Assembly (NCBI GenBank): GCA_910584595.1
Contig: CAJUBQ010000011.1
Span: 17,974 to 81,973, forward strand
Source of the DNA: an uncultured Eubacterium sp.
Lineage (GTDB): Bacteria; Bacillota; Clostridia; Lachnospirales; Lachnospiraceae
DNA: 64,000 nt
Direction: 5' to 3'
Part shown: piece by piece, positions 1 to 64,000 of the stretch
Layout of the letters: each line of letters begins with the position of its first letter
Numbering within the stretch: the stretch's first letter is position 1
Program-made: the position numbers and the translations under genes
The notes under the pieces: model-generated
Database searches by the model: none
What the model saw: the letters and a program-made list of their open reading frames with translations, nothing else
Told to the model about the DNA's origin: nothing

Positions 1-2
1 GC

Positions 3-662
3 TTTGACTTTGATAGTCGGGGTCGTGAGATCCCGGAAAAGCATTGGTCGGTTCTGAACTACCCTCATACCGGGAGGATGCTGTTTACTGCAGAAGAAAT
101 GCAGGAGATAGCAGCCGTCCATGAGGAAGCCAATAGGAATAACCGGGGCGGGACACGCAAAAGCCGAAATCGGTCTTTTGAAGAAGGCGAGTTTGGGCGC
201 TGGATCCTGGCAGGGATGAAATCGGCACATACCGTGGAGGACTACAGAAAACACGGGAATACCGTGACAGTGATTGATTATGACCATGACTATTGGCAAA
301 GGCACTGTGTGTCTACGACAGAGGAATTGCTGGATAAGATCAAGGAGCTTTCAGGCCACAGCATTACAGTATCTTTCTGGGACGACCGCCATGTTACCCA
401 TCCGCCCATGCGGCGCAAGGGAACGCCCTTTGATTTCGGCACACTGCCGGAGTTTTATGTGCTGCGGGCAGCGCAGGGGTATTTTGTGAAGCGGAGCAGC
501 CGAAAGATCTGGTTTGCAAGGTTTCAAAAGCCGAAATCACAGATGATTCGGAAGTTCAAGACCGAAAAGGCGGCACAGGACTATTTGGACAGCAATCAAA
601 AATTCTTTTCAGGATACGCATTTGAAATCGAATGCGTACAGAACGGTGGTGTCACAGCATGA
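3..662 (+). CDS. hypothetical protein, possibly 5'-partial
   Basis: The frame is open from nt 3 into the ATG at 78. GGGAGG abuts that ATG with no spacer, so the gene may continue upstream of the window. Stop TGA 660-662 overlaps the next start. No family recognised. Confidence 0.5.
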   Translation, partial: FDFDSRGREIPEKHWSVLNYPHTGRMLFTAEEMQEIAAVHEEANRNNRGGTRKSRNRSFEEGEFGRWILAGMKSAHTVEDYRKHGNTVTVIDYDHDYWQRHCVSTTEELLDKIKELSGHSITVSFWDDRHVTHPPMRRKGTPFDFGTLPEFYVLRAAQGYFVKRSSRKIWFARFQKPKSQMIRKFKTEKAAQDYLDSNQKFFSGYAFEIECVQNGGVTA

Positions 663-1153
663 GGGAGTCAAGGCCAGACCGCTTCCGCCGTGTGGCAGAA
701 GCCCGGGTCAACAAGATTATCAAAATGGTAAGACTGCTTGGAAATTGTTCCAATCTTGCCGTATATGCTTTTACGCAAGAGCAGGTACAGCAGATTTTTG
801 CTACATTGCGGGATGAATTGGACAGAGCGCAGAAGCGATATACCCAGTCTTACAAGAAAAGGTTTTCGCTGTCGGACGAACAGTATGCTTCCCTGCCGAA
901 ATATCCGACCATCGTACTGCCTCTGCCGGATGGAAGCAGTCTTAGGGCAGTTGCAATCGACGATGAGAATTTTCCTGCAATCAATGTTTACTGGGATACA
1001 GAAAAGCCGGAGATTGATGGGCCAATCTGTTTTGCAGAATACAATCCTGAACGCGGTCCCTGCCACGAGGTCTGCATTGGAGCTTACCAGTCTGACAAGG
1101 AAGACACAGTTTATTACAAGCCATATATGGCAGAAAGGGAATCAAATGAGTAA
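659..1153 (+). CDS. hypothetical protein
   Basis: ATG 659 overlaps the upstream stop (ATGA coupling). The track start 632 lies inside the upstream gene. No family recognised. Confidence 0.5.
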   Translation: MRESRPDRFRRVAEARVNKIIKMVRLLGNCSNLAVYAFTQEQVQQIFATLRDELDRAQKRYTQSYKKRFSLSDEQYASLPKYPTIVLPLPDGSSLRAVAIDDENFPAINVYWDTEKPEIDGPICFAEYNPERGPCHEVCIGAYQSDKEDTVYYKPYMAERESNE

Positions 1154-1946
1154 TTACATATACTGCCGCACACTCAAACTGGACTGGAAAGAAGTGTCCA
1201 GACTGATCGCAGAATGTGCAGGCAAAATTTTAAACAGAACGATTCATGGCACAGCGGGTTATGAGGATGATCATTACTGGGGCTTTCAGGTGACCACTGA
1301 TCGTTTTACCATTGCCGAAATAGACAAGCTTATCCGGTTTGTTAATGGGGATGAGGAGATGCAACAAGAAGCAATTCCTCAGGATTCGGATAAATCAGCC
1401 GCAATCGGAGAGAGTTTGTCCCGTGCTCTGTTGGAAAAAGCTTTAAGACTGTCATGGTGCCATGAGAGTACCACGGAATCGACTCTTTGGTTGGTCAACA
1501 TTCGGGAAAAACGACCGGCAGTCTATAAACGGATTGTTGAGATCAGCCCGCATGATATTTGCTTGGATAACCTTAGGAGCAAAAGTGAATTGATTGCTTA
1601 TCTCCACGAAAACGGTCCAACACATTCCACGCTGATGGATTTCTGCGCGGATTACAGGGAGCGGTATCACAACGAACTCTGCTGGAACTATCCAATCTCT
1701 GATGGGCTGCATCTTGGCACGTTTTTCGTTCTCGTAAAGGAGGGCGTTCTGGCTCTTCCTTATGACGATGCGGATAAGGTGGACTATGAGCTGCTTTGTC
1801 TGGATGATGCCAAAATGTGTGACAGAGAATCTATGGAGAATCTCATAACGGAGTGGGATAGCTTCGACCGGGATTTACGCTCCGCCATGCAGGGCATGAG
1901 GGCGTTTTACCGCAGAGAGGAGGAGCAACATGAATCAGAAAATTGA
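1146..1946 (+). CDS. hypothetical protein
   Basis: Track ORF 738-1946 overlaps the previous gene out of frame. I chose the internal ATG 1146, which overlaps that gene's stop (ATGAGTAA). No family recognised. Confidence 0.5.
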   Translation: MSNYIYCRTLKLDWKEVSRLIAECAGKILNRTIHGTAGYEDDHYWGFQVTTDRFTIAEIDKLIRFVNGDEEMQQEAIPQDSDKSAAIGESLSRALLEKALRLSWCHESTTESTLWLVNIREKRPAVYKRIVEISPHDICLDNLRSKSELIAYLHENGPTHSTLMDFCADYRERYHNELCWNYPISDGLHLGTFFVLVKEGVLALPYDDADKVDYELLCLDDAKMCDRESMENLITEWDSFDRDLRSAMQGMRAFYRREEEQHESEN

Positions 1947-2358
1947 CTGGCTCATCCATCTGGTGGCCAACGGCGCCTGTGATGAATGTGGTGAGGTAGA
2001 AACAGACTTTTTGCCCTATATGTGCAATGCTCACACCCACGGGCTGGAACGCTATGGGCACTTGGATTTCCAAATGGTACTTTTTTTGCCGACGGAGGAG
2101 ATTGGACGAATCCTCAATACTTTGGGGCTAAGAGTTCAGTCTGGAGAACGCTTCCGGTCTGGAGATATGGTTTCCGGAATTTATGAAGACTGCGATGTGC
2201 GCTTGGATGAGTATGATGAAACCGGGCGCAAGGTCTTGCGGGTCATCATACCGGATGCGAACAATATCTTCCCAGGGGAAGGAGATTGTATGCTCCCATA
2301 CTGTCTGCAGCTCTTGAAGACAGATGAGCTCTGCGTAGAAAGGGGGATACCATCATGA
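1930..2358 (+). CDS. DUF4262-like protein
   Basis: 142 aa. The core NAHTHGLERYGHLDFQMVL resembles DUF4262 proteins of Firmicute ICEs (recalled, not searched). The start overlaps the upstream gene's end. Confidence 0.4.
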   Translation: MNQKIDWLIHLVANGACDECGEVETDFLPYMCNAHTHGLERYGHLDFQMVLFLPTEEIGRILNTLGLRVQSGERFRSGDMVSGIYEDCDVRLDEYDETGRKVLRVIIPDANNIFPGEGDCMLPYCLQLLKTDELCVERGIPS

Positions 2359-2732
2359 AAATCACGTTGTATCAAATCATCCCGGAACCGGAAAACAGAT
2401 ACTTGATATTCAGCGATTTGAGAAGCATCCGGGCGGCAAGCGGCGGACATGTTCCGGCTGAGATTTACGAAGCAGTATTCAGCGGGGATCTGGACATCGC
2501 CGTGCCCCGGAATGCCAAAAACAAAATGGATCAAGAACTTGCCGAACTGGAAGCGGTATATGTACGTTTTAACGTATCGCATCCGGAAGGCTTCCGTGGA
2601 CGGTCCATGACCATGTCGGATGTAGTCGAGGTCATCCGTTCCGAAAAGGAAAGCAGGTTTTTCTTCTGCGACCGGTTCGGATTTGAGGAGATTGCGTTTG
2701 AAAAGGAAAAAGCTGATTTTGGGCGCCTGTAG
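2355..2732 (+). CDS. YodL-like domain protein
   Basis: MKITLYQI at the N-terminus and HPEGFRGRSMTMSDVVEV...FFCDRFGFEEI fit the YodL-like domain pattern of clostridial conjugative elements. ATGA overlap with the upstream stop. Confidence 0.6.
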   Translation: MKITLYQIIPEPENRYLIFSDLRSIRAASGGHVPAEIYEAVFSGDLDIAVPRNAKNKMDQELAELEAVYVRFNVSHPEGFRGRSMTMSDVVEVIRSEKESRFFFCDRFGFEEIAFEKEKADFGRL

Positions 2733-2752
2733 GGCGCAGAAAGGATACAATC

Positions 2753-2965
2753 ATGAAGAAACTGATATTGAACTATAAAGGGCGCGACAGCTGGGACAGA
2801 CCGGTTTATGAATCGGAAGGCCGACTGTATGTGGATGTGGATCCACGCAAAGGCTGGAAACCGAATATCTGTACGAAGTACAATAATGAGTTTGATGGAG
2901 AGCCGGATACGCCGATTGCCGAAGATACCGTTGTGGAGTTTGTTCCGTGTCGGGATATCTGGTAA
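2753..2965 (+). CDS. small hypothetical protein
   Basis: 70-aa ORF in operon context, same strand, short spacers on both sides. Confidence 0.4.
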   Translation: MKKLILNYKGRDSWDRPVYESEGRLYVDVDPRKGWKPNICTKYNNEFDGEPDTPIAEDTVVEFVPCRDIW

Positions 2966-2978
2966 GCGAGGAGGACGT

Positions 2979-3659
2979 ATGAAAGAATTCATGACAAAAA
3001 TGGTTCCTGTCAATCTGTCAGACCGATTTCCATTCAAATGCAGGATGTGCGGCGCTTGCTGCCGGCATGTCAGGGAAAGTGTGCCGCTGGAGAGTCTGGA
3101 TGCTTTTCGGCTTGCCAAACATCTGAGGGACAAAGGTGAAAATGTGAGCTGTGTGGAAGATGTGCTTGCTGCCTACGCAGAGCCTGTCTTACTTAGTGAA
3201 AACGGGTATACGGTATTTATGCTGAAAACGGTTGGAGCGGATGAAGCGTGCATTTTTCTGAAAGATAATCGGTGTACGATTCATTCTGTTCATCCGCGGG
3301 CGTGCCGTACATATCCCATTGCTGTCGGACCATATGAACTTGGCGGGTATGAACAGTATCTCAGTATGGAGCAGCCACATCACTATTCGGGTCCACAGAT
3401 GTCTGTGAAAAAATGGATTCAAAAACGCTGTAGTAAACAGGATTTTGAATTTTTGAACACGGATATTGGTTCAGCACAGGAGATAGAAAAATTATTGAAG
3501 AAGATTCCTGAGCATAACCGGACAAGGGCCGTGATGATGTTCCTTTTCTACAAGTACTCGGATTACGATCTGGATAAGTCTTTCCTTCCACAGTTTAAAA
3601 GCAATAACGATAAGCTGCTGGAGGTTCTGCGCAAAATGGCGGATGACAAAGATAACTAA
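2979..3659 (+). CDS. YkgJ-family cysteine-cluster (CxxCxxCC) protein
   Basis: ATG 2979 follows GAGGAGGA. Motifs FKCRMCGACC and CIFLKDNRCTIHSVHPRACRTYP are typical of the YkgJ / UPF0153 zinc- or iron-chelating domain. Track start 2808 overlaps the previous gene. Confidence 0.7.
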   Translation: MKEFMTKMVPVNLSDRFPFKCRMCGACCRHVRESVPLESLDAFRLAKHLRDKGENVSCVEDVLAAYAEPVLLSENGYTVFMLKTVGADEACIFLKDNRCTIHSVHPRACRTYPIAVGPYELGGYEQYLSMEQPHHYSGPQMSVKKWIQKRCSKQDFEFLNTDIGSAQEIEKLLKKIPEHNRTRAVMMFLFYKYSDYDLDKSFLPQFKSNNDKLLEVLRKMADDKDN

Positions 3660-3732
3660 ATTTTCAAGTCAGTATGACACAACAACAAGGCGTCGAAATT
3701 CGGCGCCTTAATTATTTTTAGGAGGAAATACC

Positions 3733-4464
3733 ATGGATGAAAGATTAAAAAATATCGTAGACAATTTTGAGGCAATGAAAATCGGTGTGGATGAGCCGTT
3801 TCCATTTCATTGCACCATGTGCGGCAAATGCTGCATCAATCGGGAGGATATCCTTTTGACGCCGCGAGATATCTATAACATGGCAAAGGAGCTTGGGATA
3901 ACGACTAAAGAGCTGTTTGAAACCTATTGTGAGACTTATATTGGCTGCGACTCCCGTGTGCCTATAGTCAGATTGAAGCCTCGTGGCTCCATAAAAAGAT
4001 GCCCGTTGATGAAAGACAGAAAATGCTCTGTCCATAAGGCAAAACCGGCGGTATGCGCTCTGTTTCCGATAGGAAGATGCCTGATGTTTGAAAAGGATTC
4101 AAATCCTTCAGAGAAAATTTCAGCAAGCCAGATACAGTATATTTTTACCAATCCTGGGTGCGGTGATAATGCTGAAACCCATACGGTGCGGGAATGGCTT
4201 GGAGAGTTTGGAATGTCACTGGAGGATGAGTTTTTTGTCAAGTGGCAGCAGGCAATCATGGAATTCGGGCAGTTTTTCCGTGAAGCGGAAAAGACGGCCA
4301 GTGAGCGTATCATGGAGCTGTCATGGACAGCGGCTTTTGTCGGCTTATATCTGCATTATGAAACTGATCAGGAATTTCTGCCGCAGTTTGAAAAGAATGT
4401 CCGGGAAATCACTGCACTGCTGCAGATGGCGCCCATAAAGGAAGGCGGTAGAGCAAATGAATGA
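3733..4464 (+). CDS. YkgJ-family cysteine-cluster protein, paralog of 2979-3659
   Basis: Motifs FHCTMCGKCC and RCPLMKDRKCSVHKAKPAVCALFP. RBS AGGAGGA upstream. Same architecture as the preceding gene. Confidence 0.7.
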   Translation: MDERLKNIVDNFEAMKIGVDEPFPFHCTMCGKCCINREDILLTPRDIYNMAKELGITTKELFETYCETYIGCDSRVPIVRLKPRGSIKRCPLMKDRKCSVHKAKPAVCALFPIGRCLMFEKDSNPSEKISASQIQYIFTNPGCGDNAETHTVREWLGEFGMSLEDEFFVKWQQAIMEFGQFFREAEKTASERIMELSWTAAFVGLYLHYETDQEFLPQFEKNVREITALLQMAPIKEGGRANE

Positions 4465-5122
4465 GGATCGTAACCAGCATCAGGTTATCCGAAAGGATGC
4501 TCGCAACTGCTTTGTGGAGAGCTTAAATGATGCTTTTGAGATTGGGAGGATCCATCTTGCTTTTGCGACCTACGATTTGAGCCGTCCGATTGGACAACGG
4601 CAGACAAACAACATCCATATTTACATTGCGGTGGACGAGTTTCTGGAATTATGCCGCAAGCTGGAAGGTGGGGAACTTCGTTATCTGCTAAAGAATAAGA
4701 AGACAAGCGGGGATAAAACACCGCTTTATCAGTGCCTGGGTGGTACTTCTGCCGAAAAGCTTGCAAAATACGGGCGTTCTCGGGCAGATGGAAAAAGCCT
4801 GTCCAGAACAGCACAGCTATTGGCAGGAAGCAAATCGGATTTCCTGTTTGTAGCGGATAGCGGACCTGGTGAAACAGATCAGAAAGGTTTAATCGTTCCC
4901 AAGTTCGGAAGTAAGCCGGAAAATCATGTGGCAGTCAGTATGACATTTGAAACATTCAGTGAACTGTTGCTTACGACAAGGCTGCACTATTCAGCATGGC
5001 TGGGTGCATGGTATGCAAACCAATATCATCCGGGCAACCAGCGAACAGCACAGGCACAGGAAAACCCACAGTATCAGGAGAAGCAGGGAGAAGCAGAATA
5101 CGCTTCTGATCCAATGTTCTAA
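4457..5122 (+). CDS. hypothetical protein coupled to the YkgJ pair
   Basis: ATG 4457 overlaps the upstream stop by 8 nt. 221 aa with a Q/E-rich tail. No family recognised. Confidence 0.5.
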   Translation: MNEDRNQHQVIRKDARNCFVESLNDAFEIGRIHLAFATYDLSRPIGQRQTNNIHIYIAVDEFLELCRKLEGGELRYLLKNKKTSGDKTPLYQCLGGTSAEKLAKYGRSRADGKSLSRTAQLLAGSKSDFLFVADSGPGETDQKGLIVPKFGSKPENHVAVSMTFETFSELLLTTRLHYSAWLGAWYANQYHPGNQRTAQAQENPQYQEKQGEAEYASDPMF

Positions 5123-5136
5123 AGTAGAATGAAAAA

Positions 5137-5168
5137 GCGGTGCAGTCTGATGATTGCACCGTTTTTTG
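5137..5168 (+). terminator. Rho-independent terminator
   Basis: Stem CGGTGCA / TGCACCG followed by TTTTTT, 15 nt after the stop at 5122. Confidence 0.6.
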
Positions 5169-5363
5169 CGCCTTGAGGGGCCCATTTCAATGGGCTGAAT
5201 CCAAACCGACTGCAAAGATACAGAGCCGGTAAACTTGTGAGTTGAACCATTTGTCGGCGTTGGCACATTTGTGAATGCAAAGAAATTTTATTATAATAAA
5301 CCCTACACTATAACACCATACTTTTTATATATGGTATGCTTAACAGAACGGAGGTGGTTACAA

Positions 5364-6113
5364 ATGAATACATATACTACTTCGGAAGTAGCAAAGATGA
5401 TAGGCATACATCCGAATACTGTACGGCTTTATGAAGAATGGGGACTGATACCAAATGCAGAGCGTAAAGCAAACGGTTATCGTATATTTACCGATTTCCA
5501 TATTGAACAGTTTCGGCTTGCCCGTACCGCATTTCAAATAGAGGTCCTTCAGAACGGACTGAGAAAAAAGATTGTGGAAACGGTTAAGGTTTCAGCAAAG
5601 AAAGACTTTGATCAAGCACTTGTTTTGGCAAATGAATATCTGAGTCAGATACAAAAGGAAGAAAGAAATGCGGAAGAAGCTATTGCTATAACAATGCAGA
5701 TTTTAGAGGGGAAAGCAATATCCGAAACACCGCCGCGTTGCCTGAAACGTAAAGAAGTTTCGGAATATCTGAATATTTCCATGGATACACTCCGAAATTG
5801 GGAACTAAACGGTCTGATGCGAATAAAGCGTAAGCAAAATGGCTATCGCTATTACACAGACGAAGACATAAAGCGATTAAAAATAATAAGATCACTTCGG
5901 TGTGCCAATTATTCATTGGAAGCAATCCTGCGTATGCTCCATGCGCTCTCAGACGACCCTCATACCAATATAAAACGGGTACTTAATACTCCAAAAGACG
6001 ATACGGATATTATATCCGTATGCGACAGACTGATTATCTCATTGCAAAAGGCAGCGGAAAATGCCAAGAAAATGATAGGCATTCTTAATGATATGAAAAG
6101 TATATTTTCCTAA
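5364..6113 (+). CDS. MerR-family regulator with two tandem MerR HTH modules
   Basis: ATG 5364 follows GGAGGTGG. First module: YTTSEVAKMIGIHPNTVRLYEEWGLI...GYRIFT. Second module: LKRKEVSEYLNISMDTLRNWELNGLM...GYRYYT. Confidence 0.75.
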   Translation: MNTYTTSEVAKMIGIHPNTVRLYEEWGLIPNAERKANGYRIFTDFHIEQFRLARTAFQIEVLQNGLRKKIVETVKVSAKKDFDQALVLANEYLSQIQKEERNAEEAIAITMQILEGKAISETPPRCLKRKEVSEYLNISMDTLRNWELNGLMRIKRKQNGYRYYTDEDIKRLKIIRSLRCANYSLEAILRMLHALSDDPHTNIKRVLNTPKDDTDIISVCDRLIISLQKAAENAKKMIGILNDMKSIFS

Positions 6114-6186
6114 CCCTCCACCTTTACACCAACCTTTTTTGAACTGCTAAAATAATGTAGTAAAAACGAAAAAGGAGGACAGGTTG

Positions 6187-6921
6187 ATGGAAGAAATCAT
6201 CAGCGTAAAACAACTTTCAAAATCTTATGGCAGATTGAATGCCGTGCAGGGCCTGGATTTGTCAGTAACACAAGGTTCGGTCTTCGGGTTGCTTGGGGCA
6301 AACGGTGCAGGAAAAAGCACCACAATCGAATGTATGTTAGGCACAAGAAAACCCGATGCAGGTACGGTTTCCATTTTAGGGATGGCCCCACTCCTGCAAA
6401 GAAAACAGCTTTTTGAAAATGTCGGTGTTCAATTCCAGGAAGCGAATTATCAAGATAAAGTGACGGTTTCCGAATTGTGCGAAGTAACACAGTCGCTCTA
6501 TAAGAATGCTGCAGATTATGGGGAACTTCTGAAACAGTTTGGCATCTTTGATAAAGCAAAAAGTATGGTAAAGGAGCTTTCAGGAGGACAGCGGCAAAAG
6601 CTGTTTATTGTTTTGGCTTTGATACCGCAGCCTAAAGTTGTTTTTCTGGACGAGCTGACCACGGGGCTTGACGCAAAAGCCAGACGAGAGGTATGGAAAA
6701 TCTTATCTGACCTCAAAGAAAAAGGACTGACCATTTTTCTGACCTCGCATTTTATGGATGAGGTAGAAGCATTATGCGACACAATCTGCATACTAAAAAA
6801 GGGGAAAGCCGTCTTTTATGGAACAGTAGAAGAAGCCATTGCAGGCAGTCCTTATGACAAATTTGAAGATGCGTACTTATGGTATTCTGACGAGGGGGTA
6901 AGCGAAAATGAGAACATTTAA
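6187..6921 (+). CDS. ABC transporter ATP-binding protein
   Basis: Walker A GANGAGKST, signature LSGGQRQ, Walker B VVFLDE. ATG 6187 lies 7 nt after AAAGGAGGA. Confidence 0.85.
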   Translation: MEEIISVKQLSKSYGRLNAVQGLDLSVTQGSVFGLLGANGAGKSTTIECMLGTRKPDAGTVSILGMAPLLQRKQLFENVGVQFQEANYQDKVTVSELCEVTQSLYKNAADYGELLKQFGIFDKAKSMVKELSGGQRQKLFIVLALIPQPKVVFLDELTTGLDAKARREVWKILSDLKEKGLTIFLTSHFMDEVEALCDTICILKKGKAVFYGTVEEAIAGSPYDKFEDAYLWYSDEGVSENENI

Positions 6922-7651
6922 AACAATGCTGAAAAACGAAATGAAACTGTCCCTGAGGGATATGAACATGGTCATATTTGCAATCTGTATTCCACTCGTG
7001 GTTTTGATTATACTTGGCGTTATTTACGGCGACAAACCAGCTTTTGAAGGTGCAGAGTACACATTTCTCGATCAGTCCTTTGGAGCTTTGTCAACGATTG
7101 CGATTTGTGCAGGCGGCGTTATGGGGTTGCCTCTTGTGGTATCCGATTACCGAAGCAGAAAGATATTGAAACGCTTTAAGGTCACTCCTGTCAGCCCCGT
7201 AATGATTTTAACGGTGCAGGTGGTGATTTACATAATTTATTCCGTTGCATCGCTTGCATTGCTCTATATAGTATCAACGCTCTTTTTTGGCTTCCACCTG
7301 CTTGGTTCTCTGCCTGCTTTCCTTGGCGGATATATATTGGTAATGCTCTCCATATTCAGCATCGGTATGATGGTTGGGGGAATATCTCCCAACTCTCAGA
7401 CAGCGAGCGTAATTGCAAGCCTGCTCTATTTCCCAATGCTTATTTTTTCTGGAGCAACCCTGCCGTATGAGGTAATGCCGAGTGCATTGCAAAAGATAGC
7501 GGATATTCTGCCTTTGACACAGGGGATAAAGATTTTGAAAGCTGCTTCGTTAGGACTTCCGATTGAGAATATTTTTGTTCCTCTTATTGTCATGGCGGTA
7601 CTTGCTGTCATTTGTATCGGTGTGTCCTTTCGTTTTTTCAGATGGGAGTAA
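6908..7651 (+). CDS. ABC-2 type transporter permease
   Basis: Overlaps the ATPase gene's end. Hydrophobic multi-TM protein of ABC-2 permease size. Confidence 0.7.
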   Translation: MRTFKTMLKNEMKLSLRDMNMVIFAICIPLVVLIILGVIYGDKPAFEGAEYTFLDQSFGALSTIAICAGGVMGLPLVVSDYRSRKILKRFKVTPVSPVMILTVQVVIYIIYSVASLALLYIVSTLFFGFHLLGSLPAFLGGYILVMLSIFSIGMMVGGISPNSQTASVIASLLYFPMLIFSGATLPYEVMPSALQKIADILPLTQGIKILKAASLGLPIENIFVPLIVMAVLAVICIGVSFRFFRWE

Positions 7652-7729
7652 CAAGTAATATGGGATGGCTCTTATTCTCTCTTTGTGGGAGCGAAACCGT
7701 ATTAGGATTAGAGAGGACACGATGTCTGC

Positions 7730-8237
7730 AACACGCCGAGCATGTGAAGCGGGCCACCCTTCCCGCCGCCTTCGTCACCCTGAATTTTGACGACGGCGGG
7801 CCGCGCCGGTTCGACTACAACGATTTCAAGGAGAACGAGAAAAGGATTCTCCAACACTTCGGCCATTTCAAGGGCATGGAGTACGAGCCGCGCAGCAAAA
7901 GCAGATCGTGGGCTACGCCAAGACCCGCGACGTTTACGCCGCCTACCGCAAGGACGGGTATAGCCGGAAATTCTATGGGGAGCATGAAACGGAAATCCTG
8001 ATTCATAAGGCCGCCAAAGCTGCCTTTGACGAGCTGGGCCTAAAGAAGCTCCCCACCATCAAGGCCCTGCAAGCGGAGTATGCCGAACTGCTGGCCGGGA
8101 AGAAAAAAGACTATGCGGAATACGTCAAGGCCAAGAAGGATATGCAGGAGATTTTGACGGCCAAGGCCAACGTGGACAGGCTGTTATCCACCGCCCCGAC
8201 CCAGCCGGAAAAAGAGAAGGAACAGGCCCAGCGGTGA
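7730..8237 (+). pseudogene. 3' remnant of an ICE relaxase gene, frameshifted
   Basis: QIVGYAKTRDVYAAYRKDGYSRKFYGEHETEILIHKAAKAAFDELGLKKLPTIKALQAEYAELL matches the C-terminal tail of clostridial ICE relaxases (recalled). The upstream part sits in another frame (switch between about 7860 and 7905) and no catalytic N-terminus is present. GC-richness rises abruptly near 7725. Confidence 0.55.
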
Positions 8238-8456
8238 CGCCGGGCTGTGTGATTTTGGGAAGCGTCCGCAGGACGCGCAGCCGCCCGCAGGGGCGTTTCG
8301 ACAGGGGCGCGCAGCGCACTTGTCCGGGGGATTGGGGGCGAGCCACCAACAAGCAAATTTTTCAGTTTTGAGCGGCAGCGAAAAATTGAAAAATGGCCGT
8401 TATGTTGCACTTCGTTTCCGGCCCTTCGGATAGGCGTGAAAAAAGCGGGGCCGCCG

Positions 8457-8804
8457 TTAGGCGTCCTCCGCTTCCTCAATCCCGATTGCCCCGTCAATGG
8501 TCCCCTCAATCACCAGCAAATACTGTTTCGGGCATAGGCTCAATTTATGGGCCGTCCGCTGCCGCTCCGGGTCGTCCTGCTCCCCGGCCTCCGGGAAAAA
8601 GTATCGTTCCACGGGCAACTTGCATATCTTCACCAGCTGGTAAAAAACCGGAAGGCTGCCGCTGTTCTCAATATTCGCAAGGTAACGAGGGTCGATGTTC
8701 ACCATTTTGGCCAATTCTCTGCGGGATATGTTCAGAACTTGCCGGGCCGCCTTAATGTCGTCGCCCAAGCTGGCAAAGCTCTCTTTCTCTCGCTCTTTTG
8801 GCAT
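8457..8804 (-). CDS. XRE-family HTH transcriptional regulator (ICE type)
   Basis: HTH segment ISRRELAKMVNIDPRYLANIEN. Paralogous to the product of 17944-18387. Confidence 0.75.
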   Translation of the reverse strand: MPKEREKESFASLGDDIKAARQVLNISRRELAKMVNIDPRYLANIENSGSLPVFYQLVKICKLPVERYFFPEAGEQDDPERQRTAHKLSLCPKQYLLVIEGTIDGAIGIEEAEDA

Positions 8805-8979
8805 ATCACATCACCCCTATACATTTTATAATTCATATGATACGCCGGGAGTGATGTAATATGCACTTTAGATACATTGAATAATACATTTCCCATTAAA
8901 ATGCTTTACTTTTTCCGTTTAGGGGATTGACAGGCGAACAAATAGTAGCTAAAATAGAAGGAGAACAAACGGTAGCCAA

Positions 8980-9441
8980 ATGGAAAAGGAGTATATGAAC
9001 ATGTTAAAACTATATTTCGGGAACAGCATTACAATTATAAGTACACTTTTGTTAGGTGCAAATATTGCCTATATGTTATGGGGATATTTAGGTCGGCAGA
9101 CAATTCAAAAATGGGGCATGATTCTTCTTCTCTTTATCTTGCTGCATGGGGCATTTTGGTATTTTGCAAACGTCCGTGATCTATATTCTAACTCTATTAT
9201 ATTTGCCACTGACGGCAGCGTAGAAATGGGGTTATTTTCTGTTAGCAGTATTCAATCTATTGTTTTTTGGGCAGCAAGTGTAATTGTGTGGTTGCTCGGA
9301 ATAGTATCAATCTTTAAGCTGGAATATAGACAACATATCTTTTACATTATTGCTATCGTGAGCCTTGTTCAAATAGCATTTATTGAAGGCTCTCGTATAT
9401 GGCTTTATTGCTCTGCTCCTGCTCATTTTGATTATTTGTAA
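8980..9441 (+). CDS. hypothetical membrane protein
   Basis: Several hydrophobic segments. Alternative starts at 8995 and 9001 sit closer to AAGGAG (8986-8991). Confidence 0.5.
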   Translation: MEKEYMNMLKLYFGNSITIISTLLLGANIAYMLWGYLGRQTIQKWGMILLLFILLHGAFWYFANVRDLYSNSIIFATDGSVEMGLFSVSSIQSIVFWAASVIVWLLGIVSIFKLEYRQHIFYIIAIVSLVQIAFIEGSRIWLYCSAPAHFDYL

Positions 9442-9454
9442 GTGGGGTATCGAC

Positions 9455-10087
9455 ATGGCTAAAAGAAATACAAAAGACATCATTTTATTTGAGTCCCTAA
9501 AGCTGTTTGCAGATAAAGGTTATGATGGAGTAACAGTGCGCGATATTGCGGCAGAAGTTGGAATTAAACAAAGTTCTTTATACAAACATTATAAAAGCAA
9601 GCAGGAAATTTTTGATACATTGGTTGATACAATGCAATCCCGCTTTAGGGACGCTTCCACATCTTTTCAGCTGCCCAATGGAGAATTGCGGGAGATGGCA
9701 AAGGAATACGCAACGGGTGGCAACGAGATATTAAAAAAGATCAGTAGTGAGATTTTTCACTTTTACTTAAAAGACCCTTATGCCTCTCAATTTCGCAAAA
9801 TGCTTTCTATTGAGAAATACAAAAATCAAGAAATCGACCGTATCTACCGAGAAGTCTATATTGATACTGCCATTTCTTATCAGGCCGCGCTTTTTGAAGA
9901 AATGATAAATCAAGGTTTTATGCGGCAAGCAGACCCGGAAATAATGGCACTACAATTCTTTGCACCAATTTTTCTTTTATTAAATAAATATGACGGCATT
10001 GTTGAAAAAGAAAAAGAAGCGATAGCAATATTGGGAAAGCATATAGAACAGTTCGACATGATTTATCGTAAGGAGGCGATCTTATGA
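9455..10087 (+). CDS. TetR/AcrR-family transcriptional regulator
   Basis: N-terminal HTH FESLKLFADKGYDGVTVRDIAAEVGIKQSSLYKHYKSKQEIF. I chose the internal ATG 9455; the track start overlaps the upstream gene. Confidence 0.8.
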   Translation: MAKRNTKDIILFESLKLFADKGYDGVTVRDIAAEVGIKQSSLYKHYKSKQEIFDTLVDTMQSRFRDASTSFQLPNGELREMAKEYATGGNEILKKISSEIFHFYLKDPYASQFRKMLSIEKYKNQEIDRIYREVYIDTAISYQAALFEEMINQGFMRQADPEIMALQFFAPIFLLLNKYDGIVEKEKEAIAILGKHIEQFDMIYRKEAIL

Positions 10088-10572
10088 AAGCTGCAATCGT
10101 ATACGCTACAAAATACGGCTGCACAAAAAAATGTGCTGAAATGCTAAAGACTTATCTTAATGGCGAAGCAGACATATTATCAGCAAAATCTGACAAAATC
10201 AGTTTAGCGCAATATGACACGGTTTTTATCGGCGGTTCTGTATATATGGGCAAAATACAAAAGGAAATTACCCATTTCTGCAAACGCAATTTGAAGCATT
10301 TATTACACAAAAAGATAGGTCTATTTGCGTGTTGTTATACTCCAAAGGATACAGAAGGCTTTTTTGAAACACTTTTTCCACTTGAGCTATTACATCATGC
10401 GTCCTACGTAACCTCGGTTGGTGGCAAAATGGATTATGATAAGATGAATTTTCTTTACAGAAAGCTCTTCCAGTCGTTAAAGAAAATTGACGGATTCAAT
10501 GAAGGTTTTATCGAACCTGAAATAAATGCAGACGAAATCAAGAAATTAGCCGAAGTTGCCAATATGAATTGA
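10084..10572 (+). CDS. flavodoxin-domain protein
   Basis: MKAAIVYATKYGCTKKCAE...YDTVFIGGSVYMG is the flavodoxin-like pattern. ATGA overlap with the TetR gene. Confidence 0.7.
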   Translation: MKAAIVYATKYGCTKKCAEMLKTYLNGEADILSAKSDKISLAQYDTVFIGGSVYMGKIQKEITHFCKRNLKHLLHKKIGLFACCYTPKDTEGFFETLFPLELLHHASYVTSVGGKMDYDKMNFLYRKLFQSLKKIDGFNEGFIEPEINADEIKKLAEVANMN

Positions 10573-10581
10573 GGTGGTTTA

Positions 10582-10812
10582 GTGTGCGGAGAACAATGGA
10601 TAATGTGTCCTATATGCGGTAACAAAACAAGGTTGAAAATACGAGAAGATACGGGGTTGATAAACTTCCCGCTATACTGCCCAAAGTGTAAACAGGAAAC
10701 CTTAATCTGCATAAAACAACTACATATATCAGTTATCAAAGAGCCAGACGCTAAGACGCAGAGCCGACAACCTATGAGCTTAATTCTCATGGTTATCGGC
10801 TTTTTCTTTTGA
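10582..10812 (+). CDS. cysteine-rich KTR domain protein
   Basis: CPICGNKTRLKIREDTGLINFPLYCPKCKQE matches the Cys-rich KTR pattern. GTG 10582 follows GAGGTGG; alternative ATG at 10603. Confidence 0.6.
   Translation: MCGEQWIMCPICGNKTRLKIREDTGLINFPLYCPKCKQETLICIKQLHISVIKEPDAKTQSRQPMSLILMVIGFFF
10763..10810 (+). terminator. Rho-independent terminator overlapping the KTR gene's 3' end
   Basis: Long stem GCCGACAACC..ATGAG / CTCAT..GGTTATCGGC followed by TTTTTCTTTT. Confidence 0.6.
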
Positions 10813-11095
10813 TAATTTGAATCACTCGCTGGCAATCTTTGACGGATAAAGCCGTTGTTTGACAGCGTTTGCCAACGGCGGCACAAGGAGGACGTCACAT
10901 GCCGGGAGCCTATACCGTAACTTTCGCACAATCTCATAGTGTATTCTCATTCCGTTTCCAGCCGGTAAACAGGGTGTCCTCCGCCGTGCTCTCCTGCGCT
11001 TGCGGGCATGGGCCGATTTCTGCTTTGGCGGAGACCGGTTCCTTTCATATCCCCCTATTCCACGGGAAAAGGGGTGATTCCATTGGGCTACTTGA

Positions 11096-11551
11096 AAAGC
11101 CGCACAGAAGGAGGCGGCAGCAAAGCAGGGAAAGCCCTTCTATGATAATGACCTTGTTGTGGCGAAAGACAACGGTGCGCCCCAATCGGCAAACTGGATT
11201 TCCTCCGGCTTCGGCAAACTGCTGGCCGGGCTGGATATGCCGCATATCCGTTATCACGATTTGCGGCACACGGCGGCCACGAACATGCACCAGCTGACCG
11301 GGGACTTCTATACGGTCGGTGAGGTGCTGGGCCATACCCTCGCCGGTATCGGCGCGTCGCTGGGCCTCTCCATGAACTTTGAAGCCGTCACCACCCGGTA
11401 CGTCGATGTGCGTCTGGAACGGAAACAGGAAGTGCTGGAAGCCTACCACGCCGCCGTCCACCCCACGCTGAAACAGGCCGGGGCCAAGGAACCGGGGCCG
11501 GATAGAGCGAAACCGGCGCAGAAGAAAAAGAGCCATGAAATGGAGCGGTAA
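11096..11551 (+). pseudogene. 3' fragment of a tyrosine integrase gene
   Basis: The frame opens after a TGA at 11093. The product reads ...YDNDLVVAKDNGAPQS...IRYHDLRHTAATNM...VGEVLGHT, i.e. the catalytic C-terminal region only. No N-terminal domain is present. Confidence 0.7.
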
Positions 11552-12047
11552 ACGGTATAAGTTCTTACCGCTCCGTGAAGCTCTTAACAACCCCTCGTGG
11601 AATGTGGGCACTATTTCACGATTTGACCTCGAAAATCCCACATAAAACGATGGAGGGAAAGAAAAAGAAAAGTCGCACAAACCCAGTGTTAGTAAGGATT
11701 TCATAAGGATGCTTTTTAGATTTATATGATGTAAAAAACCACATACAAGGGTATAAAAGACTATCGAATCAAAATGAACTTTTTTGACAATAATGAGTAC
11801 TTTAAAAACGGTTCATTAGATAGGTTCATTAAAACGGCTGCCTCCAAGAGCCGTTAAAATAAAACCTATGATTGGCAAAATAAAACGACGGCTTATTAAC
11901 CGTCGTCTAAGTATTTTATTGCACATAAAAACGATACTTCAGATAACGGTTTTTTTCTTTACCGCTATGCAGTATTGCTTTCTGTATTGACCTTATAGGA
12001 TTTTCACCAAATTTCTTAAAAATGTTGTTGATTGAATACTTGTTGTT

Positions 12048-12440
12048 TTATGAGAAATAGCGTTCTTTGTTTTCGCTGGGTGTCAAAAAATCTAACTGCT
12101 TTTCTTTTATTCCCAGACTTTTTCCATAATTATAGGCTGGTTCCCATGTTGATTTGTCAGCAGTTGCATGAAATATCTTATTCCTATAAACAACAATCAA
12201 CTCATTCTCACAATAAAAGTGAAAATAAAACTCCTGTTTTACAAATCCAATTTGGTCTACCATATTTTTTTGCAAACAATTAATTACGGTATTTATTTTC
12301 TCTTCATTTACTTGAATTTCATAAATCGTAATCAATCCTAACCAGATACTTTTTTTGTTTGTTACCGTCAAGTTGTTAAATATAGTTTTATCTTTTTGAC
12401 TTTTATCAATGATATAGCCTATATACACTTTATTTTTCAT
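12048..12440 (-). CDS. hypothetical protein, standalone copy of the C-terminal domain of the upstream HTH protein
   Basis: ATG 12440 is preceded by GGAGG. ELIVVYRNKIFHA...SLGIKEKQLDF aligns by eye with [13 protein letters not shown]...[11 protein letters not shown] of 12467-13084. Confidence 0.5.
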   Translation of the reverse strand: MKNKVYIGYIIDKSQKDKTIFNNLTVTNKKSIWLGLITIYEIQVNEEKINTVINCLQKNMVDQIGFVKQEFYFHFYCENELIVVYRNKIFHATADKSTWEPAYNYGKSLGIKEKQLDFLTPSENKERYFS

Positions 12441-12466
12441 TAGAACCTCCACTTAGTAATTCTATA

Positions 12467-13084
12467 TCATTCTTGCCAGTGCATTTGTTCATCTGGGATT
12501 CCTAATTTGCGACACTCATCACAAACAATTGATTTCTCTTTAGCATTTCCAATTTCATATTTTAATATTTTGTTTCTAAATACAATGAATTTAGTATTTT
12601 CCTGTTTAAAATCAACAAACCAATTTCCACCACGATTTTTGTCTGAAATCATTACTTTTGAAACTAATTCAGGGAAATCCGGTTGAGCAGAAGTAAAAAA
12701 TATAACTGTCCAATATTTCGGTTTTCCACCAGTATTCCATAACTCAACTTTGTGTACATAAATATAATCTAATATATTCTCATCCTCAATGCTCTCTTTA
12801 ATTAACGCACCTTCAAATAAAGCCGATTTTTTCTTTTTGATTGCATTATTCCCACAGGAAGAAACTTCCTTAATTCCCTCAACTGAAAGAGTATCTTTCA
12901 GTAAAACATCAACAGTAACTTTGAATGTATTGCTTAAAATAATTAACTTTTCAGTTTCTGGAAGTGCAATATCCGCTTCCCATTTAGATATTGATTGTCT
13001 GCTAACATTACAGATTTCTGCTAATTCCTCTTGCGAATATCCATCTCGTTTACGTAGTATCTGTATTTTTTCTGATAGTTTCAT
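12467..13084 (-). CDS. XRE-family HTH protein fused to an unknown C-terminal domain
   Basis: The N-terminus [27 protein letters not shown] is an HTH_3 type. The ~110-aa C-terminal domain is paralogous to the downstream gene. Confidence 0.7.
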
Positions 13085-13188
13085 TTAGTTCACTTCCTCT
13101 CTTGTTAAATAATTATAACAAGTTTGATTTACAAACACTATCAACTTTTCAGTTCTTTTCCGCAACCTCAAGGTGCATCTCGAATGTT

Positions 13189-13215
13189 ATGTGACATTTT
13201 GCAAATTTGTCACAT
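13189..13215 (-). promoter_or_regulatory. inverted repeat (candidate operator) upstream of the HTH-fusion gene
   Basis: ATGTGACA-N11-TGTCACAT, about 105 nt upstream of the start at 13084. Confidence 0.35.
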
Positions 13216-13290
13216 TCTCTTCCATATAGGTTAAAGCCTTAAAACATCAGGGTTTCGGGAATATAGATTACTGTTTCCTATTGTATTTGT

Positions 13291-13528
13291 GCCCCCCTGT
13301 TAGATACTGGGGGCGAAAGCAGTCGCGGCTAAAGCCACTCCTGCAAGGCTAGAACAGACAGACACCTTGCACTCCGTACGGTGTCTGCCCGTTCTGCCTT
13401 TCAAATTGCTTCTTTTTCTGCTGACGAGAGTATACTTATCAGTTCATGCTTTATCAAGAGTGCAAGCATTGCTCACGCAACAGGCTCTTGACAAATCCTG
13501 CTCTGATAAGTACATGGTAATCAAGCAG
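13291..13528 (-). ncRNA. candidate structured RNA, class unknown
   Basis: Three consecutive hairpins (13291-13314, 13319-13344, 13347-13398) followed by three nested helices (13418-13528). In the 19-bp hairpin, two positions are A.C on the plus strand but G.U on the minus strand. No ORF explains the region. Confidence 0.3.
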
Positions 13529-13555
13529 AAATGAATCTTTATGCTGTTTTTCAAC

Positions 13556-13592
13556 AATAGAAAAGCACACCTGTCTTCAATATCAGATGTGC
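13556..13592 (-). terminator. Rho-independent terminator (minus strand)
   Basis: Read on the minus strand: GCACATCTG...CAGGTGTGC (one G.U) followed by TTTTCTATT. Confidence 0.5.
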
Positions 13593-13779
13593 TTATCTAC
13601 AATTCCATGTTCAAGTTACTACAAGCCTTGCCTGTGACAGTCTTTAACCCTTTATTTTTCAATGTTTCTTCAACAATCCTTATGACAGCCTACATTTCAT
13701 GCGGCTTTCCAATGTTTTATGCGATTGTATAGAGTACGTTAGACCTTTTGAGAGTGACGCGAAACAACACTATTTTTTA

Positions 13780-14358
13780 TTACTTGCTTTGCAGCTGTGT
13801 CATACCCTTTGTTTCATAATAATCGGTTCTCGTCATACCATATAAATAGTAATCGCAATAGGTATTCACCATTTTACCGTCGCGGATATGTCCCTCACGC
13901 TTAAACCCTGCTTTTTCCAGTGTTTTATATGACGCGATATTTAGAACATGGACATCAGCCCATAATCGTTGCAATTCTGTTTTTTCAAAACAGAAAATCA
14001 CTACTTCAGTTAATGCTTCTGCCATAAGCCCATTTCCTTGATAAATCGGGGAAAGCCGGAACGCCACCTTTGCCATACGATCATTTTCAATGAGATATAC
14101 CCACATCTCACCAATTACTTTATTGTCCTTTTTATAAACAATTCCCCAATGAAAGCTCTTTGTAGGCCGTTCCTTTTTTTGAAATAACAATTCCGGGTTT
14201 AAGTCACTTTTTCCGGGACGTTTCCCCCAATATTGATACAACGATTTGTCGCCCAACCATTCTTTCAAATCATCAATATCATCATACTGCAAAGGACGTA
14301 ATAGGAGCCTTTCTGTATCAAGTATCGGTTTGTTCTGAATATAATCTTGTAGTTTCAT
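13780..14358 (-). CDS. GNAT-family N-acetyltransferase (RimJ/RimL-like)
   Basis: ERLLLRPLQYDDIDDLKEW plus a Q-x-x-G-x-G/A-like segment YQGNGLMAEAL are typical of Acetyltransf_3-type GNATs. Confidence 0.75.
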   Translation of the reverse strand: MKLQDYIQNKPILDTERLLLRPLQYDDIDDLKEWLGDKSLYQYWGKRPGKSDLNPELLFQKKERPTKSFHWGIVYKKDNKVIGEMWVYLIENDRMAKVAFRLSPIYQGNGLMAEALTEVVIFCFEKTELQRLWADVHVLNIASYKTLEKAGFKREGHIRDGKMVNTYCDYYLYGMTRTDYYETKGMTQLQSK

Positions 14359-14367
14359 AAAGCCCCC

Positions 14368-14844
14368 TTAAAAATTGAATACTTGTTCCCAATTAAAGCA
14401 GCCGGACGCTTCTGTGCTTCTCGGCCATTCGCTGCACCATACGGGAACGCCGGGGGTTTCCACTCTGTCAAAACTCGGCGTATATGGCTTTATATCCAAT
14501 ACGGGAGTGTTGTCGTTCGCGTCAATAAAAGTAAGCCGAATAATTCCCCTGTTAAGATCAATACTGATAATTTCTGATGTTGTTAAAGCAATAGGGTTAG
14601 GACGGGCGGGCGATCTTGTGGCGAAAACGCCCATTACTGCTGGTGCATTTTTATAGGGCTGTTCGGTTTGTAACAATTTACGGTCTGCTTGGTTATCACA
14701 ATCGCTAAACCACCAGATTACATTGATATGACTAAATCCTTCCAATGCTTGCAGTCCGGGAATATATTCCGGCTCTAATTCTATAAATGCTCCGTTGTGA
14801 TCATTCTTTACCTTTCCAATAGGTTTTAATTGATAATCGTTCAT
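14368..14844 (-). CDS. TrmO/TsaA-like SAM-dependent methyltransferase
   Basis: ATG 14844 is preceded by AGGAGG. Motifs GFSHINVIWWF and FATRSPARPNPIALT are characteristic of the TrmO (YaeB/UPF0066) family. Confidence 0.75.
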   Translation of the reverse strand: MNDYQLKPIGKVKNDHNGAFIELEPEYIPGLQALEGFSHINVIWWFSDCDNQADRKLLQTEQPYKNAPAVMGVFATRSPARPNPIALTTSEIISIDLNRGIIRLTFIDANDNTPVLDIKPYTPSFDRVETPGVPVWCSEWPRSTEASGCFNWEQVFNF

Positions 14845-14945
14845 ATCGTACCTCCTGTTTTTCGTTGTGAGTTCAGTATAATACCTCACATCATGTGAGA
14901 TACAAGAGGGGAAATAAAAATGCCCTGCATTTTTGCAGGACATTA

Positions 14946-15758
14946 CTACCTTAATTCCAAAGGTATTTGTATTTCAGTCAGGTACTTTGCCGGATTACAT
15001 TCATTCCATGCCCCTCTATGCACAATTTGGCGCATAGGATTGGACATTCGATATTCACTGTTTTTTTGCAGCCATTCAGCAAAAGCAATATACGCTCCTT
15101 TGATATTTGAAAAATCACCATACACCATCGTACAGGCCATAACAGGTACAGGCTCAATCGTGCGGAAACAGAATGGAGCAATATCTTTGCATAACTTATT
15201 TACAGGAACGCATAACTCAATATCTACATTTTGTTCCTTATATTCTGTGTCGTGATAAACGGAAAATGTATGATTGGACATTTCTATTTTCTGCTCTTTG
15301 GCAAAAGCAGAAAGTTCATTCCATAAATCACCCTCGGAGTAATATGTCGGAACAACTCTTCGCAAAGATAATACTTGATACTCTGGTATCGCCTTAATGG
15401 AAATATTGTAATGAAGTTCCCCTTTGTTTTCTTGTATCTCGCTTTTTGCTATCGCAATTTTCCGTATTTTCTCCTGCTCGTTTTGTATTGTCTGCTCGAT
15501 TTCTAATCGCTTTTTTTCAAGGGTTTCAAGAAGTAAACGATCATTCATTTCAAGCGCAAGCGCAATTTCAGAAACAAGAAAGCCACTGTCACGCAAATAC
15601 AATATTCTGTTCAGACTGGGGATTTGAGTTACAGAGTACATTCGGTGTCCCGTCCATTTATCGACTTCTGCTGGTTTCAACAGCCCCACTTCATCATAAT
15701 ATCGAAGCATACGAATAGATACTTGTGTTAGCTTTGAAAATTCACCTATTCTAAACAT
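14946..15758 (-). CDS. MerR-family regulator with GyrI-like effector-binding domain
   Basis: N-terminus MFRIGEFSKLTQVSIRMLRYYDEVGLLKP plus a ~150-aa C-terminal domain of BmrR/GyrI-like size. Confidence 0.8.
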   Translation of the reverse strand: MFRIGEFSKLTQVSIRMLRYYDEVGLLKPAEVDKWTGHRMYSVTQIPSLNRILYLRDSGFLVSEIALALEMNDRLLLETLEKKRLEIEQTIQNEQEKIRKIAIAKSEIQENKGELHYNISIKAIPEYQVLSLRRVVPTYYSEGDLWNELSAFAKEQKIEMSNHTFSVYHDTEYKEQNVDIELCVPVNKLCKDIAPFCFRTIEPVPVMACTMVYGDFSNIKGAYIAFAEWLQKNSEYRMSNPMRQIVHRGAWNECNPAKYLTEIQIPLELR

Positions 15759-15778
15759 CTTATCACCTCTTGTATATC

Positions 15779-15810
15779 ATTATACTTGAAGTTTTGTATA
15801 CTTCAAGCAG
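15779..15810 (-). promoter_or_regulatory. MerR-type promoter with overlapping palindrome
   Basis: The minus strand reads CTTGAAGTATACAAAACTTCAAG then TATAAT (15779-15784). ACTTGAAGT and ACTTCAAGT form an inverted repeat across the spacer, just upstream of the MerR start. Confidence 0.45.
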
Positions 15811-15865
15811 ATTTGGCACATATCCATAACGGAGAAACGGCATAGCCCCAAAAGCCGCGCCTTTT

Positions 15866-16195
15866 TCAGCGTTGACTTGATAGGATGTATCTTTGTAACT
15901 GCCATATCTTCGCCAGCGCTCCTTTGATGTCCTCAATGTCCTGCGCGTACACAATCCCGGTACTGTTGATACGCCGGGCAATCTGATTGACATTGGCGCC
16001 GATCTTTTGCAGCTCGGCGGTCTGCGCCCGGATGTCGCGGGTGTCCATGTGGACGATATACCCGTCAATAAGCATTTTCCGGGCATAGGCGGAAAAGTTC
16101 TTTGTGTGGAGCTGGGCCATTTTCTGCTGGATCAAGGCCCGTTCTTCCGGCGTCACAGGGACACGCAGCACAAAGTTTCGTGTTCGGTTTGCCAT
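15866..16195 (-). CDS. MobC-family mobilization relaxosome protein
   Basis: RNFVLRVPVTPEERALIQQKMAQLHTKNFSAYARKMLIDGYI is the MobC pattern. I chose the internal ATG 16195. No relaxase gene follows it. Confidence 0.7.
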   Translation of the reverse strand: MANRTRNFVLRVPVTPEERALIQQKMAQLHTKNFSAYARKMLIDGYIVHMDTRDIRAQTAELQKIGANVNQIARRINSTGIVYAQDIEDIKGALAKIWQLQRYILSSQR

Positions 16196-16392
16196 GTTTT
16201 CACCATCCTTTCTGAACAGGGGTTTGGGGCTTTCCCCAACAAGCAACCGGCCACGGCCCGCAGGGACAGGGTCAGGCCGGTTTTCGGAAGTGTGGCTACA
16301 CTTCCTATGATTGCATCTTATTAGGAACACTGTAAATACAAAGCTTTTCAAAGCCTACAAACCGAAAAAAATAATATTTGATCTATCACATT

Positions 16393-16438
16393 ACGCAGAA
16401 AGCCGTCCGGCATGAAAAATCGGGCGGCTTTTTTGCGT
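16393..16438. repeat. 17-bp imperfect inverted repeat upstream of mobC
   Basis: ACGCAGAAAGCCGTCCG / CGGGCGGCTTTTTTGCGT with an 11-nt loop. It extends beyond a simple terminator stem. Confidence 0.4.
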
Positions 16439-16520
16439 GGATAGAGGAAAGGAGGTAAAAAATAATTACAGAAATTTAGCCCTCAAAATTGTGCAACTTT
16501 CACGAAAAGGAGGATAGTGA

Positions 16521-16733
16521 ATGGCAGATGAAAAATTGAACACCGGCCCCGGCGAGCAGAACACACCCCCGGCTCCCGGCCCGGTAACAGAGGAACAGCC
16601 CCAGGCTCCTGCTCCCGAACAGGCCGCCGCTCCCCAGCCGGAGCAGTCCGGGCCTGCCCAGCCCGAGGCGGGGGATGTGGTGGTGTCTTTTGACAAAATC
16701 AATGAGCTGATGGCGGAAAAGCGGCGTCCTTGA
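16521..16733 (+). pseudogene. probable 5' fragment of a P/Q/A-rich ICE gene
   Basis: 70-aa ORF with RBS AAAGGAGGA. The reading frame and the GC-rich tract both end near 16755, where AT-rich DNA begins. Confidence 0.3.
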
Positions 16734-17064
16734 AGGCAAGCCCCAGGGCGTGAGAGTCAAACCGTGTTATTTCTTTGCGTTCATTCATTTTCATTTCACC
16801 CTATATCATTCTACATTTCTGGTTTAATTATGTGAATGAAACTGAATTTCAGTTTTATGAGTATTTTATTTCGTAATTTTATGTAGATACTATTGACAAT
16901 GGCTTTGGGATAGGATAAAATAAATAAAAACAAATAGAAAAAGGTGATGAAAGTCCGGCGTATCAGATGCCACATAATCGGTGGTGTTGATATGACTGGA
17001 AAAGAGTAGATAAAATCAATTCAATAGGTAAAAAGATAACTGATTGAACAGTTTATTTTTCATG

Positions 17065-17150
17065 CCTAAGGTTTGATTTTATTTTACTCTTAACTTTTCT
17101 TATCCTTAGGAAAGATTAGCCGTAGAGTAAAATCTACGGCTTTTTCTTTT
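17065..17150 (+). promoter_or_regulatory. terminator/antiterminator leader upstream of the methyltransferase gene
   Basis: Terminator GCCGTAGA (17119-17126) / TCTACGGC (17133-17140) + TTTTTCTTTT. ATTTTACTCT (17081-17090) is the perfect complement of AGAGTAAAAT (17124-17133), which spans the terminator loop. There is an additional CCTAAGG/CCTTAGG helix. Confidence 0.5.
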
Positions 17151-17177
17151 GACCAAACATGAAAGGAGAACTTAGTT

Positions 17178-18011
17178 ATGTATGACAATTTACTCACTAT
17201 TTTTGAAAAGCCATCTCTTTACAAAAAAATGGAGATCCCCTTTTGGGATGACGAACATATATCGTTGCAAATGTTAAAAGCGCATTTAAATCCAGAGTTT
17301 AATGGAGCAAGTAGAAAATTAGATTTTATAAATAAATCTGCCGACTGGATAACAAGAATTGTTCGGCCATCAGAATTTAATGAACTCCTTGATATAGGTT
17401 GTGGTCCTGGTATATATGCTGAAAGGTTTGCTCAATTTGGTTACTCGGTTACAGGGATTGATTTTTCAAAGCGCTCTATAAATTATGCGACAAGTTCTGC
17501 CGCTAAACAAAACCTTAATATACAGTATCTGTATCAGGACTACTTGAACATGAACTTGAACAAAACTTTTGATTTTTCAACTTTAATTTACTGTGACTAT
17601 GGTGCTTTATCATCAGAAGATAGGAAAACTTTATTGAAAGTGGTATATACACATCTAAGGCCCGGAGGGAAATTTTTGCTGGATGTATTTTCAATGAGTA
17701 AGTACAACTGTTTTGAAGAAAAGAACACATGGAATATATATCCGACAGGCGGCTTTTGGAAGAAAGAAAAGTACCTTGAGTTTAACTCGTCTTTTCGGTA
17801 CTCAGATTGTGTCACATTGGAGCAAACATCCATCATTTCTCCAAATGATCCTGCTGCTATTTACTATATCTGGAATACCTATTTTACAAAGGAAACTCTA
17901 ATCAATGAAATGAAATCAGAAGGTTTTAAAATATGTGAAGTATTTAGCGATGTAGCAGGAAAACCGTATTGTGAAGATAGTCTAACGATAGCTGTCTTGT
18001 TAGAGAAGTAA
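17178..18011 (+). CDS. class I SAM-dependent methyltransferase
   Basis: Motif I LLDIGCGPGIYA and post-I YSVTGIDFS. RBS GAAAGGAGAA upstream. Confidence 0.8.
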   Translation: MYDNLLTIFEKPSLYKKMEIPFWDDEHISLQMLKAHLNPEFNGASRKLDFINKSADWITRIVRPSEFNELLDIGCGPGIYAERFAQFGYSVTGIDFSKRSINYATSSAAKQNLNIQYLYQDYLNMNLNKTFDFSTLIYCDYGALSSEDRKTLLKVVYTHLRPGGKFLLDVFSMSKYNCFEEKNTWNIYPTGGFWKKEKYLEFNSSFRYSDCVTLEQTSIISPNDPAAIYYIWNTYFTKETLINEMKSEGFKICEVFSDVAGKPYCEDSLTIAVLLEK

Positions 18012-18387
18012 AAAAGAAAATTTTATATTGCAGTGGCACTCTGCCGAATAAAAAAAACCGTAAGTCGGCAGGGTGATTTGCTATAACCGGCAAATAGTGT
18101 TCCGGGCAAAGTTTCAGCTTGTGGCTGACCCGTTGCCGCTGTTCGCTGTCCCCTCGCATGATTTCCGGGTTGAAATACCGTTCTACGGGAAGCCCGCAGA
18201 TTTTAATAAGCTGGATCACAACCGGGAGGCTGGGGATCGTGCCTTTATTCTCAATATTGGCAAGATAGCGCCATTCAATACCCACCATTTCAGCCAGCGT
18301 TTTACGCGCCAGATGTTTTGCTTTCCGTGCGGCTTTTACATCCGCGCCGAAAGTTTCAAAACCGGGACAATCTTCAACATTCGCCAT
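17944..18387 (-). CDS. XRE-family HTH regulator, native C-terminus replaced
   Basis: Paralog of 8457-8804 (KTLAEMVGIEWRYLANIEN...LPVERYF...KLKLCPEHYLPVI). Similarity ends near 18075, and the frame then reads into the 3' end of the methyltransferase cassette. Confidence 0.6.
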   Translation of the reverse strand: MANVEDCPGFETFGADVKAARKAKHLARKTLAEMVGIEWRYLANIENKGTIPSLPVVIQLIKICGLPVERYFNPEIMRGDSEQRQRVSHKLKLCPEHYLPVIANHPADLRFFLFGRVPLQYKIFFFTSLTRQLSLDYLHNTVFLLHR

Positions 18388-18770
18388 ATAGCATCACCCA
18401 TTTACATTGTATAATTCATACTTTGTCCGTGGAATGTTGTTATATGCGGGTTAATTAAACTTTATAATTCATATTTCTTTGATTATAAGAACGCAAAACC
18501 ATGAAAACAAAGCAAACTAATCCGGGCCCTCCTGAACAGCTCCTAAGAAAGCGCCGGACATGTCAGCCTGTTGGCCCTATACCCATCGTTTTCCTATGGG
18601 TTTATTCTACGCATTTCAAAGCTCGTTCCGGCAGGTATTTGATATATCATTCTGCCACCCCACCGACCACCGCCGAAAAGCCTTGATTTCTGCGAGCTTT
18701 TTGTCCTCTAAATGCGTAGATAGGATGAGCATTTCAGCTCTCGTGTTCTGCGTACTGTTTACAGTGATGC

Positions 18771-18789
18771 TACATTCTATAATTCATAT
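18771..18789 (+). repeat. recurring promoter-like motif TACATTnTATAATTCATA
   Basis: TACATTCTATAATTCATAT here. Near-identical copies lie at 8820-8838 and 18403-18420, and the core TATAATTCATAT recurs at 18463-18474. Confidence 0.5.
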
Positions 18790-18846
18790 TCTGTTCCTTG
18801 TATTCTTCGAGAAAACGAATTATAATGAATAAATTGGAGGTGTATT

Positions 18847-19041
18847 ATGGACTATATGACTTTGAAAGAAGCAGGTGAAAAATGGGGCGTGACTCCCCGA
18901 TGGATAAATTATTACTGTGCTGCATCCCGTATCCCCGGAGCCATAAAAATGGGGACAGTATGGTTAATCCCGAAAGACGCCGAAAAGCCCTTAGATATGC
19001 GAACGAAACAAGGAAAGGAATTAAAACATGAAACCATATAA
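18847..19041 (+). CDS. small helix-turn-helix DNA-binding protein
   Basis: MTLKEAGEKWGVTPRWINYYCAASRIPGAIKMGTVWLIP is an excisionase/MerR-like HTH pattern. RBS GGAGGTG upstream. Confidence 0.6.
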   Translation: MDYMTLKEAGEKWGVTPRWINYYCAASRIPGAIKMGTVWLIPKDAEKPLDMRTKQGKELKHETI

Positions 19042-19699
19042 GATACTGATTATTGAAGATGATCCTGTTATACAAAGCGAATTGGAAATCCTTTTGCGCG
19101 GCAATGGATATACTGCTGTTTCAGTAAAGGATTTTTCAAAGGTGAACGATACTTTTAGAGCAGAAGATCCACACCTTGTCTTATTAGATATTAAATTGCC
19201 CAATGAAAGCGGCTTTTCTATCTGTTCTCAAATTCGCAGCAATTCAAATGTTCCAATTATTTTTGTAACAAGCTGCAATACAGATATGGATGAACTCAAC
19301 AGCATCATGCTGGGCGGTGACGCCTTTATTACAAAACCCTATCACACGGCGATTCTTCTGGCAAAAATCGCATCCCTACTCAAACGGTCATACCCGGTAC
19401 AGCAGAATGAGCAAATGGTCTATGGTGCTACGGTGCTACACTTGGAATCCAGTAGCTTGGATTATGATGGACAGAGTGTGGAACTAACCAAAAACGAACT
19501 GAAAATTCTTTATTACCTATTCAAAAATGCAGGAAAAATCTGTGCCCGTAGAGATATAGTAGAGTTTTTATGGGATAATCAACTCTATGTGGATGACAAC
19601 GCTCTAAGCGTCAACATCAACCGTATCCGTGAAAAATTGACAGGTATCGGTCTGACAGATTTTATCAAAACAAAGCATCGACAGGGGTACACAGTATGA
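19028..19699 (+). CDS. OmpR-family response regulator
   Basis: Receiver domain ILIIEDD...LVLLDIKLP plus a winged-helix C-terminus ...FIKTKHRQGYTV. Confidence 0.9.
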   Translation: MKPYKILIIEDDPVIQSELEILLRGNGYTAVSVKDFSKVNDTFRAEDPHLVLLDIKLPNESGFSICSQIRSNSNVPIIFVTSCNTDMDELNSIMLGGDAFITKPYHTAILLAKIASLLKRSYPVQQNEQMVYGATVLHLESSSLDYDGQSVELTKNELKILYYLFKNAGKICARRDIVEFLWDNQLYVDDNALSVNINRIREKLTGIGLTDFIKTKHRQGYTV

Positions 19700-20709
19700 A
19701 CCGCAGACAGTATTGGAAAAATAGAATCCCATTCCTGCTGACCAACCTGATCTGCATGGTTGCGCTTACTGTATTCCTGCTGGTATGTGGCAATCCTATT
19801 TCTGTGGTACTACTGATTTCTGCGGTATGGGCGCTGATCTTGTTGGCAGGTCTGTTCCTTACTTACTGGAAGCGACAGCGACAAATGCGACAGCTTTTAG
19901 ACATGACCGGTCAGCTTTCGGAACGCTATCTCGTTTCCGAAGTGATGGAGTTGCCGGAACAGGCAGAGGATCAGGTTTACTATCGGCTTTTGAAAATGGC
20001 CGGAAAATCTATGTTGGAACAGATTGGAACGGTTTGTCAGGAACGTCAGGAATACAAGGAATATATTGAACAGTGGATTCACGAGATCAAAACGCCTATT
20101 ACCGCTATGAAACTACTGTGCGAAAACCATCGGACAGACTGGACAAAGGAACTGCTGTTGGAACTCGAAAAGACCAACCGCTTTACTGAACAGGCGCTTT
20201 ATTATGCCCGCAGCGAACATACTGAGAAAGATTATTCTGTTCGTGAAATGGCTCTGGCCCAAGTGGTGCATCAGGCGATTGCGGACAACAAATACCTGCT
20301 GCTCCAGAGCGGGGTGCGGCTGAAAGTGGAGGAAATGCAGGATACAGTTTATTCTGATGAAAAATGGGTGCGGTTCATTCTAAACCAACTAATTGCCAAT
20401 GCGGTCAAATATCGGGCCGAGCAGCCGATTATTCGCTTTTCCGCCCGTAGGCAACGAGATCAAGTGGTTCTTGTGGTGGAGGATAACGGAATCGGAATTT
20501 CACTCGCTGACCTGCCTCGCGTCTTTGAAAAAGGATTTACTGGGCAGAACGGGCGCATGATCCAGCAGTCCACAGGGATCGGCCTATACCTGTGTAAACG
20601 CCTCTGTGACAAGCTGGGTATCAGCATTACAGCGGCATCATCTGAACATGGCGCATCTATTTCTCTGGCTTTTCACATTAACTGTCTGATCCATGAGGTG
20701 CAGAGCTAA
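19696..20709 (+). CDS. sensor histidine kinase (BceS-like, intramembrane-sensing type)
   Basis: Two N-terminal TM segments with almost no loop, H-box WIHEIKTPITA, and an HATPase region VEDNGIGI...GIGLYL. Confidence 0.85.
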   Translation: MNRRQYWKNRIPFLLTNLICMVALTVFLLVCGNPISVVLLISAVWALILLAGLFLTYWKRQRQMRQLLDMTGQLSERYLVSEVMELPEQAEDQVYYRLLKMAGKSMLEQIGTVCQERQEYKEYIEQWIHEIKTPITAMKLLCENHRTDWTKELLLELEKTNRFTEQALYYARSEHTEKDYSVREMALAQVVHQAIADNKYLLLQSGVRLKVEEMQDTVYSDEKWVRFILNQLIANAVKYRAEQPIIRFSARRQRDQVVLVVEDNGIGISLADLPRVFEKGFTGQNGRMIQQSTGIGLYLCKRLCDKLGISITAASSEHGASISLAFHINCLIHEVQS

Positions 20710-20810
20710 AATGGTTCTGCACTTCTTACATTTCTGTTAGAACTTTGTAAGAAAACTTGATACAAATGGCGTTCATATTATTTTACAATAGGATTAGAGG
20801 TGATAATACT

Positions 20811-21563
20811 ATGAAAGAAGTTTTGAAGCTGGAACATATCCAGAAGTATTACGGAAATGGCGGTAACATCACAAAAGCGATTCAAGACATCAGTTTTTCC
20901 GTTCAGGAGGGGGAATTTGTAGGGATTATGGGCGCGTCTGGCTCCGGCAAGACCACCCTGCTTAACTGCATTTCCACTATTGATACGGTCAGCGCAGGAC
21001 ATATCCATTTGGACGGGACTGATGTGACAGAGATAAACGAAAAGCAGATTGCCCGGTTTCGCCGGGAAAATCTGGGCTTTGTATTTCAGGACTTTAACCT
21101 GCTGGACACCCTGACCATTTCCGAGAACATTGCTCTAGCATTGACAATCAACAAGGTTCCCGCAGGTGAGATCGACGGGCGGGTACAAGAAATGTCCAGT
21201 AAACTAAACATCACGGATATTCTGAAAAAATACCCCTATCAGGTATCCGGCGGCCAAAAGCAACGGTGCGCCTGCGCCAGAGCCATCATCAACAATCCTA
21301 AGCTGATTCTGGCGGACGAACCCACCGGCGCACTGGACAGCCATTCGTCCCAGATGCTGCTATCCACTATCCAGAGCATCAACGAAACGCTGGGTGCAAC
21401 CATACTAATGGTAACGCATGACGCCTTTTCTGCGAGTTATGCAAATCGTATTCTCTTTTTGCGCGACGGCACGATTTTTACGGAAATCCGCAAAGGCAAC
21501 GATTCTCGCAGAACTTTCTTTAACAAGATTTTAGATGTCCTCACCATGATGGGAGGGAATTGA
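20811..21563 (+). CDS. ABC transporter ATP-binding protein (BceA/MacB-like)
   Basis: ATG 20811 follows AGAGGTGA. Walker A GASGSGKTT, signature VSGGQKQR, Walker B LILADEPT. Confidence 0.9.
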   Translation: MKEVLKLEHIQKYYGNGGNITKAIQDISFSVQEGEFVGIMGASGSGKTTLLNCISTIDTVSAGHIHLDGTDVTEINEKQIARFRRENLGFVFQDFNLLDTLTISENIALALTINKVPAGEIDGRVQEMSSKLNITDILKKYPYQVSGGQKQRCACARAIINNPKLILADEPTGALDSHSSQMLLSTIQSINETLGATILMVTHDAFSASYANRILFLRDGTIFTEIRKGNDSRRTFFNKILDVLTMMGGN

Positions 21564-21567
21564 AATT

Positions 21568-23622
21568 ATGCTTGCAAGTCTTTCACAACGTAATATGAAA
21601 CGGCAGTTAAGTGAATATAAGATTTTTTGGTTTTCCCTTATCGGCGTTGTTGCCCTTATGTATGCGTTCAATTCTCTTATTGTTTCTCATACTATGCAAC
21701 AGCTTTTTCGTTTATTTGCCGAGAGCGGAAACGGTGATATTGGCGTGATTGCCGCCCTTTTTTCTGCCGTCGTTGTATTTGCACTTGGGTGGTTTATCAG
21801 CTACATGATGGACTTCATCTTACAGCGTCGCAGCAAGGAAATTAGCACCTATATGATATTGGGTGTAGAAAAAGGCGACATTTGCAAAATGATATTTAAG
21901 GAAAATGCTTTTTTGGGCCTTATGGCTGTTATTGTGGGCTTTGGCTTTGGGATTTTAGTTTCTAAAATATTAGAAAGTTTTGTTTCAAATCTATTCCACT
22001 TTCAAGAAGCATTATTAGCTTTTCTTTCTGTATCAGCAGTCGGCTTGACTTGCATCGAATTTTGCATTGTCTATATAATCGCACTGATTAAGACGAATAG
22101 AAAAGTACAAACGGTTAAATTGATAGATCTGTTGAATTACAGTCGGAACAACAGTAGTGTTCGTGAACACCAATCTAAAACTGGCTTCATGTTTTTGCTG
22201 ATTTCCGTGGTAATGCTCATTGTAAGTTTCTATTTGTTTGCGGGAACAAAACAGACAGTGGCAAGCATTACCGCAGGTGCAGTTTCGGCAATGTTGGGGC
22301 TGTTGTTCTTCTTTCGAGGATTTATTTATATCATACACGAAATGCTTAATAAATCTCAGAACTGGAAATACAAAGGAAGTCGTTTAGTTACCTTACGAAT
22401 GTTCCTTTCAAAATCCAACAAAATGAGTTTCTCATTAGGTGTTATCTCAATTTTATTCACCTGCACCATCGTTTGTATTGGTATGACAAATGCTTTTTAT
22501 CAGGTCATGGAGAAAGCAGTTGTTATGCAGCCATTCGACCTTGCGATTGTTCATGTAGGTGAGAACGGTGATTATAGCCAATATTCCTCATTCTTGAATG
22601 AACGCATTGATGTAGACAACCAATATTCCTATTGCTTATATACAGATAAAAGCACACAATTTACTGACATTAGAAATCGTGTCTTAACAAAATACTGGAA
22701 CAGGGCAAGCAAAACCGTATCAATCAACGACTATGTTATTGCAGAAAACCAGTACGATGCCTTTATGAAATATAGTGATTATTGTAATTTGCGAGCAATG
22801 TTGGGCCTGCCTCAAATACCATTGTCAGAAGAACAATACATCATTCATTGCCTGCCATATCTGAAAGATACATTTACAAATTTTCAGATTGAAAAAGGCA
22901 CTCTGGTTTGCAAGGATATTTTTACCGAGGCGTTCTCACAGTATGGTGGATATGGTAACGGCCAAGATTTTGTAATCGTTGTCCCGGATCACTATATTGA
23001 AAATATGGAAGCGATGTACAGCCTCTATGTTGCTCAATCCGAAACAGTGATTGATATGTCTGAATTGGAAAACGAATTTCCGCAAGTTAGGCCATTGAAC
23101 TCCAATGTGGTTGCTTCCGGGGAAAACGGATACACAACAAAAATCCTCGACAAAGGAAACTATTACTACATGGGCAAATTAGCAAGTACACCTACCAGCC
23201 AAGCTATCTTAATTATTCTGCCATTGTGCTACTTGTCGCTGGTTATCGGCATAATTAGTATTGTAATACTCGCTGTTCAACTTTTGACGGAAGTGAAAAC
23301 AATAAAGCGTCAATACAATGTAATGAGAACACTTGGAAACGAGGTGATTGTTCTTGAAAAAATGTTGAGAGATCATATATTTCTTTACTTCGCATTGCCA
23401 TTTATTCCTGCAATAGTCATTGGTAGTTGCTTACTAAAGTCAATGAGCCATACGCTTTTTATAGCTTCTTATGATGTGCCTGTATTTGATAATCTAACCG
23501 CATTGATAGCACTTGTGGTTTTGAGTGCTTTACTGATTTTTACCCTTATTTATCTCCTGTATGCGTTTATTGCCTCTCAGTCTATGAGGAAGGAAATAAT
23601 CCCTCTAACATTAGAAAAATAA
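21568..23622 (+). CDS. FtsX-family ABC permease (BceB-like)
   Basis: 684 aa. TM clusters at both ends flank a large central soluble loop, the usual BceB architecture. Confidence 0.8.
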   Translation: MLASLSQRNMKRQLSEYKIFWFSLIGVVALMYAFNSLIVSHTMQQLFRLFAESGNGDIGVIAALFSAVVVFALGWFISYMMDFILQRRSKEISTYMILGVEKGDICKMIFKENAFLGLMAVIVGFGFGILVSKILESFVSNLFHFQEALLAFLSVSAVGLTCIEFCIVYIIALIKTNRKVQTVKLIDLLNYSRNNSSVREHQSKTGFMFLLISVVMLIVSFYLFAGTKQTVASITAGAVSAMLGLLFFFRGFIYIIHEMLNKSQNWKYKGSRLVTLRMFLSKSNKMSFSLGVISILFTCTIVCIGMTNAFYQVMEKAVVMQPFDLAIVHVGENGDYSQYSSFLNERIDVDNQYSYCLYTDKSTQFTDIRNRVLTKYWNRASKTVSINDYVIAENQYDAFMKYSDYCNLRAMLGLPQIPLSEEQYIIHCLPYLKDTFTNFQIEKGTLVCKDIFTEAFSQYGGYGNGQDFVIVVPDHYIENMEAMYSLYVAQSETVIDMSELENEFPQVRPLNSNVVASGENGYTTKILDKGNYYYMGKLASTPTSQAILIILPLCYLSLVIGIISIVILAVQLLTEVKTIKRQYNVMRTLGNEVIVLEKMLRDHIFLYFALPFIPAIVIGSCLLKSMSHTLFIASYDVPVFDNLTALIALVVLSALLIFTLIYLLYAFIASQSMRKEIIPLTLEK

Positions 23623-23700
23623 GTAGAATAGAAATTTCATCTGCCGGACGACGGCAAAAGAAAAAAGCCGTCGTACAGCAGCCCTATTCACGCGCCCATG

Positions 23701-23738
23701 AAACGGCAGCTCTAAATTTGAGCCGCCGTTTCCTTTTG
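23701..23738 (+). terminator. Rho-independent terminator
   Basis: AAACGGCAGCTC / GAGCCGCCGTTT (one mismatch) followed by CCTTTTG. Confidence 0.55.
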
Positions 23739-23892
23739 CAGAAAACCCAACGACGACCCTACACCTTGCAATTTGACATGGCGGCAATCAGGAGGACGCC
23801 GCCATGCACGGAAAAGTTTTTCGACATAAAACAACAAAGGCCATCTTATTAAAAAAGCCTGTTCTGCATCGTTTTTTTGCCACAAATAGATT

Positions 23893-24162
23893 TTATTTTA
23901 TCTTTATCTCGTCTGTATCACTAACCAGCCATTCCATTGATACATGCAAGGCTTTTGCCAGCATAAGCAATTCTGCATCGCAGACATGTCGCTGGTTCTT
24001 CTCTATACGTGAGATGATCAGAGGCGTCATATCCTCCATGCCCATAAACTGAATCCTTTGGGCAAGCTCCTCTTGTGTAATCGGGGGCTTTTGCAGTGCG
24101 CGGCCCAATCTTACTTTATCAGAGCATATATTTCCTTTTATTGTAAACATGCTTCTACCCAT
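23893..24162 (-). CDS. XRE-family HTH regulator
   Basis: ITQEELAQRIQFMGMEDMTPLIISRIEKNQR is an HTH_3-like pattern. It is divergent from the plus-strand gene block. Confidence 0.65.
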   Translation of the reverse strand: MGRSMFTIKGNICSDKVRLGRALQKPPITQEELAQRIQFMGMEDMTPLIISRIEKNQRHVCDAELLMLAKALHVSMEWLVSDTDEIKIK

Positions 24163-24213
24163 TCATAAATCTCCATTTTCTCTGTCTTATTTAGATATTT
24201 TTTATCGCGTCTA

Positions 24214-24273
24214 TTGATTTTATACTGAAACAAGATATAATGTTGGATAGGGTGGATATTTATTATCTTGTTT
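24214..24273 (+). promoter_or_regulatory. promoter with overlapping inverted repeat (candidate operator)
   Basis: TTGATT (24214-24219), a 16-nt spacer, then TATAAT (24236-24241). AAACAAGAT (24228-24236) and ATCTTGTTT (24265-24273) form an inverted repeat. Confidence 0.4.
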
Positions 24274-24517
24274 AGATAGAAATATGCTTTTTTTATGATT
24301 GTCCGCGACCAATGCGGTTTATGCTTTGATAATAGCCATGTAGTGAGATTGCGTAGGGAAGAACTTCATTGGCGTGGTATGGCAGATAAAATGGCACAAA
24401 AGTGGCATAGGAAATGCCGATGACATGGAAAAGAAAATCTGTTATACTTATATCGTCTACAAGTGGGTTCTCAGGAATCTGCTTGTTTTTTTATTTTCAG
24501 GAAAGGAGTTCGATACT

Positions 24518-24907
24518 ATGAAATACTGTCCATATTGCGGCAAAGAACTTGCAAATCCGGCAGCATCTTTTTGTACGGAATGCGGGGAATCGTTATCTTC
24601 TGCGGTACCGGAGGAAGCGCCGGTTACCGAAGCGCAGCGGGAGAAGAAAAAGAGCAGCAAGAAGCATGTAAAGAAAAAAAGATATGCAGGAAAAACAAAA
24701 AGACCAGATGTTCCTGCGAAAGCTGGTGGAGCATCTGAGCCAGTGAGAGAAGATGATTATGACGGCTATTATGATGATGTCCGTCCCATTGATGAAGGGG
24801 GAGGGCGTGAGGAGATTGACAAGGCGCTGGTTAAAAAGATTATATTGGTGGTGGCATGCGTTCTCTTAATTGCCGGAGCTTGTGTTGCACTTATGTACTT
24901 GATATAA
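24518..24907 (+). CDS. zinc-ribbon protein with C-terminal membrane anchor
   Basis: ATG 24518 follows GAAAGGAG. MKYCPYCGKEL...FCTECG, a K-rich linker, and a terminal TM segment ILVVACVLLIAGACVALMYLI. Confidence 0.6.
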   Translation: MKYCPYCGKELANPAASFCTECGESLSSAVPEEAPVTEAQREKKKSSKKHVKKKRYAGKTKRPDVPAKAGGASEPVREDDYDGYYDDVRPIDEGGGREEIDKALVKKIILVVACVLLIAGACVALMYLI

Positions 24908-24981
24908 ACAGCGTAATAAAATGTTGTAAATCACCTTATCCAATCGTGTAATGTAATTGAAAGGTCAAAGAGGTGATGAAC

Positions 24982-25545
24982 ATGATTTATTTGTCCAAAG
25001 GGATTGTAAAAGAAAACTCCACGGAACATCTTCTCCAGGTGGCGAGATGTGGTCAGGAATATAGCTTATCCGGAGAACAGGCGGTGTTGTGGCTGAACGG
25101 GAGGTTTGGATTTTCCGAAGTTAAAACAGAATCGGAGAAGCGGACGCTGAAGCATTTGGCAAGAATGGGTCTGGCAGAAACGGGAGCAGAAAATACTGAT
25201 GTGGCAAGATACAGAATCCTCACACAGTGTGTTTGCTGCCCGGCAATCAATGCAAAACCAGAGATTTTTTTGAGCCGCGCAGAAAAGGAAATATTAATGT
25301 GGCTTTGGAATGCCGGACTTCGGCTGACGGTAGCAGAAATTATCTTTCTTAGAGAGCATAAGATCAGGCCTGAACCCCGATATCTCCATGCTGAAAACCG
25401 GCAGGCGTTGGTGGAGGCGATCTACACAAAGAATACCATCGCAGATAATTGTCTGGAGCAGATCATGGAATGCGCAGAATGCAGGGATGAAACCATAAGG
25501 ATATTGCTCGGCCTGCTGAAGAAAAAGAAACTAATCGTATTGTGA
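24982..25545 (+). CDS. hypothetical protein
   Basis: ATG 24982 is 6-7 nt after AAAGAGGTG. No family recognised. Confidence 0.5.
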   Translation: MIYLSKGIVKENSTEHLLQVARCGQEYSLSGEQAVLWLNGRFGFSEVKTESEKRTLKHLARMGLAETGAENTDVARYRILTQCVCCPAINAKPEIFLSRAEKEILMWLWNAGLRLTVAEIIFLREHKIRPEPRYLHAENRQALVEAIYTKNTIADNCLEQIMECAECRDETIRILLGLLKKKKLIVL

Positions 25546-25555
25546 GGTGAAGCAG

Positions 25556-26005
25556 ATGAAGGAGAGATTTTATGAGTTGCCAGCACCTTTACAAAAGCAG
25601 ATTGCCATAAGAATTGTAGGGGGTGCTGTTTTCTTGCTGTTGTTTGTTATCATCTTGCTTGGTTTTCGGGATTTCTATTTTAGCTTACCCTGCCTGCTGT
25701 TGTCCGGGTTTCTGCTTATAAACGGGATTCGACTATGCTATAATAGCTTTGCTGGCAACTATATGTGCATCCAGGGAACCTGCGAGAAAATTGAAACGGT
25801 CGGGCTCCGAAAAAGAACCAAAGGGATCTGGGTTCAACTGGAGGGAAACGTAGTGAAAATTCCTATTCGGCAAAGAATGAAGGTGCTCTCTATTGGCGAT
25901 ACTGTTATTATATACTTATCAGACAAAACCCCGGTATATGAGCATGAGGGCAATTATATGATATGCAGCTACTATGCACTGGGAATAGAAAAGAGAGGTA
26001 ATTAA
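25556..26005 (+). CDS. hypothetical membrane protein
   Basis: ATG 25556 follows GAGGTGA. Two N-terminal TM segments. Confidence 0.5.
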   Translation: MKERFYELPAPLQKQIAIRIVGGAVFLLLFVIILLGFRDFYFSLPCLLLSGFLLINGIRLCYNSFAGNYMCIQGTCEKIETVGLRKRTKGIWVQLEGNVVKIPIRQRMKVLSIGDTVIIYLSDKTPVYEHEGNYMICSYYALGIEKRGN

Positions 26006-26006
26006 A

Positions 26007-26168
26007 ATGGAAGCAGATAAGGAGATGTTGAATCGGCTCTTGAACGAAATACAGGAGTTGGTCAAGGAAAACGAAAATGAAGACGGCACCTACCGATTTG
26101 ACTTGCTGAAGGCAGTCATTGCTTTGGATTTCGCAAAAACGGAGATTGAAAAAGCTATTTTTAAGTGA
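26007..26168 (+). CDS. small hypothetical protein (53 aa, below the track cutoff)
   Basis: ATG 26007 starts 1 nt after the upstream stop, preceded by GAGAGG. The product MEADKEMLNRLLNEIQELVKENENEDGTYRFDLLKAVIALDFAKTEIEKAIFK looks helical. Confidence 0.4.
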   Translation: MEADKEMLNRLLNEIQELVKENENEDGTYRFDLLKAVIALDFAKTEIEKAIFK

Positions 26169-26181
26169 TTTTTCAGATGGA

Positions 26182-26210
26182 TTGACTATTGAAGCTGCAT
26201 ATGCTATAAT
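26182..26210 (+). promoter_or_regulatory. near-consensus sigma-A promoter (copy 1)
   Basis: TTGACT, a 17-nt spacer, then TGcTATAAT (extended -10). TGGATTGACTATTG is identical to the sequence at 41408-41421. Confidence 0.6.
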
Positions 26211-26216
26211 GCTTAT

Positions 26217-26306
26217 ATCAGTTTCAAGATTTCCAAAGAGAAATCACGAGTTTCAGAGTTTTCAAAGTGTCAATTAGCACAATTGTGCTGGTTGGCACTT
26301 TTTTTG
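26217..26306 (+). ncRNA. candidate ~90-nt structured RNA / leader ending in a terminator (copy 1)
   Basis: Hairpin GATTTC/GAAATC (26228-26245). Terminator stem 26266-26280 / 26285-26299 has three T.G wobbles that only pair on the plus strand, followed by T7. Homologous to 41447-41534 with compensatory changes. Confidence 0.45.
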
Positions 26307-26388
26307 TTTCTTTTGGTTTCTGCCTGCAAAGCAGGTTTGAAATAAATATTTTTTATAGCAGGTAACCCCTGCGAGAAAGGAGATTTCC

Positions 26389-26886
26389 ATGTTAAAAGTT
26401 TTTGCAACACAAGTCGTCGTATCCAAAGGTTATGACAACACGCCAGCTCTTCGCTTTTCTGAGAATGGTGATTCTGTGAGGTTCCGTATCGGCAAGAAGG
26501 TCTATGATCCTCATGCTGAAAACGACAGCCGCTGGATCAACCTTCCGGTCAAAGCGTTTAACGGCGTATGCGAGCGCATCAAGAAGATGCAGCTGAAAGA
26601 GGGTTCCTTTGTGAATCTGATTGGCAGGCTGGACGAAGATTCCTGGGAAGATAAGGATACCAAAGAAACCAGAAAAATGATGGTTATTATTCTGGATGAC
26701 ATTGAGTATGCTTCCGGTGGAGGCAAGTCCAAGGAAAACCAGGCAGCTGCAGGACAGCAAAATGCGGCTCCCCAGAATACTGCTCCGCAAAATGCTGCTT
26801 CCGTTCCTGCGACAGGCGCTGAAGCATCCGGAAATTTTACCGGGTATGAAGCATTTGGCGGCGGATCATTCTTTGATGAGAATTGA
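26389..26886 (+). CDS. ssb: single-stranded DNA-binding protein
   Basis: OB-fold-like N-terminus (RFRIGKKV...WINLPVKAFNGVCE...GSFVNLIGRLDEDSWEDKD), a Q/A/N-rich linker, and the acidic tip GGSFFDEN. Confidence 0.75.
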   Translation: MLKVFATQVVVSKGYDNTPALRFSENGDSVRFRIGKKVYDPHAENDSRWINLPVKAFNGVCERIKKMQLKEGSFVNLIGRLDEDSWEDKDTKETRKMMVIILDDIEYASGGGKSKENQAAAGQQNAAPQNTAPQNAASVPATGAEASGNFTGYEAFGGGSFFDEN

Positions 26887-26917
26887 TTGGAGCAACAATT
26901 GAATCGGGCGTATTAAG

Positions 26918-26961
26918 GCGCACATGAGTTACAGATACTGTATGCTCATGTGCGCTTTTTT
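26918..26961 (+). terminator. Rho-independent terminator
   Basis: GCGCACATGAG / CTCATGTGCGC perfect 11-bp stem followed by TTTTTT. Confidence 0.7.
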
Positions 26962-26982
26962 GCGTTTCAAAGGAGGTGTCTT

Positions 26983-27363
26983 ATGACAAATGAAACCTTT
27001 TGCCTTCTCTCTGAGGAGGAGAAACACACAAAATTTAAGGCTGCAATGAAGGGCAAGACAAAAGGATGTCTGAATGAAGAAGAACTTCATAGCATCCTGA
27101 TGAGCATTTCCCTGAACAGACAGTATGCTATTTCGGTTTACCGAGACGGGGAAGAGTTTTGCCGCGTTTTGACAGCGACGAATGGTCTCAAAAGAAGAAC
27201 CATTCTTGGTCATGCAGCCGCAGATATTGGAGAAATACCCGGAAAACAATTTGACTCATCGCAGGCGGCGGCAGTAATTTTGCATGATGCTGTTGACTGC
27301 AGCGATGTAAACTGCCTCTATATCTTTATTCCAAAGGAACGAAGTCAGAAAGGAACAGAGTGA
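26983..27363 (+). CDS. hypothetical protein
   Basis: ATG 26983 follows AAGGAGGTG. No family recognised. Confidence 0.5.
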   Translation: MTNETFCLLSEEEKHTKFKAAMKGKTKGCLNEEELHSILMSISLNRQYAISVYRDGEEFCRVLTATNGLKRRTILGHAAADIGEIPGKQFDSSQAAAVILHDAVDCSDVNCLYIFIPKERSQKGTE

Positions 27364-28118
27364 TGAATAAGAAAGATCAAAAAAGGCACATGGCATATGA
27401 GGCGCTGGTACTGTTGGGTATGCTGGCTTTGCTTACTTTTATATGCCGGCTATGGCCCATCCTGTTATTGATTATTCTCGGTATTTTTGCAGCGGTGATA
27501 AGACTGCTTTTTCTTTCATCCAGAAAGATTGAAGTAATTGTACCACTTCCTCTTTTACCAGAACCGGTAAAAGAAACGACCGAGAAAGATGTACAGGTGC
27601 TTGCATATTCAGTCATCCTCAGACGGGTTACAGAGCTGGTGCTATCTGAGTATCCGGAAGCAAGATGGGTCTGGGAGGCACCGAATGCAGAAAAACTTAT
27701 TCAGGAAAGTCAGGAGGTTTTTATTTTACTCAATCGTGCCGGTGGTTATCGGCGTGCCAAGGTTGTGATCCGAAATCTGCAGGTGGTTGGAATTGAGTAC
27801 AATCCACAGGTTGAGGAGAATGCGGTTTTGGAGCCGGAGGATAATGCCCCGGAACCTGAAGAAGAACCAGAGGTACAAAATTACGAACTGCTGGCTTTTG
27901 AGTGGGCAGATGCTCATATTTTTGAGCTGAATGCCAGATGCAATGAAGCAATTGGGGAAAATCTCTCAGAATTGATTTTGCTCGCAGAAGAACTTCCGGT
28001 CCGGGAGAGTTGGGCAGATATCTGCCGGGAACTGATAAGAGCCGGGCTTACGGATGTTCAGTGTGTATCTGAGGGAATCAAAATTAATCTTACGCAGTCA
28101 AATGCAGAAAGGAAATAA
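27363..28118 (+). CDS. hypothetical membrane-anchored protein
   Basis: TGATG overlap with the upstream stop. Two N-terminal TM segments and an acidic central stretch. Confidence 0.5.
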   Translation: MNKKDQKRHMAYEALVLLGMLALLTFICRLWPILLLIILGIFAAVIRLLFLSSRKIEVIVPLPLLPEPVKETTEKDVQVLAYSVILRRVTELVLSEYPEARWVWEAPNAEKLIQESQEVFILLNRAGGYRRAKVVIRNLQVVGIEYNPQVEENAVLEPEDNAPEPEEEPEVQNYELLAFEWADAHIFELNARCNEAIGENLSELILLAEELPVRESWADICRELIRAGLTDVQCVSEGIKINLTQSNAERK

Positions 28119-28121
28119 CGT

Positions 28122-29996
28122 ATGAGTGCATACATGAACAACATCTTTAATTACAGCCGTCCCTTACCGGAACCGTTTGATACACTGACGAACAAAAAGG
28201 TGTCAGTATCATCGAAATATGGAGATGGGACAAATGCAACTTTGTGTTCAACAGTCATAAAAGCGGTACATGCAGTTTGCCGCTGCATGGATGGCAGTGC
28301 CGAAGGAGCTGTCGGGGTCATCGACCACAGGACAGTTGCTGAATACAAATCGTCCATGGGGCCTGATGAGTATCATCTGGTAGTATATGACAGCAACTCC
28401 GGTTCGTTAATGGCAAGCGTGTATGACAAGAACACGGAAACTTTTGAAAACTATGTGCTGAACGCATCAGGGCGTGATGGAGCTGCCGTTATGATGGCGC
28501 TGTTTCCGGTACTTATGAATGACGAGGAATTCAGTGATAATTTTGAATTGTACCGCGATCAGTTCAGTCATGGATTTTCGGATTTACGCTCGGCTACGGA
28601 GTACATGGCAATGCTATGTGACAACGCCTACAGACGTATCAAAGATACCTCCTGTTCAGCAGCCGTCAAGGTGAGTGTGGACAAGGCCGGAAATCTGATG
28701 CGTGTATCTCAGGTGCAGCTGGATTCCGGCGCTTTTGAGCCTACCCATGTGATTGCGGGGGAATTTACGATTTTTGCAAAAACAGCGAGGGTTATTGTGA
28801 AGAGCGCAGATGCCATTGTGGAACACACGGATTTTGTCGGCAAGTACGAACTGCACCCAAGGACTATGAGCAGTCAGGAAAAACAGCTGATACCGGTGCT
28901 TCCGGAATGGTACATCATTCCACAGGAGGTCGTTGATATCTGTAAACATGCTCAGGCAACCACCGGGAAACCGACACAGATGAGGAATTTTCTCCTTAGA
29001 GGGCCGGCCGGAACCGGAAAGACCATGAGCGCAAAGGCGATTGCCGCAGGACTGGGGCTTCCGTATATGGCATACACTTGCTCGGCAGGAACAGAAATAT
29101 TTGACTTCATCGGTCAGATATTCCCGGATTCCGATTCGGGTTCTACCGGTGATGCACAGCTTGACCATGAGAAAGCAATTTTGGCGAGTATGGGCGGAAT
29201 CAATTATGCCAACGTGTCTAAAATGATGAACCTTCCCGATTTGGATGATATGGACTACGATCCGGCGGGGGTATATCAGGCACTGACGGGCGTAGAGAAT
29301 GCGGCTGCCACATCTCAGGATTGCATGAGCATTGTGCTGGATCGTGTAACAGAGAAGGTACGTGCTCTGTCCAGACGGGATGAAAATTCCAAGGGCGGCG
29401 GTCAGACTTATACCTACACAGAGACAGACTTTATCAAAGCTCTGAAGAACGGATATGTCATCGAGATTCAGGAACCTTCCACGATTGTTCAGCCTGGTGT
29501 TCTGGTGGGACTAAACTCCCTGCTGGAGCAGACCGGAACAATCACCCTCCCTACCGGTGAAATCATCAAGCGTCATCCGGATGCAGTCGTAGTAGTAACA
29601 ACCAACATTGAATACGAAGGGTGCCGAGGCATGAACCAGTCCGTTATCGACAGAATGAGTCTGGTGCGGGACGTGGAGCTGCCGACGCCTGAAGTTATGG
29701 TGCAGCGTGCCATGTCAGTTACAGGTGCAACAGATGAGTACCAGATTTCCCAGATGGTGCAGGTGGTCAATGATCTGTCGGAGTATTGCCGAAAAAACAG
29801 TATTACAGACGGTTCATATGGTATGCGCAGTCTGATCGACTGGATCGTAAGCAGTGAGATTACCGGCGATGTATATGAGTCGGCGCTATATACGATCATC
29901 AGCAAGGCGACCACGGATGAAGTAGACCGTGAGGCACTGGTCAGTGCAGTTCTGGAACCGATTTTCACAAAGAAGCGGAAGAAAGCAACCGCATAA
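28122..29996 (+). CDS. MoxR/CbbQ-like AAA+ ATPase with ~270-aa unknown N-terminal region
   Basis: Walker A LLRGPAGTGKT, Walker B-like GYVIEIQEP, and a later VVVVTTN...GCRGMNQSVIDR segment fit the AAA_5 pattern. Confidence 0.75.
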   Translation: MSAYMNNIFNYSRPLPEPFDTLTNKKVSVSSKYGDGTNATLCSTVIKAVHAVCRCMDGSAEGAVGVIDHRTVAEYKSSMGPDEYHLVVYDSNSGSLMASVYDKNTETFENYVLNASGRDGAAVMMALFPVLMNDEEFSDNFELYRDQFSHGFSDLRSATEYMAMLCDNAYRRIKDTSCSAAVKVSVDKAGNLMRVSQVQLDSGAFEPTHVIAGEFTIFAKTARVIVKSADAIVEHTDFVGKYELHPRTMSSQEKQLIPVLPEWYIIPQEVVDICKHAQATTGKPTQMRNFLLRGPAGTGKTMSAKAIAAGLGLPYMAYTCSAGTEIFDFIGQIFPDSDSGSTGDAQLDHEKAILASMGGINYANVSKMMNLPDLDDMDYDPAGVYQALTGVENAAATSQDCMSIVLDRVTEKVRALSRRDENSKGGGQTYTYTETDFIKALKNGYVIEIQEPSTIVQPGVLVGLNSLLEQTGTITLPTGEIIKRHPDAVVVVTTNIEYEGCRGMNQSVIDRMSLVRDVELPTPEVMVQRAMSVTGATDEYQISQMVQVVNDLSEYCRKNSITDGSYGMRSLIDWIVSSEITGDVYESALYTIISKATTDEVDREALVSAVLEPIFTKKRKKATA

Positions 29997-30023
29997 ATGT
30001 AGTAGAAAGGAGGTCAACCCTGT

Positions 30024-32294
30024 ATGGCGAGGGTGAATCACAAGTTAGTAAAACAGCGGCTCAATGAGCAGCGCAGTAAAATTTCAGACCGACAATTCTT
30101 CTCGTCCCGTCTTTTGGCGGGACATTTTGAAGATCTGGCGGCGGCACAGACAAGGCGGTATCGCTATAACCGCCGGGTTCGTGTCAATCTGTATTGGAAA
30201 CCGAGAGAAAAGCATGTGGCGTCAACGGACAATATGTTTGTGCGCATCAATACTGGAAATTCTCTGGTTACAAAGGTAAAAGGGCGAGAAAACCGTTACC
30301 AGATTGTGTGCGGTTTGTTTGCACACGAACTGGGACATGTCCTTTATACAGACTTTCTGGCAGCACAGACACATACCAACTATTTAGGAAGCGGTCGTTG
30401 GTATCCCTATCCACCAGACCTGAAGACAACGGCGGATGCACGGAACGAGAAAGCATTCTGGAATTATGTGAAAACTGATCCGAAAAATCTGGAGATGGTG
30501 CAGATGATTGCCCATCATATCTCCAATGTAATTGAGGATGGGTATATCGAAAACAGGATGCTGAACAATTTTCCAGGCACATTGGGGTACGGTCTTGAAA
30601 AGCTGCGGGAGCAGCATTTTGAGCATATCGAAACGGTGACGCAGATGATTGAGAGTGAAGATGAAGGAAAGCATATTTTTGAAAGCATTCTTCAGATCAT
30701 GCTCTCGTATGCTAAGTTTGGTGAAATCAAATACGGGGACGAACCGCTCAGCGATGAAAGAATTCAGGCGGTGTTTGGTTTGATTACCGATATTGACAGC
30801 GCTTTACTGAGCAGGTCCGGAAAAGACCGGTTGAATGTTGTCAATATGGTGCTGGTAAGGTGCTGGGACTATATCGAATCTTTTTGTGAAGAATGCAAAA
30901 AGCGTCAGGAAGAGGCAGTAGCCTCCGGCGGCTCCGCCAGTCTTGCAGAAACCTTGTCGGAAGTGTTGGGTGCAATTGCCGGTGGTTCCGAAATGGGTGA
31001 AGGAAGTAGTACACCGGTGCCGGAAGCCTCTGGCGGGTCAGAAGAATCTGCGACGGCCGGCAAACGGGCACAGACCCATGCAGATGCCGACAGTGAAGAT
31101 GACTCTGAGGAAACAGACAGCTCCCAGACTGACTCTGAAACGGAAGAAAATCCATCTGAGTCTGGGGGAAGCGATAATTCTACAGACGAAGACGCTGCCC
31201 CGATAGATGGTGGCAGTTCCGGTTCAGGGAAACAAGAAACTTCAGATACTGAGCAGGGACGTATTCCTTATCACCAGTCAGAATCACTTTCAGAACCTGT
31301 TGGTGGTTCCGTGGAAAAAAACGAAGATTATGAGCGGGAGCATTACGACAGTGCGGCTGCCGATATTGAACGTCTTCTGGATAAGATGGCAGAAAAGGCG
31401 GCCTGTGAGCAACTGGAGAATGAAAGGATTCAGGAGCTTAACGATGTCGCTCAGAACATTTCCTATGGGAATATCCATGAAGGAGTACCTATCCGAATCA
31501 ACCGGATTGCCTCTGTGGATGAGGAGCTTATGGAACAGTACGATGCTATTTCAGGACCTTTGCTGAATATTTCCCGCCAGCTGCAGAAGAGTTTGCTCAA
31601 GCAGCTCAAGGAAAATCGGAGAGGCGGTAAACAGACCGGGCTTATCATGGGCCGCCGTCTGGATGCTCACGCACTGTGCAGGAATGACGGCAAGGTGTTT
31701 TATAAGAACAATCTGCCCAATGAGATCCCGGAACTGGCAGTCGGCCTGCTTCTGGATGAGTCAGGGTCCATGTGTTCCTGTGACCGCTGTACTTATGCCA
31801 GAGCTTCAGCTATCATTCTGTATGATTTCTGCCAGAGCCTGGATATCCCGGTTATGGTCTATGGCCATTCCACTGATTATACCGATGTCGGAAATACAGT
31901 AGCATTGTATTCCTATGCGGAATTTGATGGCTTTGATCATGATGATAAATACCGCATGATGGATATTGCGGCCAGAGGCAGTAACCGTGACGGGGCGGCA
32001 CTCCGTTTTGTTGCGGAGCAGCTGTCTAAGCGGCCAGAAGCAGTAAAAATCCTCATACTGGTTTCTGACGGACAGCCTGCTGACAGTGGGTATGGAGGTT
32101 CCGCAGCTGAGGAGGACCTTCGCGGCATCAAGCAGGAGTATCAGCGTAAAGGTATTTTGTTTGTCGCTGCGGCAATCGGAGATGACAAGCAAAACATTGA
32201 GAGAATCTACGGAGACTCATTCCTGGATATCTCGGATTTAAACCAACTGCCCATAAAACTAACCGCTGTTGTGAAGCGGCATGTGAGGGTATAA
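30024..32294 (+). CDS. VWA-domain protein with N-terminal HExxH metallopeptidase-like motif (CobT/NorD-like)
   Basis: FAHELGHVLY near residue 100. A long S/E/D-rich low-complexity linker. MIDAS LLLDESGSM and ILILVSDGQPAD in the C-terminal VWA domain. Confidence 0.75.
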   Translation: MARVNHKLVKQRLNEQRSKISDRQFFSSRLLAGHFEDLAAAQTRRYRYNRRVRVNLYWKPREKHVASTDNMFVRINTGNSLVTKVKGRENRYQIVCGLFAHELGHVLYTDFLAAQTHTNYLGSGRWYPYPPDLKTTADARNEKAFWNYVKTDPKNLEMVQMIAHHISNVIEDGYIENRMLNNFPGTLGYGLEKLREQHFEHIETVTQMIESEDEGKHIFESILQIMLSYAKFGEIKYGDEPLSDERIQAVFGLITDIDSALLSRSGKDRLNVVNMVLVRCWDYIESFCEECKKRQEEAVASGGSASLAETLSEVLGAIAGGSEMGEGSSTPVPEASGGSEESATAGKRAQTHADADSEDDSEETDSSQTDSETEENPSESGGSDNSTDEDAAPIDGGSSGSGKQETSDTEQGRIPYHQSESLSEPVGGSVEKNEDYEREHYDSAAADIERLLDKMAEKAACEQLENERIQELNDVAQNISYGNIHEGVPIRINRIASVDEELMEQYDAISGPLLNISRQLQKSLLKQLKENRRGGKQTGLIMGRRLDAHALCRNDGKVFYKNNLPNEIPELAVGLLLDESGSMCSCDRCTYARASAIILYDFCQSLDIPVMVYGHSTDYTDVGNTVALYSYAEFDGFDHDDKYRMMDIAARGSNRDGAALRFVAEQLSKRPEAVKILILVSDGQPADSGYGGSAAEEDLRGIKQEYQRKGILFVAAAIGDDKQNIERIYGDSFLDISDLNQLPIKLTAVVKRHVRV

Positions 32295-32373
32295 CAATAT
32301 CAAATCATAAAAAAGACGACGGGCAGCTGGATTTCTACAGCTGCCCGCCTGTTATTCAGAAAGGAAGGTAATT

Positions 32374-33498
32374 ATGCACTTTTTAACATTAGCAGCTTTA
32401 GAAATCTCTCAGATACAGGAAGACAAGGAATTGGACAACCAGATTGCAGAGGCGCTGAAGGAATTGGAGCTTCAGAAGCAAATTGAAACAAAGAATTTTA
32501 TGCTGGATTTTGCGATTGGGAGATGTCAAAATCTTCAGTCATCGTTCTCCCGTGCAGTGAATGACGGCGTTTCTGAGCTGATGTATCCTTATTGTGAGTC
32601 GCTGGAGGATCCGGAATATCTGGAATTTGAAGATCGGACAGAAAAACTGCGCGAGGAATATGAGGATGCGGTTGATTGCATAAAGCTGCCTCAAGGAACA
32701 GTTGTGGAGCAGTATGGCGATCCACTCTGGGGCAGATTTGTTGTCCGTGACGGAAAAGTGTTCCAAAGGGATGCAGGATCGCTTCATCATGAAAAGCGTA
32801 CAAAGAAAGCAAAACGAATGGTGGCTCTGCCTAATTATCCCCGCAAAAAGCTCTATAAGAGTTTTGAGAAATATGCAGAAGAAAGGTGTGGCTTTTCTTT
32901 TGATGAAAAGCATCAAGGCTATGGATATTATTATAATCCAAACGCCATATGGGATTGGTATTCCATTGGCGGGCGATGGCCGGAGATGTTCCTGGTAAAG
33001 GACGACTGCACTGAGTATTCTATCGGTGAGCGAAGCTGGTGCAACTCGGACCGGAAATCAGAGGCGCCGGAAGGATACCGGTGGGTATGCGCTGCCAGGA
33101 AAAAGGACATTGCGTGGGATGCCATGCGGGACTGGCGAAACCAGAAAGCCGCAGAGCGGTTCCATAAGCTTGAACAGATGTTCCTGGCAGGAAAGACGGA
33201 TCCGGATTTCCATGGAGAGATTGTCCCGGACGGAGTTATGCACTGGGGCGAACTGGTTTACCGCAAGGGCTCTACCTTGGAGGAATACCTGGAGGAATAT
33301 GGGATTCCGGGCAGCTGGAAGTATCCGGTAGGCTCGCATGACATCGTGGATGAGGACCAGTGGCTGAGCAAAGATGACAGTGTGCTGGATGCAGAATCTG
33401 AAAAATATGTTCCAGTAGACTGGCGCAGCTGCATAGATGGCTACATTGATGATGTGGATGAGGATACGGTACTGGTTGCCGTAGATTATCATATGTGA
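32374..33498 (+). CDS. hypothetical protein
   Basis: 374 aa with a W-rich segment NPNAIWDWYSIGGRWPEMF. No family assigned. Confidence 0.5.
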   Translation: MHFLTLAALEISQIQEDKELDNQIAEALKELELQKQIETKNFMLDFAIGRCQNLQSSFSRAVNDGVSELMYPYCESLEDPEYLEFEDRTEKLREEYEDAVDCIKLPQGTVVEQYGDPLWGRFVVRDGKVFQRDAGSLHHEKRTKKAKRMVALPNYPRKKLYKSFEKYAEERCGFSFDEKHQGYGYYYNPNAIWDWYSIGGRWPEMFLVKDDCTEYSIGERSWCNSDRKSEAPEGYRWVCAARKKDIAWDAMRDWRNQKAAERFHKLEQMFLAGKTDPDFHGEIVPDGVMHWGELVYRKGSTLEEYLEEYGIPGSWKYPVGSHDIVDEDQWLSKDDSVLDAESEKYVPVDWRSCIDGYIDDVDEDTVLVAVDYHM

Positions 33499-33509
33499 GG
33501 AGGATTCAG

Positions 33510-33767
33510 ATGAATACATATGTTATTTGTATGGACTCTGTATGGGTTCGTGACTCAGAAATGTTTGATATTGTCGGTCTGACAGATGAAGAATTGACGG
33601 ATATTGATATGTGCGGCACAGATAACGAAGGCAGATGGCACGATATGGAGCCGACCCCATTTATCGCAGTCATAAAGGCGGAAAGCGAGGAGGAAGCCTG
33701 CAAAAAGGCGGCCACCCAAATGCGCTATGATCCACGCTGTCTGTTTGCAATAAAAGTTTCAGAATAA
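33510..33767 (+). CDS. small acidic hypothetical protein
   Basis: ATG 33510 follows GAGGAGGA. 85 aa. Confidence 0.45.
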   Translation: MNTYVICMDSVWVRDSEMFDIVGLTDEELTDIDMCGTDNEGRWHDMEPTPFIAVIKAESEEEACKKAATQMRYDPRCLFAIKVSE

Positions 33768-33782
33768 AGGAGGTATCAAAAA

Positions 33783-34646
33783 ATGATTATCAATCGAATC
33801 GGTGCTGAGTTTGAATACGACGGCACAACTTATGTAATCGGCGCTCCCATCGTGGGAACGCCGGAAAGCGAGTATGAGGGTCTGTATGGGACGATTACGG
33901 AAATCCGTGATGGAGAGGATAAGGAAACGGAAAATGAAACGCCGGATATATATTGCTCTTTTGAAGTTCCTGCACTGCCCTGTGAAGTAAAAAAGCTGGA
34001 AGAGGTTTTCTCTGAACTGTATGACCAGAAAAAGACCATTGACGACATCATCCTGGATCTTGTCATCATGGCTCCGTCTATGGTGGAGCCGCTTGATGAC
34101 CTGAAAGAGTGTCGCCAGCATCCAAGGATTTATATTCTTTTGGAAGATTGGGCGGTTGACGGCGAACAGGGAAATTCTTCCGAGGTCTATACGGACTTCA
34201 ATGATGCGAAACGCATACTGGTCCAGAAACTGAAAGAGGAGCAGGAAAGCGGCTGTATTCCGCAATGGGTGGATGATGAGAAGTTCAAGGAGCATTCCAC
34301 GGACTCCCTCTATGAATGTTACATTGACGGCGAATACTGCGAGAGCCATTACCATATCGCAATCGTCTCTCAGCAGTTCTGCGTTTCCAATCGGTTTGTC
34401 AGGGAGATGGGATGGCTTTACCAGGCGTCCTGCCAGCTTGAAGATTTTGTATCACAGGTGTCAGACTGGGATGAATTGGATCAGCTGACCGATGAGCAAT
34501 ATAACCGCATGGTCCAGGATCCCCGTTTCCCGGAAAGGCTCCAGAACAAGCTGGGCAAAAACGATTCTTACTGGGAATCTTACTGGGAGAGCGTTTCAGA
34601 GGTTGCACATGAGTTTGTGAGTGAGTATCTGAAAAAGGAGACATAA
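33783..34646 (+). CDS. acidic hypothetical protein
   Basis: RBS AAGGAGG upstream. 287 aa, rich in D/E. No family recognised. Confidence 0.5.
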   Translation: MIINRIGAEFEYDGTTYVIGAPIVGTPESEYEGLYGTITEIRDGEDKETENETPDIYCSFEVPALPCEVKKLEEVFSELYDQKKTIDDIILDLVIMAPSMVEPLDDLKECRQHPRIYILLEDWAVDGEQGNSSEVYTDFNDAKRILVQKLKEEQESGCIPQWVDDEKFKEHSTDSLYECYIDGEYCESHYHIAIVSQQFCVSNRFVREMGWLYQASCQLEDFVSQVSDWDELDQLTDEQYNRMVQDPRFPERLQNKLGKNDSYWESYWESVSEVAHEFVSEYLKKET

Positions 34647-34651
34647 AGACT

Positions 34652-34993
34652 ATGAATACAAGGATTAACTATCTCTACCGGGATGCAGACAACTACAAGA
34701 TGCCAAATTCCTGTGTGGTTATTGGCGAGATAAGCGAAGTGCAAATCGCAGAAGTCATATCCTGTCTGGACTGTGGGGAATATTTCATTCCCCGGCAGGT
34801 GGGGCTTCCTGAAAAACGCTTTGACAGGTTTGACGAGGAGGTGGACCATTGCTGGTTTGAATTAAGTGCAGATGGGTTTGAGGCTACCGAAAATGTTTCC
34901 AATGTTGACATGACTGTGGTGCAGCTCTTGGAGTTGTTCCGCAGTGCGAAAAACAACTGGCATGATGACGTGCCATTAGGAGGTGCAGTATGA
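34652..34993 (+). CDS. hypothetical protein
   Basis: 113 aa starting MNTRINYLYRDADNYK. Tight spacing in the operon. Confidence 0.5.
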   Translation: MNTRINYLYRDADNYKMPNSCVVIGEISEVQIAEVISCLDCGEYFIPRQVGLPEKRFDRFDEEVDHCWFELSADGFEATENVSNVDMTVVQLLELFRSAKNNWHDDVPLGGAV

Positions 34994-35427
34994 GTTACTC
35001 AGAATGGCATACTTACGGCTATGGGATCTGCGTTTCCGATATTACGGATGAGTCTGTGGAACGCCTGCAGAAGCTGATTTCCCTGGCACCGGAGTACCAA
35101 AAGAAAATACAGGCATGGCTGGATGAGTGTGAGATATCGGAGCCGGCCTACGAGGATTATCTGGAGTTCGACCAGGACTATATGCTTGGCCTGGCAACCA
35201 TCTTAAAAGAAGTGATCCTTGAGGCAGAGGACATTGATCTTGTGGCGTGCGACAGCCATGACGGCACGGATTATCTGCTCTATGTGCCGGATTATCCCTG
35301 GAACATGGGAAAACACAGACAGCTCATGACGGAGGAGGCCGTCGCAGGGCTTTTCCGAAAATATGTTTCCATTTTGACAGATGAGGCGATAGAAATAGAT
35401 TACCAGTCTGTTGAGAATGGAGGTTAG
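34990..35427 (+). CDS. acidic hypothetical protein
   Basis: ATGA overlap with the upstream stop. 145 aa. Confidence 0.5.
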   Translation: MSYSEWHTYGYGICVSDITDESVERLQKLISLAPEYQKKIQAWLDECEISEPAYEDYLEFDQDYMLGLATILKEVILEAEDIDLVACDSHDGTDYLLYVPDYPWNMGKHRQLMTEEAVAGLFRKYVSILTDEAIEIDYQSVENGG

Positions 35428-35438
35428 GAGGTGGCGTT

Positions 35439-36371
35439 ATGCCTTATAAAAGCGATACAAGGCCGCTGACCAGCATCGTCTCCTATCCGGAGCGTGGCGA
35501 AGGCGGCAACAACCGTTACCGGGGGAACTGTTCCCCCAGACTGATCGAGGACCTTCTGGAGTTCTTCCAGCCGGCAGAAATCTGCGATTATATGTGCGGA
35601 AGCGGGACGACCAAAGCGGCGGCGGACAAGCTGGGTATTGGCAGTCATCTCTATGACCTGCACAGCGGTTTTGACATCATGAACTGCGAGATCCCGGAGC
35701 GCCCGGAGTTTATATTCTGGCACCCTCCATACTGGGATATCGTGACCTATTCGGATGTCATGTACAAAGCGGCGGATGTCCAGAAGAGCTACGGCTATGA
35801 CCCGAGGCAGTATGACCTGTCACGCATACCGGACTGGGCAGGCTTTGTGGAAAAAATGAATTACGCCATGATGAAGCAGTTTTCTGCCCTTGAAAAAGGC
35901 GGCAGGATGGCGGTGCTGATGGGCGATATCAAGAAGAAAGGCGTGCTGTACAGTATGCTTTCCGAGATCGTCAAACCGGGGTCTTTGGAGAATATCATTA
36001 TCAAGGCCCAGCATAACTGCTTTTCAGACCAGATCCAGTATAGCGGGAAATTCATACCGATCTTACATGAGTATGTGATGATTGTCCGAAAGGATTCACC
36101 GCTTTTGGTTCCGATTATCATGGCAAAGAAAACGGAGGTCGATATCCGGGATATGCCGGGAGCGACATGGCGTGATGTGGTTGCTGCCGTTTTGGAACAG
36201 TGCAGCGAGCCGGTGACGCTCACGTTTCTCTATGAGAAAATAGAGCCGCACAAAAAAGCACAGGCAAATAAGTGGTGGAAAGAAAAAATCCGCCAAACGC
36301 TTCAGATCAATCCTACATACTTCTTTCATGATGGCAGGGGAATGTGGTCGTTGAACAGAAGCGCAGCATAG
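35439..36371 (+). CDS. orphan DNA methyltransferase-like protein (amino-MTase type)
   Basis: SAM-binding-like DYMCGSGTT precedes IFWHPPYW, a variant of the (D/N/S)PP(Y/F) motif IV. No restriction partner is adjacent. Confidence 0.6.
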   Translation: MPYKSDTRPLTSIVSYPERGEGGNNRYRGNCSPRLIEDLLEFFQPAEICDYMCGSGTTKAAADKLGIGSHLYDLHSGFDIMNCEIPERPEFIFWHPPYWDIVTYSDVMYKAADVQKSYGYDPRQYDLSRIPDWAGFVEKMNYAMMKQFSALEKGGRMAVLMGDIKKKGVLYSMLSEIVKPGSLENIIIKAQHNCFSDQIQYSGKFIPILHEYVMIVRKDSPLLVPIIMAKKTEVDIRDMPGATWRDVVAAVLEQCSEPVTLTFLYEKIEPHKKAQANKWWKEKIRQTLQINPTYFFHDGRGMWSLNRSAA

Positions 36372-36486
36372 TATCTGCGTCTGGGGGATGTCTTTTATAG
36401 GCATCCCTCAGTTGCTTTAACTATATGTAGAAGAAGGATGGCCTTTTTGCTATAATACAAATATACTTATGAACAGGAGGCGAAAT

Positions 36487-36813
36487 ATGTCTGTTTATTA
36501 TAATCCGGACACGTACAGAAAAATTATCAGAAATGGTGAAGAATGTTGGGTATATGATTGGGGCAAAAATGCTGATATAAATTCGTTCAATTATATGCTG
36601 GATCGCTGGGAGGGCACTCAGCAACAATTTTTTATCAATGGTGAGACCAAGCAATATTTTCTTATTAATAAACAAGAGCGTACTGTCATGGAAATATCAA
36701 ATCCAGAAGTAATAAGGTTCCTGTATGAGAATCTTTATATGGCGAATATTAACGAGACTTTTATCGAACTGTTTACCTCAATCGGAGGGTTTAAAACAGT
36801 AAAGTACGAGTAG
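36487..36813 (+). CDS. hypothetical protein in an AT-rich cassette
   Basis: ATG 36487 follows AGGAGG. It has its own TGcTATAAT at 36448-36456 and is flanked by similar GGGGATG...CATCCC hairpins. Confidence 0.45.
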   Translation: MSVYYNPDTYRKIIRNGEECWVYDWGKNADINSFNYMLDRWEGTQQQFFINGETKQYFLINKQERTVMEISNPEVIRFLYENLYMANINETFIELFTSIGGFKTVKYE

Positions 36814-36830
36814 ATTCTGATTTTTTTCTT

Positions 36831-36861
36831 GGGGATGTCATTTCGGCGGCATCCCTTTTTG
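36831..36861 (+). terminator. Rho-independent terminator
   Basis: GGGGATG...CATCCC followed by TTTTTG. Confidence 0.55.
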
Positions 36862-36905
36862 TATAACTGTTTTCAATTTGGATATACTAATCTCCGAGGG
36901 TTCTA

Positions 36906-36952
36906 TTTACATTCGCACTTCAATAGTGTATAATGTGGAGTGCGGATGTAAA
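36906..36952 (+). promoter_or_regulatory. abiE promoter bracketed by a 14-bp inverted repeat
   Basis: TTTACA (36906-36911), a 17-nt spacer, then TATAAT (36929-36934). TTTACATTCGCACT (36906-36919) and AGTGCGGATGTAAA (36939-36952) are inverted repeats with one mismatch. Confidence 0.5.
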
Positions 36953-37572
36953 TGGAACCAAGGAGGTGCATTGATACGGACACGATTTGGACTAAAATTC
37001 AAACAATTGCAGAAAAAAGCAATGGGTTTGTTAAGACTTCTGATATTGAGGCGGCTGGAATCAGCAGACCGATGTTGAAAAAGTATGTTGATATGGGAAA
37101 ATTAGATCCGGTGCGAAAAGGGTTATATACTTTGACCGATGAATTTACTGATGAGTTTGCGCTTCTTCAGGCACAAAGCGCAAAGATAATATATTCCTAT
37201 GGCACCGCACTGTTCTTTTGGGGGATGTCGGACAGGGCGCCGAACATCTTGGATATAACGCTGCCTCGCGGAACGAACATCAGCAGGTTAAGGCGTGATA
37301 ATCCAAATTTACGTTGTCATTATGTACAGACGGAAGTTTACGATCTTGGAATAACAGAAACAAAATCCCCTCAAGGCGGGATGGTAAAGCTGTATGACAG
37401 GGAGCGCTGTATTTGTGATGTGATCCGGGATAAGGATCAAATTGAGCTCCAGCTTTTTACGCAGGCAATTAAGGACTATTTTAAGACAAATCCAAATAAC
37501 CGAAAATTGCTGAAATATGGCAAGGTATTTGGAATTGAAGATAAGATAAGAACATATATGGAGGTTTTATAA
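36952..37572 (+). CDS. abiEi: type IV toxin-antitoxin system antitoxin, AbiEi family
   Basis: N-terminal wHTH-like GFVKTSDIEAAGISRPMLKKYVDMGKLDPVRKGLY. Its position and 1-nt overlap (TAATG) with the AbiEii gene support the call. Confidence 0.7.
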   Translation: MEPRRCIDTDTIWTKIQTIAEKSNGFVKTSDIEAAGISRPMLKKYVDMGKLDPVRKGLYTLTDEFTDEFALLQAQSAKIIYSYGTALFFWGMSDRAPNILDITLPRGTNISRLRRDNPNLRCHYVQTEVYDLGITETKSPQGGMVKLYDRERCICDVIRDKDQIELQLFTQAIKDYFKTNPNNRKLLKYGKVFGIEDKIRTYMEVL

Positions 37573-38411
37573 TGAAGACACCGGAACAACTAAAAGGAGC
37601 CATTCGCAGCATGGCAGCGAAGAAAAATCTTCGTGCACAGGAAGTGCTGCAGATGTTTTTATTTGAAAGAATCATTGATCGTTTGGCAGCTTCATCCTTT
37701 CGGGACAATTTTATTTTGAAGGGCGGACTCTTGATATCATCAATGATCGGTATTGGTGAACGCACTACTATGGATATGGACACAACGGCGCGTGGTATTC
37801 AGATGGAAGAGGACGAGATCGTTTCTGCAGTCAAAGAGATTATCGCAATGGATGTGGGAGACGGAATTTCTTTTGAATTTCAGAAAATTGAACCAATCCG
37901 CGAGGATGATGCGTACAATAATTTCCGGGTTCATCTGCGTGCAAAATACGGGAAGATTGACAGCCCAATGAAGATAGACATTACTACCGGAGATATTATT
38001 ACGCCTGCAGCCATTCGTTATGATTTCCCGTTTGTGTTTGAGGAGAAAACGGTTTCGGTCATGGCATATACGCTTGAGACAGTGCTTGCGGAAAAATATG
38101 AAACGATTATCCGCAGAAACATTGGAACTACAAGGGCAAGGGATTATTATGATTTACATACTCTTTACCGCAGCCGTAAAGATGTGGTTCAGATGGAGGT
38201 TCTGAGAGCAGCAGTTATTCATACTGCGGAGAAAAGAGATTCGGTTGATGATATCATGGACTGGAGAGATATTTTGAAGGATATCCGTGAAGAGCCGCAG
38301 TTATATCTTCTGTGGGATAATTATGCTGCGGACAACAAATACATTGGAGATTTGAAATTCAATGAAGTTCTTGATACAGTGGACGAAATTGCAAAGATTC
38401 TTGATTTGTGA
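37572..38411 (+). CDS. abiEii: nucleotidyltransferase toxin, AbiEii/AbiGii family
   Basis: FILKGGLLIS...TMDMDT... and LAEKYETIIRR...RARDYYDL are typical AbiEii segments. Confidence 0.8.
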   Translation: MKTPEQLKGAIRSMAAKKNLRAQEVLQMFLFERIIDRLAASSFRDNFILKGGLLISSMIGIGERTTMDMDTTARGIQMEEDEIVSAVKEIIAMDVGDGISFEFQKIEPIREDDAYNNFRVHLRAKYGKIDSPMKIDITTGDIITPAAIRYDFPFVFEEKTVSVMAYTLETVLAEKYETIIRRNIGTTRARDYYDLHTLYRSRKDVVQMEVLRAAVIHTAEKRDSVDDIMDWRDILKDIREEPQLYLLWDNYAADNKYIGDLKFNEVLDTVDEIAKILDL

Positions 38412-38488
38412 TATCAAGTAAGAAAAGATTAAATTTTTTTTGAAACACTTATAATAGAAATCGGAATTTGAAAGTGAGGTGTAATTAA

Positions 38489-39472
38489 ATGAATAAAGAA
38501 GAATTACATCGTGTTATAGGAGAGCAACAGCCTAATATATGCCAAGTGGTTGCAGTCAAAGATAGCAACATTATTTATAGTGATACTTGGAATGATTTCA
38601 AACAAGATGATAATGTTCATATTGCTTCGGTAACAAAAAGCATTATAGCCATACTTATAGGAATTGCTATTGACAAAGGTATGATTAAAAGTATTCATCA
38701 AAAAGTATTGGACTTTTTCCCTGACTATGTGATTAAAAGAGGAGAAAAGACCATACACGATATTACTTTATATCATTTGCTTACGATGACCGCACCGTAT
38801 AAATTCAAGTCGGAGCCTTGGACAAAAGTATGTATGAGTGAGGATTGGACAAAGGCAGTTCTTGATTTGCTCGGCGGTAAAAGCGATATTATAGGTGAGT
38901 TTAAGTATTCAACACTCGGTATACATATATTGAGTACAATAATAACCAAAGTAAGCAATATGCCAACATTGGAATTTGCCAATAAATATTTATTTAAGCC
39001 CCTTGGAATAAAGAACAGACATCTTTACACAGTAAAAAACAAAGAGGAACATATTGGCTTTGTAACTTCAAAAGAACCTAAAGAAAACGGTTGGTTTTGT
39101 GATAACAAAGGAACAGTTACTTCGGGTTTTGGCTTGTGTTTATCAGCAGAAGATATGGCGAAAATAGGACAAATGTGCCTTGATAAAGGAATGTATGATA
39201 ACAAAAGAATTGTATCTTCTGAATGGATTGAAAAGATAACAACACCATATTTAACTACTGATGAAAAATTTGGATTTATGCAATATGGATTTTTGTGGTG
39301 GATTATAGATAGTGAAAAGAAAATATATTCTGCAATCGGCGATAGCGGAAATGTAATATATGTTAATACCGAAAAAAATATCGTTATATCCGTTACGGCA
39401 ACTTTCAAACCTTTGGTATTTGATAGGGTTCAGTTTATAAGAGAATATATCGAGCCATTTGTTTTAGGATGA
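38489..39472 (+). CDS. serine hydrolase, beta-lactamase/transpeptidase-like
   Basis: S-x-x-K motif in IASVTKSIIAILIG. Size and overall pattern match class C-like serine hydrolases. Confidence 0.75.
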   Translation: MNKEELHRVIGEQQPNICQVVAVKDSNIIYSDTWNDFKQDDNVHIASVTKSIIAILIGIAIDKGMIKSIHQKVLDFFPDYVIKRGEKTIHDITLYHLLTMTAPYKFKSEPWTKVCMSEDWTKAVLDLLGGKSDIIGEFKYSTLGIHILSTIITKVSNMPTLEFANKYLFKPLGIKNRHLYTVKNKEEHIGFVTSKEPKENGWFCDNKGTVTSGFGLCLSAEDMAKIGQMCLDKGMYDNKRIVSSEWIEKITTPYLTTDEKFGFMQYGFLWWIIDSEKKIYSAIGDSGNVIYVNTEKNIVISVTATFKPLVFDRVQFIREYIEPFVLG

Positions 39473-39527
39473 CAAATTCTGATTTATCAATTCATAAAGT
39501 TTTGAAATAAAAAGAATATTGTAACCC

Positions 39528-39558
39528 GGAGATGTTGATTATCAGCATCTCTTTTTTA
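39528..39558 (+). terminator. Rho-independent terminator
   Basis: GGAGATGTTGAT / ATCAGCATCTC followed by TTTTTT. Confidence 0.55.
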
Positions 39559-39580
39559 TATCAAAAAGGAGGTATATAGT

Positions 39581-39691
39581 ATGGGATGGTTGATAGGTAT
39601 CCTTAGTTTTATAGGCGGCAGCGTGTTTGGCGTTGTTTTTATGTGTATGTTTCAGATTAACCGAACTTACAGAAATAAGCGCTCGGAGTAA
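39581..39691 (+). CDS. 36-aa membrane peptide, DUF3789-like (below the track cutoff)
   Basis: AAAGGAGG lies 8 nt upstream. The product is MGWLIGILSFIGGSVFGVVFMCMFQINRTYRNKRSE, a single TM segment plus a basic tail as in small ICE peptides. Confidence 0.4.
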   Translation: MGWLIGILSFIGGSVFGVVFMCMFQINRTYRNKRSE

Positions 39692-39720
39692 ACATTTGCA
39701 GTAAGAATGCTCTTTTCTCC

Positions 39721-41394
39721 AGCTTTGACGCTTAAAAAATTTTTCGTAAAAAAACCTCCCATTTTATGGGAAAATACGAGATAATAGAATTAACCACAAA
39801 ACTATTTTTTCGCACACCCATAAAAGAGAGGAGGTTTTACAATGAAGCAAGAATAGAAATCAGAAGAAAAGAAGCCAGAGAACACCTGGAACAGTTTCGC
39901 CTTGCCTGTGAATTAGCTAAGCTGATCAGGCACTGTTTCCCAGAACTTTTGCCATTATTAAAACAAATCCCAGATCCCCGGCATCAGAGTTATATCACAT
40001 ACCCTGGTGTGATACTTCTTATGACCCGTATTCTTTCTTCTCTATTTTACATCAACAGCATGCGTAAGACAAGCGAAGAATTCAATTCGGAGATAATGGT
40101 AAAAAATATCTGGATGTTATGTAAAGAAGAGCCTGCTGTGGAGGAATTGCCTTATTGGGAAACCATCAACCGGTATCTGGAACGATTGGAGCCGGATAAA
40201 CTACAGGACGTCATTCATTGTCTTTGCCGCAGGTTACTGAAAAGCCGGGCATTTGAAGGTATGCGCGTGAGGGGAAAATACTGGCAGGTTATCATAGACG
40301 GGACACAGCTTTACAGTACCCAGGGGGAATTGGACGGGAAGAGCCTGCACCGGACGCATAACAGAGGGACGGAAAGAGAATACCAGGAGAACTATTATTA
40401 TGTGTTGGAGGCGAAACTGGTGCTGCATCCGAAAATCCTGATAAGTATCCAGACGGAATTTGTAGATAATGAAGATGGAAAAGAGATGACGAAACAGGAC
40501 TGTGAAAGGAAAGCCTGCTGGCGTTTGATGGAAAAGCTGAAAAAAGCATTTCCAAGGCTGCCCATCTGCCTGTGCGGGGATAGTTTGTACGCATGTGAAG
40601 GCTTCTTTGAAAGATGCAGGAGAAAAAACTGGCGGTATATTGTACGATATAAAGAAGGGAGTATCCCAAGCATTGCAGGGGAATACAGGAAACTGAAAAG
40701 ATTGGAAAAGAATTACCAGGAAGGGATTTGGGCGACAGGGAAAAACTGGTATGATTATGTAACAGATATTGATTATAAAGGATATAAGTTAAACTTGGCG
40801 GAATATGTGGAAAGCAGGGAGCATATATGCAAAAAGGGGAAGAAAAAAGGGGAAATACAAACAAAGCGGAAAGAATTCTGGTTCCTGACGGATTTGCCAG
40901 TCACAAGAAAAAATGTAACCGATCTGATAGAACGAGGAAGGATGAGATGGAAAATAGAAAATGAGGGATTCAATGCGCAGAAAAAACATGGATACAGCCT
41001 GGAGCATCTGTACAGCAAGAATTATCAAGCGTTGAAAAACCATTATTATCTGCTGCAGATTGGGCATATGATAAGCCAGTGTATGGAGACGTGGGAAAAG
41101 ATATGGAAGAAAGTGAAGCAGAGTATGGAGCAGAAACACAGGCGACTACTGGAATCCATGAAAGAAACACCGCTGGAAGAACATAAGGAAGAGATGGAGA
41201 GAAAGATACAAATACGGTTTATATAGAAGCAGTTAAGAAAAGGTGGTGGTAAAGAAACAGGTGAAAAACAAAAAGAAGAAAAACAAGGCCTAGGGATTTT
41301 ATTGTTTAAAATAAGGATAGATTGTCAATTTAGTATAAAAAATAGAATTCCATTTGCCTTGGGAGAGTAAATATAAATTTAAGCGTCGGTGCTG
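39721..41394 (+). mobile_element. insertion sequence (IS4-like DDE transposase) with terminal inverted repeats and 10-bp target duplication
   Basis: Left end AGCTTTGACGCTTAA versus the reverse complement of the right end AGCACCGACGCTTAA. Flanked by TCTTTTCTCC at 39711-39720 and 41395-41404. Confidence 0.7.
39766..41226 (+). CDS. DDE transposase (IS4-like)
   Basis: 486 aa. VIIDGTQ, CGDSLY and the C-terminal RWKIENEGFNAQKKHGY (Y-R-E-K-like signature). Confidence 0.7.
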   Translation: MGKYEIIELTTKLFFRTPIKERRFYNEARIEIRRKEAREHLEQFRLACELAKLIRHCFPELLPLLKQIPDPRHQSYITYPGVILLMTRILSSLFYINSMRKTSEEFNSEIMVKNIWMLCKEEPAVEELPYWETINRYLERLEPDKLQDVIHCLCRRLLKSRAFEGMRVRGKYWQVIIDGTQLYSTQGELDGKSLHRTHNRGTEREYQENYYYVLEAKLVLHPKILISIQTEFVDNEDGKEMTKQDCERKACWRLMEKLKKAFPRLPICLCGDSLYACEGFFERCRRKNWRYIVRYKEGSIPSIAGEYRKLKRLEKNYQEGIWATGKNWYDYVTDIDYKGYKLNLAEYVESREHICKKGKKKGEIQTKRKEFWFLTDLPVTRKNVTDLIERGRMRWKIENEGFNAQKKHGYSLEHLYSKNYQALKNHYYLLQIGHMISQCMETWEKIWKKVKQSMEQKHRRLLESMKETPLEEHKEEMERKIQIRFI

Positions 41395-41411
41395 TCTTTT
41401 CTCCTGGTGGA

Positions 41412-41440
41412 TTGACTATTGCAAATAAATCTGTTATAAT
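41412..41440 (+). promoter_or_regulatory. near-consensus sigma-A promoter (copy 2)
   Basis: TTGACT, a 17-nt spacer, then TGtTATAAT. It lies 7 nt downstream of the IS target duplication. Confidence 0.6.
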
Positions 41441-41446
41441 ATTTAC

Positions 41447-41534
41447 ATCAGTATCAAGTTTGGCTACGGCTAAACACAGTTTAACAGAGTTTATCAAAGT
41501 GTCATTTGCAATTTTGCAGATGGCACTTTTTTTG
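41447..41534 (+). ncRNA. candidate ~90-nt structured RNA / leader ending in a terminator (copy 2)
   Basis: Hairpin GTTTGGC/GCTAAAC (41458-41475). Terminator 41498-41510 / 41515-41527 followed by T7. Shares the blocks ATCAGTnTCAAG and CAGAGTTTnTCAAAGTGTCA with copy 1. Confidence 0.45.
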
Positions 41535-41640
41535 TTTTCCGGCCAATTCATTTGGGCATAAGCCAGCAGTCTTTCGGGATTGCTGGCTTTTGTTATATAT
41601 CAAGGCGGCAATCCCGCCAGAAAAGAAAGGAGCATGAAAT

Positions 41641-42783
41641 ATGCAAAAACAATGTCAGGATGGTTTCTACACCACATTCAGTTCCTATCCCTTTATGCTG
41701 GATTATCACAAGGAGCAGTCCAAGAACAGCCGCTGGGTGAAAGCCAGGGTCAGTGACCTTGAAATTCAGCCGCTGGGCAAAGGCTCTGCCCTGAGCACTG
41801 ATCTGCCGGCATTTGCGTCAGGAACCACACAGGACGCTGTGGATGACACAGCAAACAATCTCGGCCTGGCCATGCGTGTTGACGGGGAACTCTTCCCCAT
41901 GCGCATGACAGCCTACAAAAGCCTTTTGGACAGGGCAAAAATCGGTGGCACGGCGCTCCCTAAACTGAGCCGTGAAGTGCTGGCGGAGGTGTTAAACGCC
42001 TGCCTGCGTCTTTATTCAGCGGATGCACTTTTGCTGATTCGTGATGAAAAAGTTGCGGCGGTTCATTCCGGGGATGCTGTTGATTATTCAGTGCTACCGA
42101 TTGATGAGCTGCTCACTGCTCTGAAGACAAAGCTGGATGCCCGTTTTTCAGGAAACGAGTTTGAGTCCGGCTACTGTGACCATGCGATGGTAAGCGCAGC
42201 ATGGACGATGCCAGATCAAAAAGAGGATTTGCTAGGAGCGTACACAAAGCTGCTGGATTCCCAAGGAAAAACGGCTATGGCTTCCAAACTGACTCCGGGT
42301 GTCCGTTTTATGAGTTCGGATACTGGAGTGGCTTCAGCAAAGGTCTCAGCCCTACTGGTGAGCGGAAAGCGTTCTATCCATATCGGGGGCTGCATCGCAG
42401 TTGACCACAGGCATCAGTCCAAGGTTTCCGACTTTGATACAGCGTTGGATCAGCTGTTTGCCCAATTCGGGGATAGCATTGCCAAACTGCAGAAACTGCT
42501 GGAGATCCATTTGGATTATCCGGTAAACGCTATGACCAGGGTATGTAAAAAACTTAGTCTGCCAAAAAAGGCTGCAGTCGAAGCTATCGCCATGTACGAG
42601 ATGGCATACGGAGGCGGCCCGGCGACAGCCCATGACGTATTTCTTGCTATGCAGGAGATCCCGTTTATTTTGAGGACTGAAAACACGCCGGAAAGTAAGA
42701 TGCTGGTCATAGAAGAAAATATGGCTCGTGCGCTTTCATTCAGATGGAGTGATTACGACCTTGCAAAGGCGGTGAGTTACTGA
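41641..42783 (+). CDS. DUF932-like protein
   Basis: ATG 41641 is 8 nt after AAGGAG. The segment RFMSSDTGVASAKVSALLV resembles the conserved DUF932 core (recalled). Stop and next start overlap (TGATG). Confidence 0.45.
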   Translation: MQKQCQDGFYTTFSSYPFMLDYHKEQSKNSRWVKARVSDLEIQPLGKGSALSTDLPAFASGTTQDAVDDTANNLGLAMRVDGELFPMRMTAYKSLLDRAKIGGTALPKLSREVLAEVLNACLRLYSADALLLIRDEKVAAVHSGDAVDYSVLPIDELLTALKTKLDARFSGNEFESGYCDHAMVSAAWTMPDQKEDLLGAYTKLLDSQGKTAMASKLTPGVRFMSSDTGVASAKVSALLVSGKRSIHIGGCIAVDHRHQSKVSDFDTALDQLFAQFGDSIAKLQKLLEIHLDYPVNAMTRVCKKLSLPKKAAVEAIAMYEMAYGGGPATAHDVFLAMQEIPFILRTENTPESKMLVIEENMARALSFRWSDYDLAKAVSY

Positions 42784-43820
42784 TGGCAAAACCGATTGTT
42801 CTTTGTGATACCGCAGGTATGACGAATGACAGATGGCTGGAATGCCGTATGCACGGCCCCAAAGGGGATATTCCCTATACCGTGGGTGGAAGCGATGTTG
42901 CAGCTATTTTTGGTGTATCACCATGGACGACTCCGCTGGAGCTGTGGAAAATCAAAAAAGGGCAAATGAAGCCTGCAAAAAAAGCCAATGCCAATCAATT
43001 GCAAATGGGACATCTTTTAGAGCCGGTTGCTGCCTATTGGTATGGTGCAAAGACAGGCAATACCGTTACAGAAGACACGAATCTGTATCAGCACGCAGAT
43101 CATCCTTACGCCCTTGCCAATTTCGACCGGCGCTTTACACGGGCGTCCGATAACGAACCGGGAATTTTGGAGTGTAAAAGCTGTACTTATCACAAAGCGG
43201 ATGAGTGGGCAGATGGAGCGATTCCGCTCTACTATGAACTGCAGCTGAGGTTTTATCTTGCGGTAGCGGATGTGAACATTGGCGCTTTTTCTGCCGTTTG
43301 GGGAAATAATCCGGACAATGATCTGGCAATGCCTGAGATTATTCGTGATAAGGCGAAGGAGGATATGATCTTTGAACGCCTGGACGAATGGATCTGGAGC
43401 CTTGAGAATGATAAACCCCCGACAATGGCGGATGTTGCACCAAAGCTTGCTTTGGAGTCACTGGCAAGGATTTATGGTGCAAGTCAGGCGGGACTTCCAA
43501 CAATAGAGTTTTCCCGCAAGTATGAATCGCCCTTGCGCAGAATTGCAATGCTTCAAGGGAAAATCTCTGAATGCAACAGAGAAATCAAAACATATGAAAA
43601 GGAGATTGAAGCACATAGTGTGCGAATTGCCGAAGTCATGAAGGAGCATGAGCATGGCGTCTTGGAGACGACCAGCGATAAGCTTCTGATTGATTTTGTG
43701 ACAAAAACAACCCGCAGGCCCGATTCCAAAGCCTTGAAGGAAAAATACCCGGCAATTTATACTGATGTTCTAAAAGCATCGGAAAGCCGCAAGGTAAAGG
43801 TGTCGGTCCAGCCAATTTAG
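42783..43820 (+). CDS. YqaJ-like viral recombinase-domain exonuclease (PD-(D/E)xK)
   Basis: GGSDVAAIFGVSPWTTPLELW and ILECKSC...YYELQLRFYL are typical YqaJ/lambda-exonuclease-like segments. Confidence 0.7.
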   Translation: MAKPIVLCDTAGMTNDRWLECRMHGPKGDIPYTVGGSDVAAIFGVSPWTTPLELWKIKKGQMKPAKKANANQLQMGHLLEPVAAYWYGAKTGNTVTEDTNLYQHADHPYALANFDRRFTRASDNEPGILECKSCTYHKADEWADGAIPLYYELQLRFYLAVADVNIGAFSAVWGNNPDNDLAMPEIIRDKAKEDMIFERLDEWIWSLENDKPPTMADVAPKLALESLARIYGASQAGLPTIEFSRKYESPLRRIAMLQGKISECNREIKTYEKEIEAHSVRIAEVMKEHEHGVLETTSDKLLIDFVTKTTRRPDSKALKEKYPAIYTDVLKASESRKVKVSVQPI

Positions 43821-43833
43821 AAAGGAGACCATA

Positions 43834-44358
43834 ATGGAAAACATTTATTATGAAGGTTGGGAGCAGGAGTTGATTTATCAGTTCCTGCCATATGACAGGT
43901 GCAAAAAAAGGGCGTATATCTGCTCGCCGCTCAGTGCAGACACGAATGAAGGGATTGCACAGAACATGCAGGCGACAAGGGCGTATATGTTCTATGCCAT
44001 GAAAAAGATGCGTATGAACGCAAGTGCGCCACATGCGTACCTCCCGATGATCCTTTGCGACAATATTCCATCTGATAGAGCGCTTGCCCTTCAGTTCGGT
44101 CTGGAACTGCTGAAAGGCAGCGATATCCTGCTGATATGCGGTAACCGGATCAGCAGTGGGATGCGTGGGGAAATTGCCCATGCAATCCGCCTGAAGATAC
44201 CGATGATTGCTTTTGATGAGGGTGTATACCTGGAAGTACAAAAGGAACTGACAAAGCGTGACTGCGATAAGCGGAAAGTTCGCCTGGACAGGGAGAATTT
44301 CTTGATGGGTATCTCCGCTCCTTTGTCATATCTTGAAAATGCGGAGATGTTCCGATGA
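43834..44358 (+). CDS. DUF4406-like (nucleoside deoxyribosyltransferase-fold) protein
   Basis: AYICSPLS...GSDILLICGNRISSGMRGEIAHAIRLKIPMIAF fits the DUF4406 layout (recalled). Confidence 0.4.
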   Translation: MENIYYEGWEQELIYQFLPYDRCKKRAYICSPLSADTNEGIAQNMQATRAYMFYAMKKMRMNASAPHAYLPMILCDNIPSDRALALQFGLELLKGSDILLICGNRISSGMRGEIAHAIRLKIPMIAFDEGVYLEVQKELTKRDCDKRKVRLDRENFLMGISAPLSYLENAEMFR

Positions 44359-44463
44359 AAGACCAACTGGCTGCAGCTTCACAAAAAACTCCCGTTGTAT
44401 CTTTGGATACGATTCGGGAGTTTTTTGTATCTATAACACGACTCAGAGAAAGGAGTAAAAATT

Positions 44464-46635
44464 TTGCTATGTGAATTTGATAGGCTCATATATCCACAGA
44501 GTATTACGGCTGTTGATGCCAGCAGTTATATGATTGCACTCTACCATCCATGTGAAAAGATCAAAGATAGCACAGGGAACACGGTTACGCAGGTGAAAGC
44601 AGTGGGATATTGCTTACCTACATCAAGCAATCTGCGCTACGACATGCTTGGGCATTGGAGTAAAAATCCCAAATTTGGCGTCCAGTTTGAAGTGGAGAGT
44701 TACAACGAAGTGGTAATACCGACGAAGGAAGGCATCATTGCCTATCTTTCTTCCGGGCAGATTAAAGGGATTGGTCCCAAGATAGCGGAGAAAATTTACG
44801 CAGTTTTTGGCCAGCAGTCACTGGAGGTACTGGATAAAGAACCGGAAAGGCTTCTTGCCATACCAGGTATCAGTGAGATAAAACTGAAAAAAATCTATGA
44901 TTCTTATCTGGTTAATCGTGGCGCCCGGGATGTGGTGGCATTTCTGTCACCGCATGGCATTACGCCGAACCGAGCGGTACGCCTATACAAAGAGTATGGG
45001 GAAAAGACGATGGATATTGTAAAAAACCATCCCTACCAGCTCTGCGACATGGCCGGGATTGGCTTCAAGACGGCAGACCATATTGCTATGAGCATGGGGT
45101 TTGACCAGCTATCGACTGAGCGTGTGGATGAAGGACTCCTGTATACGCTGGCGGATGCGGAAGCTAAAGGGCATCTCTGTATGGAGAAACATGAGTTTGT
45201 GAAAGCTTGTCTAAAAATTCTGGATACGCCTGCACTGACTTCAGAAATGGTGGCGAATCGCGCCGCAAGGCTGGTTTTCAGCGGACAGTTGGTGTCGTAT
45301 CAGGGCAATGTGTATAGGGCAAAAACTGTACATGTGGAAGAACAACTTGCCTCCGCCATTCATCAGCAGATGAAGCACCGGAAGATGCACAGCTATGGGG
45401 ATTTGGATGCCGCCATAGATGCAGAGGAGCAGAAGCTGAAAATGAAGTTTGCACCGGAGCAGCGCGAAGCGGTAAAGATGGCTCTGACGCAGGGACTTTC
45501 CATTATCACTGGTGGACCTGGAACAGGAAAGACTTTGATACAACGTGCCATTTTAGATATTTATCAAAAAAACAATCCCAAAAGTGAAATCTGCTGTTGT
45601 GCTCCTACGGGTAGGGCAGCAAGGAGGATGGAGCAGGCAACCGGGGTTCCGGCTTCAACCGTTCATAAAGCCCTTGGGCTGATGGCGGATGAGGACGGAG
45701 ACTATGATGGACCCGAAGCGCTTACTGCAGATCTGATTGTGGTAGATGAGATTTCCATGCTGGATGTTTATCTGGCCGGATATCTGTTTGATGCAGTGAA
45801 ATATGGCGCACAGATGGTGCTGATTGGCGATGCAGATCAGCTACCCTCGGTGGGGCCCGGCGCAGTGCTCAGTGAGATGATTGCCAGCGGATGTATCCCA
45901 GTTGTGCGGTTGGACAAGGTATTTCGTCAGAATGCGGGAAGCCGCATCGCGACAAATGCGAAGCTGATCCGCCATGGGAATGTGGGTCTGGAGTATGGGG
46001 ACGACTTTCAGTTTATCAATTCTCCCAGACTCTCTGATTCTGCCAAACTCATTGTCGATCTCTATCTGCGGGAAACTGAGAAATATGGGGTCGATAACGT
46101 GGCGCTGCTTACGCCATACCGGCAAAAGACGGAAACCGGAGTCAATGCGCTGAATGAGCACTTGCGTGAGAAGGTGAACCCGCCGGATGCACAGAAACCG
46201 GAGGTTGTTTTCGGAAATCGAAAATTTCGGTGTGGGGATAAGGTCATGCAGATCAAAAACCATGATGATGTCAATAACGGCGATATCGGCTATATCAGAA
46301 AAATTATCCGCATTGGCGATGACACTACAGTTCATGTGGACTTTGGTGACGGGCGCATGAAAGAGTACGATTCCAGTGGATTGGATATGTTGGATTTAGG
46401 TTATGCCTCTACTATCCATAAATCGCAGGGATCGGAGTACCAGTCCGTCATCATCAATCTGCAGTGCGCCCATTCCATCATGCTGACAAGGCCTCTTATC
46501 TATACGGCAATTACACGAGGAAAAGAGCGTGTAACCATTGTCGGGGAAAAAAGGGCGCTTTGTATTTCAATCAAAAGAACTGACACAGAAAAACGCGGCA
46601 CCTGCCTCGCTAAGCGGCTGCAGGGGCTTGCTTGA
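44464..46635 (+). CDS. RecD2-like SF1B DNA helicase
   Basis: TTG start 8 nt after AAGGAG. HhH-like GIGPKIAEKI, Walker A GGPGTGKT, VVDEISM, and the C-terminal STIHKSQGSEYQSVII. Confidence 0.85.
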   Translation: MLCEFDRLIYPQSITAVDASSYMIALYHPCEKIKDSTGNTVTQVKAVGYCLPTSSNLRYDMLGHWSKNPKFGVQFEVESYNEVVIPTKEGIIAYLSSGQIKGIGPKIAEKIYAVFGQQSLEVLDKEPERLLAIPGISEIKLKKIYDSYLVNRGARDVVAFLSPHGITPNRAVRLYKEYGEKTMDIVKNHPYQLCDMAGIGFKTADHIAMSMGFDQLSTERVDEGLLYTLADAEAKGHLCMEKHEFVKACLKILDTPALTSEMVANRAARLVFSGQLVSYQGNVYRAKTVHVEEQLASAIHQQMKHRKMHSYGDLDAAIDAEEQKLKMKFAPEQREAVKMALTQGLSIITGGPGTGKTLIQRAILDIYQKNNPKSEICCCAPTGRAARRMEQATGVPASTVHKALGLMADEDGDYDGPEALTADLIVVDEISMLDVYLAGYLFDAVKYGAQMVLIGDADQLPSVGPGAVLSEMIASGCIPVVRLDKVFRQNAGSRIATNAKLIRHGNVGLEYGDDFQFINSPRLSDSAKLIVDLYLRETEKYGVDNVALLTPYRQKTETGVNALNEHLREKVNPPDAQKPEVVFGNRKFRCGDKVMQIKNHDDVNNGDIGYIRKIIRIGDDTTVHVDFGDGRMKEYDSSGLDMLDLGYASTIHKSQGSEYQSVIINLQCAHSIMLTRPLIYTAITRGKERVTIVGEKRALCISIKRTDTEKRGTCLAKRLQGLA

Positions 46636-46649
46636 AGAAAGGAGCAGCT

Positions 46650-47093
46650 ATGGCTACAATATTAGATCAATATCTTGAGAAACAGAATTCTATCAGGTCC
46701 CAGATTGCCGAGAACAGTCTTCCGCCGGAAGATTTGCTGATTATGCAGGAACTGAATTACCGCATTTGCGTCTTGGAAACATTTCAGTCTTTTTGTAAGT
46801 CCGCGCCAATCACAATGGATACAAAGGTCATGGGCTATCACTTTCAAATGGTAGATGCGTATGTACGTTTTACCTTAAATGAAAGACGATTCGGATTAAA
46901 AGCCGATGCAGAAGGCCAGAAGCGTCGTGAAACAGCACTCAGTTCTTTTGAGCGTGTTGTACAGGACGGCAGAAAGCGGTTTTCCAGCTTTAAGGCAGGG
47001 ACACAGGAGCAGTACAAAACAAGCATCAGTCAATATGTTCATACGATTCTGCCGGTTTGGATGCAGTATCGGAACACATATATCAATTTATAA
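46650..47093 (+). CDS. hypothetical protein
   Basis: ATG 46650 follows AAAGGAG. No family recognised. Confidence 0.45.
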   Translation: MATILDQYLEKQNSIRSQIAENSLPPEDLLIMQELNYRICVLETFQSFCKSAPITMDTKVMGYHFQMVDAYVRFTLNERRFGLKADAEGQKRRETALSSFERVVQDGRKRFSSFKAGTQEQYKTSISQYVHTILPVWMQYRNTYINL

Positions 47094-47106
47094 GGAGGCT
47101 ATAATA

Positions 47107-47865
47107 ATGAGTCAGAATAACTCGAATGAGAAGGCGGCAATGCTCGCCAAAATCGAAACTATTCATCAGGTGGATGGATTTGATCCTACGCCGTTTGCTG
47201 TGGATTATACAGATTTGGGAACCGGAGAGGTGCGTAAGCGCCTACCGGTCATGATTCAGATGGCGTGGTTCCGTCTGAAATATCCGGAAGGACGCATTGC
47301 GGTACAGGTGAATTCTGCAAAGGATTGCTTTGTGGCAACAGCCCGCGTGTATCCAAACTATAAGGATGCAGCAGACTGTTATCTGGCAGAAGCGACGGCA
47401 TCCAGAGGATATTGTGAGGAGAAACCTTCGGTTTCACCACGGGAATGGGCACAGACTGCTGCTGTTGGAATTGCTCTACGAAATGCAGGCTTTGGACTTC
47501 AGTTTTCTATGGCAGGTGAAGATTTTGAGCCTTCTGCTGTGGATGAGCTGGGAATCTCCGCCGCTCAACCTCAAACAGAATCAGCAGAAAAACACGAGGT
47601 GTCAGAACCAAAACCGGAACCGGCACAAGAGGAATACACTGTAAATGAACCGGTGCAAAAGGAACTGACTCCAGAAGAAAAGCTGGCACAGGCAATGAAT
47701 GTGCCTTGCCCAATCTCAAAATTCAGCGGGAAAACGCTTGGCGAGGTATTATCGCTGGATCCTGGTGCAATTAAATGGGTGGCAACGAAATTCACTGGCG
47801 GCGAGGAAATTAAAGCTGCCGCGAAGCTGATTTGTGAATTTTCCCTTCAACAGACAATTGCATAA
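47107..47865 (+). CDS. possible Rad52/Sak-like single-strand annealing protein
   Basis: ATG 47107 follows AAGGAGG. WAQTAAVGIALRNAGFGLQF resembles the conserved helix ending Rad52-like annealases. Weak, recalled only. Confidence 0.35.
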   Translation: MSQNNSNEKAAMLAKIETIHQVDGFDPTPFAVDYTDLGTGEVRKRLPVMIQMAWFRLKYPEGRIAVQVNSAKDCFVATARVYPNYKDAADCYLAEATASRGYCEEKPSVSPREWAQTAAVGIALRNAGFGLQFSMAGEDFEPSAVDELGISAAQPQTESAEKHEVSEPKPEPAQEEYTVNEPVQKELTPEEKLAQAMNVPCPISKFSGKTLGEVLSLDPGAIKWVATKFTGGEEIKAAAKLICEFSLQQTIA

Positions 47866-47936
47866 CAGGCGCTAAAGACCAGGGGATTCATGCAGTCATC
47901 CCCTAACCGGGAACAAGACGAAAAGGAGGACAAAAA

Positions 47937-48314
47937 ATGTGTAAAAAAACAAAAAAGCTTCGTTTCAAATGGGAGTTTGGAGATGAAATGGTCTCGCTGC
48001 ATGTCAATCAATATGCTTATGGCGGGCGGCTGCACATCGGTATGATCAATTACGGAGAAGATGGTCCGGAACCCTTTGCAGATATGACGGTCAACCTACC
48101 GGCCTATGATCTGGAGGATAACGAAGCATTTATTAACGGAGATATCAGCAAAGACCTGTTAAGGTTTATCAGGGAGAACAAGCTGGGAAAGGTGATGCCA
48201 TATACCGTGAAATCTGGATACGGCAGATATGCGGCGGTGGCATTTGATCTGGAAAAGCTGGCGGAATACGATCCTACAGGGGTTGCGTCATTTAAGGAAA
48301 ACTGTGGGTTATAA
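47937..48314 (+). CDS. DUF4313-like protein
   Basis: LHVNQYAYGGRLHIGMINYGEDGPEPFADMTVNL... fits the DUF4313 pattern of Firmicute ICEs (recalled). Confidence 0.5.
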   Translation: MCKKTKKLRFKWEFGDEMVSLHVNQYAYGGRLHIGMINYGEDGPEPFADMTVNLPAYDLEDNEAFINGDISKDLLRFIRENKLGKVMPYTVKSGYGRYAAVAFDLEKLAEYDPTGVASFKENCGL

Positions 48315-48387
48315 GGAAAACAGCAATGAGAAGAAGCGGGGGACAGCGTGCTGTTCCCCGCAAATTTGAAAAAGGAAAGGAGGCAGC

Positions 48388-49446
48388 ATGGAAATATTTC
48401 ATATGAGCGATGTTGTTTCGTTGCTGGGAATCCCGATGCCGCCGTCTGGAAGAAGCTCCTATTATGTGCAGTGTCCCTGCTGTGACGAAAACCCACGGAA
48501 AAAGCATTTGAACATCAATTTGAAAAAAGAAGTGTATCGCTGTCCGCGGTGCGGAATATATGGTGGTATATTTGATCTGTATTCCTTATATACCGGAGTT
48601 CCGCGTGACAAAGTGCGAAAAGCTCTGGTTGAGAAACTGGGAATGCCTGATCACCGGCCTAAACCCCAAAAGAGGATACAGCCGCAGGCAAAGCCTGAAT
48701 GCCCAATAACGGATGTTGATACCCGTCATGCCACATACAGTGCGCTACTTGATAAGCTGACGCTGGCGGCAGACCATAAAGAGAACCTGCTTGGCAGAGG
48801 GCTGACGGAGGATGATATTATTCGGCTTGGATATAGAACAACACCTGTGGTCGGTATGACAGCGATTGCCGATAAACTTCAATCTGAAGGGATGTACTTA
48901 GCTGGGGTTCCTGGTTTTTATAGGAATGAAAGCGGTACATGGACTTTTATTCATGAAGAGCGCGGTATCTTAATTCCAATGAGGGATCGGCAAGGAAGGA
49001 TTCAGGGACTTCAGATACGCAGAGATAAAGTGAAAAAGAGAAAATTTCGCTGGGTATCCAGTACGGAGCGACCGGATGGTTGCCCTGCAGAAGGGTGGAC
49101 ACATCTTGCAGGCCCGGTTAGGCCTATGCTGGTGCTGACAGAAGGTCCTATGAAAGCTGACGTGATTCATGCACTGACTGGTCTGACAGTGCTGGCGGTT
49201 CCTGGTGTTAATTCTCTGACACAGCTTGAAACAACCCTTAGCGATTTACGTGCAGAAGGGGTTGCAGAGATTAAGACTGCTTTTGATATGGATTTTGCGA
49301 CCAACTACCATGTACAAAACGGTTACAACAATCTTCTCAGTCTTCTTGGCAATATGGGATTTCAGTTCGGTACTTACCTGTGGGATCCACGCTATAAGGG
49401 ACTGGATGATTATATCTGGGAATATTGTTTTCAAAAGAGGCATTAA
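48388..49446 (+). CDS. primase-like protein (zinc-binding N-terminus + Toprim-like domain)
   Basis: CPCCDENPRKKHLNINLKKEVYRCPRCG, then LVLTEGPMKADV and AFDMD acidic motifs. Confidence 0.65.
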   Translation: MEIFHMSDVVSLLGIPMPPSGRSSYYVQCPCCDENPRKKHLNINLKKEVYRCPRCGIYGGIFDLYSLYTGVPRDKVRKALVEKLGMPDHRPKPQKRIQPQAKPECPITDVDTRHATYSALLDKLTLAADHKENLLGRGLTEDDIIRLGYRTTPVVGMTAIADKLQSEGMYLAGVPGFYRNESGTWTFIHEERGILIPMRDRQGRIQGLQIRRDKVKKRKFRWVSSTERPDGCPAEGWTHLAGPVRPMLVLTEGPMKADVIHALTGLTVLAVPGVNSLTQLETTLSDLRAEGVAEIKTAFDMDFATNYHVQNGYNNLLSLLGNMGFQFGTYLWDPRYKGLDDYIWEYCFQKRH

Positions 49447-49451
49447 AACTG

Positions 49452-49482
49452 GGGTGGAGCAAAAATGCTTCACCCTTTTTTC
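49452..49482 (+). terminator. Rho-independent terminator
   Basis: GGGTGGAGCA / TGCTTCACCC (one G.U) followed by TTTTTT. Confidence 0.6.
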
Positions 49483-49579
49483 GCGCGTTTTTTGAATCGA
49501 ATGCGTATAAAAGTTGTAAATGCGCATGGCGAATCGTGTAATGATAAATATAAGAATAATTTTTGCAGGAGGTATACAT

Positions 49580-50500
49580 ATGTTAATCGCAATCGACCAC
49601 GGCAACTACGCCATTAAGACTACAAACCATTCTTTCATTTCCGGGCTTTCTGAGCACACGGTTAAGCCGCCCATGACAGATGAGATTTTGGAGTATGGAG
49701 GAAAATACTGGACTTTGAGTGGACGCCGTCTGAGTTATATGAGGGACAAAACCCAGGATGACCGTTATTTCATCCTGACATTATTTGCAATCGCCAAAGA
49801 GCTGGAGAATGGAGGCAATTATACGCCGGTCGAACAGGTTCAGCTGGCTGTTGGACTACCACCTGAGCATTTTGGTGCTTTAAAAGACAGATTCGCCAAT
49901 TATTTCAAAAGAGACGGAATTATCAAATTTGTTTATGGTGACAGGCCATACAGCATTAAGATAGACCGTGTTATGGTGTTCCCGCAGGCATATGCCGCTG
50001 TTATTCCCCAGAGCAGTCTGGTGGTTCATACGGTTCGTATGTTTATCGTTGATATTGGTGGTTATACCACCGATGTGCTGCTCTTGAAGAATGGAAAACC
50101 AGATTTGCAGTTTTGCCGGAGCCTGGAAACTGGTATTATTACTATGAACAATGAAATCATACGAAAGGTTGGTGCGCTTCATGATATGCGTATCGAAGAT
50201 GAGCATATTAGTGCAGTGCTTCAGTGCGAGAATACCATTCTGCCGGAGGATGTCAAGGAGACAATTCGTGAAGCGACGAAGTTACATGCACAGGATATTC
50301 TGAACCAGCTTAGAGAATTGCAAGTGGATTTGCGTTCTAATCCGGCAGTTTTTATCGGAGGGGGAAGTATACTTTTAAGGCCTTTCCTGATAAATTCGCC
50401 TCTGGTAGCAAAGGCGGATTTTGTGGAATCTCCGAATGCGAATGCGCTGGGATATGAAATGTTGGGCAGGAAAACGCTTTCTCTTCGTCCACTTGGATAA
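49580..50500 (+). CDS. parM: ParM/StbA-family actin-like segregation ATPase
   Basis: ATG 49580 follows AGGAGG. MLIAIDHGNYAIKT, VDIGGYTTDV and FIGGGS are actin-fold phosphate/adenosine motifs. Confidence 0.7.
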   Translation: MLIAIDHGNYAIKTTNHSFISGLSEHTVKPPMTDEILEYGGKYWTLSGRRLSYMRDKTQDDRYFILTLFAIAKELENGGNYTPVEQVQLAVGLPPEHFGALKDRFANYFKRDGIIKFVYGDRPYSIKIDRVMVFPQAYAAVIPQSSLVVHTVRMFIVDIGGYTTDVLLLKNGKPDLQFCRSLETGIITMNNEIIRKVGALHDMRIEDEHISAVLQCENTILPEDVKETIREATKLHAQDILNQLRELQVDLRSNPAVFIGGGSILLRPFLINSPLVAKADFVESPNANALGYEMLGRKTLSLRPLG

Positions 50501-50519
50501 GGGACGGAGGGACAATATA

Positions 50520-50882
50520 ATGAAAAAGGATGGAAAATACCGCTTCTCGCTTCAATTTAGCGCAGATTCAGAGGAACAGGTAAGGGCTGGAGAGTTGCTC
50601 GAAAGGCTGGGAAACAGGAAAAGTGCGGTTGTTGTTGCAGCCTTGAATGATTATCTTGATTCTAACCCGAATTTACAGGATGCACATTGTAAAATAGAAG
50701 TCAAGCTAACACCTGGCTATAATCGAGATGGAATTGAGGAAATCATACGGCGCATTGTTGAGGAAAGACTTGCAGCGGTTCGCCGTGACGAACCCCAGAT
50801 GGCTTTTTCAGAGGAGAGTAAGACAGATACTCTGGAGGCAGACATTGCACAGATGTTGGACAACCTGGATATGTTTTCATAG
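50520..50882 (+). CDS. ParR-like / ribbon-helix-helix adaptor (by position)
   Basis: ATG 50520 follows GGACGGAGG. KYRFSLQFSADSEEQVRAGELLERLGNRKSAVVVAALNDY resembles an RHH fold. It lies directly downstream of parM. Confidence 0.45.
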   Translation: MKKDGKYRFSLQFSADSEEQVRAGELLERLGNRKSAVVVAALNDYLDSNPNLQDAHCKIEVKLTPGYNRDGIEEIIRRIVEERLAAVRRDEPQMAFSEESKTDTLEADIAQMLDNLDMFS

Positions 50883-50955
50883 ACCGACAGTGCATTTAAT
50901 AGGTTCAACAATGGCTTTTTAACGCTTGAAAATTAAAAAAGTCCATGTAAATGAG

Positions 50956-50993
50956 TTGATATTCCACTTATAGTGCGTATATTGGAATATCAA
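50956..50993 (+). promoter_or_regulatory. 11-bp perfect inverted repeat upstream of the XRE gene (candidate operator)
   Basis: TTGATATTCCA-N16-TGGAATATCAA, about 60 nt before the ATG at 51052. Confidence 0.45.
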
Positions 50994-51051
50994 GTTCTTC
51001 AATTCCATTGTCAGATTATATAAAATAGAAATGTAAGGAGAATGTAAAACC

Positions 51052-51396
51052 ATGGACTATGTTATTTTAGGCAAGAATATTCGGAAGTACCGACAAATGC
51101 GCGGAATGCGCCAGGAAGATTTGGCGGAGATCTGTGATTGCGGGAATAGCCATATCGGCCAAATAGAAAATGCGAGAGGGATTCCAAGTCTGGATATGAT
51201 TGTACGGATTGCAAATGCTCTTTCAGTAACAGTAGATCAATTGCTCAAAGAGTATTATTCAGAACCTGAGAAGGTCTATTTGCGAGAGATTGCGGAACGT
51301 ATTGAGAAGTATCCGGTAAAGCAGCGTGTATACGCTTGCGAAGGTCTGGCTGAATTTTTGAATACCATTGAAAAATTCAGTCAAACAGATGAATAA
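51052..51396 (+). CDS. XRE-family HTH regulator
   Basis: LGKNIRKYRQMRGMRQEDLAEICDCGNSHIGQIENARGIPSLDMIVRIANAL. Confidence 0.8.
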   Translation: MDYVILGKNIRKYRQMRGMRQEDLAEICDCGNSHIGQIENARGIPSLDMIVRIANALSVTVDQLLKEYYSEPEKVYLREIAERIEKYPVKQRVYACEGLAEFLNTIEKFSQTDE

Positions 51397-51619
51397 TGCG
51401 CATATAACCAAACAGAAAAAAGTTTACGCTTTATAGAACGGCTATGCTACACGAAAGTGCAGTATGGTCGTTTTTTGTTATCTGAATACAAGGAGGTGGT
51501 CCCATTGGATTAAACCATTGACAGCTGCAAAAAGGTAACAAGTCGAGAAAATTAAGGCACGCCATCACGGCGTGCCTTGACTTTTGCCCTGGTGGTGTGC
51601 CCCGTAAGGAGGTACAAAG

Positions 51620-52030
51620 ATGAACCACCAGCAGAAGTCTGAACGTGACGAGCTGCGAGCCAGATTTACAGTTTGGCTGGAAACTACAGTTTACCGTGCC
51701 AGACTCAAATATTTGGAACGGGAGAAACCCAAGGTAGATACAGTTTCAATTGAGGAATTACCAGAGAGCGCTTTATCTGTTCTTGAACAAACCTCACATT
51801 GTGGAATATCAGGATCTGCTTTTGATTTTGAAGAGGAACGGTTGGCAGAGGCGTTTGCAAAACTGCCAATAAAACGGCAGGAGATACTGACAATGCTGTT
51901 TGTGGAGGAGCGAAAACCGGAGGAAATTGCCCGGCTATTAAATTGTTCTCCGCAGCATGTTTACGACCAGCGTTATCAGGCATTGAAGAAGCTGCGCATA
52001 GCATTGACAAAGGACGGTGATAAATTTTGA
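51620..52030 (+). CDS. sigma-70 family (ECF-like, region 4) sigma factor, Tn916 orf7-like position
   Basis: LPIKRQEILTMLFVEERKPEEIARLLNCSPQHVYDQRYQALKKLR is a region-4 HTH. RBS AAGGAGG upstream. Confidence 0.7.
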   Translation: MNHQQKSERDELRARFTVWLETTVYRARLKYLEREKPKVDTVSIEELPESALSVLEQTSHCGISGSAFDFEEERLAEAFAKLPIKRQEILTMLFVEERKPEEIARLLNCSPQHVYDQRYQALKKLRIALTKDGDKF

Positions 52031-52218
52031 ATCGCATAGAATTTGAAAAGATGCTTCAGGCGGCAGTTTCCGGCAGTCATGAGGCTCTGGAGCAACTATT
52101 TTTGCTGTATGCACCGTTAATTGATAAACATAGTAAAATTGACGGTCAGATAGATGAAGATTTAAGACAGTATCTATTGATACATATCGCGCTCAATATT
52201 TCAAAATTTGTCATTTAG
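52027..52218 (+). CDS. small helix-turn-helix/sigma-region-2-like protein, Tn916 orf8-like position
   Basis: TTG start overlaps the sigma gene's stop. AVSGSHEALEQLFLLYAPLIDKHS resembles sigma region 2. Confidence 0.45.
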   Translation: MNRIEFEKMLQAAVSGSHEALEQLFLLYAPLIDKHSKIDGQIDEDLRQYLLIHIALNISKFVI

Positions 52219-52224
52219 GCGAAG

Positions 52225-52260
52225 ACGGTCTCAGGTTTTTCTGAGGCCGTTTTCATGTTT
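52225..52260 (+). terminator. Rho-independent terminator
   Basis: ACGGTCTCAG / CTGAGGCCGT (one G.U) followed by TTTTCATGTTTTT. Confidence 0.6.
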
Positions 52261-52596
52261 TTATAAATTCTGTTCGAGATTTGAGAGATGATGAGGCTTT
52301 TTATAGGTAAAGGCATCCCCATGCCATGGCACCTTGACAACTTCATAGCTTCCAACTCTACGTTCCCGAACCGAGAAGCGGCTATCCGTTTGTGTGGCGA
52401 GCAAAACCATGAGCACTGATATACGGGCGGCACCCGTATAACGCAATGATCCGGCCGGGGATAATGATACTTCCGTAATTCGCGGCCCGGCCATAAGGCA
52501 GGCGGGGAGATGAGATATCTATGGATCTGCAGCCACAGACGGAGAAGGAGGCGGTTATTTTGAAATAAATTATTTTTTATAGTAAGGAGGCTGATT

Positions 52597-52806
52597 ATGG
52601 GCTACAAAAGGAAAGATGTAGAGCAGACGAAGCAGTATGCAAAAAAGTTTGTGCGCTACAAAGAAGGAGCGGAGAAATACAGCCTTGGACTGACAAAGTT
52701 TCAGGAACTCGCAAAGGAGGCAAAGGCTGTCTATAAGATTGATGGTATTGCTTTAGTTAATTGCGAAATTTTTGAAAAGTTTTTGGAGTCATTCCGAGAA
52801 TTTTGA
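52597..52806 (+). CDS. small DNA-binding protein, excisionase-like by position
   Basis: RBS AAGGAGG upstream. 69 aa, basic, located upstream of the integrase as in Tn916-type modules. Confidence 0.4.
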   Translation: MGYKRKDVEQTKQYAKKFVRYKEGAEKYSLGLTKFQELAKEAKAVYKIDGIALVNCEIFEKFLESFREF

Positions 52807-52861
52807 AGTGGGTGGTGCTTTATGGCTTTTTTACATAAAGGGACTTTATGTGCTTTAGGGC

Positions 52862-52890
52862 TTGACTTTCTGTCTTACAATAAGTATAAT
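52862..52890 (+). promoter_or_regulatory. consensus-like promoter
   Basis: TTGACT, a 17-nt spacer, then TATAAT. Confidence 0.55.
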
Positions 52891-52913
52891 AAAATACATG
52901 TGGAGGTAGCGGT

Positions 52914-53084
52914 ATGACGAAAATGGGTAGACCGAAGGTGGACAACGCAAAGCGTAAATCCATTACGGTTCGGTTATCAGACAAAACCTATGATGAGTTG
53001 ACCAGGTATGCTGCTGAACACAAGATGACAAAGACAGAGGTTGCCCTGCGAAGTTTGGAAGAGTATTTGTCCAAGCAAAAATAA
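52914..53084 (+). CDS. ribbon-helix-helix (CopG/Arc-like) protein, 56 aa (below the track cutoff)
   Basis: GGAGG lies 7 nt upstream. KRKSITVRLSDKTYDELTRYAAEHKMTKTEVALRSLEEYL has a beta-strand + two-helix RHH pattern. Confidence 0.5.
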   Translation: MTKMGRPKVDNAKRKSITVRLSDKTYDELTRYAAEHKMTKTEVALRSLEEYLSKQK

Positions 53085-53126
53085 GTGCTGTGAGTCCCTT
53101 CTTCATTATTGAAGGAGGTAACAGAC

Positions 53127-54359
53127 ATGGCAAAGACACGGAAAGATGAGCGGGGAAGAGCACTCAGGAAAGGAGAAGTACAGAGGGCATCAGACAAGCG
53201 GTATATGTACACCTATACGGATCCATTGGGCAGGCGTAGGTCCATATACGCGCAGGATTTGGCAACGCTTCGAGAAAAAGAAAAGCAGCTGATGAAGGAT
53301 CAATTGGATGGTTTGGATCTGTATGTTGCAGGTAAGGCCACCATAAATGATACCTATGATCGGTATATCTCTACGAAGTATGATTTGCGGGCGACTACAC
53401 GCAGCAATTACGATTACATGTATAATCGCTTTGTCAGACATACTTTCGGTAAGAAGAAAATCGCAGACATTAAGTATTCGGACGTACTCCAGTTTTACTG
53501 CTACTTGCTTAAAAAGGAAAAGTTATCGTTAGGGACGCTGGACTCAGTTCATACCCTGCTTCATCCGACATTCCAATTGGCGGTTCGAGATGAAATCATT
53601 CGGAAAAATCCGTCAGACGGAGTTATGAAGGAAGTCAGCAAGAAGGCAGATAAGACAAGAGGCGTGAGACATGCTTTAACGAGAGAGCAGCAAAGAGCAT
53701 TTATGGAGTATATTTCCAATCACCCAGTGTATTATCATTGGTGGCCGTTATTTACGGTTTTGCTTGGAACTGGCTGCCGAATTGGAGAAGCACTGGGACT
53801 TCGATGGGATGATCTTGATTTTGATAATCGGATTCTGAGTATTAATCACAGTCTGGTTTATTACCCAGTTGGAGAATCGAGAAAGTCTGTTCTGCGGATA
53901 TCAAAGCCGAAAACGGAGGCCGGTATCAGAACGATCCCTATGCTTGATATTGTACGTGATGCTTTTCACATGGAGCACGAGGAGCAGGAAGAAACAGGAT
54001 TCAACGAGACCGAGATTGATGGAATGACTGGTTTTGTATTTGTCAATCGTTTTGGCTCAGTTTTAAATCCGCAGGCTGTGAATCGTACTATCAAGCGAAT
54101 TATCAGTGGGTATAATGCGGAAGAGGTTATCAATGCTAAGCGTGAGCGGCGAGAGCCGATTATTCTTCCAGATTTCTCCTGTCATCACTTGAGGCATACC
54201 TTTTGTACAAGACTCTGTGAGCATGAAACAAATTTAAAAGTGATTCAGGCAATTATGGGCCATCGGAATATCGAAACGACGATGGATATCTATGCCGAGG
54301 CCACTGATCAAAAGAAGCAAGAATCTTTTGAAAACTTATCAAAATTGGACATCTTTTAG
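53127..54359 (+). CDS. int: tyrosine site-specific integrase
   Basis: ATG 53127 follows GAAGGAGG. Arm-binding-like N-terminus. Catalytic region with TGCRIGEAL, HHLRHTFCT and GHRNIETTMDIYAE. Confidence 0.9.
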   Translation: MAKTRKDERGRALRKGEVQRASDKRYMYTYTDPLGRRRSIYAQDLATLREKEKQLMKDQLDGLDLYVAGKATINDTYDRYISTKYDLRATTRSNYDYMYNRFVRHTFGKKKIADIKYSDVLQFYCYLLKKEKLSLGTLDSVHTLLHPTFQLAVRDEIIRKNPSDGVMKEVSKKADKTRGVRHALTREQQRAFMEYISNHPVYYHWWPLFTVLLGTGCRIGEALGLRWDDLDFDNRILSINHSLVYYPVGESRKSVLRISKPKTEAGIRTIPMLDIVRDAFHMEHEEQEETGFNETEIDGMTGFVFVNRFGSVLNPQAVNRTIKRIISGYNAEEVINAKRERREPIILPDFSCHHLRHTFCTRLCEHETNLKVIQAIMGHRNIETTMDIYAEATDQKKQESFENLSKLDIF

Positions 54360-54783
54360 GAAGGGTTCTCAGCGTGAGAAGCTGACAACAAACTTTCTGC
54401 GAAGACAACAGTTTGACAACAATTTTCTTTTTTCCCTGATGTAATACGAAGCATTGTGAAGAATGGGGAAGCAAGGAAATGAAAGGATTTGAACCGATAT
54501 GATGGCATGTAAGTTGGGTGGAAAACTTTTCCCCACGATGAAGTCATTGGATAAATAAAGCCAGTAAAATCAAGGGTTTGCGGTACTCGAAGTTGTGAAC
54601 TACAACAAATTTACAACAAATTTACAACGCATAATGAAGAGTAATGAGCGTTAATGAATAGTTGTACTCATAAATCCAATTTAATATTTTGTACTATAAG
54701 GACATTTTTCTAAAAGAAAATTTTAGGAAAGTGTCCTTTTTTGTTATGGTCAGCAAAATAAAATAAGAAATGGAGGAAAAAAC

Positions 54784-55257
54784 ATGAGTAGTACAGCGTT
54801 AGGAGCAAAAGCTCCAAAAAACCAAAATATTATATTTATCAGCGAAGCACATGAAAAATTCTACTATGAAAAATTAAAAGAGGTAAGGTATCAGGATGTG
54901 TACCACAAGGCACTTTGCTATTGTCTTGGTATAAGCGATGATACAAGAAGAAATATTTATCAGATTTATGATTTTAAGACAGGATGTGTAAAAACAGAAT
55001 GCCTGCATGAAGGATGGCAGACCAGCGGAAGTGTGAAAGTGGTAAGGATGGCATTTAACCTTTACTGCAATGGGACACCAAGTGTCTCCGATTATGAAGA
55101 TGCAGAAGAACAAATAAACGAGTGCAGACAGTATACGGTGGAGGAGTTATTCTGCTGTGCCTATGCACCATATTTTTGGCAGGCAATACAGATTCGTTAT
55201 CCGGAGTACGCAACTTACAACCGGGAATTGTATGCCTTATTTGGAGGACAGGATTGA
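54784..55257 (+). CDS. DUF6075-like protein
   Basis: FISEAHEKFYYEKL...YHKALCYCLGISDDTRRNI...WQTSGS..VVRMAFNLY fits the DUF6075 pattern (recalled). Confidence 0.55.
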   Translation: MSSTALGAKAPKNQNIIFISEAHEKFYYEKLKEVRYQDVYHKALCYCLGISDDTRRNIYQIYDFKTGCVKTECLHEGWQTSGSVKVVRMAFNLYCNGTPSVSDYEDAEEQINECRQYTVEELFCCAYAPYFWQAIQIRYPEYATYNRELYALFGGQD

Positions 55258-55436
55258 TGTTAAAAGTCAGATTGATGGGAACAAAGAATGATATTAAATG
55301 GTTTGGAAAGATTTTACAGAGAAATTCTAAAATTGAAGTAACAGAATTTTCAGACTTATATACAAACAAAGGAACTAAGAAATTTTACAGGGCTTATGTG
55401 GAAATAAAAAAAAGTAATGTAAAAGAAAAACAGTAG
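55257..55436 (+). CDS. DUF3970-like small protein
   Basis: ATG overlaps the upstream stop (TGATG). MLKVRLMGTKNDIKWFGKIL... A second copy lies at 62096-62275. Confidence 0.5.
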   Translation: MLKVRLMGTKNDIKWFGKILQRNSKIEVTEFSDLYTNKGTKKFYRAYVEIKKSNVKEKQ

Positions 55437-55456
55437 AAAGCAGAGGAGAATTTATC

Positions 55457-56242
55457 ATGTGTAGAGTAATCGCAATCGCAAACCAGAAAGGCGGAGTCGG
55501 CAAGACTACTACCACAAGCAATTTAGGAATCGGGCTGGCAAAACAGGGAAAGAAGGTGCTTCTGATTGATGCGGACGCACAGGGCAGTCTGACCGCAAGT
55601 TTAGGCTTTACAGAGCCGGACAGTCTGGAAGTCACGCTTGCAACCATTATGGGGAACTTAATCAATGACGAGGAAATAGAGCCGGGAGAAGGTATCCTCC
55701 ACCATGAGGAAGGGATAGACTTAATGCCGGGGAACATTGAGCTTTCCGGTCTGGAAGTTTCCCTTGTGAATGCCATGAGCCGGGAAACGGTACTCCGGTC
55801 ATACATAGAGATTGTCAGGGAGAACTACGATTACATCTTAATTGACTGTATGCCTTCCCTCGGCATGATTAACATAAACGCCTTTGCCAGCGCCGACAGC
55901 ATATTGATACCCGTACAGGCGGCATACCTGCCCGTCAAAGGCTTGCAGCAGCTTATCAAGACGGTCGGTAAAGTAAAGCGGCAGATTAACCCGAAACTGG
56001 AAATAGAGGGGATTCTGCTTACAATGGTGGACAGCCGGACGAACTACGCAAAGGACATCAGCTCCATGCTGAAGGAAGCCTATGGAAGCCGGGTGAGGAT
56101 ATTTGCCAATGTTATTCCCATTTCCGTCCGGGCGGCGGAGATTTCAGCGGAGGGCATCAGCATTTATAAGCATGATCCAAAGGGAAAAGTGGCGTCAGCC
56201 TATGATTCTCTGACAAAGGAGGTGCTTGCAGATGGGCAGTAA
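55457..56242 (+). CDS. parA: ParA-family partition ATPase
   Basis: Deviant Walker A NQKGGVGKTTT, LLIDADAQGS and ILIDCMPSLG. Confidence 0.9.
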   Translation: MCRVIAIANQKGGVGKTTTTSNLGIGLAKQGKKVLLIDADAQGSLTASLGFTEPDSLEVTLATIMGNLINDEEIEPGEGILHHEEGIDLMPGNIELSGLEVSLVNAMSRETVLRSYIEIVRENYDYILIDCMPSLGMININAFASADSILIPVQAAYLPVKGLQQLIKTVGKVKRQINPKLEIEGILLTMVDSRTNYAKDISSMLKEAYGSRVRIFANVIPISVRAAEISAEGISIYKHDPKGKVASAYDSLTKEVLADGQ

Positions 56243-56678
56243 CACTAAATCGGGGAGCGCAGCAAAGATTACGCTGGAAAAATTTGATGATTTGTTTGGC
56301 GGGAGTGCCGCACAGGGAAGCGGGGCGGAGCAGATTATCAATGCGCCGCTGGCAGAGCTTTATACATTCAAAGACCACCCTTTCCGGGTGGAGGACGATG
56401 AGAAGATGGAGGAAACAACAGAGAGTATCCGGCAGTACGGGGTGCTTGTGCCGGGGATTGCAAGACCGAGGGCGGGCGGCGGCTATGAAATCATAGCCGG
56501 ACACCGCCGCAAACGTGGCTCGGAGCTTGCCGGAAAGACGGAGATGCCTGTGATTGTCCGTAATTACACCGATGATGAAGCTACAATTATCATGGTGGAT
56601 TCCAATATCCAGCGGGAGGATGAACGGTATCCCAAGCATCGGCATCAATATCCATACAGAGGGGACAGAAAGCTATGA
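56232..56678 (+). pseudogene. parB: ParB N-terminal domain gene, 3'-truncated
   Basis: ParB/Srx box YEIIAGHRRKRGSELAG is present. Similarity stops after VDSNIQRED, then unrelated residues and a stop follow. Confidence 0.6.
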
Positions 56679-56688
56679 GGACACGCAG

Positions 56689-57336
56689 ATGGATATTGTT
56701 TCGGGCAGAGTTGCGGATTTGGAGATTCTGGACTATGTGCCGGATATTACGGACAATCCGAAGGCGGTGGAGGTCATTGCGGAGCTGATCGACAAGCTGC
56801 CGGATATAGAGGTCAGGGGTTCTCTGGAGAAGTGGCAGGCGGCTTTCCTTGCTGCGGAGATAGACCAGCTTTCCTACAACTACGACACTGTTCAGTACAA
56901 TCAGACAGTGGAGGACAGGGAAGCGCAGATAGCGAACATCACAGAGGACATCAGGAACGGGAATACCGGGTATCTGAATGACTTCCTCAATGCGCTCATT
57001 TCAGACAGTATCCGGGAAGGCATGACGGATATTTTCGGGAAAGGGACGGAGCTTGATGACAGTGAGGGCGTACAGACCGCAAGGAAGGCGAAGGAGCTGT
57101 TAGATAAGCTGGCGGAATACAAGCCGCTTGCAAAGATTGAGGAACTGGAAGAATGTAACTATAACATGATTGATAACGTCCTGAACAATGAGAAGCCAAA
57201 AGAAGAAAAGCAAGCAGGCAGAATTTCCATAAAGGAAAAACTGGCGGAGAAAAAAGCGGTCATCGAGCAGAGGGATAAGTCAGATAAGGAAGTCCCTGAA
57301 AAGGGAACAGAGAAAAAATCAGAGAGGGAGATATAA
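56689..57336 (+). CDS. fragment-like ORF resembling an internal/C-terminal part of a large ICE polyvalent protein
   Basis: Acidic and helical, with EIDQLSYNYDTVQYNQTVEDRE and ECNYNMIDNVLNNEKP segments seen in large clostridial ICE proteins (recalled). No convincing RBS. Confidence 0.3.
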   Translation: MDIVSGRVADLEILDYVPDITDNPKAVEVIAELIDKLPDIEVRGSLEKWQAAFLAAEIDQLSYNYDTVQYNQTVEDREAQIANITEDIRNGNTGYLNDFLNALISDSIREGMTDIFGKGTELDDSEGVQTARKAKELLDKLAEYKPLAKIEELEECNYNMIDNVLNNEKPKEEKQAGRISIKEKLAEKKAVIEQRDKSDKEVPEKGTEKKSEREI

Positions 57337-57339
57337 GCG

Positions 57340-57462
57340 ATGGATAAATTTACAGTGGAAGAAATCAATTTGATGTGTGTGTTTGAGGGGCAGGTTTTAG
57401 GGAAACTGGAAACCATGAGCGATGCGGAATTTGCAGAGGTGGCATTGGAAGCGGCGGAGTGA
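57340..57462 (+). CDS. shortened transposon-transfer-assisting-protein-like ORF (40 aa)
   Basis: MDKFTVEEINLMC matches the TTAP N-terminus (recalled), but the product is only 40 aa long. Confidence 0.4.
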   Translation: MDKFTVEEINLMCVFEGQVLGKLETMSDAEFAEVALEAAE

Positions 57463-57579
57463 TTAACGCAAATCTTTTATAGCATTATTCGACATAACGT
57501 GCTATAATTCTCTTAGTCAGATTAGAGCGAGTAGGGATAGTCTGCGGTTGTCCTTTCTGGAAACGGAAAGGAGGTCGGT

Positions 57580-57663
57580 ATGAACACACTTGAGATACTT
57601 ACACTGCTGTTGGTCATTTTCGCAGCATTAACATACTTAGACAACAGAAACAACCGCAAGTAA
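57580..57663 (+). CDS. 27-aa hydrophobic peptide, type I toxin-like (holin-like/Fst-like)
   Basis: GGAAAGGAGG lies 6 nt upstream. The product is MNTLEILTLLLVIFAALTYLDNRNNRK, one TM helix plus a basic tail. TGcTATAAT at 57500-57508. The SD can pair with TCCTTTC at 57551-57557. Confidence 0.5.
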   Translation: MNTLEILTLLLVIFAALTYLDNRNNRK

Positions 57664-57669
57664 CGGAAA

Positions 57670-57701
57670 AGGCTATCCTCTACTGCAATAGAGGATAGCC
57701 T
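57670..57701. terminator. 13-bp perfect hairpin, candidate bidirectional terminator
   Basis: AGGCTATCCTCTA-N6-TAGAGGATAGCCT. On the minus strand it is followed by TTTTCC. Confidence 0.5.
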
Positions 57702-57989
57702 GTAATCCGTTGATTTTTAACGCATTATAAGTTTCCGATTGTACAACCGTCGGACGTTCCAATATCCTTCGGGTTCTAAGATGATTATAAACCAACACTG
57801 CGAATTTTGCAAGAGGGTTTAGGAAATGGGGGTGCTTCGGCACTCCTATTTTTTGCGGATTTGTAGATTATCTTACATGAAAACGGTCTTGTCTGCAAGA
57901 AATTTTTCTGATTTTATAAATAGATAGGAAGGAAAGAGTGGGATTCCGCCGCAGCCGGCATTGTGGGCAGTGTGTATAACTCTCTGTCT

Positions 57990-58690
57990 TATGGATTGAC
58001 ATCATTCCCCGTGAGGAATGGGAAGTCCTTGAGGGCTGCCATGAAGCCACCGTAAGCCCGGAGGACTGGGAGAAGGTGCAGGAACTGATTGACCGCCGCC
58101 CTCCCATCATGGAGGGGAACGCCTGCCCCTTCTATAACCTGTTCCACGGCATTATCTACTGCGCCACCTGCGGGAAGTCCATGCAGGTACGCTATGAGAA
58201 GGTAGGCAGAACCGGGAAGAACCGCTTTACCGGCGAGGAACGGGAGCCGATAGACAAGGCGTATTATATCTGCCAGACGTATAACCGGCTGGGGAAGAAC
58301 TCCTGCACCAGCCATAAAGTGGAAGCAAGGAACCGGGAGATTGATGATATGTTTTTGAACCTGTATACCGACAAGGCAAAGGGAATACTGTCAGAGCAGC
58401 GGTTTGTGAAGCTGACGGCGGCGATGGAACGGGAACAGGAGGAAAACCAGAAACAGTTGAAGGAATTGACACTCTCCCTGCGCCACTCCAATGAGCAGGA
58501 AAGTGATGTCCGTACCTTTATCCGGGAAATCCGGCAGTACGCCACGGTACAGGAACTGGACGAGGGTATCTTAAACCGCCTTATCAGCCGGATTCTGGTG
58601 GGGGAGGTGAAAAAGGTTGACGGGGAGAAGTTTCAGGAAATCAAAATCATTTATAACTTTGTCGGGGAGATACCGGCGGTAACAGAATAA
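57990..58690 (+). pseudogene. 3' fragment of a large serine recombinase gene
   Basis: The frame opens after a TAA at 57977 with no usable N-terminus. It contains the zinc-ribbon recombinase segment CATCGKSM...YYICQTY...CTSH and a coiled-coil tail. No catalytic resolvase domain is present. Confidence 0.7.
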
Positions 58691-58836
58691 TGGCAAATGC
58701 CCTTCTCTCTTTCCGGGGGAAGGGTTTTCTTTTTGTCCGTACACGAAAAAGAAGCCGGGGTTCCTGCTCTCCGGCTTCCAGAATAAACTGGAAGTTGTCA
58801 TTCTGACATTAAGCCAGTTACAATACAACCTGCATA

Positions 58837-59328
58837 TTACATCACATGAACATCCAAAAATATGGGGTTCATCGTGTTTGCATCCGTAAATAAAAACTCC
58901 ATCTGCAAAGTCAGGTCATTTAATTCACCATCCGTAGTCAAAGCATAATCAGCAGAAAATCCCCTGCCATCCCTATATAAAATGCAAGAAAGCTGATGAT
59001 ACTCATACTGTGGATGAAAATCACAGGGAACACCAAATTTATCCATATACGGCAGTTCATTCAGTTCCAGAAAACCATCCACCGCTTCCTGTAAATCCTC
59101 AACTGACCATGTTGACATTTCTTCCGTATTAGGGTCAACTGGCCATGAGGCCATCTCAACAATCTCAAAGACTTCACTGTACTTTCTTTCTGCAAGCAAA
59201 TCCACTACTTTCTTCACAGTGGGTTCGGCAAGATGGGGCAATTCCCCTTTTTCCAATTCTTTGATATCCTCTAAGGTGTACTTTCTCTCATTCAGCATGT
59301 TTACTATTTTAGCTATCGTTTCTTCCAT
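58837..59328 (-). CDS. hypothetical protein (immunity-protein-like context)
   Basis: ATG 59328 is 9 nt after AGGAGG. 163 aa, acidic. No family recognised. Confidence 0.45.
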   Translation of the reverse strand: MEETIAKIVNMLNERKYTLEDIKELEKGELPHLAEPTVKKVVDLLAERKYSEVFEIVEMASWPVDPNTEEMSTWSVEDLQEAVDGFLELNELPYMDKFGVPCDFHPQYEYHQLSCILYRDGRGFSADYALTTDGELNDLTLQMEFLFTDANTMNPIFLDVHVM

Positions 59329-59413
59329 ACGTATCATCCTCCTAAATCCCGATTTTCCAGTATGACAAACTGGAATTGAATTATTTTTCTTCCGAAATAA
59401 AATGCTGATCATG

Positions 59414-59812
59414 TCACAAACTATAAAACTCATAGTTTACAGTTACATGGTTTATCTTCTCATATTCCGGTTCCAAAGAACCACAAAAGTACCATTCCAA
59501 AAATGTGCGAAAATTGGAAGCAACACACTTACCGTGTAAAATTCCATCTGAGTCACAATAATAATCCCAAAAACCTCCATATTTCAAAAAAACAACCGGA
59601 CAGTCCTTGCCGTCTGATTGGCTTAAATCTAAACAATACCAGCCGTCCATATATCCGATTGGGAACAAGTTCTTATAGATTTCTTCTCGGAGGGGAGTTT
59701 CGCAATCTTCAAATTCCTCCCGAAAACATTCCAGGTTCTCTGACCAGTCAGAAACATTATCTGTCAGGTCATAAAAATCTATTGTATCGATTTTGATTTC
59801 TTTATTCTCATC
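59414..59812 (-). pseudogene. SMI1/KNR4 (SUKH)-like gene lacking its 5' end
   Basis: FPIGYMDGWYCLDLSQSDGKDCPVVFL... resembles the SUKH C-terminal half. The frame is open up to 59845 but contains no ATG/GTG/TTG upstream of 59668. Confidence 0.45.
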
Positions 59813-59815
59813 ATC

Positions 59816-60088
59816 ATGTCTGTTGCTGCATCTCTGATTGTTCCGTTATTATGGACTGGAATCTGTCTGCCATTAACCTATTGGTTTGGTTTCCGTTCTG
59901 CGCAGACAATGGGGCTTATTACAGTTATTCCTATGTTCTATTTTGTTAAGTATTTTGAAGACGGGGCTGGATTTTCTGTTATGACAAGTTCCATACTCTC
60001 TTATGCTGTTGTGGCAGGGATTGCAGTAATTGTCCTCTTTATAGTTTCAATGGTAGTAAGCATGATAGGTTATAGCAGAAAAAAATAA
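59816..60088 (+). CDS. hypothetical membrane protein (possibly a gene fragment)
   Basis: 90 aa with three hydrophobic segments. No clear RBS. Confidence 0.3.
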   Translation: MSVAASLIVPLLWTGICLPLTYWFGFRSAQTMGLITVIPMFYFVKYFEDGAGFSVMTSSILSYAVVAGIAVIVLFIVSMVVSMIGYSRKK

Positions 60089-60128
60089 AAGCTGAAACCA
60101 TGCGCCGCCCCGTGAGGGAGGTATCAGA

Positions 60129-60368
60129 ATGGATGATGAGGTAATCAGATATAAAAAAATATTGGAAGCAAGAAGCGCTGACAAACCGATATGGGAGAAA
60201 AAATGTCTTTCTATTGAGGAGGCGGCAGCATATTCCGGTATCGGGATAACGAAGCTCAGGCAATTATCACGGCAAAAGAAATGCCCGTTTGTAATGCCGC
60301 TTGGCAATCAGGTCTTTATTGTTCGGGAAAAACTTGACAGATACATTAAGGACAGGGACAGAATTTAA
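60129..60368 (+). CDS. xis: excisionase-family DNA-binding protein
   Basis: CLSIEEAAAYSGIGITKLRQLSR...FVMPLGNQVFIVREKLDRYI is a Tn916 Xis-like HTH. RBS GAGGGAGG upstream. Confidence 0.65.
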   Translation: MDDEVIRYKKILEARSADKPIWEKKCLSIEEAAAYSGIGITKLRQLSRQKKCPFVMPLGNQVFIVREKLDRYIKDRDRI

Positions 60369-60380
60369 GGAGGTTCAGCT

Positions 60381-60635
60381 ATGGCGAAAGAAAAACGAAA
60401 AGACAAATCAAGAGTTGTGCTTCGTGTTGGAGAATTCCAGCGAAATGATGGCACTTATCAATATTCTTGGATGGACACAAATCATAAACGGCGTTATGTA
60501 TATGCAAGGTCTTTGGATGATCTTCGTGCTAAGGAGGCACAGATTGAAAAAGATAAGAGCGACGGCATTAAGGCCGAAGCCCGGTACACCACAGTAAATG
60601 AACTTTATGAGTTATGGAAAAGCAATATAATATAG
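60381..60635 (+). pseudogene. 5' fragment (arm-binding domain) of a tyrosine integrase gene
   Basis: RVVLRVGEFQRNDGTYQYSWMDTNHKRRYVYARSLDDLRAKEAQIEKD is a Tn916 Int-type N-terminus. It stops after 84 aa, where an AT-rich TA cassette begins. Confidence 0.65.
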
Positions 60636-60674
60636 TCCTGATGTTTTCGTAATGGGAAGGTTAGAATTTTGCAT

Positions 60675-60719
60675 TTTGTAATGAAAAAGATTGATTTTTT
60701 CATTACAAACGTATATAAT
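60675..60719 (+). promoter_or_regulatory. TA-module promoter overlapped by a 14-bp perfect inverted repeat
   Basis: TTTGTAATGAAAAA (60675-60688) / TTTTTCATTACAAA (60696-60709). TTGATT, a 17-nt spacer, then TATAAT (60714-60719). Confidence 0.55.
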
Positions 60720-60744
60720 AATCTTAGGAAGGAGCGTGATATAA

Positions 60745-61011
60745 ATGGCACAGGCAGTAAATGTAAATTTCCGTATGGATGCAGAACTTAAAAAGAACAT
60801 GGAGCAGGTGTGTGATGACATGGGATTATCCATGACTACCGCATTTACTATTTTTGCAAAAAAAGTAAGCCGTGAACACAGAATTCCTTTTGAGATTACA
60901 GCAGATCCGTTCTATTCTGAGAGCAATATGGCGCATTTGCGGCGGGGAATTGCAGCACTTGATTCCGGCAAGGGAGTAGAGCATGAGCCTCTTTTGGAGG
61001 ATGGCGAATGA
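60745..61011 (+). CDS. type II antitoxin, RelB/DinJ family
   Basis: VNVNFRMDAELKKNMEQVCDDMGLSMTTAFTIFAKKV is the RelB/DinJ RHH pattern. It overlaps the toxin gene (ATGA). Confidence 0.75.
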   Translation: MAQAVNVNFRMDAELKKNMEQVCDDMGLSMTTAFTIFAKKVSREHRIPFEITADPFYSESNMAHLRRGIAALDSGKGVEHEPLLEDGE

Positions 61012-61268
61012 AAAAAATCTGGTTTGAAGAAGCATGGGAGGATTACCTATATTGGCAGTCGCAGGATAAAAAAACACTAAAACGAATCAATGCACTTTTA
61101 AAAGATACGGAAAGAAGTCCGTTTGAAGGAATTGGAAAGCCTGAACCGCTGAAAGGTGAGTTGAGTGGTTTTTGGAGCAGGCGGATTGATGAAACCAATA
61201 GATTTGTCTATCGGGTTGAAAACGGTGTATTAGAGATTTTGTCCTGCCGTGGACATTATAATGATTAA
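61008..61268 (+). CDS. yoeB: type II toxin, Txe/YoeB family
   Basis: WEDYLYWQSQDKKTLKRINALLKD...GIGKPEPLKGELSGFWSRRIDETNRFVYRV...ILSCRGHY. Confidence 0.85.
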   Translation: MKKIWFEEAWEDYLYWQSQDKKTLKRINALLKDTERSPFEGIGKPEPLKGELSGFWSRRIDETNRFVYRVENGVLEILSCRGHYND

Positions 61269-61689
61269 AGACTAAGACTGAATATGTCAGGACTTCTCTT
61301 ATTGTATCAGAAGCATTTACATCATCTACATCAAATTCCACATCATTTACATCATAACGGTACTGATAAATACGGAAAATTAGATGTAGCGAAATGCGAA
61401 AAAAGATGATATAAGAAAGATTGGGGCATTTAAGTAGACTATATCAATATGTCCTAAATCGTCCCGATAATGAAAACGCTTGGCGGAAAAGACCAGTAAA
61501 ATCAAGGGTTTGCGGACTTAAAGACAGTATGGTACGACAAGAGTACGACAAAATAAACGATTTTAAATTAAACTCGTGTCAGTTCAAGTTAATATTTTGT
61601 ACGATAAGGACATTTTTCTAAAAGAAAATTTTAGGGAAGTGTCCTTTTGTTATGGTCAAAAAACAAAATAAGAAATGGAGGAAATGAAC

Positions 61690-62052
61690 ATGAGTAGTAC
61701 AGCGTTAGGAGCAGAGAAAGCGATTATTTTTATCAGCGATGCACATGAAAAATTCTACTACGAAAAATTGAAAGAGGTCAGGTATCAGGACGTATACCAC
61801 AAGGCACTTGTATATTGTCTTGGTATCAGCGATGACACAAGAAGAAATATCAAAAGTATTTATGATTTTAAGACAGGTAACGTAAAAACGGAGTGCCTGC
61901 ATGAAGGCTGGCAGACCAGCGGGAGCTTAAAAGTAGTCAGGATGGCGTTTAACCTTTACTGCAATGGTACGCCAAGTGTCTTTGATTACGATGATGCGGA
62001 GGAACAGGTGGACAAGTGCAGACGGTACAAATTCGTTATCCGGAATATGTAA
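61690..62052 (+). pseudogene. DUF6075-like gene with internal deletion/frameshift
   Basis: Matches copy A up to ...AEEQVDKCR, then loses about 50 nt relative to copy A and terminates early. Confidence 0.6.
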
Positions 62053-62095
62053 CATATAACCACAAGTTGTACGCCATGCTTGGAGGACGGGATTG

Positions 62096-62275
62096 ATGTT
62101 AAAAGTCAGGCTTATGGGAACAAAGAACGATATTAAGTGGTTCGGGAAGATTTTACAGCGTAACCCGAAAATCGAGGTGACGGAGTTTTCCGATATGTTC
62201 CCAAACAAAGGGACAAAGAAATATTACAGGACTTATGTGGAAGTCAGGAAAAGCAACGTAAAAGAAAACCAGTAG
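62096..62275 (+). CDS. DUF3970-like small protein (copy 2)
   Basis: MLKVRLMGTKNDIKWFGKILQRNPKIEVTEFSD... is a close paralog of 55257-55436. Confidence 0.5.
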   Translation: MLKVRLMGTKNDIKWFGKILQRNPKIEVTEFSDMFPNKGTKKYYRTYVEVRKSNVKENQ

Positions 62276-62294
62276 AAAGCAAAGGAGAATTATC

Positions 62295-62363
62295 ATGTGT
62301 AAAATAATCGCAATCACAAACCAGAAAGGCGGAGTGGGCAAGACCACCACCACAAGCAACTGA
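62295..62363 (+). pseudogene. parA: parA 5' fragment interrupted by IS3-family DNA
   Basis: MCKIITNQKGGVGKTTTTSN-type N-terminus (MCKIIAITNQKGGVGKTTTTSN), then a stop. Homology to copy A ends at 62359/62360, where TGATATTGTC... begins. Confidence 0.75.
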
Positions 62364-63240
62364 TATTGTCAATATTGGTTGACACTTTTTTTACAAGGAT
62401 ATTCATACCTAAGCTATAGCATCCAGAGATTTATAATATCTCTGTCGTTTGACCATAGGAGGGAGCCCATCATTCGCGGAGCATATCCTCCTGTTGTTCC
62501 AATAACTGATGAAGTATCTCCAGATAAGGGTTTTCAGTTCCCCTATGTTCATTTCCTCAGTATGATAACGTCCGTAGAGGAGTTCCTCCTTCATCCGCGC
62601 CCACATGCTCTCGCATCGTGCATTGTCATGGCATCGTCCTCCTGCACTGTTCATGCTTTGAAGAATTCCGTATTTATGGACAGCTTCACGATAGGTTCTG
62701 CTGGTGTACTGCGCCCCGCGGTCTGAATGGATCACGGCTTCCCGGAGTGCCGGATAGGAGCGGACAGCGTTCTCAAGCGTCTGTCTGCACAGAGCCGCTT
62801 TCATGTTCGTGTCCATTGCCAGTCCCAGGACTGCGGCGTCAAAACAGTCAAATATGGCAGACACGTAGAGTTTCCCGTCCTTTGCTTTGAGTTCGGTTAT
62901 GTCCGTTATGCATTTTTTTAATGGTTCTTCGGACGTAAAGTCCCGTTTCAGCAGGTCATCGGATTTGCGCGCCTCACGGTCAGCTTTTGTGATCCCGTTT
63001 GGCCTGTGCTTCGGGCGGTGGCTGAGCCCGATTTCCTCCATGACGCGGTAAACCGTCCGCTCTCCGGGTATGTGGATGCCTTCCGGCTGTTTCAACAAAA
63101 GCGCCTGATACATGCGGATTCTCCCATAAGTGTCATTGCATTCATCTTCCGCCACAATTTCCCGCATGGCGTCGGCCAGATCCTGATATTTCCACGGACG
63201 GTCTTTGTTTGCAAGATATTTATAAAATCCCTGCCGTGTC
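62361..63240 (-). mobile_element. IS3-family element, 5'-truncated (OrfB part only)
   Basis: The terminus starts TGATATTGTCAATATTGG at 62361. No orfA and no matching second terminal repeat were found. Confidence 0.65.
62409..63240 (-). pseudogene. IS3-family transposase OrfB (rve integrase core), lacking OrfA
   Basis: VTRQGFYKYL (HTH_21-like), then DITELK..., HSDRGAQYTS, NARCESMW (D-D-E region). The N-terminal 120 aa of track ORF 62409-63599 look non-homologous. Confidence 0.65.
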
Positions 63241-63251
63241 ACATTTTTTTC

Positions 63252-63314
63252 TGTCGCAAAAAGTCCATTTTGGATTTTGCGATGTCGCAGGGATGCGGAA
63301 TACTTTTTGCGACA
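63252..63314. repeat. 13-bp perfect inverted repeat upstream of the resolvase fragment
   Basis: TGTCGCAAAAAGT (63252-63264) / ACTTTTTGCGACA (63302-63314). A third TGTCGCA lies at 63283-63289. Confidence 0.5.
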
Positions 63315-63341
63315 CGGATTTTTATGGAAGGGAGGTCTGTC

Positions 63342-63560
63342 ATGGCTGCAAAGAAATTTGGGTATGTGCGGGTATCCACACGGGAGCAGAACCTTGACCG
63401 GCAGATACATATCCTGCGGGACGAGGAGGGCATTGACGAGCGCGACATTTATGTGGAGAAAGAACCGGGGAGGCAGTTTGAGCGCCCAGTGTACCGCTTT
63501 CTGGTGGATAACATTCTGCGGGAAGGCGACCTGCTGGTAGTAACGGAGCTGGTGGGGCAA
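63342..63560 (+). pseudogene. 5' fragment of a small serine recombinase (resolvase/invertase) gene
   Basis: MAAKKFGYVRVSTREQNLDRQ...GDLLVVTEL matches the resolvase N-terminus with the catalytic Ser. The expected DRLGR continuation is replaced. Confidence 0.6.
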
Positions 63561-63597
63561 CTCATCACGGATGTTGTGCTGGCAGTGTTCGCAGGTC

Positions 63598-63858
63598 ATG
63601 GAAAAGTACCGGGATTATTTTAAGGAGTGGAATGCGGATGTGGCGTTTGACACCAATAAGAGTAATATTTTTTATGTGTTGGCACCAAGAAATGAATTTG
63701 AAGCTTTCCTGTTTTTCCAGACAGCGGAACAGCTCGAAAGGATCATACTGGGCACGATTGCGGAAAATGTCGAGATCATCATGGAGGCTGGTATAGAAGA
63801 AATCTCCATAGGGTTTTCGGCTGATAAAATGGATGGCGAGTATGGAAATAGCGGATAA
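63598..63858 (+). CDS. hypothetical protein
   Basis: ORF without a clear RBS. No family recognised. Confidence 0.25.
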   Translation: MEKYRDYFKEWNADVAFDTNKSNIFYVLAPRNEFEAFLFFQTAEQLERIILGTIAENVEIIMEAGIEEISIGFSADKMDGEYGNSG

Positions 63859-63947
63859 AGAACAGAAAAATGTGTGAAAAATTTCAAGGAAACAGGGGGA
63901 AAGAGACTCCTTATTATATGAGAATAAATTTAGAGGAGGACTGTTTT

Positions 63948-64000
63948 ATGAAACAGGGTACATTATTTTATGACAATGAAAGCGGCAGATACAATTTCTT
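63948..64000 (+). CDS. 5' end of a DUF5348-like gene (runs off the window)
   Basis: AGGAGGA lies 7 nt upstream. MKQGTLFYDNESGRYNF matches the usual DUF5348 N-terminus (recalled). Confidence 0.4.
   Translation, partial: MKQGTLFYDNESGRYNF

Follow-up and report, generated by a model that had tools for sequence, protein, structure and literature searches.

A duplicated promoter, structured-RNA and terminator module most likely keeps DNA-replication and recombination genes of an integrated Lachnospiraceae element off until transcription is let through

Two copies of a module composed of a promoter, a small hairpin (P1), a terminator hairpin (P2), and a run of seven U residues (U7) were found in the window, by which we mean the whole 64,000-nucleotide stretch of DNA analyzed here, at positions 26178 to 26305 (copy A) and 41408 to 41533 (copy B). 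The modules most likely keep the DNA-replication and recombination genes of the element that carries them off until transcription is let through. We favor a reading in which the module is a default-off leader gate that releases an abundant ∼87-nt RNA and in which expression of the operon behind it needs an antitermination factor, and we give this reading a probability of roughly 45%. The gut Clostridia of humans and animals are rich in integrated plasmid-like and conjugative elements. To our knowledge, the silencing and switching on of the replication, recombination, and partition genes of integrated elements are largely unexplained outside Tn916, ICEBs1, and pLS20.

The likeness of the two copies is far beyond chance. 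Copies A and B are 84% identical across 153 columns, and TGGATTGACTATTG has two exact matches (0 mismatches), starting at 26178 and 41408. A covariance model scored copy A at 95 bits (E = 3e-18) and copy B at 74.6 bits (E = 1e-13); the next-best match in the window, at 29 bits, fell on terminator A read from the reverse strand, and all others scored 18.5 bits or less. The shared promoter claimed in the preliminary description, with a -35 region, a 17-nt spacer, and an extended -10 TGnTATAAT, is indeed present on the plus strand at 26182 to 26210 (-35 TTGACT at 26182 to 26187, 17-nt spacer, TGcTATAAT at 26202 to 26210) and at 41412 to 41440 (TTGACT, 17 nt, TGtTATAAT; 11/12 match). Among 46 promoter-like sites scored between 24 and 43 kb, three gave 11/12 matches; two of them were the module promoters, and these two, not the third, carried the TG extension. 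Of the two conserved blocks claimed earlier, the first stood, with ATCAGTnTCAAG located at 26217 and 41447. The second is not identical in the two copies; it reads CAGAGTTT-TCAAAGTGTCA in copy A, and the pattern containing an "n" fits copy B only, because of a 1-nt indel between the copies. The start codons lie 83 nt (A) and 107 nt (B) past the U-tracts, in line with the 80 to 110 nt given previously for the distance to the first gene of the operon.

The module RNA of copy A is ∼89 nt long (plus strand, 26217 to 26305), with a probable start 7 nt after the -10. It consists of a 5' box (AUCAGUUUCAAG, 26217 to 26228), P1 (26228 to 26245), a linker (26246 to 26263), P2 (26264 to 26301), and U7 (26299 to 26305). 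The RNA of copy B, its start likewise a presumed one, is ∼87 nt long (plus strand, 41447 to 41533) and consists of a 5' box (AUCAGUAUCAAG, 41447 to 41458), P1 (41458 to 41475), a linker (41476 to 41495), P2 (41496 to 41529), and U7 (41527 to 41533). An internal hairpin with compensated arms had been proposed, and P1 fits that proposal: its arms are GAUUUC/GAAAUC in copy A and GUUUGGC/GCUAAAC in copy B, with pairing kept, and its loops are CAAAGA and UACG, respectively. The proposed long terminator hairpin was also recovered, as a P2 stem of 17 bp in A (with three U.G pairs) and 15 bp in B, with T7 directly after each. The MFE was -28.7 kcal/mol for A (z = -4.6) and -29.1 kcal/mol for B (z = -6.0), and 0 of 200 shuffled sequences folded as well as the modules. 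The MFE and centroid folds gave P1 and P2 alone, with no competing or antiterminator fold, and the minus-strand folds were weaker, at -21.9 (A) and -16.7 (B) kcal/mol. The U.G pairs, the poorer minus-strand fold, the covariation described below, the fixed promoter, and the U-runs all agree with the earlier view that the structure is one of plus-strand RNA. By its features, a G+C-containing hairpin followed by a U-run, P2 is an intrinsic (Rho-independent) terminator, the efficiency of which is a prediction.

Outside the window, the covariance model gave 113 matches, corresponding to 81 distinct RNAs, and 35 of the matches were in genome and viral loci. In the genome and viral alignment, 91.6% of cells were paired, compared with 40 to 49% in slid controls, 100 cells showed double changes, and the observed pairing values were reached by 0 of 500 shuffles. 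In 80 metagenome loci picked solely via the downstream protein, 78 matches were found in 77 loci, with 87.1% of cells paired versus 37 to 49% in slid controls. Homologs that fail to keep the two helices had been named beforehand as what would speak against the structure; P1 and P2 both covary across homologs. P1 was at the same place in ∼24 of 29 single-sequence MFE folds (counted by eye). The family promoter, in 87 instances, had TTGAC[TGCA] and TG in all 87 and a 17-nt spacer of unconserved sequence in 86, and it lay 9 nt upstream of an invariant AGU in 75. A U-run of at least six was present in 76 of the 81 distinct RNAs. Family members are 82 to 95 nt long with 30 to 43% GC, and their P2 stems are 13 to 18 bp; the typical stem of Firmicute terminators is 9 ± 2 bp (PMC10325885).

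Sequence conservation was concentrated in an AGU(U/A)UC 5' box, a GUUUA-type linker, and the AGUGUCA 5' arm of P2; AGU(U/A)UC-like boxes are found just past the start and once more within the linker. The lowest 7 bp of P2 (AGUGUCA/UGGCACU, including a U.G pair) were invariant in 34 of 34 sequences, the exact-pattern scan used to gather loci having had the P2 base fixed in its pattern, and were nearly invariant in 52 protein-anchored sequences. The upper P2 stem and P1 are free to vary in sequence. Because these 7 bp are near-invariant while the upper stem varies, the sequence constraint on the lower stem exceeds the needs of pairing, and conservation of this kind in a terminator stem, which is uncommon, suggests that something recognizes it specifically. 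The same P2 base is common to two longer sister leader RNAs with different 5' domains, one upstream of a DUF932 homolog with just 32% identity and the other upstream of a different ssb-like gene. Cultured strains that carry the module include Schaedlerella arabinosiphila DSM 106076 and Flintibacter muris DSM 110149, and the type II sister RNA occurs in Sellimonas catena JCM 35622.

The sequence comparisons indicate that the module is an undescribed RNA family with members in well over 100 related elements. The preliminary description had not recognized it as a named family, and the Rfam check, run in gathering and E-value modes, assigned none: neither module in the window had a match in Rfam 15 at the gathering score, and related loci, sister types included, had no match. 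The best sub-threshold matches were to rimP (22.6 bits; cutoff, 47) and EF3314_EF3315 (22.7 bits; cutoff, 100). Near and distant DNA searches of sequenced plasmids and phages with the modules plus 10 kb of context gave no match. In viral contigs, the DNA pattern ATCAGTnTCAAG...CAGAGTTT occurred at 108 loci, of which 107 lay by coincidence in coding sequence from unrelated phages and one, L062, was a homolog. The cassette of promoter plus 87-nt RNA is compact (∼130 bp) and highly conserved, and the covariance model allows annotation of its RNA.

In the loci examined, the module was always on the same strand as, and directly 5' of, an ssb-like or DUF932-fold first gene, at 78 to 89 nt from the start of the ssb-like genes and 100 to 188 nt from that of the DUF932-like genes, and the flanking genes were syntenic across loci at just 38 to 86% amino acid identity. 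Operon A in the window begins with a gene (plus strand, 26389 to 26886) for a divergent 165-amino-acid SSB-like protein (Pfam SSB, E = 1.7e-6; PHROG 44; all NCBIfam ssb models under their cutoffs), and its content is ssb-like/AAA+/VWA/methylase. Operon B begins with a gene (plus strand, 41641 to 42783) for a 380-amino-acid protein of predicted DUF932-like fold, followed by a RecE/YqaJ exonuclease gene (42783 to 43820; YqaJ and PHROG RecE-like matches), and also contains RecD2-like helicase, primase-like, and Alp partition genes. The earlier label "DUF932-like" appears to hold for the 380-amino-acid protein by predicted fold but not by sequence: it had no Pfam match at E ≤ 1, no NCBIfam match, and no PDB sequence match, whereas an AF2 model, predicted with database homologs of the protein and of moderate confidence (pLDDT 68.6, pTM 0.56), matched several BFVD DUF932 proteins with E values of 3e-9 to 2e-8 and TM scores of 0.36 to 0.51. 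Over 1,600 relatives of the protein were present in the protein collection, and at least 302 metagenome loci were found. The genes behind the modules serve an integrated element in replication, recombination, and partition.

Nearly all called genes of that element are on the plus strand. Its right end is Tn916-like, with an XRE HTH gene, a sigma70_r4 orf7-like gene, an HTH_16 orf8-like gene, a pemK RNA, then an xis-like DUF6462 gene, and a Tn916-type integrase. The pemK motif (RF02913, 52461 to 52524) is the sole gathering-level Rfam match in the window and lies inside the orf8-like to xis-like interval (52218 to 52597). Upstream of the module, the p190-p152-p53 genes end 14 nt before the -35. 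The element reaches past the window's left end. Among the window proteins scanned, none belonged to a T4SS or was a relaxase, so "conjugative element" is a putative label, and no direct repeat of ≥10 bp that could mark an att site was found between the zones 23560 to 24300 and 54340 to 55000.

The stretches between the modules and the genes have features of their own. Leader A (plus strand, 26306 to 26388, from the U-tract to the ssb-like start) contains an H3 hairpin (GGUUUC-CCUGC/GCAGG-UUGAAAU, about 26315 to 26343), the box UUGAAAUAAAU (26337 to 26347), an H4 hairpin (GCAGG/CCUGC, 26358 to 26372), and an RBS (about 26376 to 26382); it is conserved in 13 A-type loci, chiefly as sequence, with one compensatory pair. 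Leader B contains, also on the plus strand, a second intrinsic terminator (41560 to 41589, a 13-bp stem followed by UUUUGUUAUAUA) and an H4' hairpin (GGCGG/CCGCC, 41604 to 41618) just 5' of the RBS of the DUF932-like gene. All 10 B-type leaders that were examined had a second terminator; its stem sequence differed among them, and it lacked the AGUGUCA motif. Neither copy has a promoter-like site between P2 and the start codon, and the aligned leaders have no conserved promoter, which upholds the earlier suggestion that downstream expression would need read-through. Conservation of this promoterless leader implies that read-through transcripts matter. A pairing of the P1 3' arm with the ssb translation start (GAUUUC) was considered and dropped; it occurs in the window and its closest relative only and is absent in L062 and L110. 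The shared strand, set distance, syntenic genes, and conserved, promoterless stretch between P2 and the RBS indicate that the module is a leader and not a stray gene.

The promoter, both helices, the terminator features, and the fixed place 5' of the first gene are observed, as is the lack of an alternative fold or second promoter, and from them we infer a transcription start, efficient termination, and an antitermination factor of a particular nature. The near-consensus sigma-A promoter, with its extended -10, would fire constitutively, and the first ∼87 nt of the transcript would fold into a single-stranded 5' box, P1, a U-rich linker, and P2. P2, a perfect hairpin of 13 to 18 bp followed by U7, would stop RNA polymerase and so yield an abundant RNA of a discrete ∼87-nt size; polymerases escaping P2 in the DUF932 class would encounter the second terminator. 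Default termination at P2 is predicted from the long stems, the U-runs, the lack of a competing MFE fold, and the second B terminator. Operons A and B would then be expressed solely when some factor suppresses termination. Hosts of integrated Tn916 are harmed if its replication genes are expressed, which the element avoids by means of terminators combined with antitermination (PMC11658703).

The candidate parts for recognition are the AGU(U/A)UC 5' box, the GUUUA-type linker, and the invariant AGUGUCA arm of P2. Recognition would probably involve either a factor that binds the linker and 5' arm sequence-specifically as they emerge or an RNA-polymerase-modifying (nut/put-like) mechanism. The P1 loops are unconserved and differ within one element, which is evidence against a boxB-type loop reader, and a binder of AGUGUCA alone would leave the second B terminator shut, as that terminator lacks the motif. 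A more speculative extension, which we put forward without much conviction, is that the module and its two sister types form a new class of cis-acting RNA "lock," in which the AGUGUCA...UGGCACU-U7 terminator is opened by a dedicated key, coordinating an ssb/DUF932 establishment-and-replication regulon across many gut Firmicute mobile elements. The key may bind single-stranded RNA in a sequence-specific way, a role that the element's own SSB-like protein might fill, or it may be an RNA-polymerase-modifying activity of the leader itself. Searches of ∼60 window proteins with Pfam, PHROGs, and NCBIfam found no NusG-, N/Q-, ANTAR-, RAT-type, Hfq-, or ProQ-like proteins; no antitermination factor was recognized among the proteins scanned, an observation that counts against the gate. 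Constitutive low-level read-through without regulation may also account for operon expression, and even an RNA that is the by-product of an unregulated attenuator would be a family new to RNA databases.

Free-standing sRNA genes have just this layout, too, with a strong promoter directly followed by a strong terminator. The ∼87-nt RNA could accordingly be the product itself, a trans-acting sRNA, with the operon receiving incidental read-through, and we consider this possible though rather unlikely. Such an sRNA may target mRNAs of the host or the element by way of its conserved single-stranded 5' box and linker, or its terminator hairpin may bind or titrate a protein. The module does form a full transcription unit (consensus promoter, strong predicted terminator, 82 to 95 nt), its best-conserved single-stranded stretch is at the extreme 5' end, where many sRNAs carry their seed, sequence conservation of the terminator stem would be expected were a protein to read the mature RNA, and no antiterminator structure is predicted. 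However, we found no convincing target in the 64-kb window, where the best duplexes, scored without a shuffled control and with the RNA's own antisense excepted, reached -13 to -19 kcal/mol, and in the loci examined the RNA was never seen apart from an operon start. The importance of read-through transcripts, as judged from the conserved, promoterless downstream leader, and the presence of two non-identical copies per element, together with the different 5' domains of the sister RNAs, suit a cis role better than a shared seed. A Tn916-style circuit, in which P2 and the second B terminator would be internal insulator terminators, appears improbable. After excision, polymerases from the orf7-like promoter would become termination resistant on passing through the pemK RNA (52461 to 52524) and would read around the circle through all gates, leaving the module promoters and short RNAs secondary. 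The canT region of Tn916 is situated between the 3' end of orf8 and xis, and with it transcription passes T1 to T3 as well as heterologous terminators (PMC11658703). The nearly uniform plus-strand orientation of called genes, the Tn916-like right end, and the position of P2, where it would also terminate the upstream p190-p152-p53 genes, are consistent with such a circuit, but it leaves unexplained the consensus promoter kept at a fixed distance in 87 of 87 instances and the conservation and covariation of the 5' box, P1, and linker, and the link between the pemK motif and canT is one of position. In a variant of the circuit, the extra-long P2 stems would resist antitermination, so that P2 ends transcription units. 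Stems of ≥14 bp resist processive antitermination in pLS20 (PMC10325885), but that long stems resist antitermination of the canT type is an assumption.

That the conserved elements act as DNA and not as RNA seems to us very improbable. The candidates at this level are AGTTTC-type operator repeats for an element repressor, as with Reg576 of p576, an ops-like non-template-strand signal, a Frpo/sso-like ssDNA hairpin promoter or origin, and a sigma-54 site (TGGCAC-N5-TTGT). Repeated heptamer operators govern establishment genes in p576 (PMC6294495), and in the module AGU(U/A)UC-like boxes recur after the start and in the linker. The ssb and DUF932 genes are typical leading-region genes and stand behind ssDNA promoters in proteobacterial plasmids (PMC11541004, PMC9849209), and TGGCACTTTTTTTGT resembles the sigma-54 -24/-12 consensus. 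Against these, the variable spacing of the P2 half-sites and the compensatory changes point to a hairpin and not to a duplex-binding dimer, the U.G pairs make the structure strand specific, and no NusG paralog was found among the window proteins scanned.

Several individual candidates were tried and rejected. As to an Frpo-like ssDNA promoter, the promoter region has no systematic intrastrand complement (mean z of -0.12 upstream and -0.9 downstream in 40 loci, relative to shuffled sequence). A 23-nt complement of promoter A at 25953 to 25975 is not conserved, and a pairing of the promoter B spacer with a P2 arm (41418 to 41439 with 41491 to 41512) is absent from homologs. An antisense TTGACA promoter on the minus strand of P2 lacks a -10 in the ssb class and has, by inspection, a spacing of 14 to 16 nt in the DUF932 class. 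The sigma-54 reading of TGGCAC-N5-TTGT lacks the -12 GC and has a G-to-A change in several members. For a CRISPR-repeat mimic (RNA anti-CRISPR), the sole CRISPR-DR match (E = 1) fell on the promoter and not on the RNA.

The preliminary description had likened the module to the antitermination RNAs of Gram-positive conjugative elements; the defining features of conAn2 and canT are absent from it. The conAn2 RNA is ∼280 nt long, is bounded by a 20-bp inverted repeat, contains a 16-bp GC-rich box as well as SL1/SL2, and is encoded alongside conAn1 where a conjugation operon begins (PMC8191782), whereas the module, at 82 to 95 nt and 30 to 43% GC, lacks a long-range 20-bp inverted repeat and has ssb-like or DUF932-like genes downstream. 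The canT RNA is cis-acting and processive and is active as a 452-nt fragment, as are some shorter fragments (PMC11658703). The modules, in contrast, are 87 nt long with their own promoters and lie 10 to 27 kb from the canT position, which is where the pemK motif sits. What is shared with Tn916 T1 to T3 and canT is the setting, an element integrated in a Firmicute and ending in Tn916-type orf7/orf8/xis/int, and, as proposed here, DNA-processing genes of the element that are silenced by intrinsic terminators and need antitermination. The pLS20 systems are similar in exerting leader-encoded control of long operons in Gram-positive mobile elements, and the 13 to 18 bp of P2 place it, like pLS20 TerR, in the "extraordinarily long" stem class that gives antitermination resistance (PMC10325885). 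In the zipper attenuator cATT, a weak upstream stem-loop complementary to the terminator extends a long central stem into an antiterminator (PMC13401043), whereas no conserved segment of the module is complementary to either P2 arm. Frpo, in which the -35 and -10 are formed by intrastrand ssDNA pairing (PMC9849209, PMC11541004), resembles the module in being a repeated regulatory module 5' of ssb and other mobile-element establishment genes. The module promoter, however, is an ordinary duplex consensus without a conserved complement.

Phage systems offer further parallels. At lambda PR'-tR', a strong constitutive promoter makes a short default RNA (6S), and the long operon is read only on antitermination by Q, which requires a DNA site within the promoter and a sigma-dependent pause. 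In this textbook comparison, the module likewise has a strong promoter and a long operon behind the terminator and would make a short terminated RNA by default. It differs in that both the structure of the module RNA and the sequence of its terminator are conserved, the promoter spacer is unconserved, and the window proteins scanned included nothing resembling Q. A nut site consists of boxA and a boxB hairpin, with a conserved loop common to both sites, and has a cognate N protein, while the two stem-loops of HK022 put bind RNA polymerase and give factor-independent processive antitermination. Like nut and put, which act in cis, the modules are two related promoter-proximal RNA elements per genome, each heading one of two operons, and they combine a linear box and a hairpin, as in nut, with two stem-loops, as in put. 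In contrast to nut, the P1 loop differs between copies and across the family, and the window scan found no N-like protein; the second stem-loop of the module is, moreover, a full intrinsic terminator with U7, which is absent from nut and put. ANTAR targets have two small hairpins with conserved hexaloops, and RAT is a conserved hairpin overlapping the 5' arm of a terminator, whereas the module has one small hairpin with an unconserved loop of 3 to 6 nt and nothing alternative overlapping P2. ToxI-like RNAs of type III toxin-antitoxin systems consist of tandem ∼36-nt repeats followed by a terminator and an endoribonuclease toxin gene; the two "box plus hairpin" halves of the module are loosely alike, but the genes downstream are SSB-like and DUF932-like.

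The two copies of the module, A before the ssb-like gene and B before the DUF932-like gene, showed 84% identity over 153 aligned columns, and the layout given in the preliminary description held at both loci, with the promoter, a small internal hairpin (P1), a long terminator hairpin (P2), and U7 all present. Both promoters consisted of TTGACT, a 17-nt spacer, and TGnTATAAT. Of the 46 promoter-like sites scanned between 24 and 43 kb, three match at 11/12; these two are among them and are the only ones of the three with a TG extension. The 14-mer TGGATTGACTATTG occurred exactly twice in the window. The block CAGAGTTTnTCAAAGTGTCA, previously listed as conserved, is not identical in copies A and B, which are separated there by a 1-nt indel. 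We infer that the RNA starts at the A of AUCAGU, 7 nt after the -10 box. Folding from that start on the plus strand gave P1 at 26228-26245 and a 17-bp P2 at 26264-26301 for copy A, and P1 at 41458-41475 and a 15-bp P2 at 41496-41529 for copy B, each P2 being followed by U7. The fold energies were -28.7 (A) and -29.1 (B) kcal/mol, with z values of -4.6 and -6.0. That the modules are DNA-level signals is unlikely; the opposite strand folded clearly more poorly, at -21.9 (A) and -16.7 (B) kcal/mol, because three U.G pairs turn into A.C mismatches. A 23-nt coding stretch of the upstream gene p152 (25953-25975) is 83% complementary to the promoter A spacer and -10 box (26188-26210; z of -2.75 versus shuffles), a pairing absent from the homologues examined and probably due to chance.

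A search of Rfam 15, proposed with the original observation, matched the module to no named family. Homologues were first sought by exact-pattern scans, which yielded loci L062, L110, and L116 from IMG/VR contigs. Scanning one-genome-per-species contigs for the P2 base added approximately 27 more, in metagenome-assembled genomes and isolates of Lachnospiraceae, Oscillospiraceae, and other Clostridia. A covariance model, R1, built from 29 sequences found only copies A (95 bits) and B (74.6 bits) in the window and gave 35 hits in true-homologue loci. Because the pattern scan had fixed the P2 base, introducing ascertainment bias, loci were retrieved again using only the 380-amino-acid protein encoded downstream of copy B. 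The module was present in all six viral loci with enough upstream sequence; a seventh, L239, begins just 95 nt upstream of the gene. It was likewise present in 77 of 80 metagenome loci (68 to 100% amino acid identity), mostly ∼110 to 200 nt upstream of the gene, and two of the three loci without it (L264 and L293) end close to or within the gene. Across 87 distinct instances, TTGAC[TGCA] and the TG were universal, the spacer was 17 nt in 86 without conservation of its sequence, the -10 box was TATAAT or TATACT in 84, and an invariant AGU followed 9 nt after the -10 box in 75. The RNAs were 82 to 95 nt long, with a mode of 87 nt, and 76 of 81 distinct RNAs had a U-run of at least 6. On this comparative evidence, which is strong, the family extends well beyond the original two copies and is widespread. 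Two loci are natural variants. At L247 (1150-1510), the third of the metagenome loci without the module, an insertion replaces the promoter and RNA B up to the U-tract, leaving in place the second terminator and a DUF932 gene of 99% identity. L319 (330-1510) carries two tandem modules, which lie ∼900 nt apart on either side of an IS200-like tnpA.

The pairing of P1 and P2, which had been noted as kept between the two copies, was preserved with compensatory change in both alignments. In A4, the alignment of R1 hits from genome and viral loci, 91.6% of cells were paired (slid controls, 40 to 49%), with 100 double-change cells (controls, 14 to 36) and 12 pairs with compensatory change. None of 500 shuffles reached the observed value on four of five measures, and 54 of 500 did so for the number of pairs with change. 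In A6, the metagenome loci retrieved via the downstream protein, 87.1% of cells were paired (slid controls, 37 to 49%), with 56 double-change cells and 11 pairs with compensatory change, and 0 of 500 shuffles reached the observed values. P1 appeared at the same position in ∼24 of 29 single-sequence minimum free energy (MFE) folds, as counted by eye. Judged from these alignments, the structure of the module is under selection. Compensated changes occur freely throughout P1 and in the upper P2 stem. The 7 bp at the foot of P2 (AGUGUCA/UGGCACU, with one U.G pair) are invariant in A4 and almost so in A6, over loci whose flanking proteins have diverged to 38 to 60% identity; conservation extends to a 5' box, AGU(U/A)UC, and to a linker of the GUUUA type. 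The P2 stem measures 13 to 18 bp in this RNA (type I). A typical Firmicute terminator stem is 9 ± 2 bp, and in pLS20 stems of at least 14 bp confer terminator resistance to processive antitermination (PMC10325885).

The same AGUGUCA...UGGCACU-U7 terminator base closes two longer RNAs, each with its own consensus promoter, in elements of other gut Clostridia. Type II (∼155 to 160 nt; L147, L151, and L326) lies before DUF932-like genes, one of which is just 32% identical to the window protein. Type III (∼110 to 120 nt; L132, L157, L161, L175, L191, and L196, with a ∼180-nt variant at L139) lies before a different ssb-like gene and has a P2 stem of 18 to 20 bp. Neither type belongs to an Rfam family.

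Downstream of P2, the leaders fall into two main classes. In A-type (ssb) leaders, the start codon lies 78 to 89 nt after the U-tract in most loci, with a longer leader in three. Between the two are hairpin H3 (GGUUUC-CCYGC/GCRGG-UUGAAAU), the nearly invariant box UUGAAAUAAAU, and hairpin H4 (GCAGG/CCUGC), which abuts the ribosome binding site (RBS); conservation here is chiefly of sequence. B-type (DUF932-like) leaders carry a second intrinsic terminator 3' of P2 (41560-41589 plus UUUUGUUAUAUA, plus strand), found in 10 of 10 leaders examined with differing stem sequences, and a GGCGG/CCGCC hairpin upstream of the RBS. No promoter-like site was found between P2 and the start codon in either copy, and none is conserved across the aligned leaders. 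An alternative fold that would preempt P2 was neither predicted by MFE nor conserved, and the single candidate pairing, in copy B, was dropped since homologues lack it. The hairpin run of leader B (41490-41618, plus strand; P2, the second terminator, and hairpin H4') weakly matched the Enterococcus sRNA EF3314_EF3315 in Rfam (22.7 bits versus a gathering score of 100; E of 0.003 in a 331-nt search), probably reflecting terminator-like hairpins only. The ssb leader (26337-26358) and the xis leader (52556-52580), both on the plus strand, have in common a 22- to 24-nt box, TTTGAAATAAAT(T)ATTTTTTATAG, nearly invariant in 13 A-type leaders. It reads UUG-AAA-UAA, or AUG-AAA-UAA in L110, a possible start-Lys-stop mini-ORF, and in the xis leader a perfect Shine-Dalgarno sequence, AAGGAGG, lies 8 nt upstream.

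The data establish a consensus promoter that looks constitutive, a structured RNA of ∼87 nt, and a predicted terminator, strong and unusually long, whose place in the operon leader is fixed; the leaders have no second promoter and no RNA switch. The simplest coherent reading, in which the mechanism is inferred, is a default-off gate. Transcription would mostly stop at P2, so that a small RNA becomes abundant, and expression of the operons for replication, recombination, and partition would depend on antitermination. This fits the logic of Tn916, in which terminators and the canT RNA have been shown experimentally to prevent harmful expression of DNA-processing genes while the element is integrated (PMC11658703). 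The small RNA could also be a bona fide trans-acting sRNA. The preliminary description had allowed for an sRNA, a regulated leader, or part of an antitermination system, and its interpretation as a whole is supported in part. The modules might otherwise be internal insulator terminators that polymerases, once modified at the pemK/canT position, either pass or do not. An Rfam pemK motif does occur at 52461-52524 on the plus strand (71.6 bits; E of 6e-11), between an orf8-like gene (HTH_16, 52027-52218) and a xis-like gene (DUF6462, 52597-52806). In Tn916, the orf8-xis interval holds the processive antiterminator RNA canT (PMC11658703), and by position pemK could be what is conserved at the core of canT-type antiterminators.

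For the default-off gate, the linker and the P2 5' arm, whose sequence conservation is common to all three RNA architectures, suggest that something is recognized specifically; a binder of single-stranded RNA might keep the hairpin from forming, or RNA polymerase might be modified in a nut/put-like way. The analysis turned up no candidate protein for the antitermination factor. T4 gp32 is an autoregulated protein, and by analogy one may speculate that the element's own SSB-like protein is the binder. In its architecture the module recalls lambda PR'-tR' (6S RNA) with Q, lambda nut or HK022 put in having two promoter-proximal copies, and the termination/antitermination circuits of Tn916 and pLS20. 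Set against the features that define conAn2, canT, the zipper attenuator, nut, Frpo, ANTAR/RAT, and ToxI, it fits none of them. We therefore regard it as a new RNA family and a new form of leader-terminator control, a previously uncatalogued regulatory RNA of gut mobile elements whose conserved terminator is unusual.

Operon A encodes the SSB-like protein, two unknowns, an AAA_5 ATPase, a CobT/VWA protein, more unknowns, and a DNA methylase. Operon B encodes the DUF932-fold protein, a RecE/YqaJ exonuclease, a DUF7768 protein, a RecD2-like helicase, a primase-like protein, and an Alp-type partition ATPase. The 380-amino-acid family (41641-42783) counts more than 1,600 relatives, every one annotated as a hypothetical protein and none with an annotated Pfam domain. 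Its predicted fold matches phage DUF932 proteins, and it looks like a divergent DUF932 branch missed by current Pfam models. A cargo block between operon A and module B (36952-41226) comprises AbiEi/AbiEii (36952-38411), a beta-lactamase-family protein (38489-39472), and an insertion sequence with a DDE transposase (39766-41226); it does not occur here in relatives, for example IMGVR_UViG_2563367179_000007, whose two modules are separated by 12.7 kb. Called genes from ∼24.3 to 54.4 kb are nearly all on the plus strand, and the right end is Tn916-like, with an XRE HTH protein, sigma70_r4 (orf7-like), HTH_16 (orf8-like), the pemK RNA, the DUF6462 xis-like gene, and a Tn916-type integrase. No type IV secretion system, relaxase, or capsid genes were found in the window. 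L140, the closest relative, joins its homologue of window 3730-5170 straight to window 24320. Therefore, 5170-24320 is a ∼19-kb cargo insertion, and the element runs past the window's left edge and includes 1-5170, which encodes DUF4262, YodL-like, and CxxCxxCC proteins. The insertion carries MerR, ABC transporters, TetR, a methyltransferase, a two-component system with an FtsX permease, and an XRE HTH protein; the 89-amino-acid HTH gene at 23893-24162, which lies within this segment, is on the minus strand. The operon led by a module variant at L128 is of a third kind and is homologous to window 662-2154. A leader at 24320-24493 (plus strand) precedes the leftmost conserved gene set, encoding a Zn-ribbon protein, p190, p152, and p53. 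R1 gave no score on it; part of it, GUUUAUGCUUUGAUAAUAG...GUAGUGAG, is reminiscent of the linker seen in RNA types II and III, and it ends in a 12-bp terminator with T7 (24459-24486) that directly abuts the RBS, in likeness to Tn916 T1.

Follow-up and report, generated by a model that had tools for sequence, protein, structure and literature searches.

We describe a row of genes that recurs in a fixed order on large integrated elements of gut Clostridia. We propose that it is a conserved operon acting as an establishment and host-defense-evasion module of these elements, a reading to which we give slightly less than an even chance (roughly 0.45). Traffic in large integrated elements is heavy among gut Clostridia. 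To our knowledge, nearly all anti-defense and establishment functions described for mobile elements belong to Proteobacterial plasmids and phages, and we know of essentially no account of how the elements of gut Clostridia survive entry.

A conserved gene row behind a promoter-leader-terminator gate

The window is the whole stretch of DNA analyzed, 64 kb long; coordinates are positions in it, and gene calls come from its open reading frame (ORF) listing. The original prediction of a promoter module followed by a co-directional row of twelve genes was confirmed by the promoter, leader, terminator, and ORF listing. The twelve genes occupy 26389-36371 on the plus strand, with intergenic gaps of -4 to 79 nt and a strong Shine-Dalgarno sequence before nearly all of them. 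The features of this region are as follows.

26182-26210, plus strand: near-consensus sigma-70 promoter, TTGACT-17-TGcTATAAT (promoter scan)
26264-26301, plus strand: 17-bp terminator hairpin ahead of ssb (terminator scan)
26389-26886, plus strand: ssb, divergent single-strand DNA-binding protein, 165 aa (PF00436, phrog_44)
26950-27363, plus strand: u137, small protein without assigned function
27360-28118, plus strand: u252, membrane-anchored, acidic (pI 4.8) backbone protein (from sequence)
28122-29996, plus strand: AAA624, AAA+ ATPase of the MoxR/CbbQ/CobS/midasin (AAA_5) clade (AAA_5, phrog_249)
30024-32294, plus strand: VWA756, VWA protein (CobT_C, VWA, phrog_1576)
32320-32347, plus strand: GC-rich hairpin between VWA756 and u374 (terminator scan)
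32374-33498, plus strand: u374, fast-evolving backbone protein, pI 4.77
33495-33767, plus strand: u90 (85 aa from the ATG at 33510), small acidic orphan, pI 4.47
33783-34646, plus strand: u287, strongly acidic backbone protein, pI 4.24
34652-34993, plus strand: u113, accessory acidic protein, pI 4.31
34990-35427, plus strand: u145, accessory, very acidic protein, pI 4.07
35439-36371, plus strand: MTase310, predicted orphan type II-like amino DNA methyltransferase (PF01555, PADLOC)
36381-36411: hairpin 3′ of the methylase

A short leader separates promoter and terminator within the module at 26182-26301 (plus strand), and a second copy of the promoter-leader-terminator module lies at 41412-41529. 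Since hairpins follow both VWA756 and the methylase, we read the row as two sub-operons, the hairpin at 32320-32347 marking a sub-operon boundary or an attenuator. Metatranscriptome contigs span the operon at low depth, a signal to which contaminating DNA may contribute.

The backbone order (ssb, membrane protein, CobS/MoxR-like AAA+ ATPase, CobT-like VWA protein with HExxH, u374, u287, methylase) is kept in about 50 loci of Lachnospiraceae, Oscillospiraceae, and Ruminococcaceae, and because it recurs across different genera, the row is not a chance assembly. The divergent ssb scores 28.5 bits against PF00436 (cutoff, 26), and its C-terminal tip, ...GGSFFDEN, is kept in 39 orthologs. Next to it in nearly all loci compared stands u252, which has two hydrophobic segments at its N terminus; u137 is restricted to closer relatives. 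Downstream, the backbone continues into a second gated operon, on the far side of a variable slot.

36469-41394, plus strand: second variable slot, with u114, an AbiE pair, a beta-lactamase-fold gene, and an IS4-family insertion (Pfam)
36952-38411, plus strand: AbiEi/AbiEii toxin-antitoxin pair
38489-39472, plus strand: beta-lactamase-fold gene
about 39711-41394, plus strand: IS4-family insertion
41412-49446, plus strand: partner operon behind the second promoter-RNA module
53109-54359: Tn916-type integrase

The partner operon encodes a DUF932-like protein of 380 aa, a YqaJ exonuclease, DUF7768, a RecD2 helicase, u319, DUF4313, and a primase; the DUF932-like protein, exonuclease, DUF7768, helicase, and primase belong to the continued backbone. 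The DUF932-like gene, coupled to the exonuclease, has no Pfam match, and no RecT-, Bet-, or Erf-type annealase domain was found. In a second, distant element family that adjoins a different integrase, AAA_5, VWA, MTase, u374, LigA, DUF932, YqaJ, and DUF7768 are kept together. The row had been likened to regions of conjugative plasmids and ICEs, and the data bear out that it belongs to a mobile element: the window holds a Tn916-type integrase, and homologs of the row are confined to integrated elements and phage or viral contigs.

A predicted remodeler pair

Among profiles, AAA624 matches AAA_5 (4e-9) and phrog_249 (3e-21); among PDB sequences, it matches midasin (3e-18), CbbQ (7e-6), and CobS (2.5e-3). 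The Walker A motif GP[AS]GTGKT is present in 40/40 orthologs, and the N-terminal extension of ~250 aa has no assigned function. VWA756 opens with a metallopeptidase-like HExxH domain at the N terminus, followed by a linker rich in acidic residues and serine (Ser/Glu/Asp) and, at the C terminus, by a CobT-like VWA domain bearing a MIDAS; the protein matches CobT_C (5e-10), VWA, phrog_1576, and, in the PDB, CobT (3e-4). Both HExxH and the MIDAS motif DxS[GA]S are found in 43/43 orthologs. A Walker A-bearing AAA_5 ATPase thus has as its neighbor a VWA protein whose MIDAS is intact, the arrangement that defines MoxR/CobS-type pairs such as CobS-CobT, CbbQ-CbbO, and NorQ-NorD, and among PDB sequences midasin, CbbQ, CobS, CobT, and NorD match best. 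By sequence, AAA624 and VWA756 are predicted to belong to this CbbQ/CobS-CobT/NorQ-NorD remodeler class. Unlike those pairs, they have no CobN, Rubisco, or NOR client gene here, AAA624 adds its N-terminal domain, VWA756 has the HExxH domain and acidic linker, and the setting is a mobile element. We rejected an aerobic cobaltochelatase (CobNST): neither the window nor its relatives contain CobN or a cobalamin gene, and the NCBIfam CobT score is only 16.9 bits (cutoff, 759).

VWA-MoxR ternary systems have been predicted to act in biological conflicts (PMC7159879), so the AAA+ ATPase, the VWA-HExxH protein, u374, and u287 might form an NTP-dependent defense or exclusion system of this type, directed against phages or rival elements, with the fast-evolving partners as sensors. 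These elements do carry defense genes elsewhere (AbiE here, CBASS in relative L094), but as cargo in separate hotspots, whereas the block belongs to the core gene set and shares one transcription unit with ssb behind an off-by-default gate. PADLOC matches the row to no known defense system and finds nothing beyond the P-loop; no effector domain is recognizable, and Pfam finds none in u374 or u287. We regard a defense system as very improbable.

Fast-evolving backbone proteins and a conserved predicted methylase

The original prediction treated five unknown proteins of the row (u374, u90, u287, u113, and u145) as one group, several of them markedly acidic and all without assignable motifs. All five are in fact acidic (computed pI 4.1-4.8), and none receives a function from Pfam, NCBIfam, or PADLOC. 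The grouping itself did not hold: u374 and u287 belong to the backbone and go with AAA624/VWA756, and only u90, u113, and u145 are swappable.

The 610 homologs of u374 include none with a name; the family corresponds to phrog_10079 (function unknown), with remote homologs in jumbo phages and no PDB sequence match. Its invariant motifs are KRTK[KR]AK[RK] and WDWYxIGGRW. For u287 there are 576 homologs, and the pI within the family is 4.1-4.6. Its AF2 model (pLDDT 90.4) starts with an SH3/Tudor-like barrel at the N terminus, continues with an alpha/beta domain, and ends in a helical C terminus, an overall fold without a PDB match (best Foldseek E value, 0.018, partial only). Median identities are 48% for u374 and 55% for u287, versus 68-80% for AAA, VWA, MTase, and YqaJ. 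Fast divergence and acidity would also fit weakly constrained structural or scaffolding proteins.

MTase310 scores 31.2 bits against PF01555 (cutoff, 26.7) and matches PADLOC MTase_II at 2e-12. Motif I (GSGT) precedes an unusual motif IV, HPPY, which occurs in 33/33 orthologs and is noncanonical with respect to (D/N/S)PP(Y/F). The methylase had been described as an orphan at the end of the row, lacking a restriction partner. The lack of a partner stands, as no endonuclease or other restriction-enzyme-like gene adjoins it here or in relatives. MTase310 is no mere terminal add-on, however: with a median identity of 77% among orthologs, against 48% for u374, it is one of the most conserved backbone genes.

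These fixed positions of u374, u287, and the methylase, which are not accessory genes, could also suit a plain replication and maintenance module with no role against host defense. SSB, AAA+/VWA, u374, and u287 would then be replisome, loading, or partition parts used after excision, and the methylase would help to control replication or mark the element as self. Genes for a primase, a RecD2 helicase, and an actin-like segregation ATPase are present on the element, joined in relatives by LigA, and no known anti-defense family was detected in the row. MoxR/CobS-type AAA+-VWA pairs, however, are protein remodelers and not known replisome parts; replication offers no obvious task for the invariant, peptidase-like HExxH; the divergence of u374 and u287 far outpaces that of true DNA enzymes; and the sole tested mobile-element operon of such make-up counters restriction and CRISPR (PMC7498323). 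We consider the replication module unlikely.

Comparison with the hde operon and proposed mechanism

That tested operon, hde (vcrx089-093) of IncC/SXT elements, appears by analogy to be the closest tested precedent for the row. In IncC/SXT, an AAA_5 ATPase and its neighbor gene provide anti-restriction in the recipient, and ssb and a YqaJ exonuclease repair CRISPR and restriction breaks (PMC7498323); deletion of vcrx089-90 raises EcoKI/EcoBI restriction 400- to 900-fold (Dimitriu et al. 2024, PMC11602122). Both systems combine an AAA_5-clade ATPase and an adjacent partner with an element-encoded SSB and a YqaJ-family exonuclease in long co-directional operons on a conjugative-type element. Recipient-side action against type I/II restriction and CRISPR cuts has been demonstrated for hde (PMC7498323, PMC11602122). 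The differences are considerable: there is no BLAST-level similarity (tblastn with AAA624 and VWA756 matched no IncC or SXT plasmid), and the link to vcrx089-090 exists at the Pfam-clade level only. CbbQ_C (Pfam) was not detected here. The partner is a 756-aa VWA protein with HExxH, while Vcrx090 has no Pfam domain; RecT/Bet is missing, and a DUF932-like gene precedes the exonuclease. The genes are divided between two gated operons; u374, u287, and the orphan methylase are extra; and the hosts are Gram positive.

We infer that the row is a Gram-positive version of a known establishment and defense-evasion module. Its biochemical roles and the timing of its expression we picture as follows. The row, which precedes a second operon with a similar gate in the element backbone, would be turned on upon activation of the element or its arrival in a new cell. 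SSB would coat single-stranded DNA of the element, and the HPPY orphan methylase would modify element DNA such that it passes unnoticed by host restriction enzymes. The CobS/MoxR-like AAA+ ATPase may dock onto the CobT-like VWA protein at its MIDAS and, together with the HExxH domain of the latter, remodel or cleave a host target, with the fast-evolving u374 and u287 as possible specificity or inhibitor subunits. The downstream DUF932-like protein, YqaJ exonuclease, RecD2 helicase, and primase (with LigA elsewhere in the element) could repair and replicate cut DNA. A more specific version holds that AAA+/VWA-HExxH/u374/u287 is a new ATP-driven machine that dismantles or cleaves host restriction or defense complexes and that u145, u113, and u90 are new stand-alone defense inhibitors; we find it doubtful.

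The module is widespread, with hundreds of homologs in several families, and has a defined regulatory gate. AAA624/VWA756 may be a remodeler pair comparable to Vcrx089-090, an anti-restriction system that itself still lacks an explanation. Besides the atypical HPPY methylase, the module offers at least four unannotated protein families, two of which have confident models matching no solved structure. The families lacking known relatives or folds are reasonable candidates for new anti-defense functions, and the module supplies concrete, clonable candidates for anti-defense screens.

Accessory genes and the leading-region pattern

Together with AbiE, u90, u113, and u145 occupy a hypervariable slot, with 33 distinct versions and 55 ORF families; these four would be the best candidates for stand-alone anti-defense or addiction functions. 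While u90 is restricted to close relatives, u113 has 155 homologs, one fused to the polyvalent-protein domain LPD28; it has no PDB match, and its alignment shows enzyme-like invariant polar residues, YLYRDxxNYK...E...DH...E. The u145 family is large (421 representative clusters) and also occurs on unrelated elements, beside a SNF2-methylase giant protein or serine recombinases. The AF2 model of u145 (pLDDT 94.1, pTM 0.88) has no PDB match (best Foldseek E value, 0.11) and one uncharacterized siphovirus match (TM 0.63).

Small, very acidic, element-encoded proteins (pI about 4.1-4.3) near an orphan methylase recall ArdA, Ocr, and KlcA(ArdB), and checking the unknowns for such folds had been proposed. 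The check was negative for u287 and u145: neither fold was matched in the PDB, ArdA, Ocr, and KlcA were absent from the 50 best PDB matches of each, and the top whole-chain TM-scores were ≤0.32. The confident models (pLDDT 90 and 94) differ from these proteins in fold, and Pfam, NCBIfam, and PHROGs gave no sequence match to the three families anywhere in the row.

Orphan methylases, SSBs, and AbiE pairs are enriched in the anti-defense islands of conjugative elements (Samuel et al. 2024, PMC11541004). In line with the original prediction, which named ssb, orphan methylases, and small acidic proteins, the combination of ssb, an orphan methylase, AbiE, and small acidic orphans reproduces that island pattern. 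Here too, SSB, MTase310, and AbiEi/AbiEii are encoded on one strand (plus) with uncharacterized small proteins, and the setting is a mobile element whose small genes turn over rapidly. Unlike those islands, the row has no ArdA, KlcA, PsiB, or Acr homolog, and a promoter-leader-terminator gate takes the place of a Frpo-like promoter. The original interpretation is supported only in part.

Could the row be a true leading-region island, entering the recipient ahead of all other DNA and expressing its genes from the transferred strand? Its content (PMC11541004), its single coding strand, and the conjugative-element markers nearby in relatives (a YodL domain, DUF3789, and sortase-pilus genes) would agree with this. 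Against it, neither the 64-kb window nor about 45 kb leftwards in relatives yielded a relaxase, oriT, or T4SS, so arrival by conjugation is an assumption. The only MobC/NikA-like gene belongs to a cargo segment on the opposite strand, the integrase end is about 27 kb away from the island and the other end is also distant, and single-stranded DNA folds of the two promoter modules share no Frpo-like hairpin enclosing the -35 and -10 boxes. We consider a leading-region island quite unlikely and favor the establishment and defense-evasion module. The genes of the second slot occur sporadically among relatives, and a joint free of the IS is present in four sequencing runs.

Organization of the ssb-led operon

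The original prediction described a promoter-RNA module followed by twelve co-directional, tightly spaced genes, and this is borne out by the ORF listing, a signal scan and Pfam. The island (26389-36371) carries twelve genes, all on the plus strand, with a spacing of −4 to 79 nt and strong Shine-Dalgarno sequences before most of them. Two hairpins subdivide it, and a second promoter-RNA module lies further downstream.

26182-26210, plus strand, promoter ahead of ssb, extended −10, 11/12 consensus positions
26264-26301, plus strand, 17-bp terminator hairpin, separated from the promoter by a leader, ahead of ssb
26389-26886, plus strand, ssb (Pfam: divergent SSB, 28.5 bits against a cut-off of 26)
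28122-29996, plus strand, AAA624 (Pfam: AAA_5 ATPase)
30024-32294, plus strand, VWA756 (Pfam: CobT_C and VWA)
32320-32347, plus strand, hairpin 3′ of VWA756
35439-36371, plus strand, MTase310, the methylase (Pfam: N6_N4_Mtase, 31.2 bits against a cut-off of 26.7)
36381-36411, hairpin 3′ of the methylase
41412-41529, plus strand, second promoter-RNA module of the same type (promoter/terminator scan)

Between the island and the second promoter-RNA module lie, in order, u114 (uncharacterized proteins are named by their length in amino acids), AbiEi/AbiEii, a beta-lactamase-fold gene and an IS4 element. The module is followed by a partner operon: a DUF932-like gene, a YqaJ exonuclease translationally coupled to it (the pair at 41641-43820), DUF7768, a RecD2 helicase, a 319-aa protein (u319), DUF4313 and a primase. 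Beyond the primase we found an actin-like segregation ATPase, an HTH protein, a sigma-70 region-4 protein, DUF6462 and a Tn916-type integrase (53109-54359). The operon has low-depth coverage in metatranscriptome contigs and is therefore not wholly silent in the gut, with DNA contamination a possible source of the signal. The IS4-family insertion (39711-41394) is polymorphic: contigs of four public runs join 39710 directly to 41395. The joint skips 1,684 nt, shows a shared repeat of 10 nt and represents the unoccupied site of other strains.

A conserved backbone with a variable slot

Our tblastn comparison of the window proteins covered 52 genome loci plus several loci from metagenomes and IMG/VR. 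The backbone order u190, u152, ssb, u252, AAA, VWA, u374, u287, [slot], MTase, [slot], DUF932-like, YqaJ, DUF7768, RecD2, u319, primase is kept across Lachnospiraceae, Oscillospiraceae, Ruminococcaceae and others. With a median identity of 77% in 27 diverged loci, the methylase ranks among the most conserved members of the backbone; u374 and u287, also part of the backbone, evolve fast.

Median identity to the window proteins, 27 diverged loci
YqaJ, 80%
MTase, 77%
AAA, 71%
DUF932-like, 70%
VWA, 68%
ssb, 58%
u287, 55%
u252, 55%
u374, 48%

The stretch from u374 to the DUF932-like gene exists in 33 versions of 1.2-8.1 kb with 55 ORF families, about 40 of which occur in three or fewer versions each. 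A group II intron reverse transcriptase occupies the slot in some loci (L013-L015).

Occurrence in the 33 versions of the u374-to-DUF932-like stretch
u287, 31
MTase, 27
u145, 18
AbiEi and AbiEii, 12 and 11
u90, 9
u114, 8
u113, 7

A second, distant element family (35-46% identity, another integrase, with DUF3173) retains AAA_5, VWA, MTase, u374, LigA, DUF932-like, YqaJ and DUF7768 as a set, which speaks for a role of these genes in a single process. In close relatives of the window, insertions of about 2.8 kb split the operon, between VWA756 and u374 in comparison locus L002 (about 7200-10000) and between AAA624 and VWA756 in L003/L004 (about 4850-7669).

AAA624, VWA756 and the methylase

AAA624 is a member of the MoxR/CbbQ/CobS/midasin clade. 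Against PDB sequences, it matched midasin (3e-18), CbbQ (7e-6) and CobS (2.5e-3), and its PHROG match was phrog_249. VWA756 matched CobT (3e-4) and NorD (0.08). The Walker A motif is present in 40/40 AAA624 orthologues, and all 43 VWA756 orthologues have both the MIDAS DxS[GA]S and an N-terminal HExxH. Cobaltochelatase identity was ruled out: CobN is absent, and NCBIfam CobT scored 16.9 bits against a cut-off of 759. Among MTase310 orthologues, HPPY is found in 33/33 and GSG[ST] in 32/33; PADLOC classifies the protein as a type II methyltransferase (2e-12).

An AAA ATPase beside a VWA protein also recalls the vWA-MoxR kind of defense system (PMC7159879). PADLOC found no known defense system within the island, and we consider this explanation very unlikely. 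The only matches of a tblastn search of plasmids with AAA624 and VWA756 were generic MoxR/NorD ones and, on an E. faecium megaplasmid, a gene fusing AAA to VWA in metabolic surroundings.

Uncharacterized families

The five unknowns had been described as lacking an assignable motif, and several of them as markedly acidic. Indeed, none matched Pfam, NCBIfam or PADLOC, and the pI values of u374, u90, u287, u113 and u145 are 4.77, 4.47, 4.24, 4.31 and 4.07, respectively. The acidity is conserved, with a pI of 4.1-4.6 in the u287 family and a median of 4.24 in that of u145. Only u374 had a PHROG match, to a family without assigned function. Profiles of u287, u374, u145 and u113 found nothing among PDB sequences, and profile-profile comparison showed the unknown families to be unrelated to one another.

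We modeled u287 and u145 with AlphaFold and compared the models with the PDB by Foldseek; the check for ArdA/Ocr/KlcA folds raised by the original prediction was negative for both. u287 has 576 homologues, none of them named. Its model is confident (pLDDT 90.4), with nothing below E 0.018 in the PDB; only the N-terminal barrel resembles, weakly, SH3, Tudor, PWWP or chromo domains. For u145 (421 representative clusters; pLDDT 94.1, pTM 0.88), the best PDB match had E 0.11 and TM 0.30, and the sole similar structure is an uncharacterized gut siphovirus protein (TM 0.63). Judging from these models, u287 and u145 remain without a known fold in the PDB.

u145 is also found without the remaining operon in unrelated elements; one copy adjoins an SNF2-N6-methylase giant protein, and another lies 4 kb from three serine recombinases. 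A protein search of plasmids gave no match for u145 and only two partial Clostridium megaplasmid matches for u374. u113 has 155 homologues, one of them a fusion with LPD28, a domain that occurs in polyvalent proteins from phages and conjugative elements (PMC5512222), and its invariant polar residues resemble those of an enzyme.

u374 (32374-33498) has 610 homologues. Its central region (about residues 60-235, including WDWYxIGGRW) has remote homologues in enterobacterial jumbo phages of about 355 kb, Myxococcus phage Mx1, a Burkholderia phage and a Moorella phage, all annotated as hypothetical, such as Cronobacter phage GAP32 gp351 (L102 7953-8975). In the jumbo phages and Mx1, AAA/VWA genes are not a consistent neighbor of these homologues.

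Element and cargo

The claim that the island belongs to a mobile element held up. The hosts are gut Lachnospiraceae and relatives, and megablast against plasmid and phage collections found no nearly identical DNA. In diverged relatives, the element extends left of ssb into a module of an N6 methylase, LigA, DUF4262, YodL, two CxxCxxCC genes and a 221-aa gene. Since the CxxCxxCC and 221-aa genes sit at 2808-5122 in the window, 5200-23800 looks like cargo that entered at a hotspot between this left module and the ssb operon. The cargo comprises MerR and TetR regulators, ABC transporters, a two-component system, an FtsX permease, a SAM methyltransferase and one further gene:

15866-16351, minus strand (opposite to the island), MobC/NikA-like gene

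Relatives carry other cargo at the same insertion point.

No relaxase, oriT or T4SS was found in the 64-kb window or in about 45 kb walked left in relatives. That leftward stretch holds cargo transporters and, between Xer-like integrases, a sortase-pilus locus; one relative has CBASS there as well. The MobC/NikA-like gene is the only one of its kind found. A leading-region island in the strict sense, which overlaps with an establishment and defense-evasion role, shares the orphan methylase with our module (PMC11541004); we think it improbable here. Indirect hints of a conjugative lifestyle come from YodL, DUF3789 and the pilus genes (PMC5512222). An Frpo-like single-strand promoter was rejected, as the two promoter modules have no such hairpin in common.

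The CBASS cargo (L094 2836-7073) lies directly upstream of the left module and consists of a CD-NTase, an E1/E2 (ThiF and Prok-E2_B) protein, a 168-aa gene and a SAVED effector. The pilus locus (L100 1526-16401), also upstream of the left module and between two small Xer-like integrases, encodes a 1,900-aa SpaA/DUF7601 adhesin, a signal peptidase, FctA-type pilins and two sortases.

Comparison with the hde operon

The hde operon, carried by IncC plasmids and by SXT/R391, is the best experimental analogue of the Clostridial module. There, the AAA_5 ATPase Vcrx089 and its neighbor Vcrx090 relieve type I restriction when expressed in the recipient, and Ssb and Bet, together with a YqaJ-family Exo, repair breaks made by CRISPR and restriction (PMC7498323). 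Deletion of vcrx089-90 increases EcoKI/EcoBI restriction 400- to 900-fold (PMC11602122). Like hde, the Clostridial module combines an SSB, an AAA_5 remodeler with a partner, and an exonuclease with repair/replication enzymes; unlike hde, it adds an orphan methylase. Given this shared logic, and the orphan methylase as in leading-region islands, we tentatively read the operon as an establishment and defense-evasion module (probability roughly 45%). The primase, RecD2 helicase and segregation ATPase would also suit a plain replication and maintenance module, a reading that we hold to be unlikely.

For establishment and defense evasion we infer an AAA/VWA-HExxH machine that would act on a client, roles for u374 and u287, a target for the methylase and a timing of expression. 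The module is a new Gram-positive variant of a known module type, with several uncharacterized protein families inside. The original prediction put the unknowns forward as anti-defense candidates. The island does merit an anti-defense screen; beyond the small acidic orphans emphasized there, the strongest lead is the AAA/VWA/u374/u287 block with the methylase.

A YqaJ match from Klebsiella belongs to a prophage carried by an IncF plasmid. On the conjugative Pseudomonas putida plasmid pGRT1 (L025 7899-9951), a DUF932 gene lies immediately upstream of a YqaJ exonuclease, as in the window. The pair may represent a two-gene module that spans phyla and lacks a RecT-type annealase. The DUF7768 protein (43834-44358) matches the PHROG nucleoside 2-deoxyribosyltransferase family (5e-15), which suggests a possible nucleotide or base-exchange activity in the partner operon.
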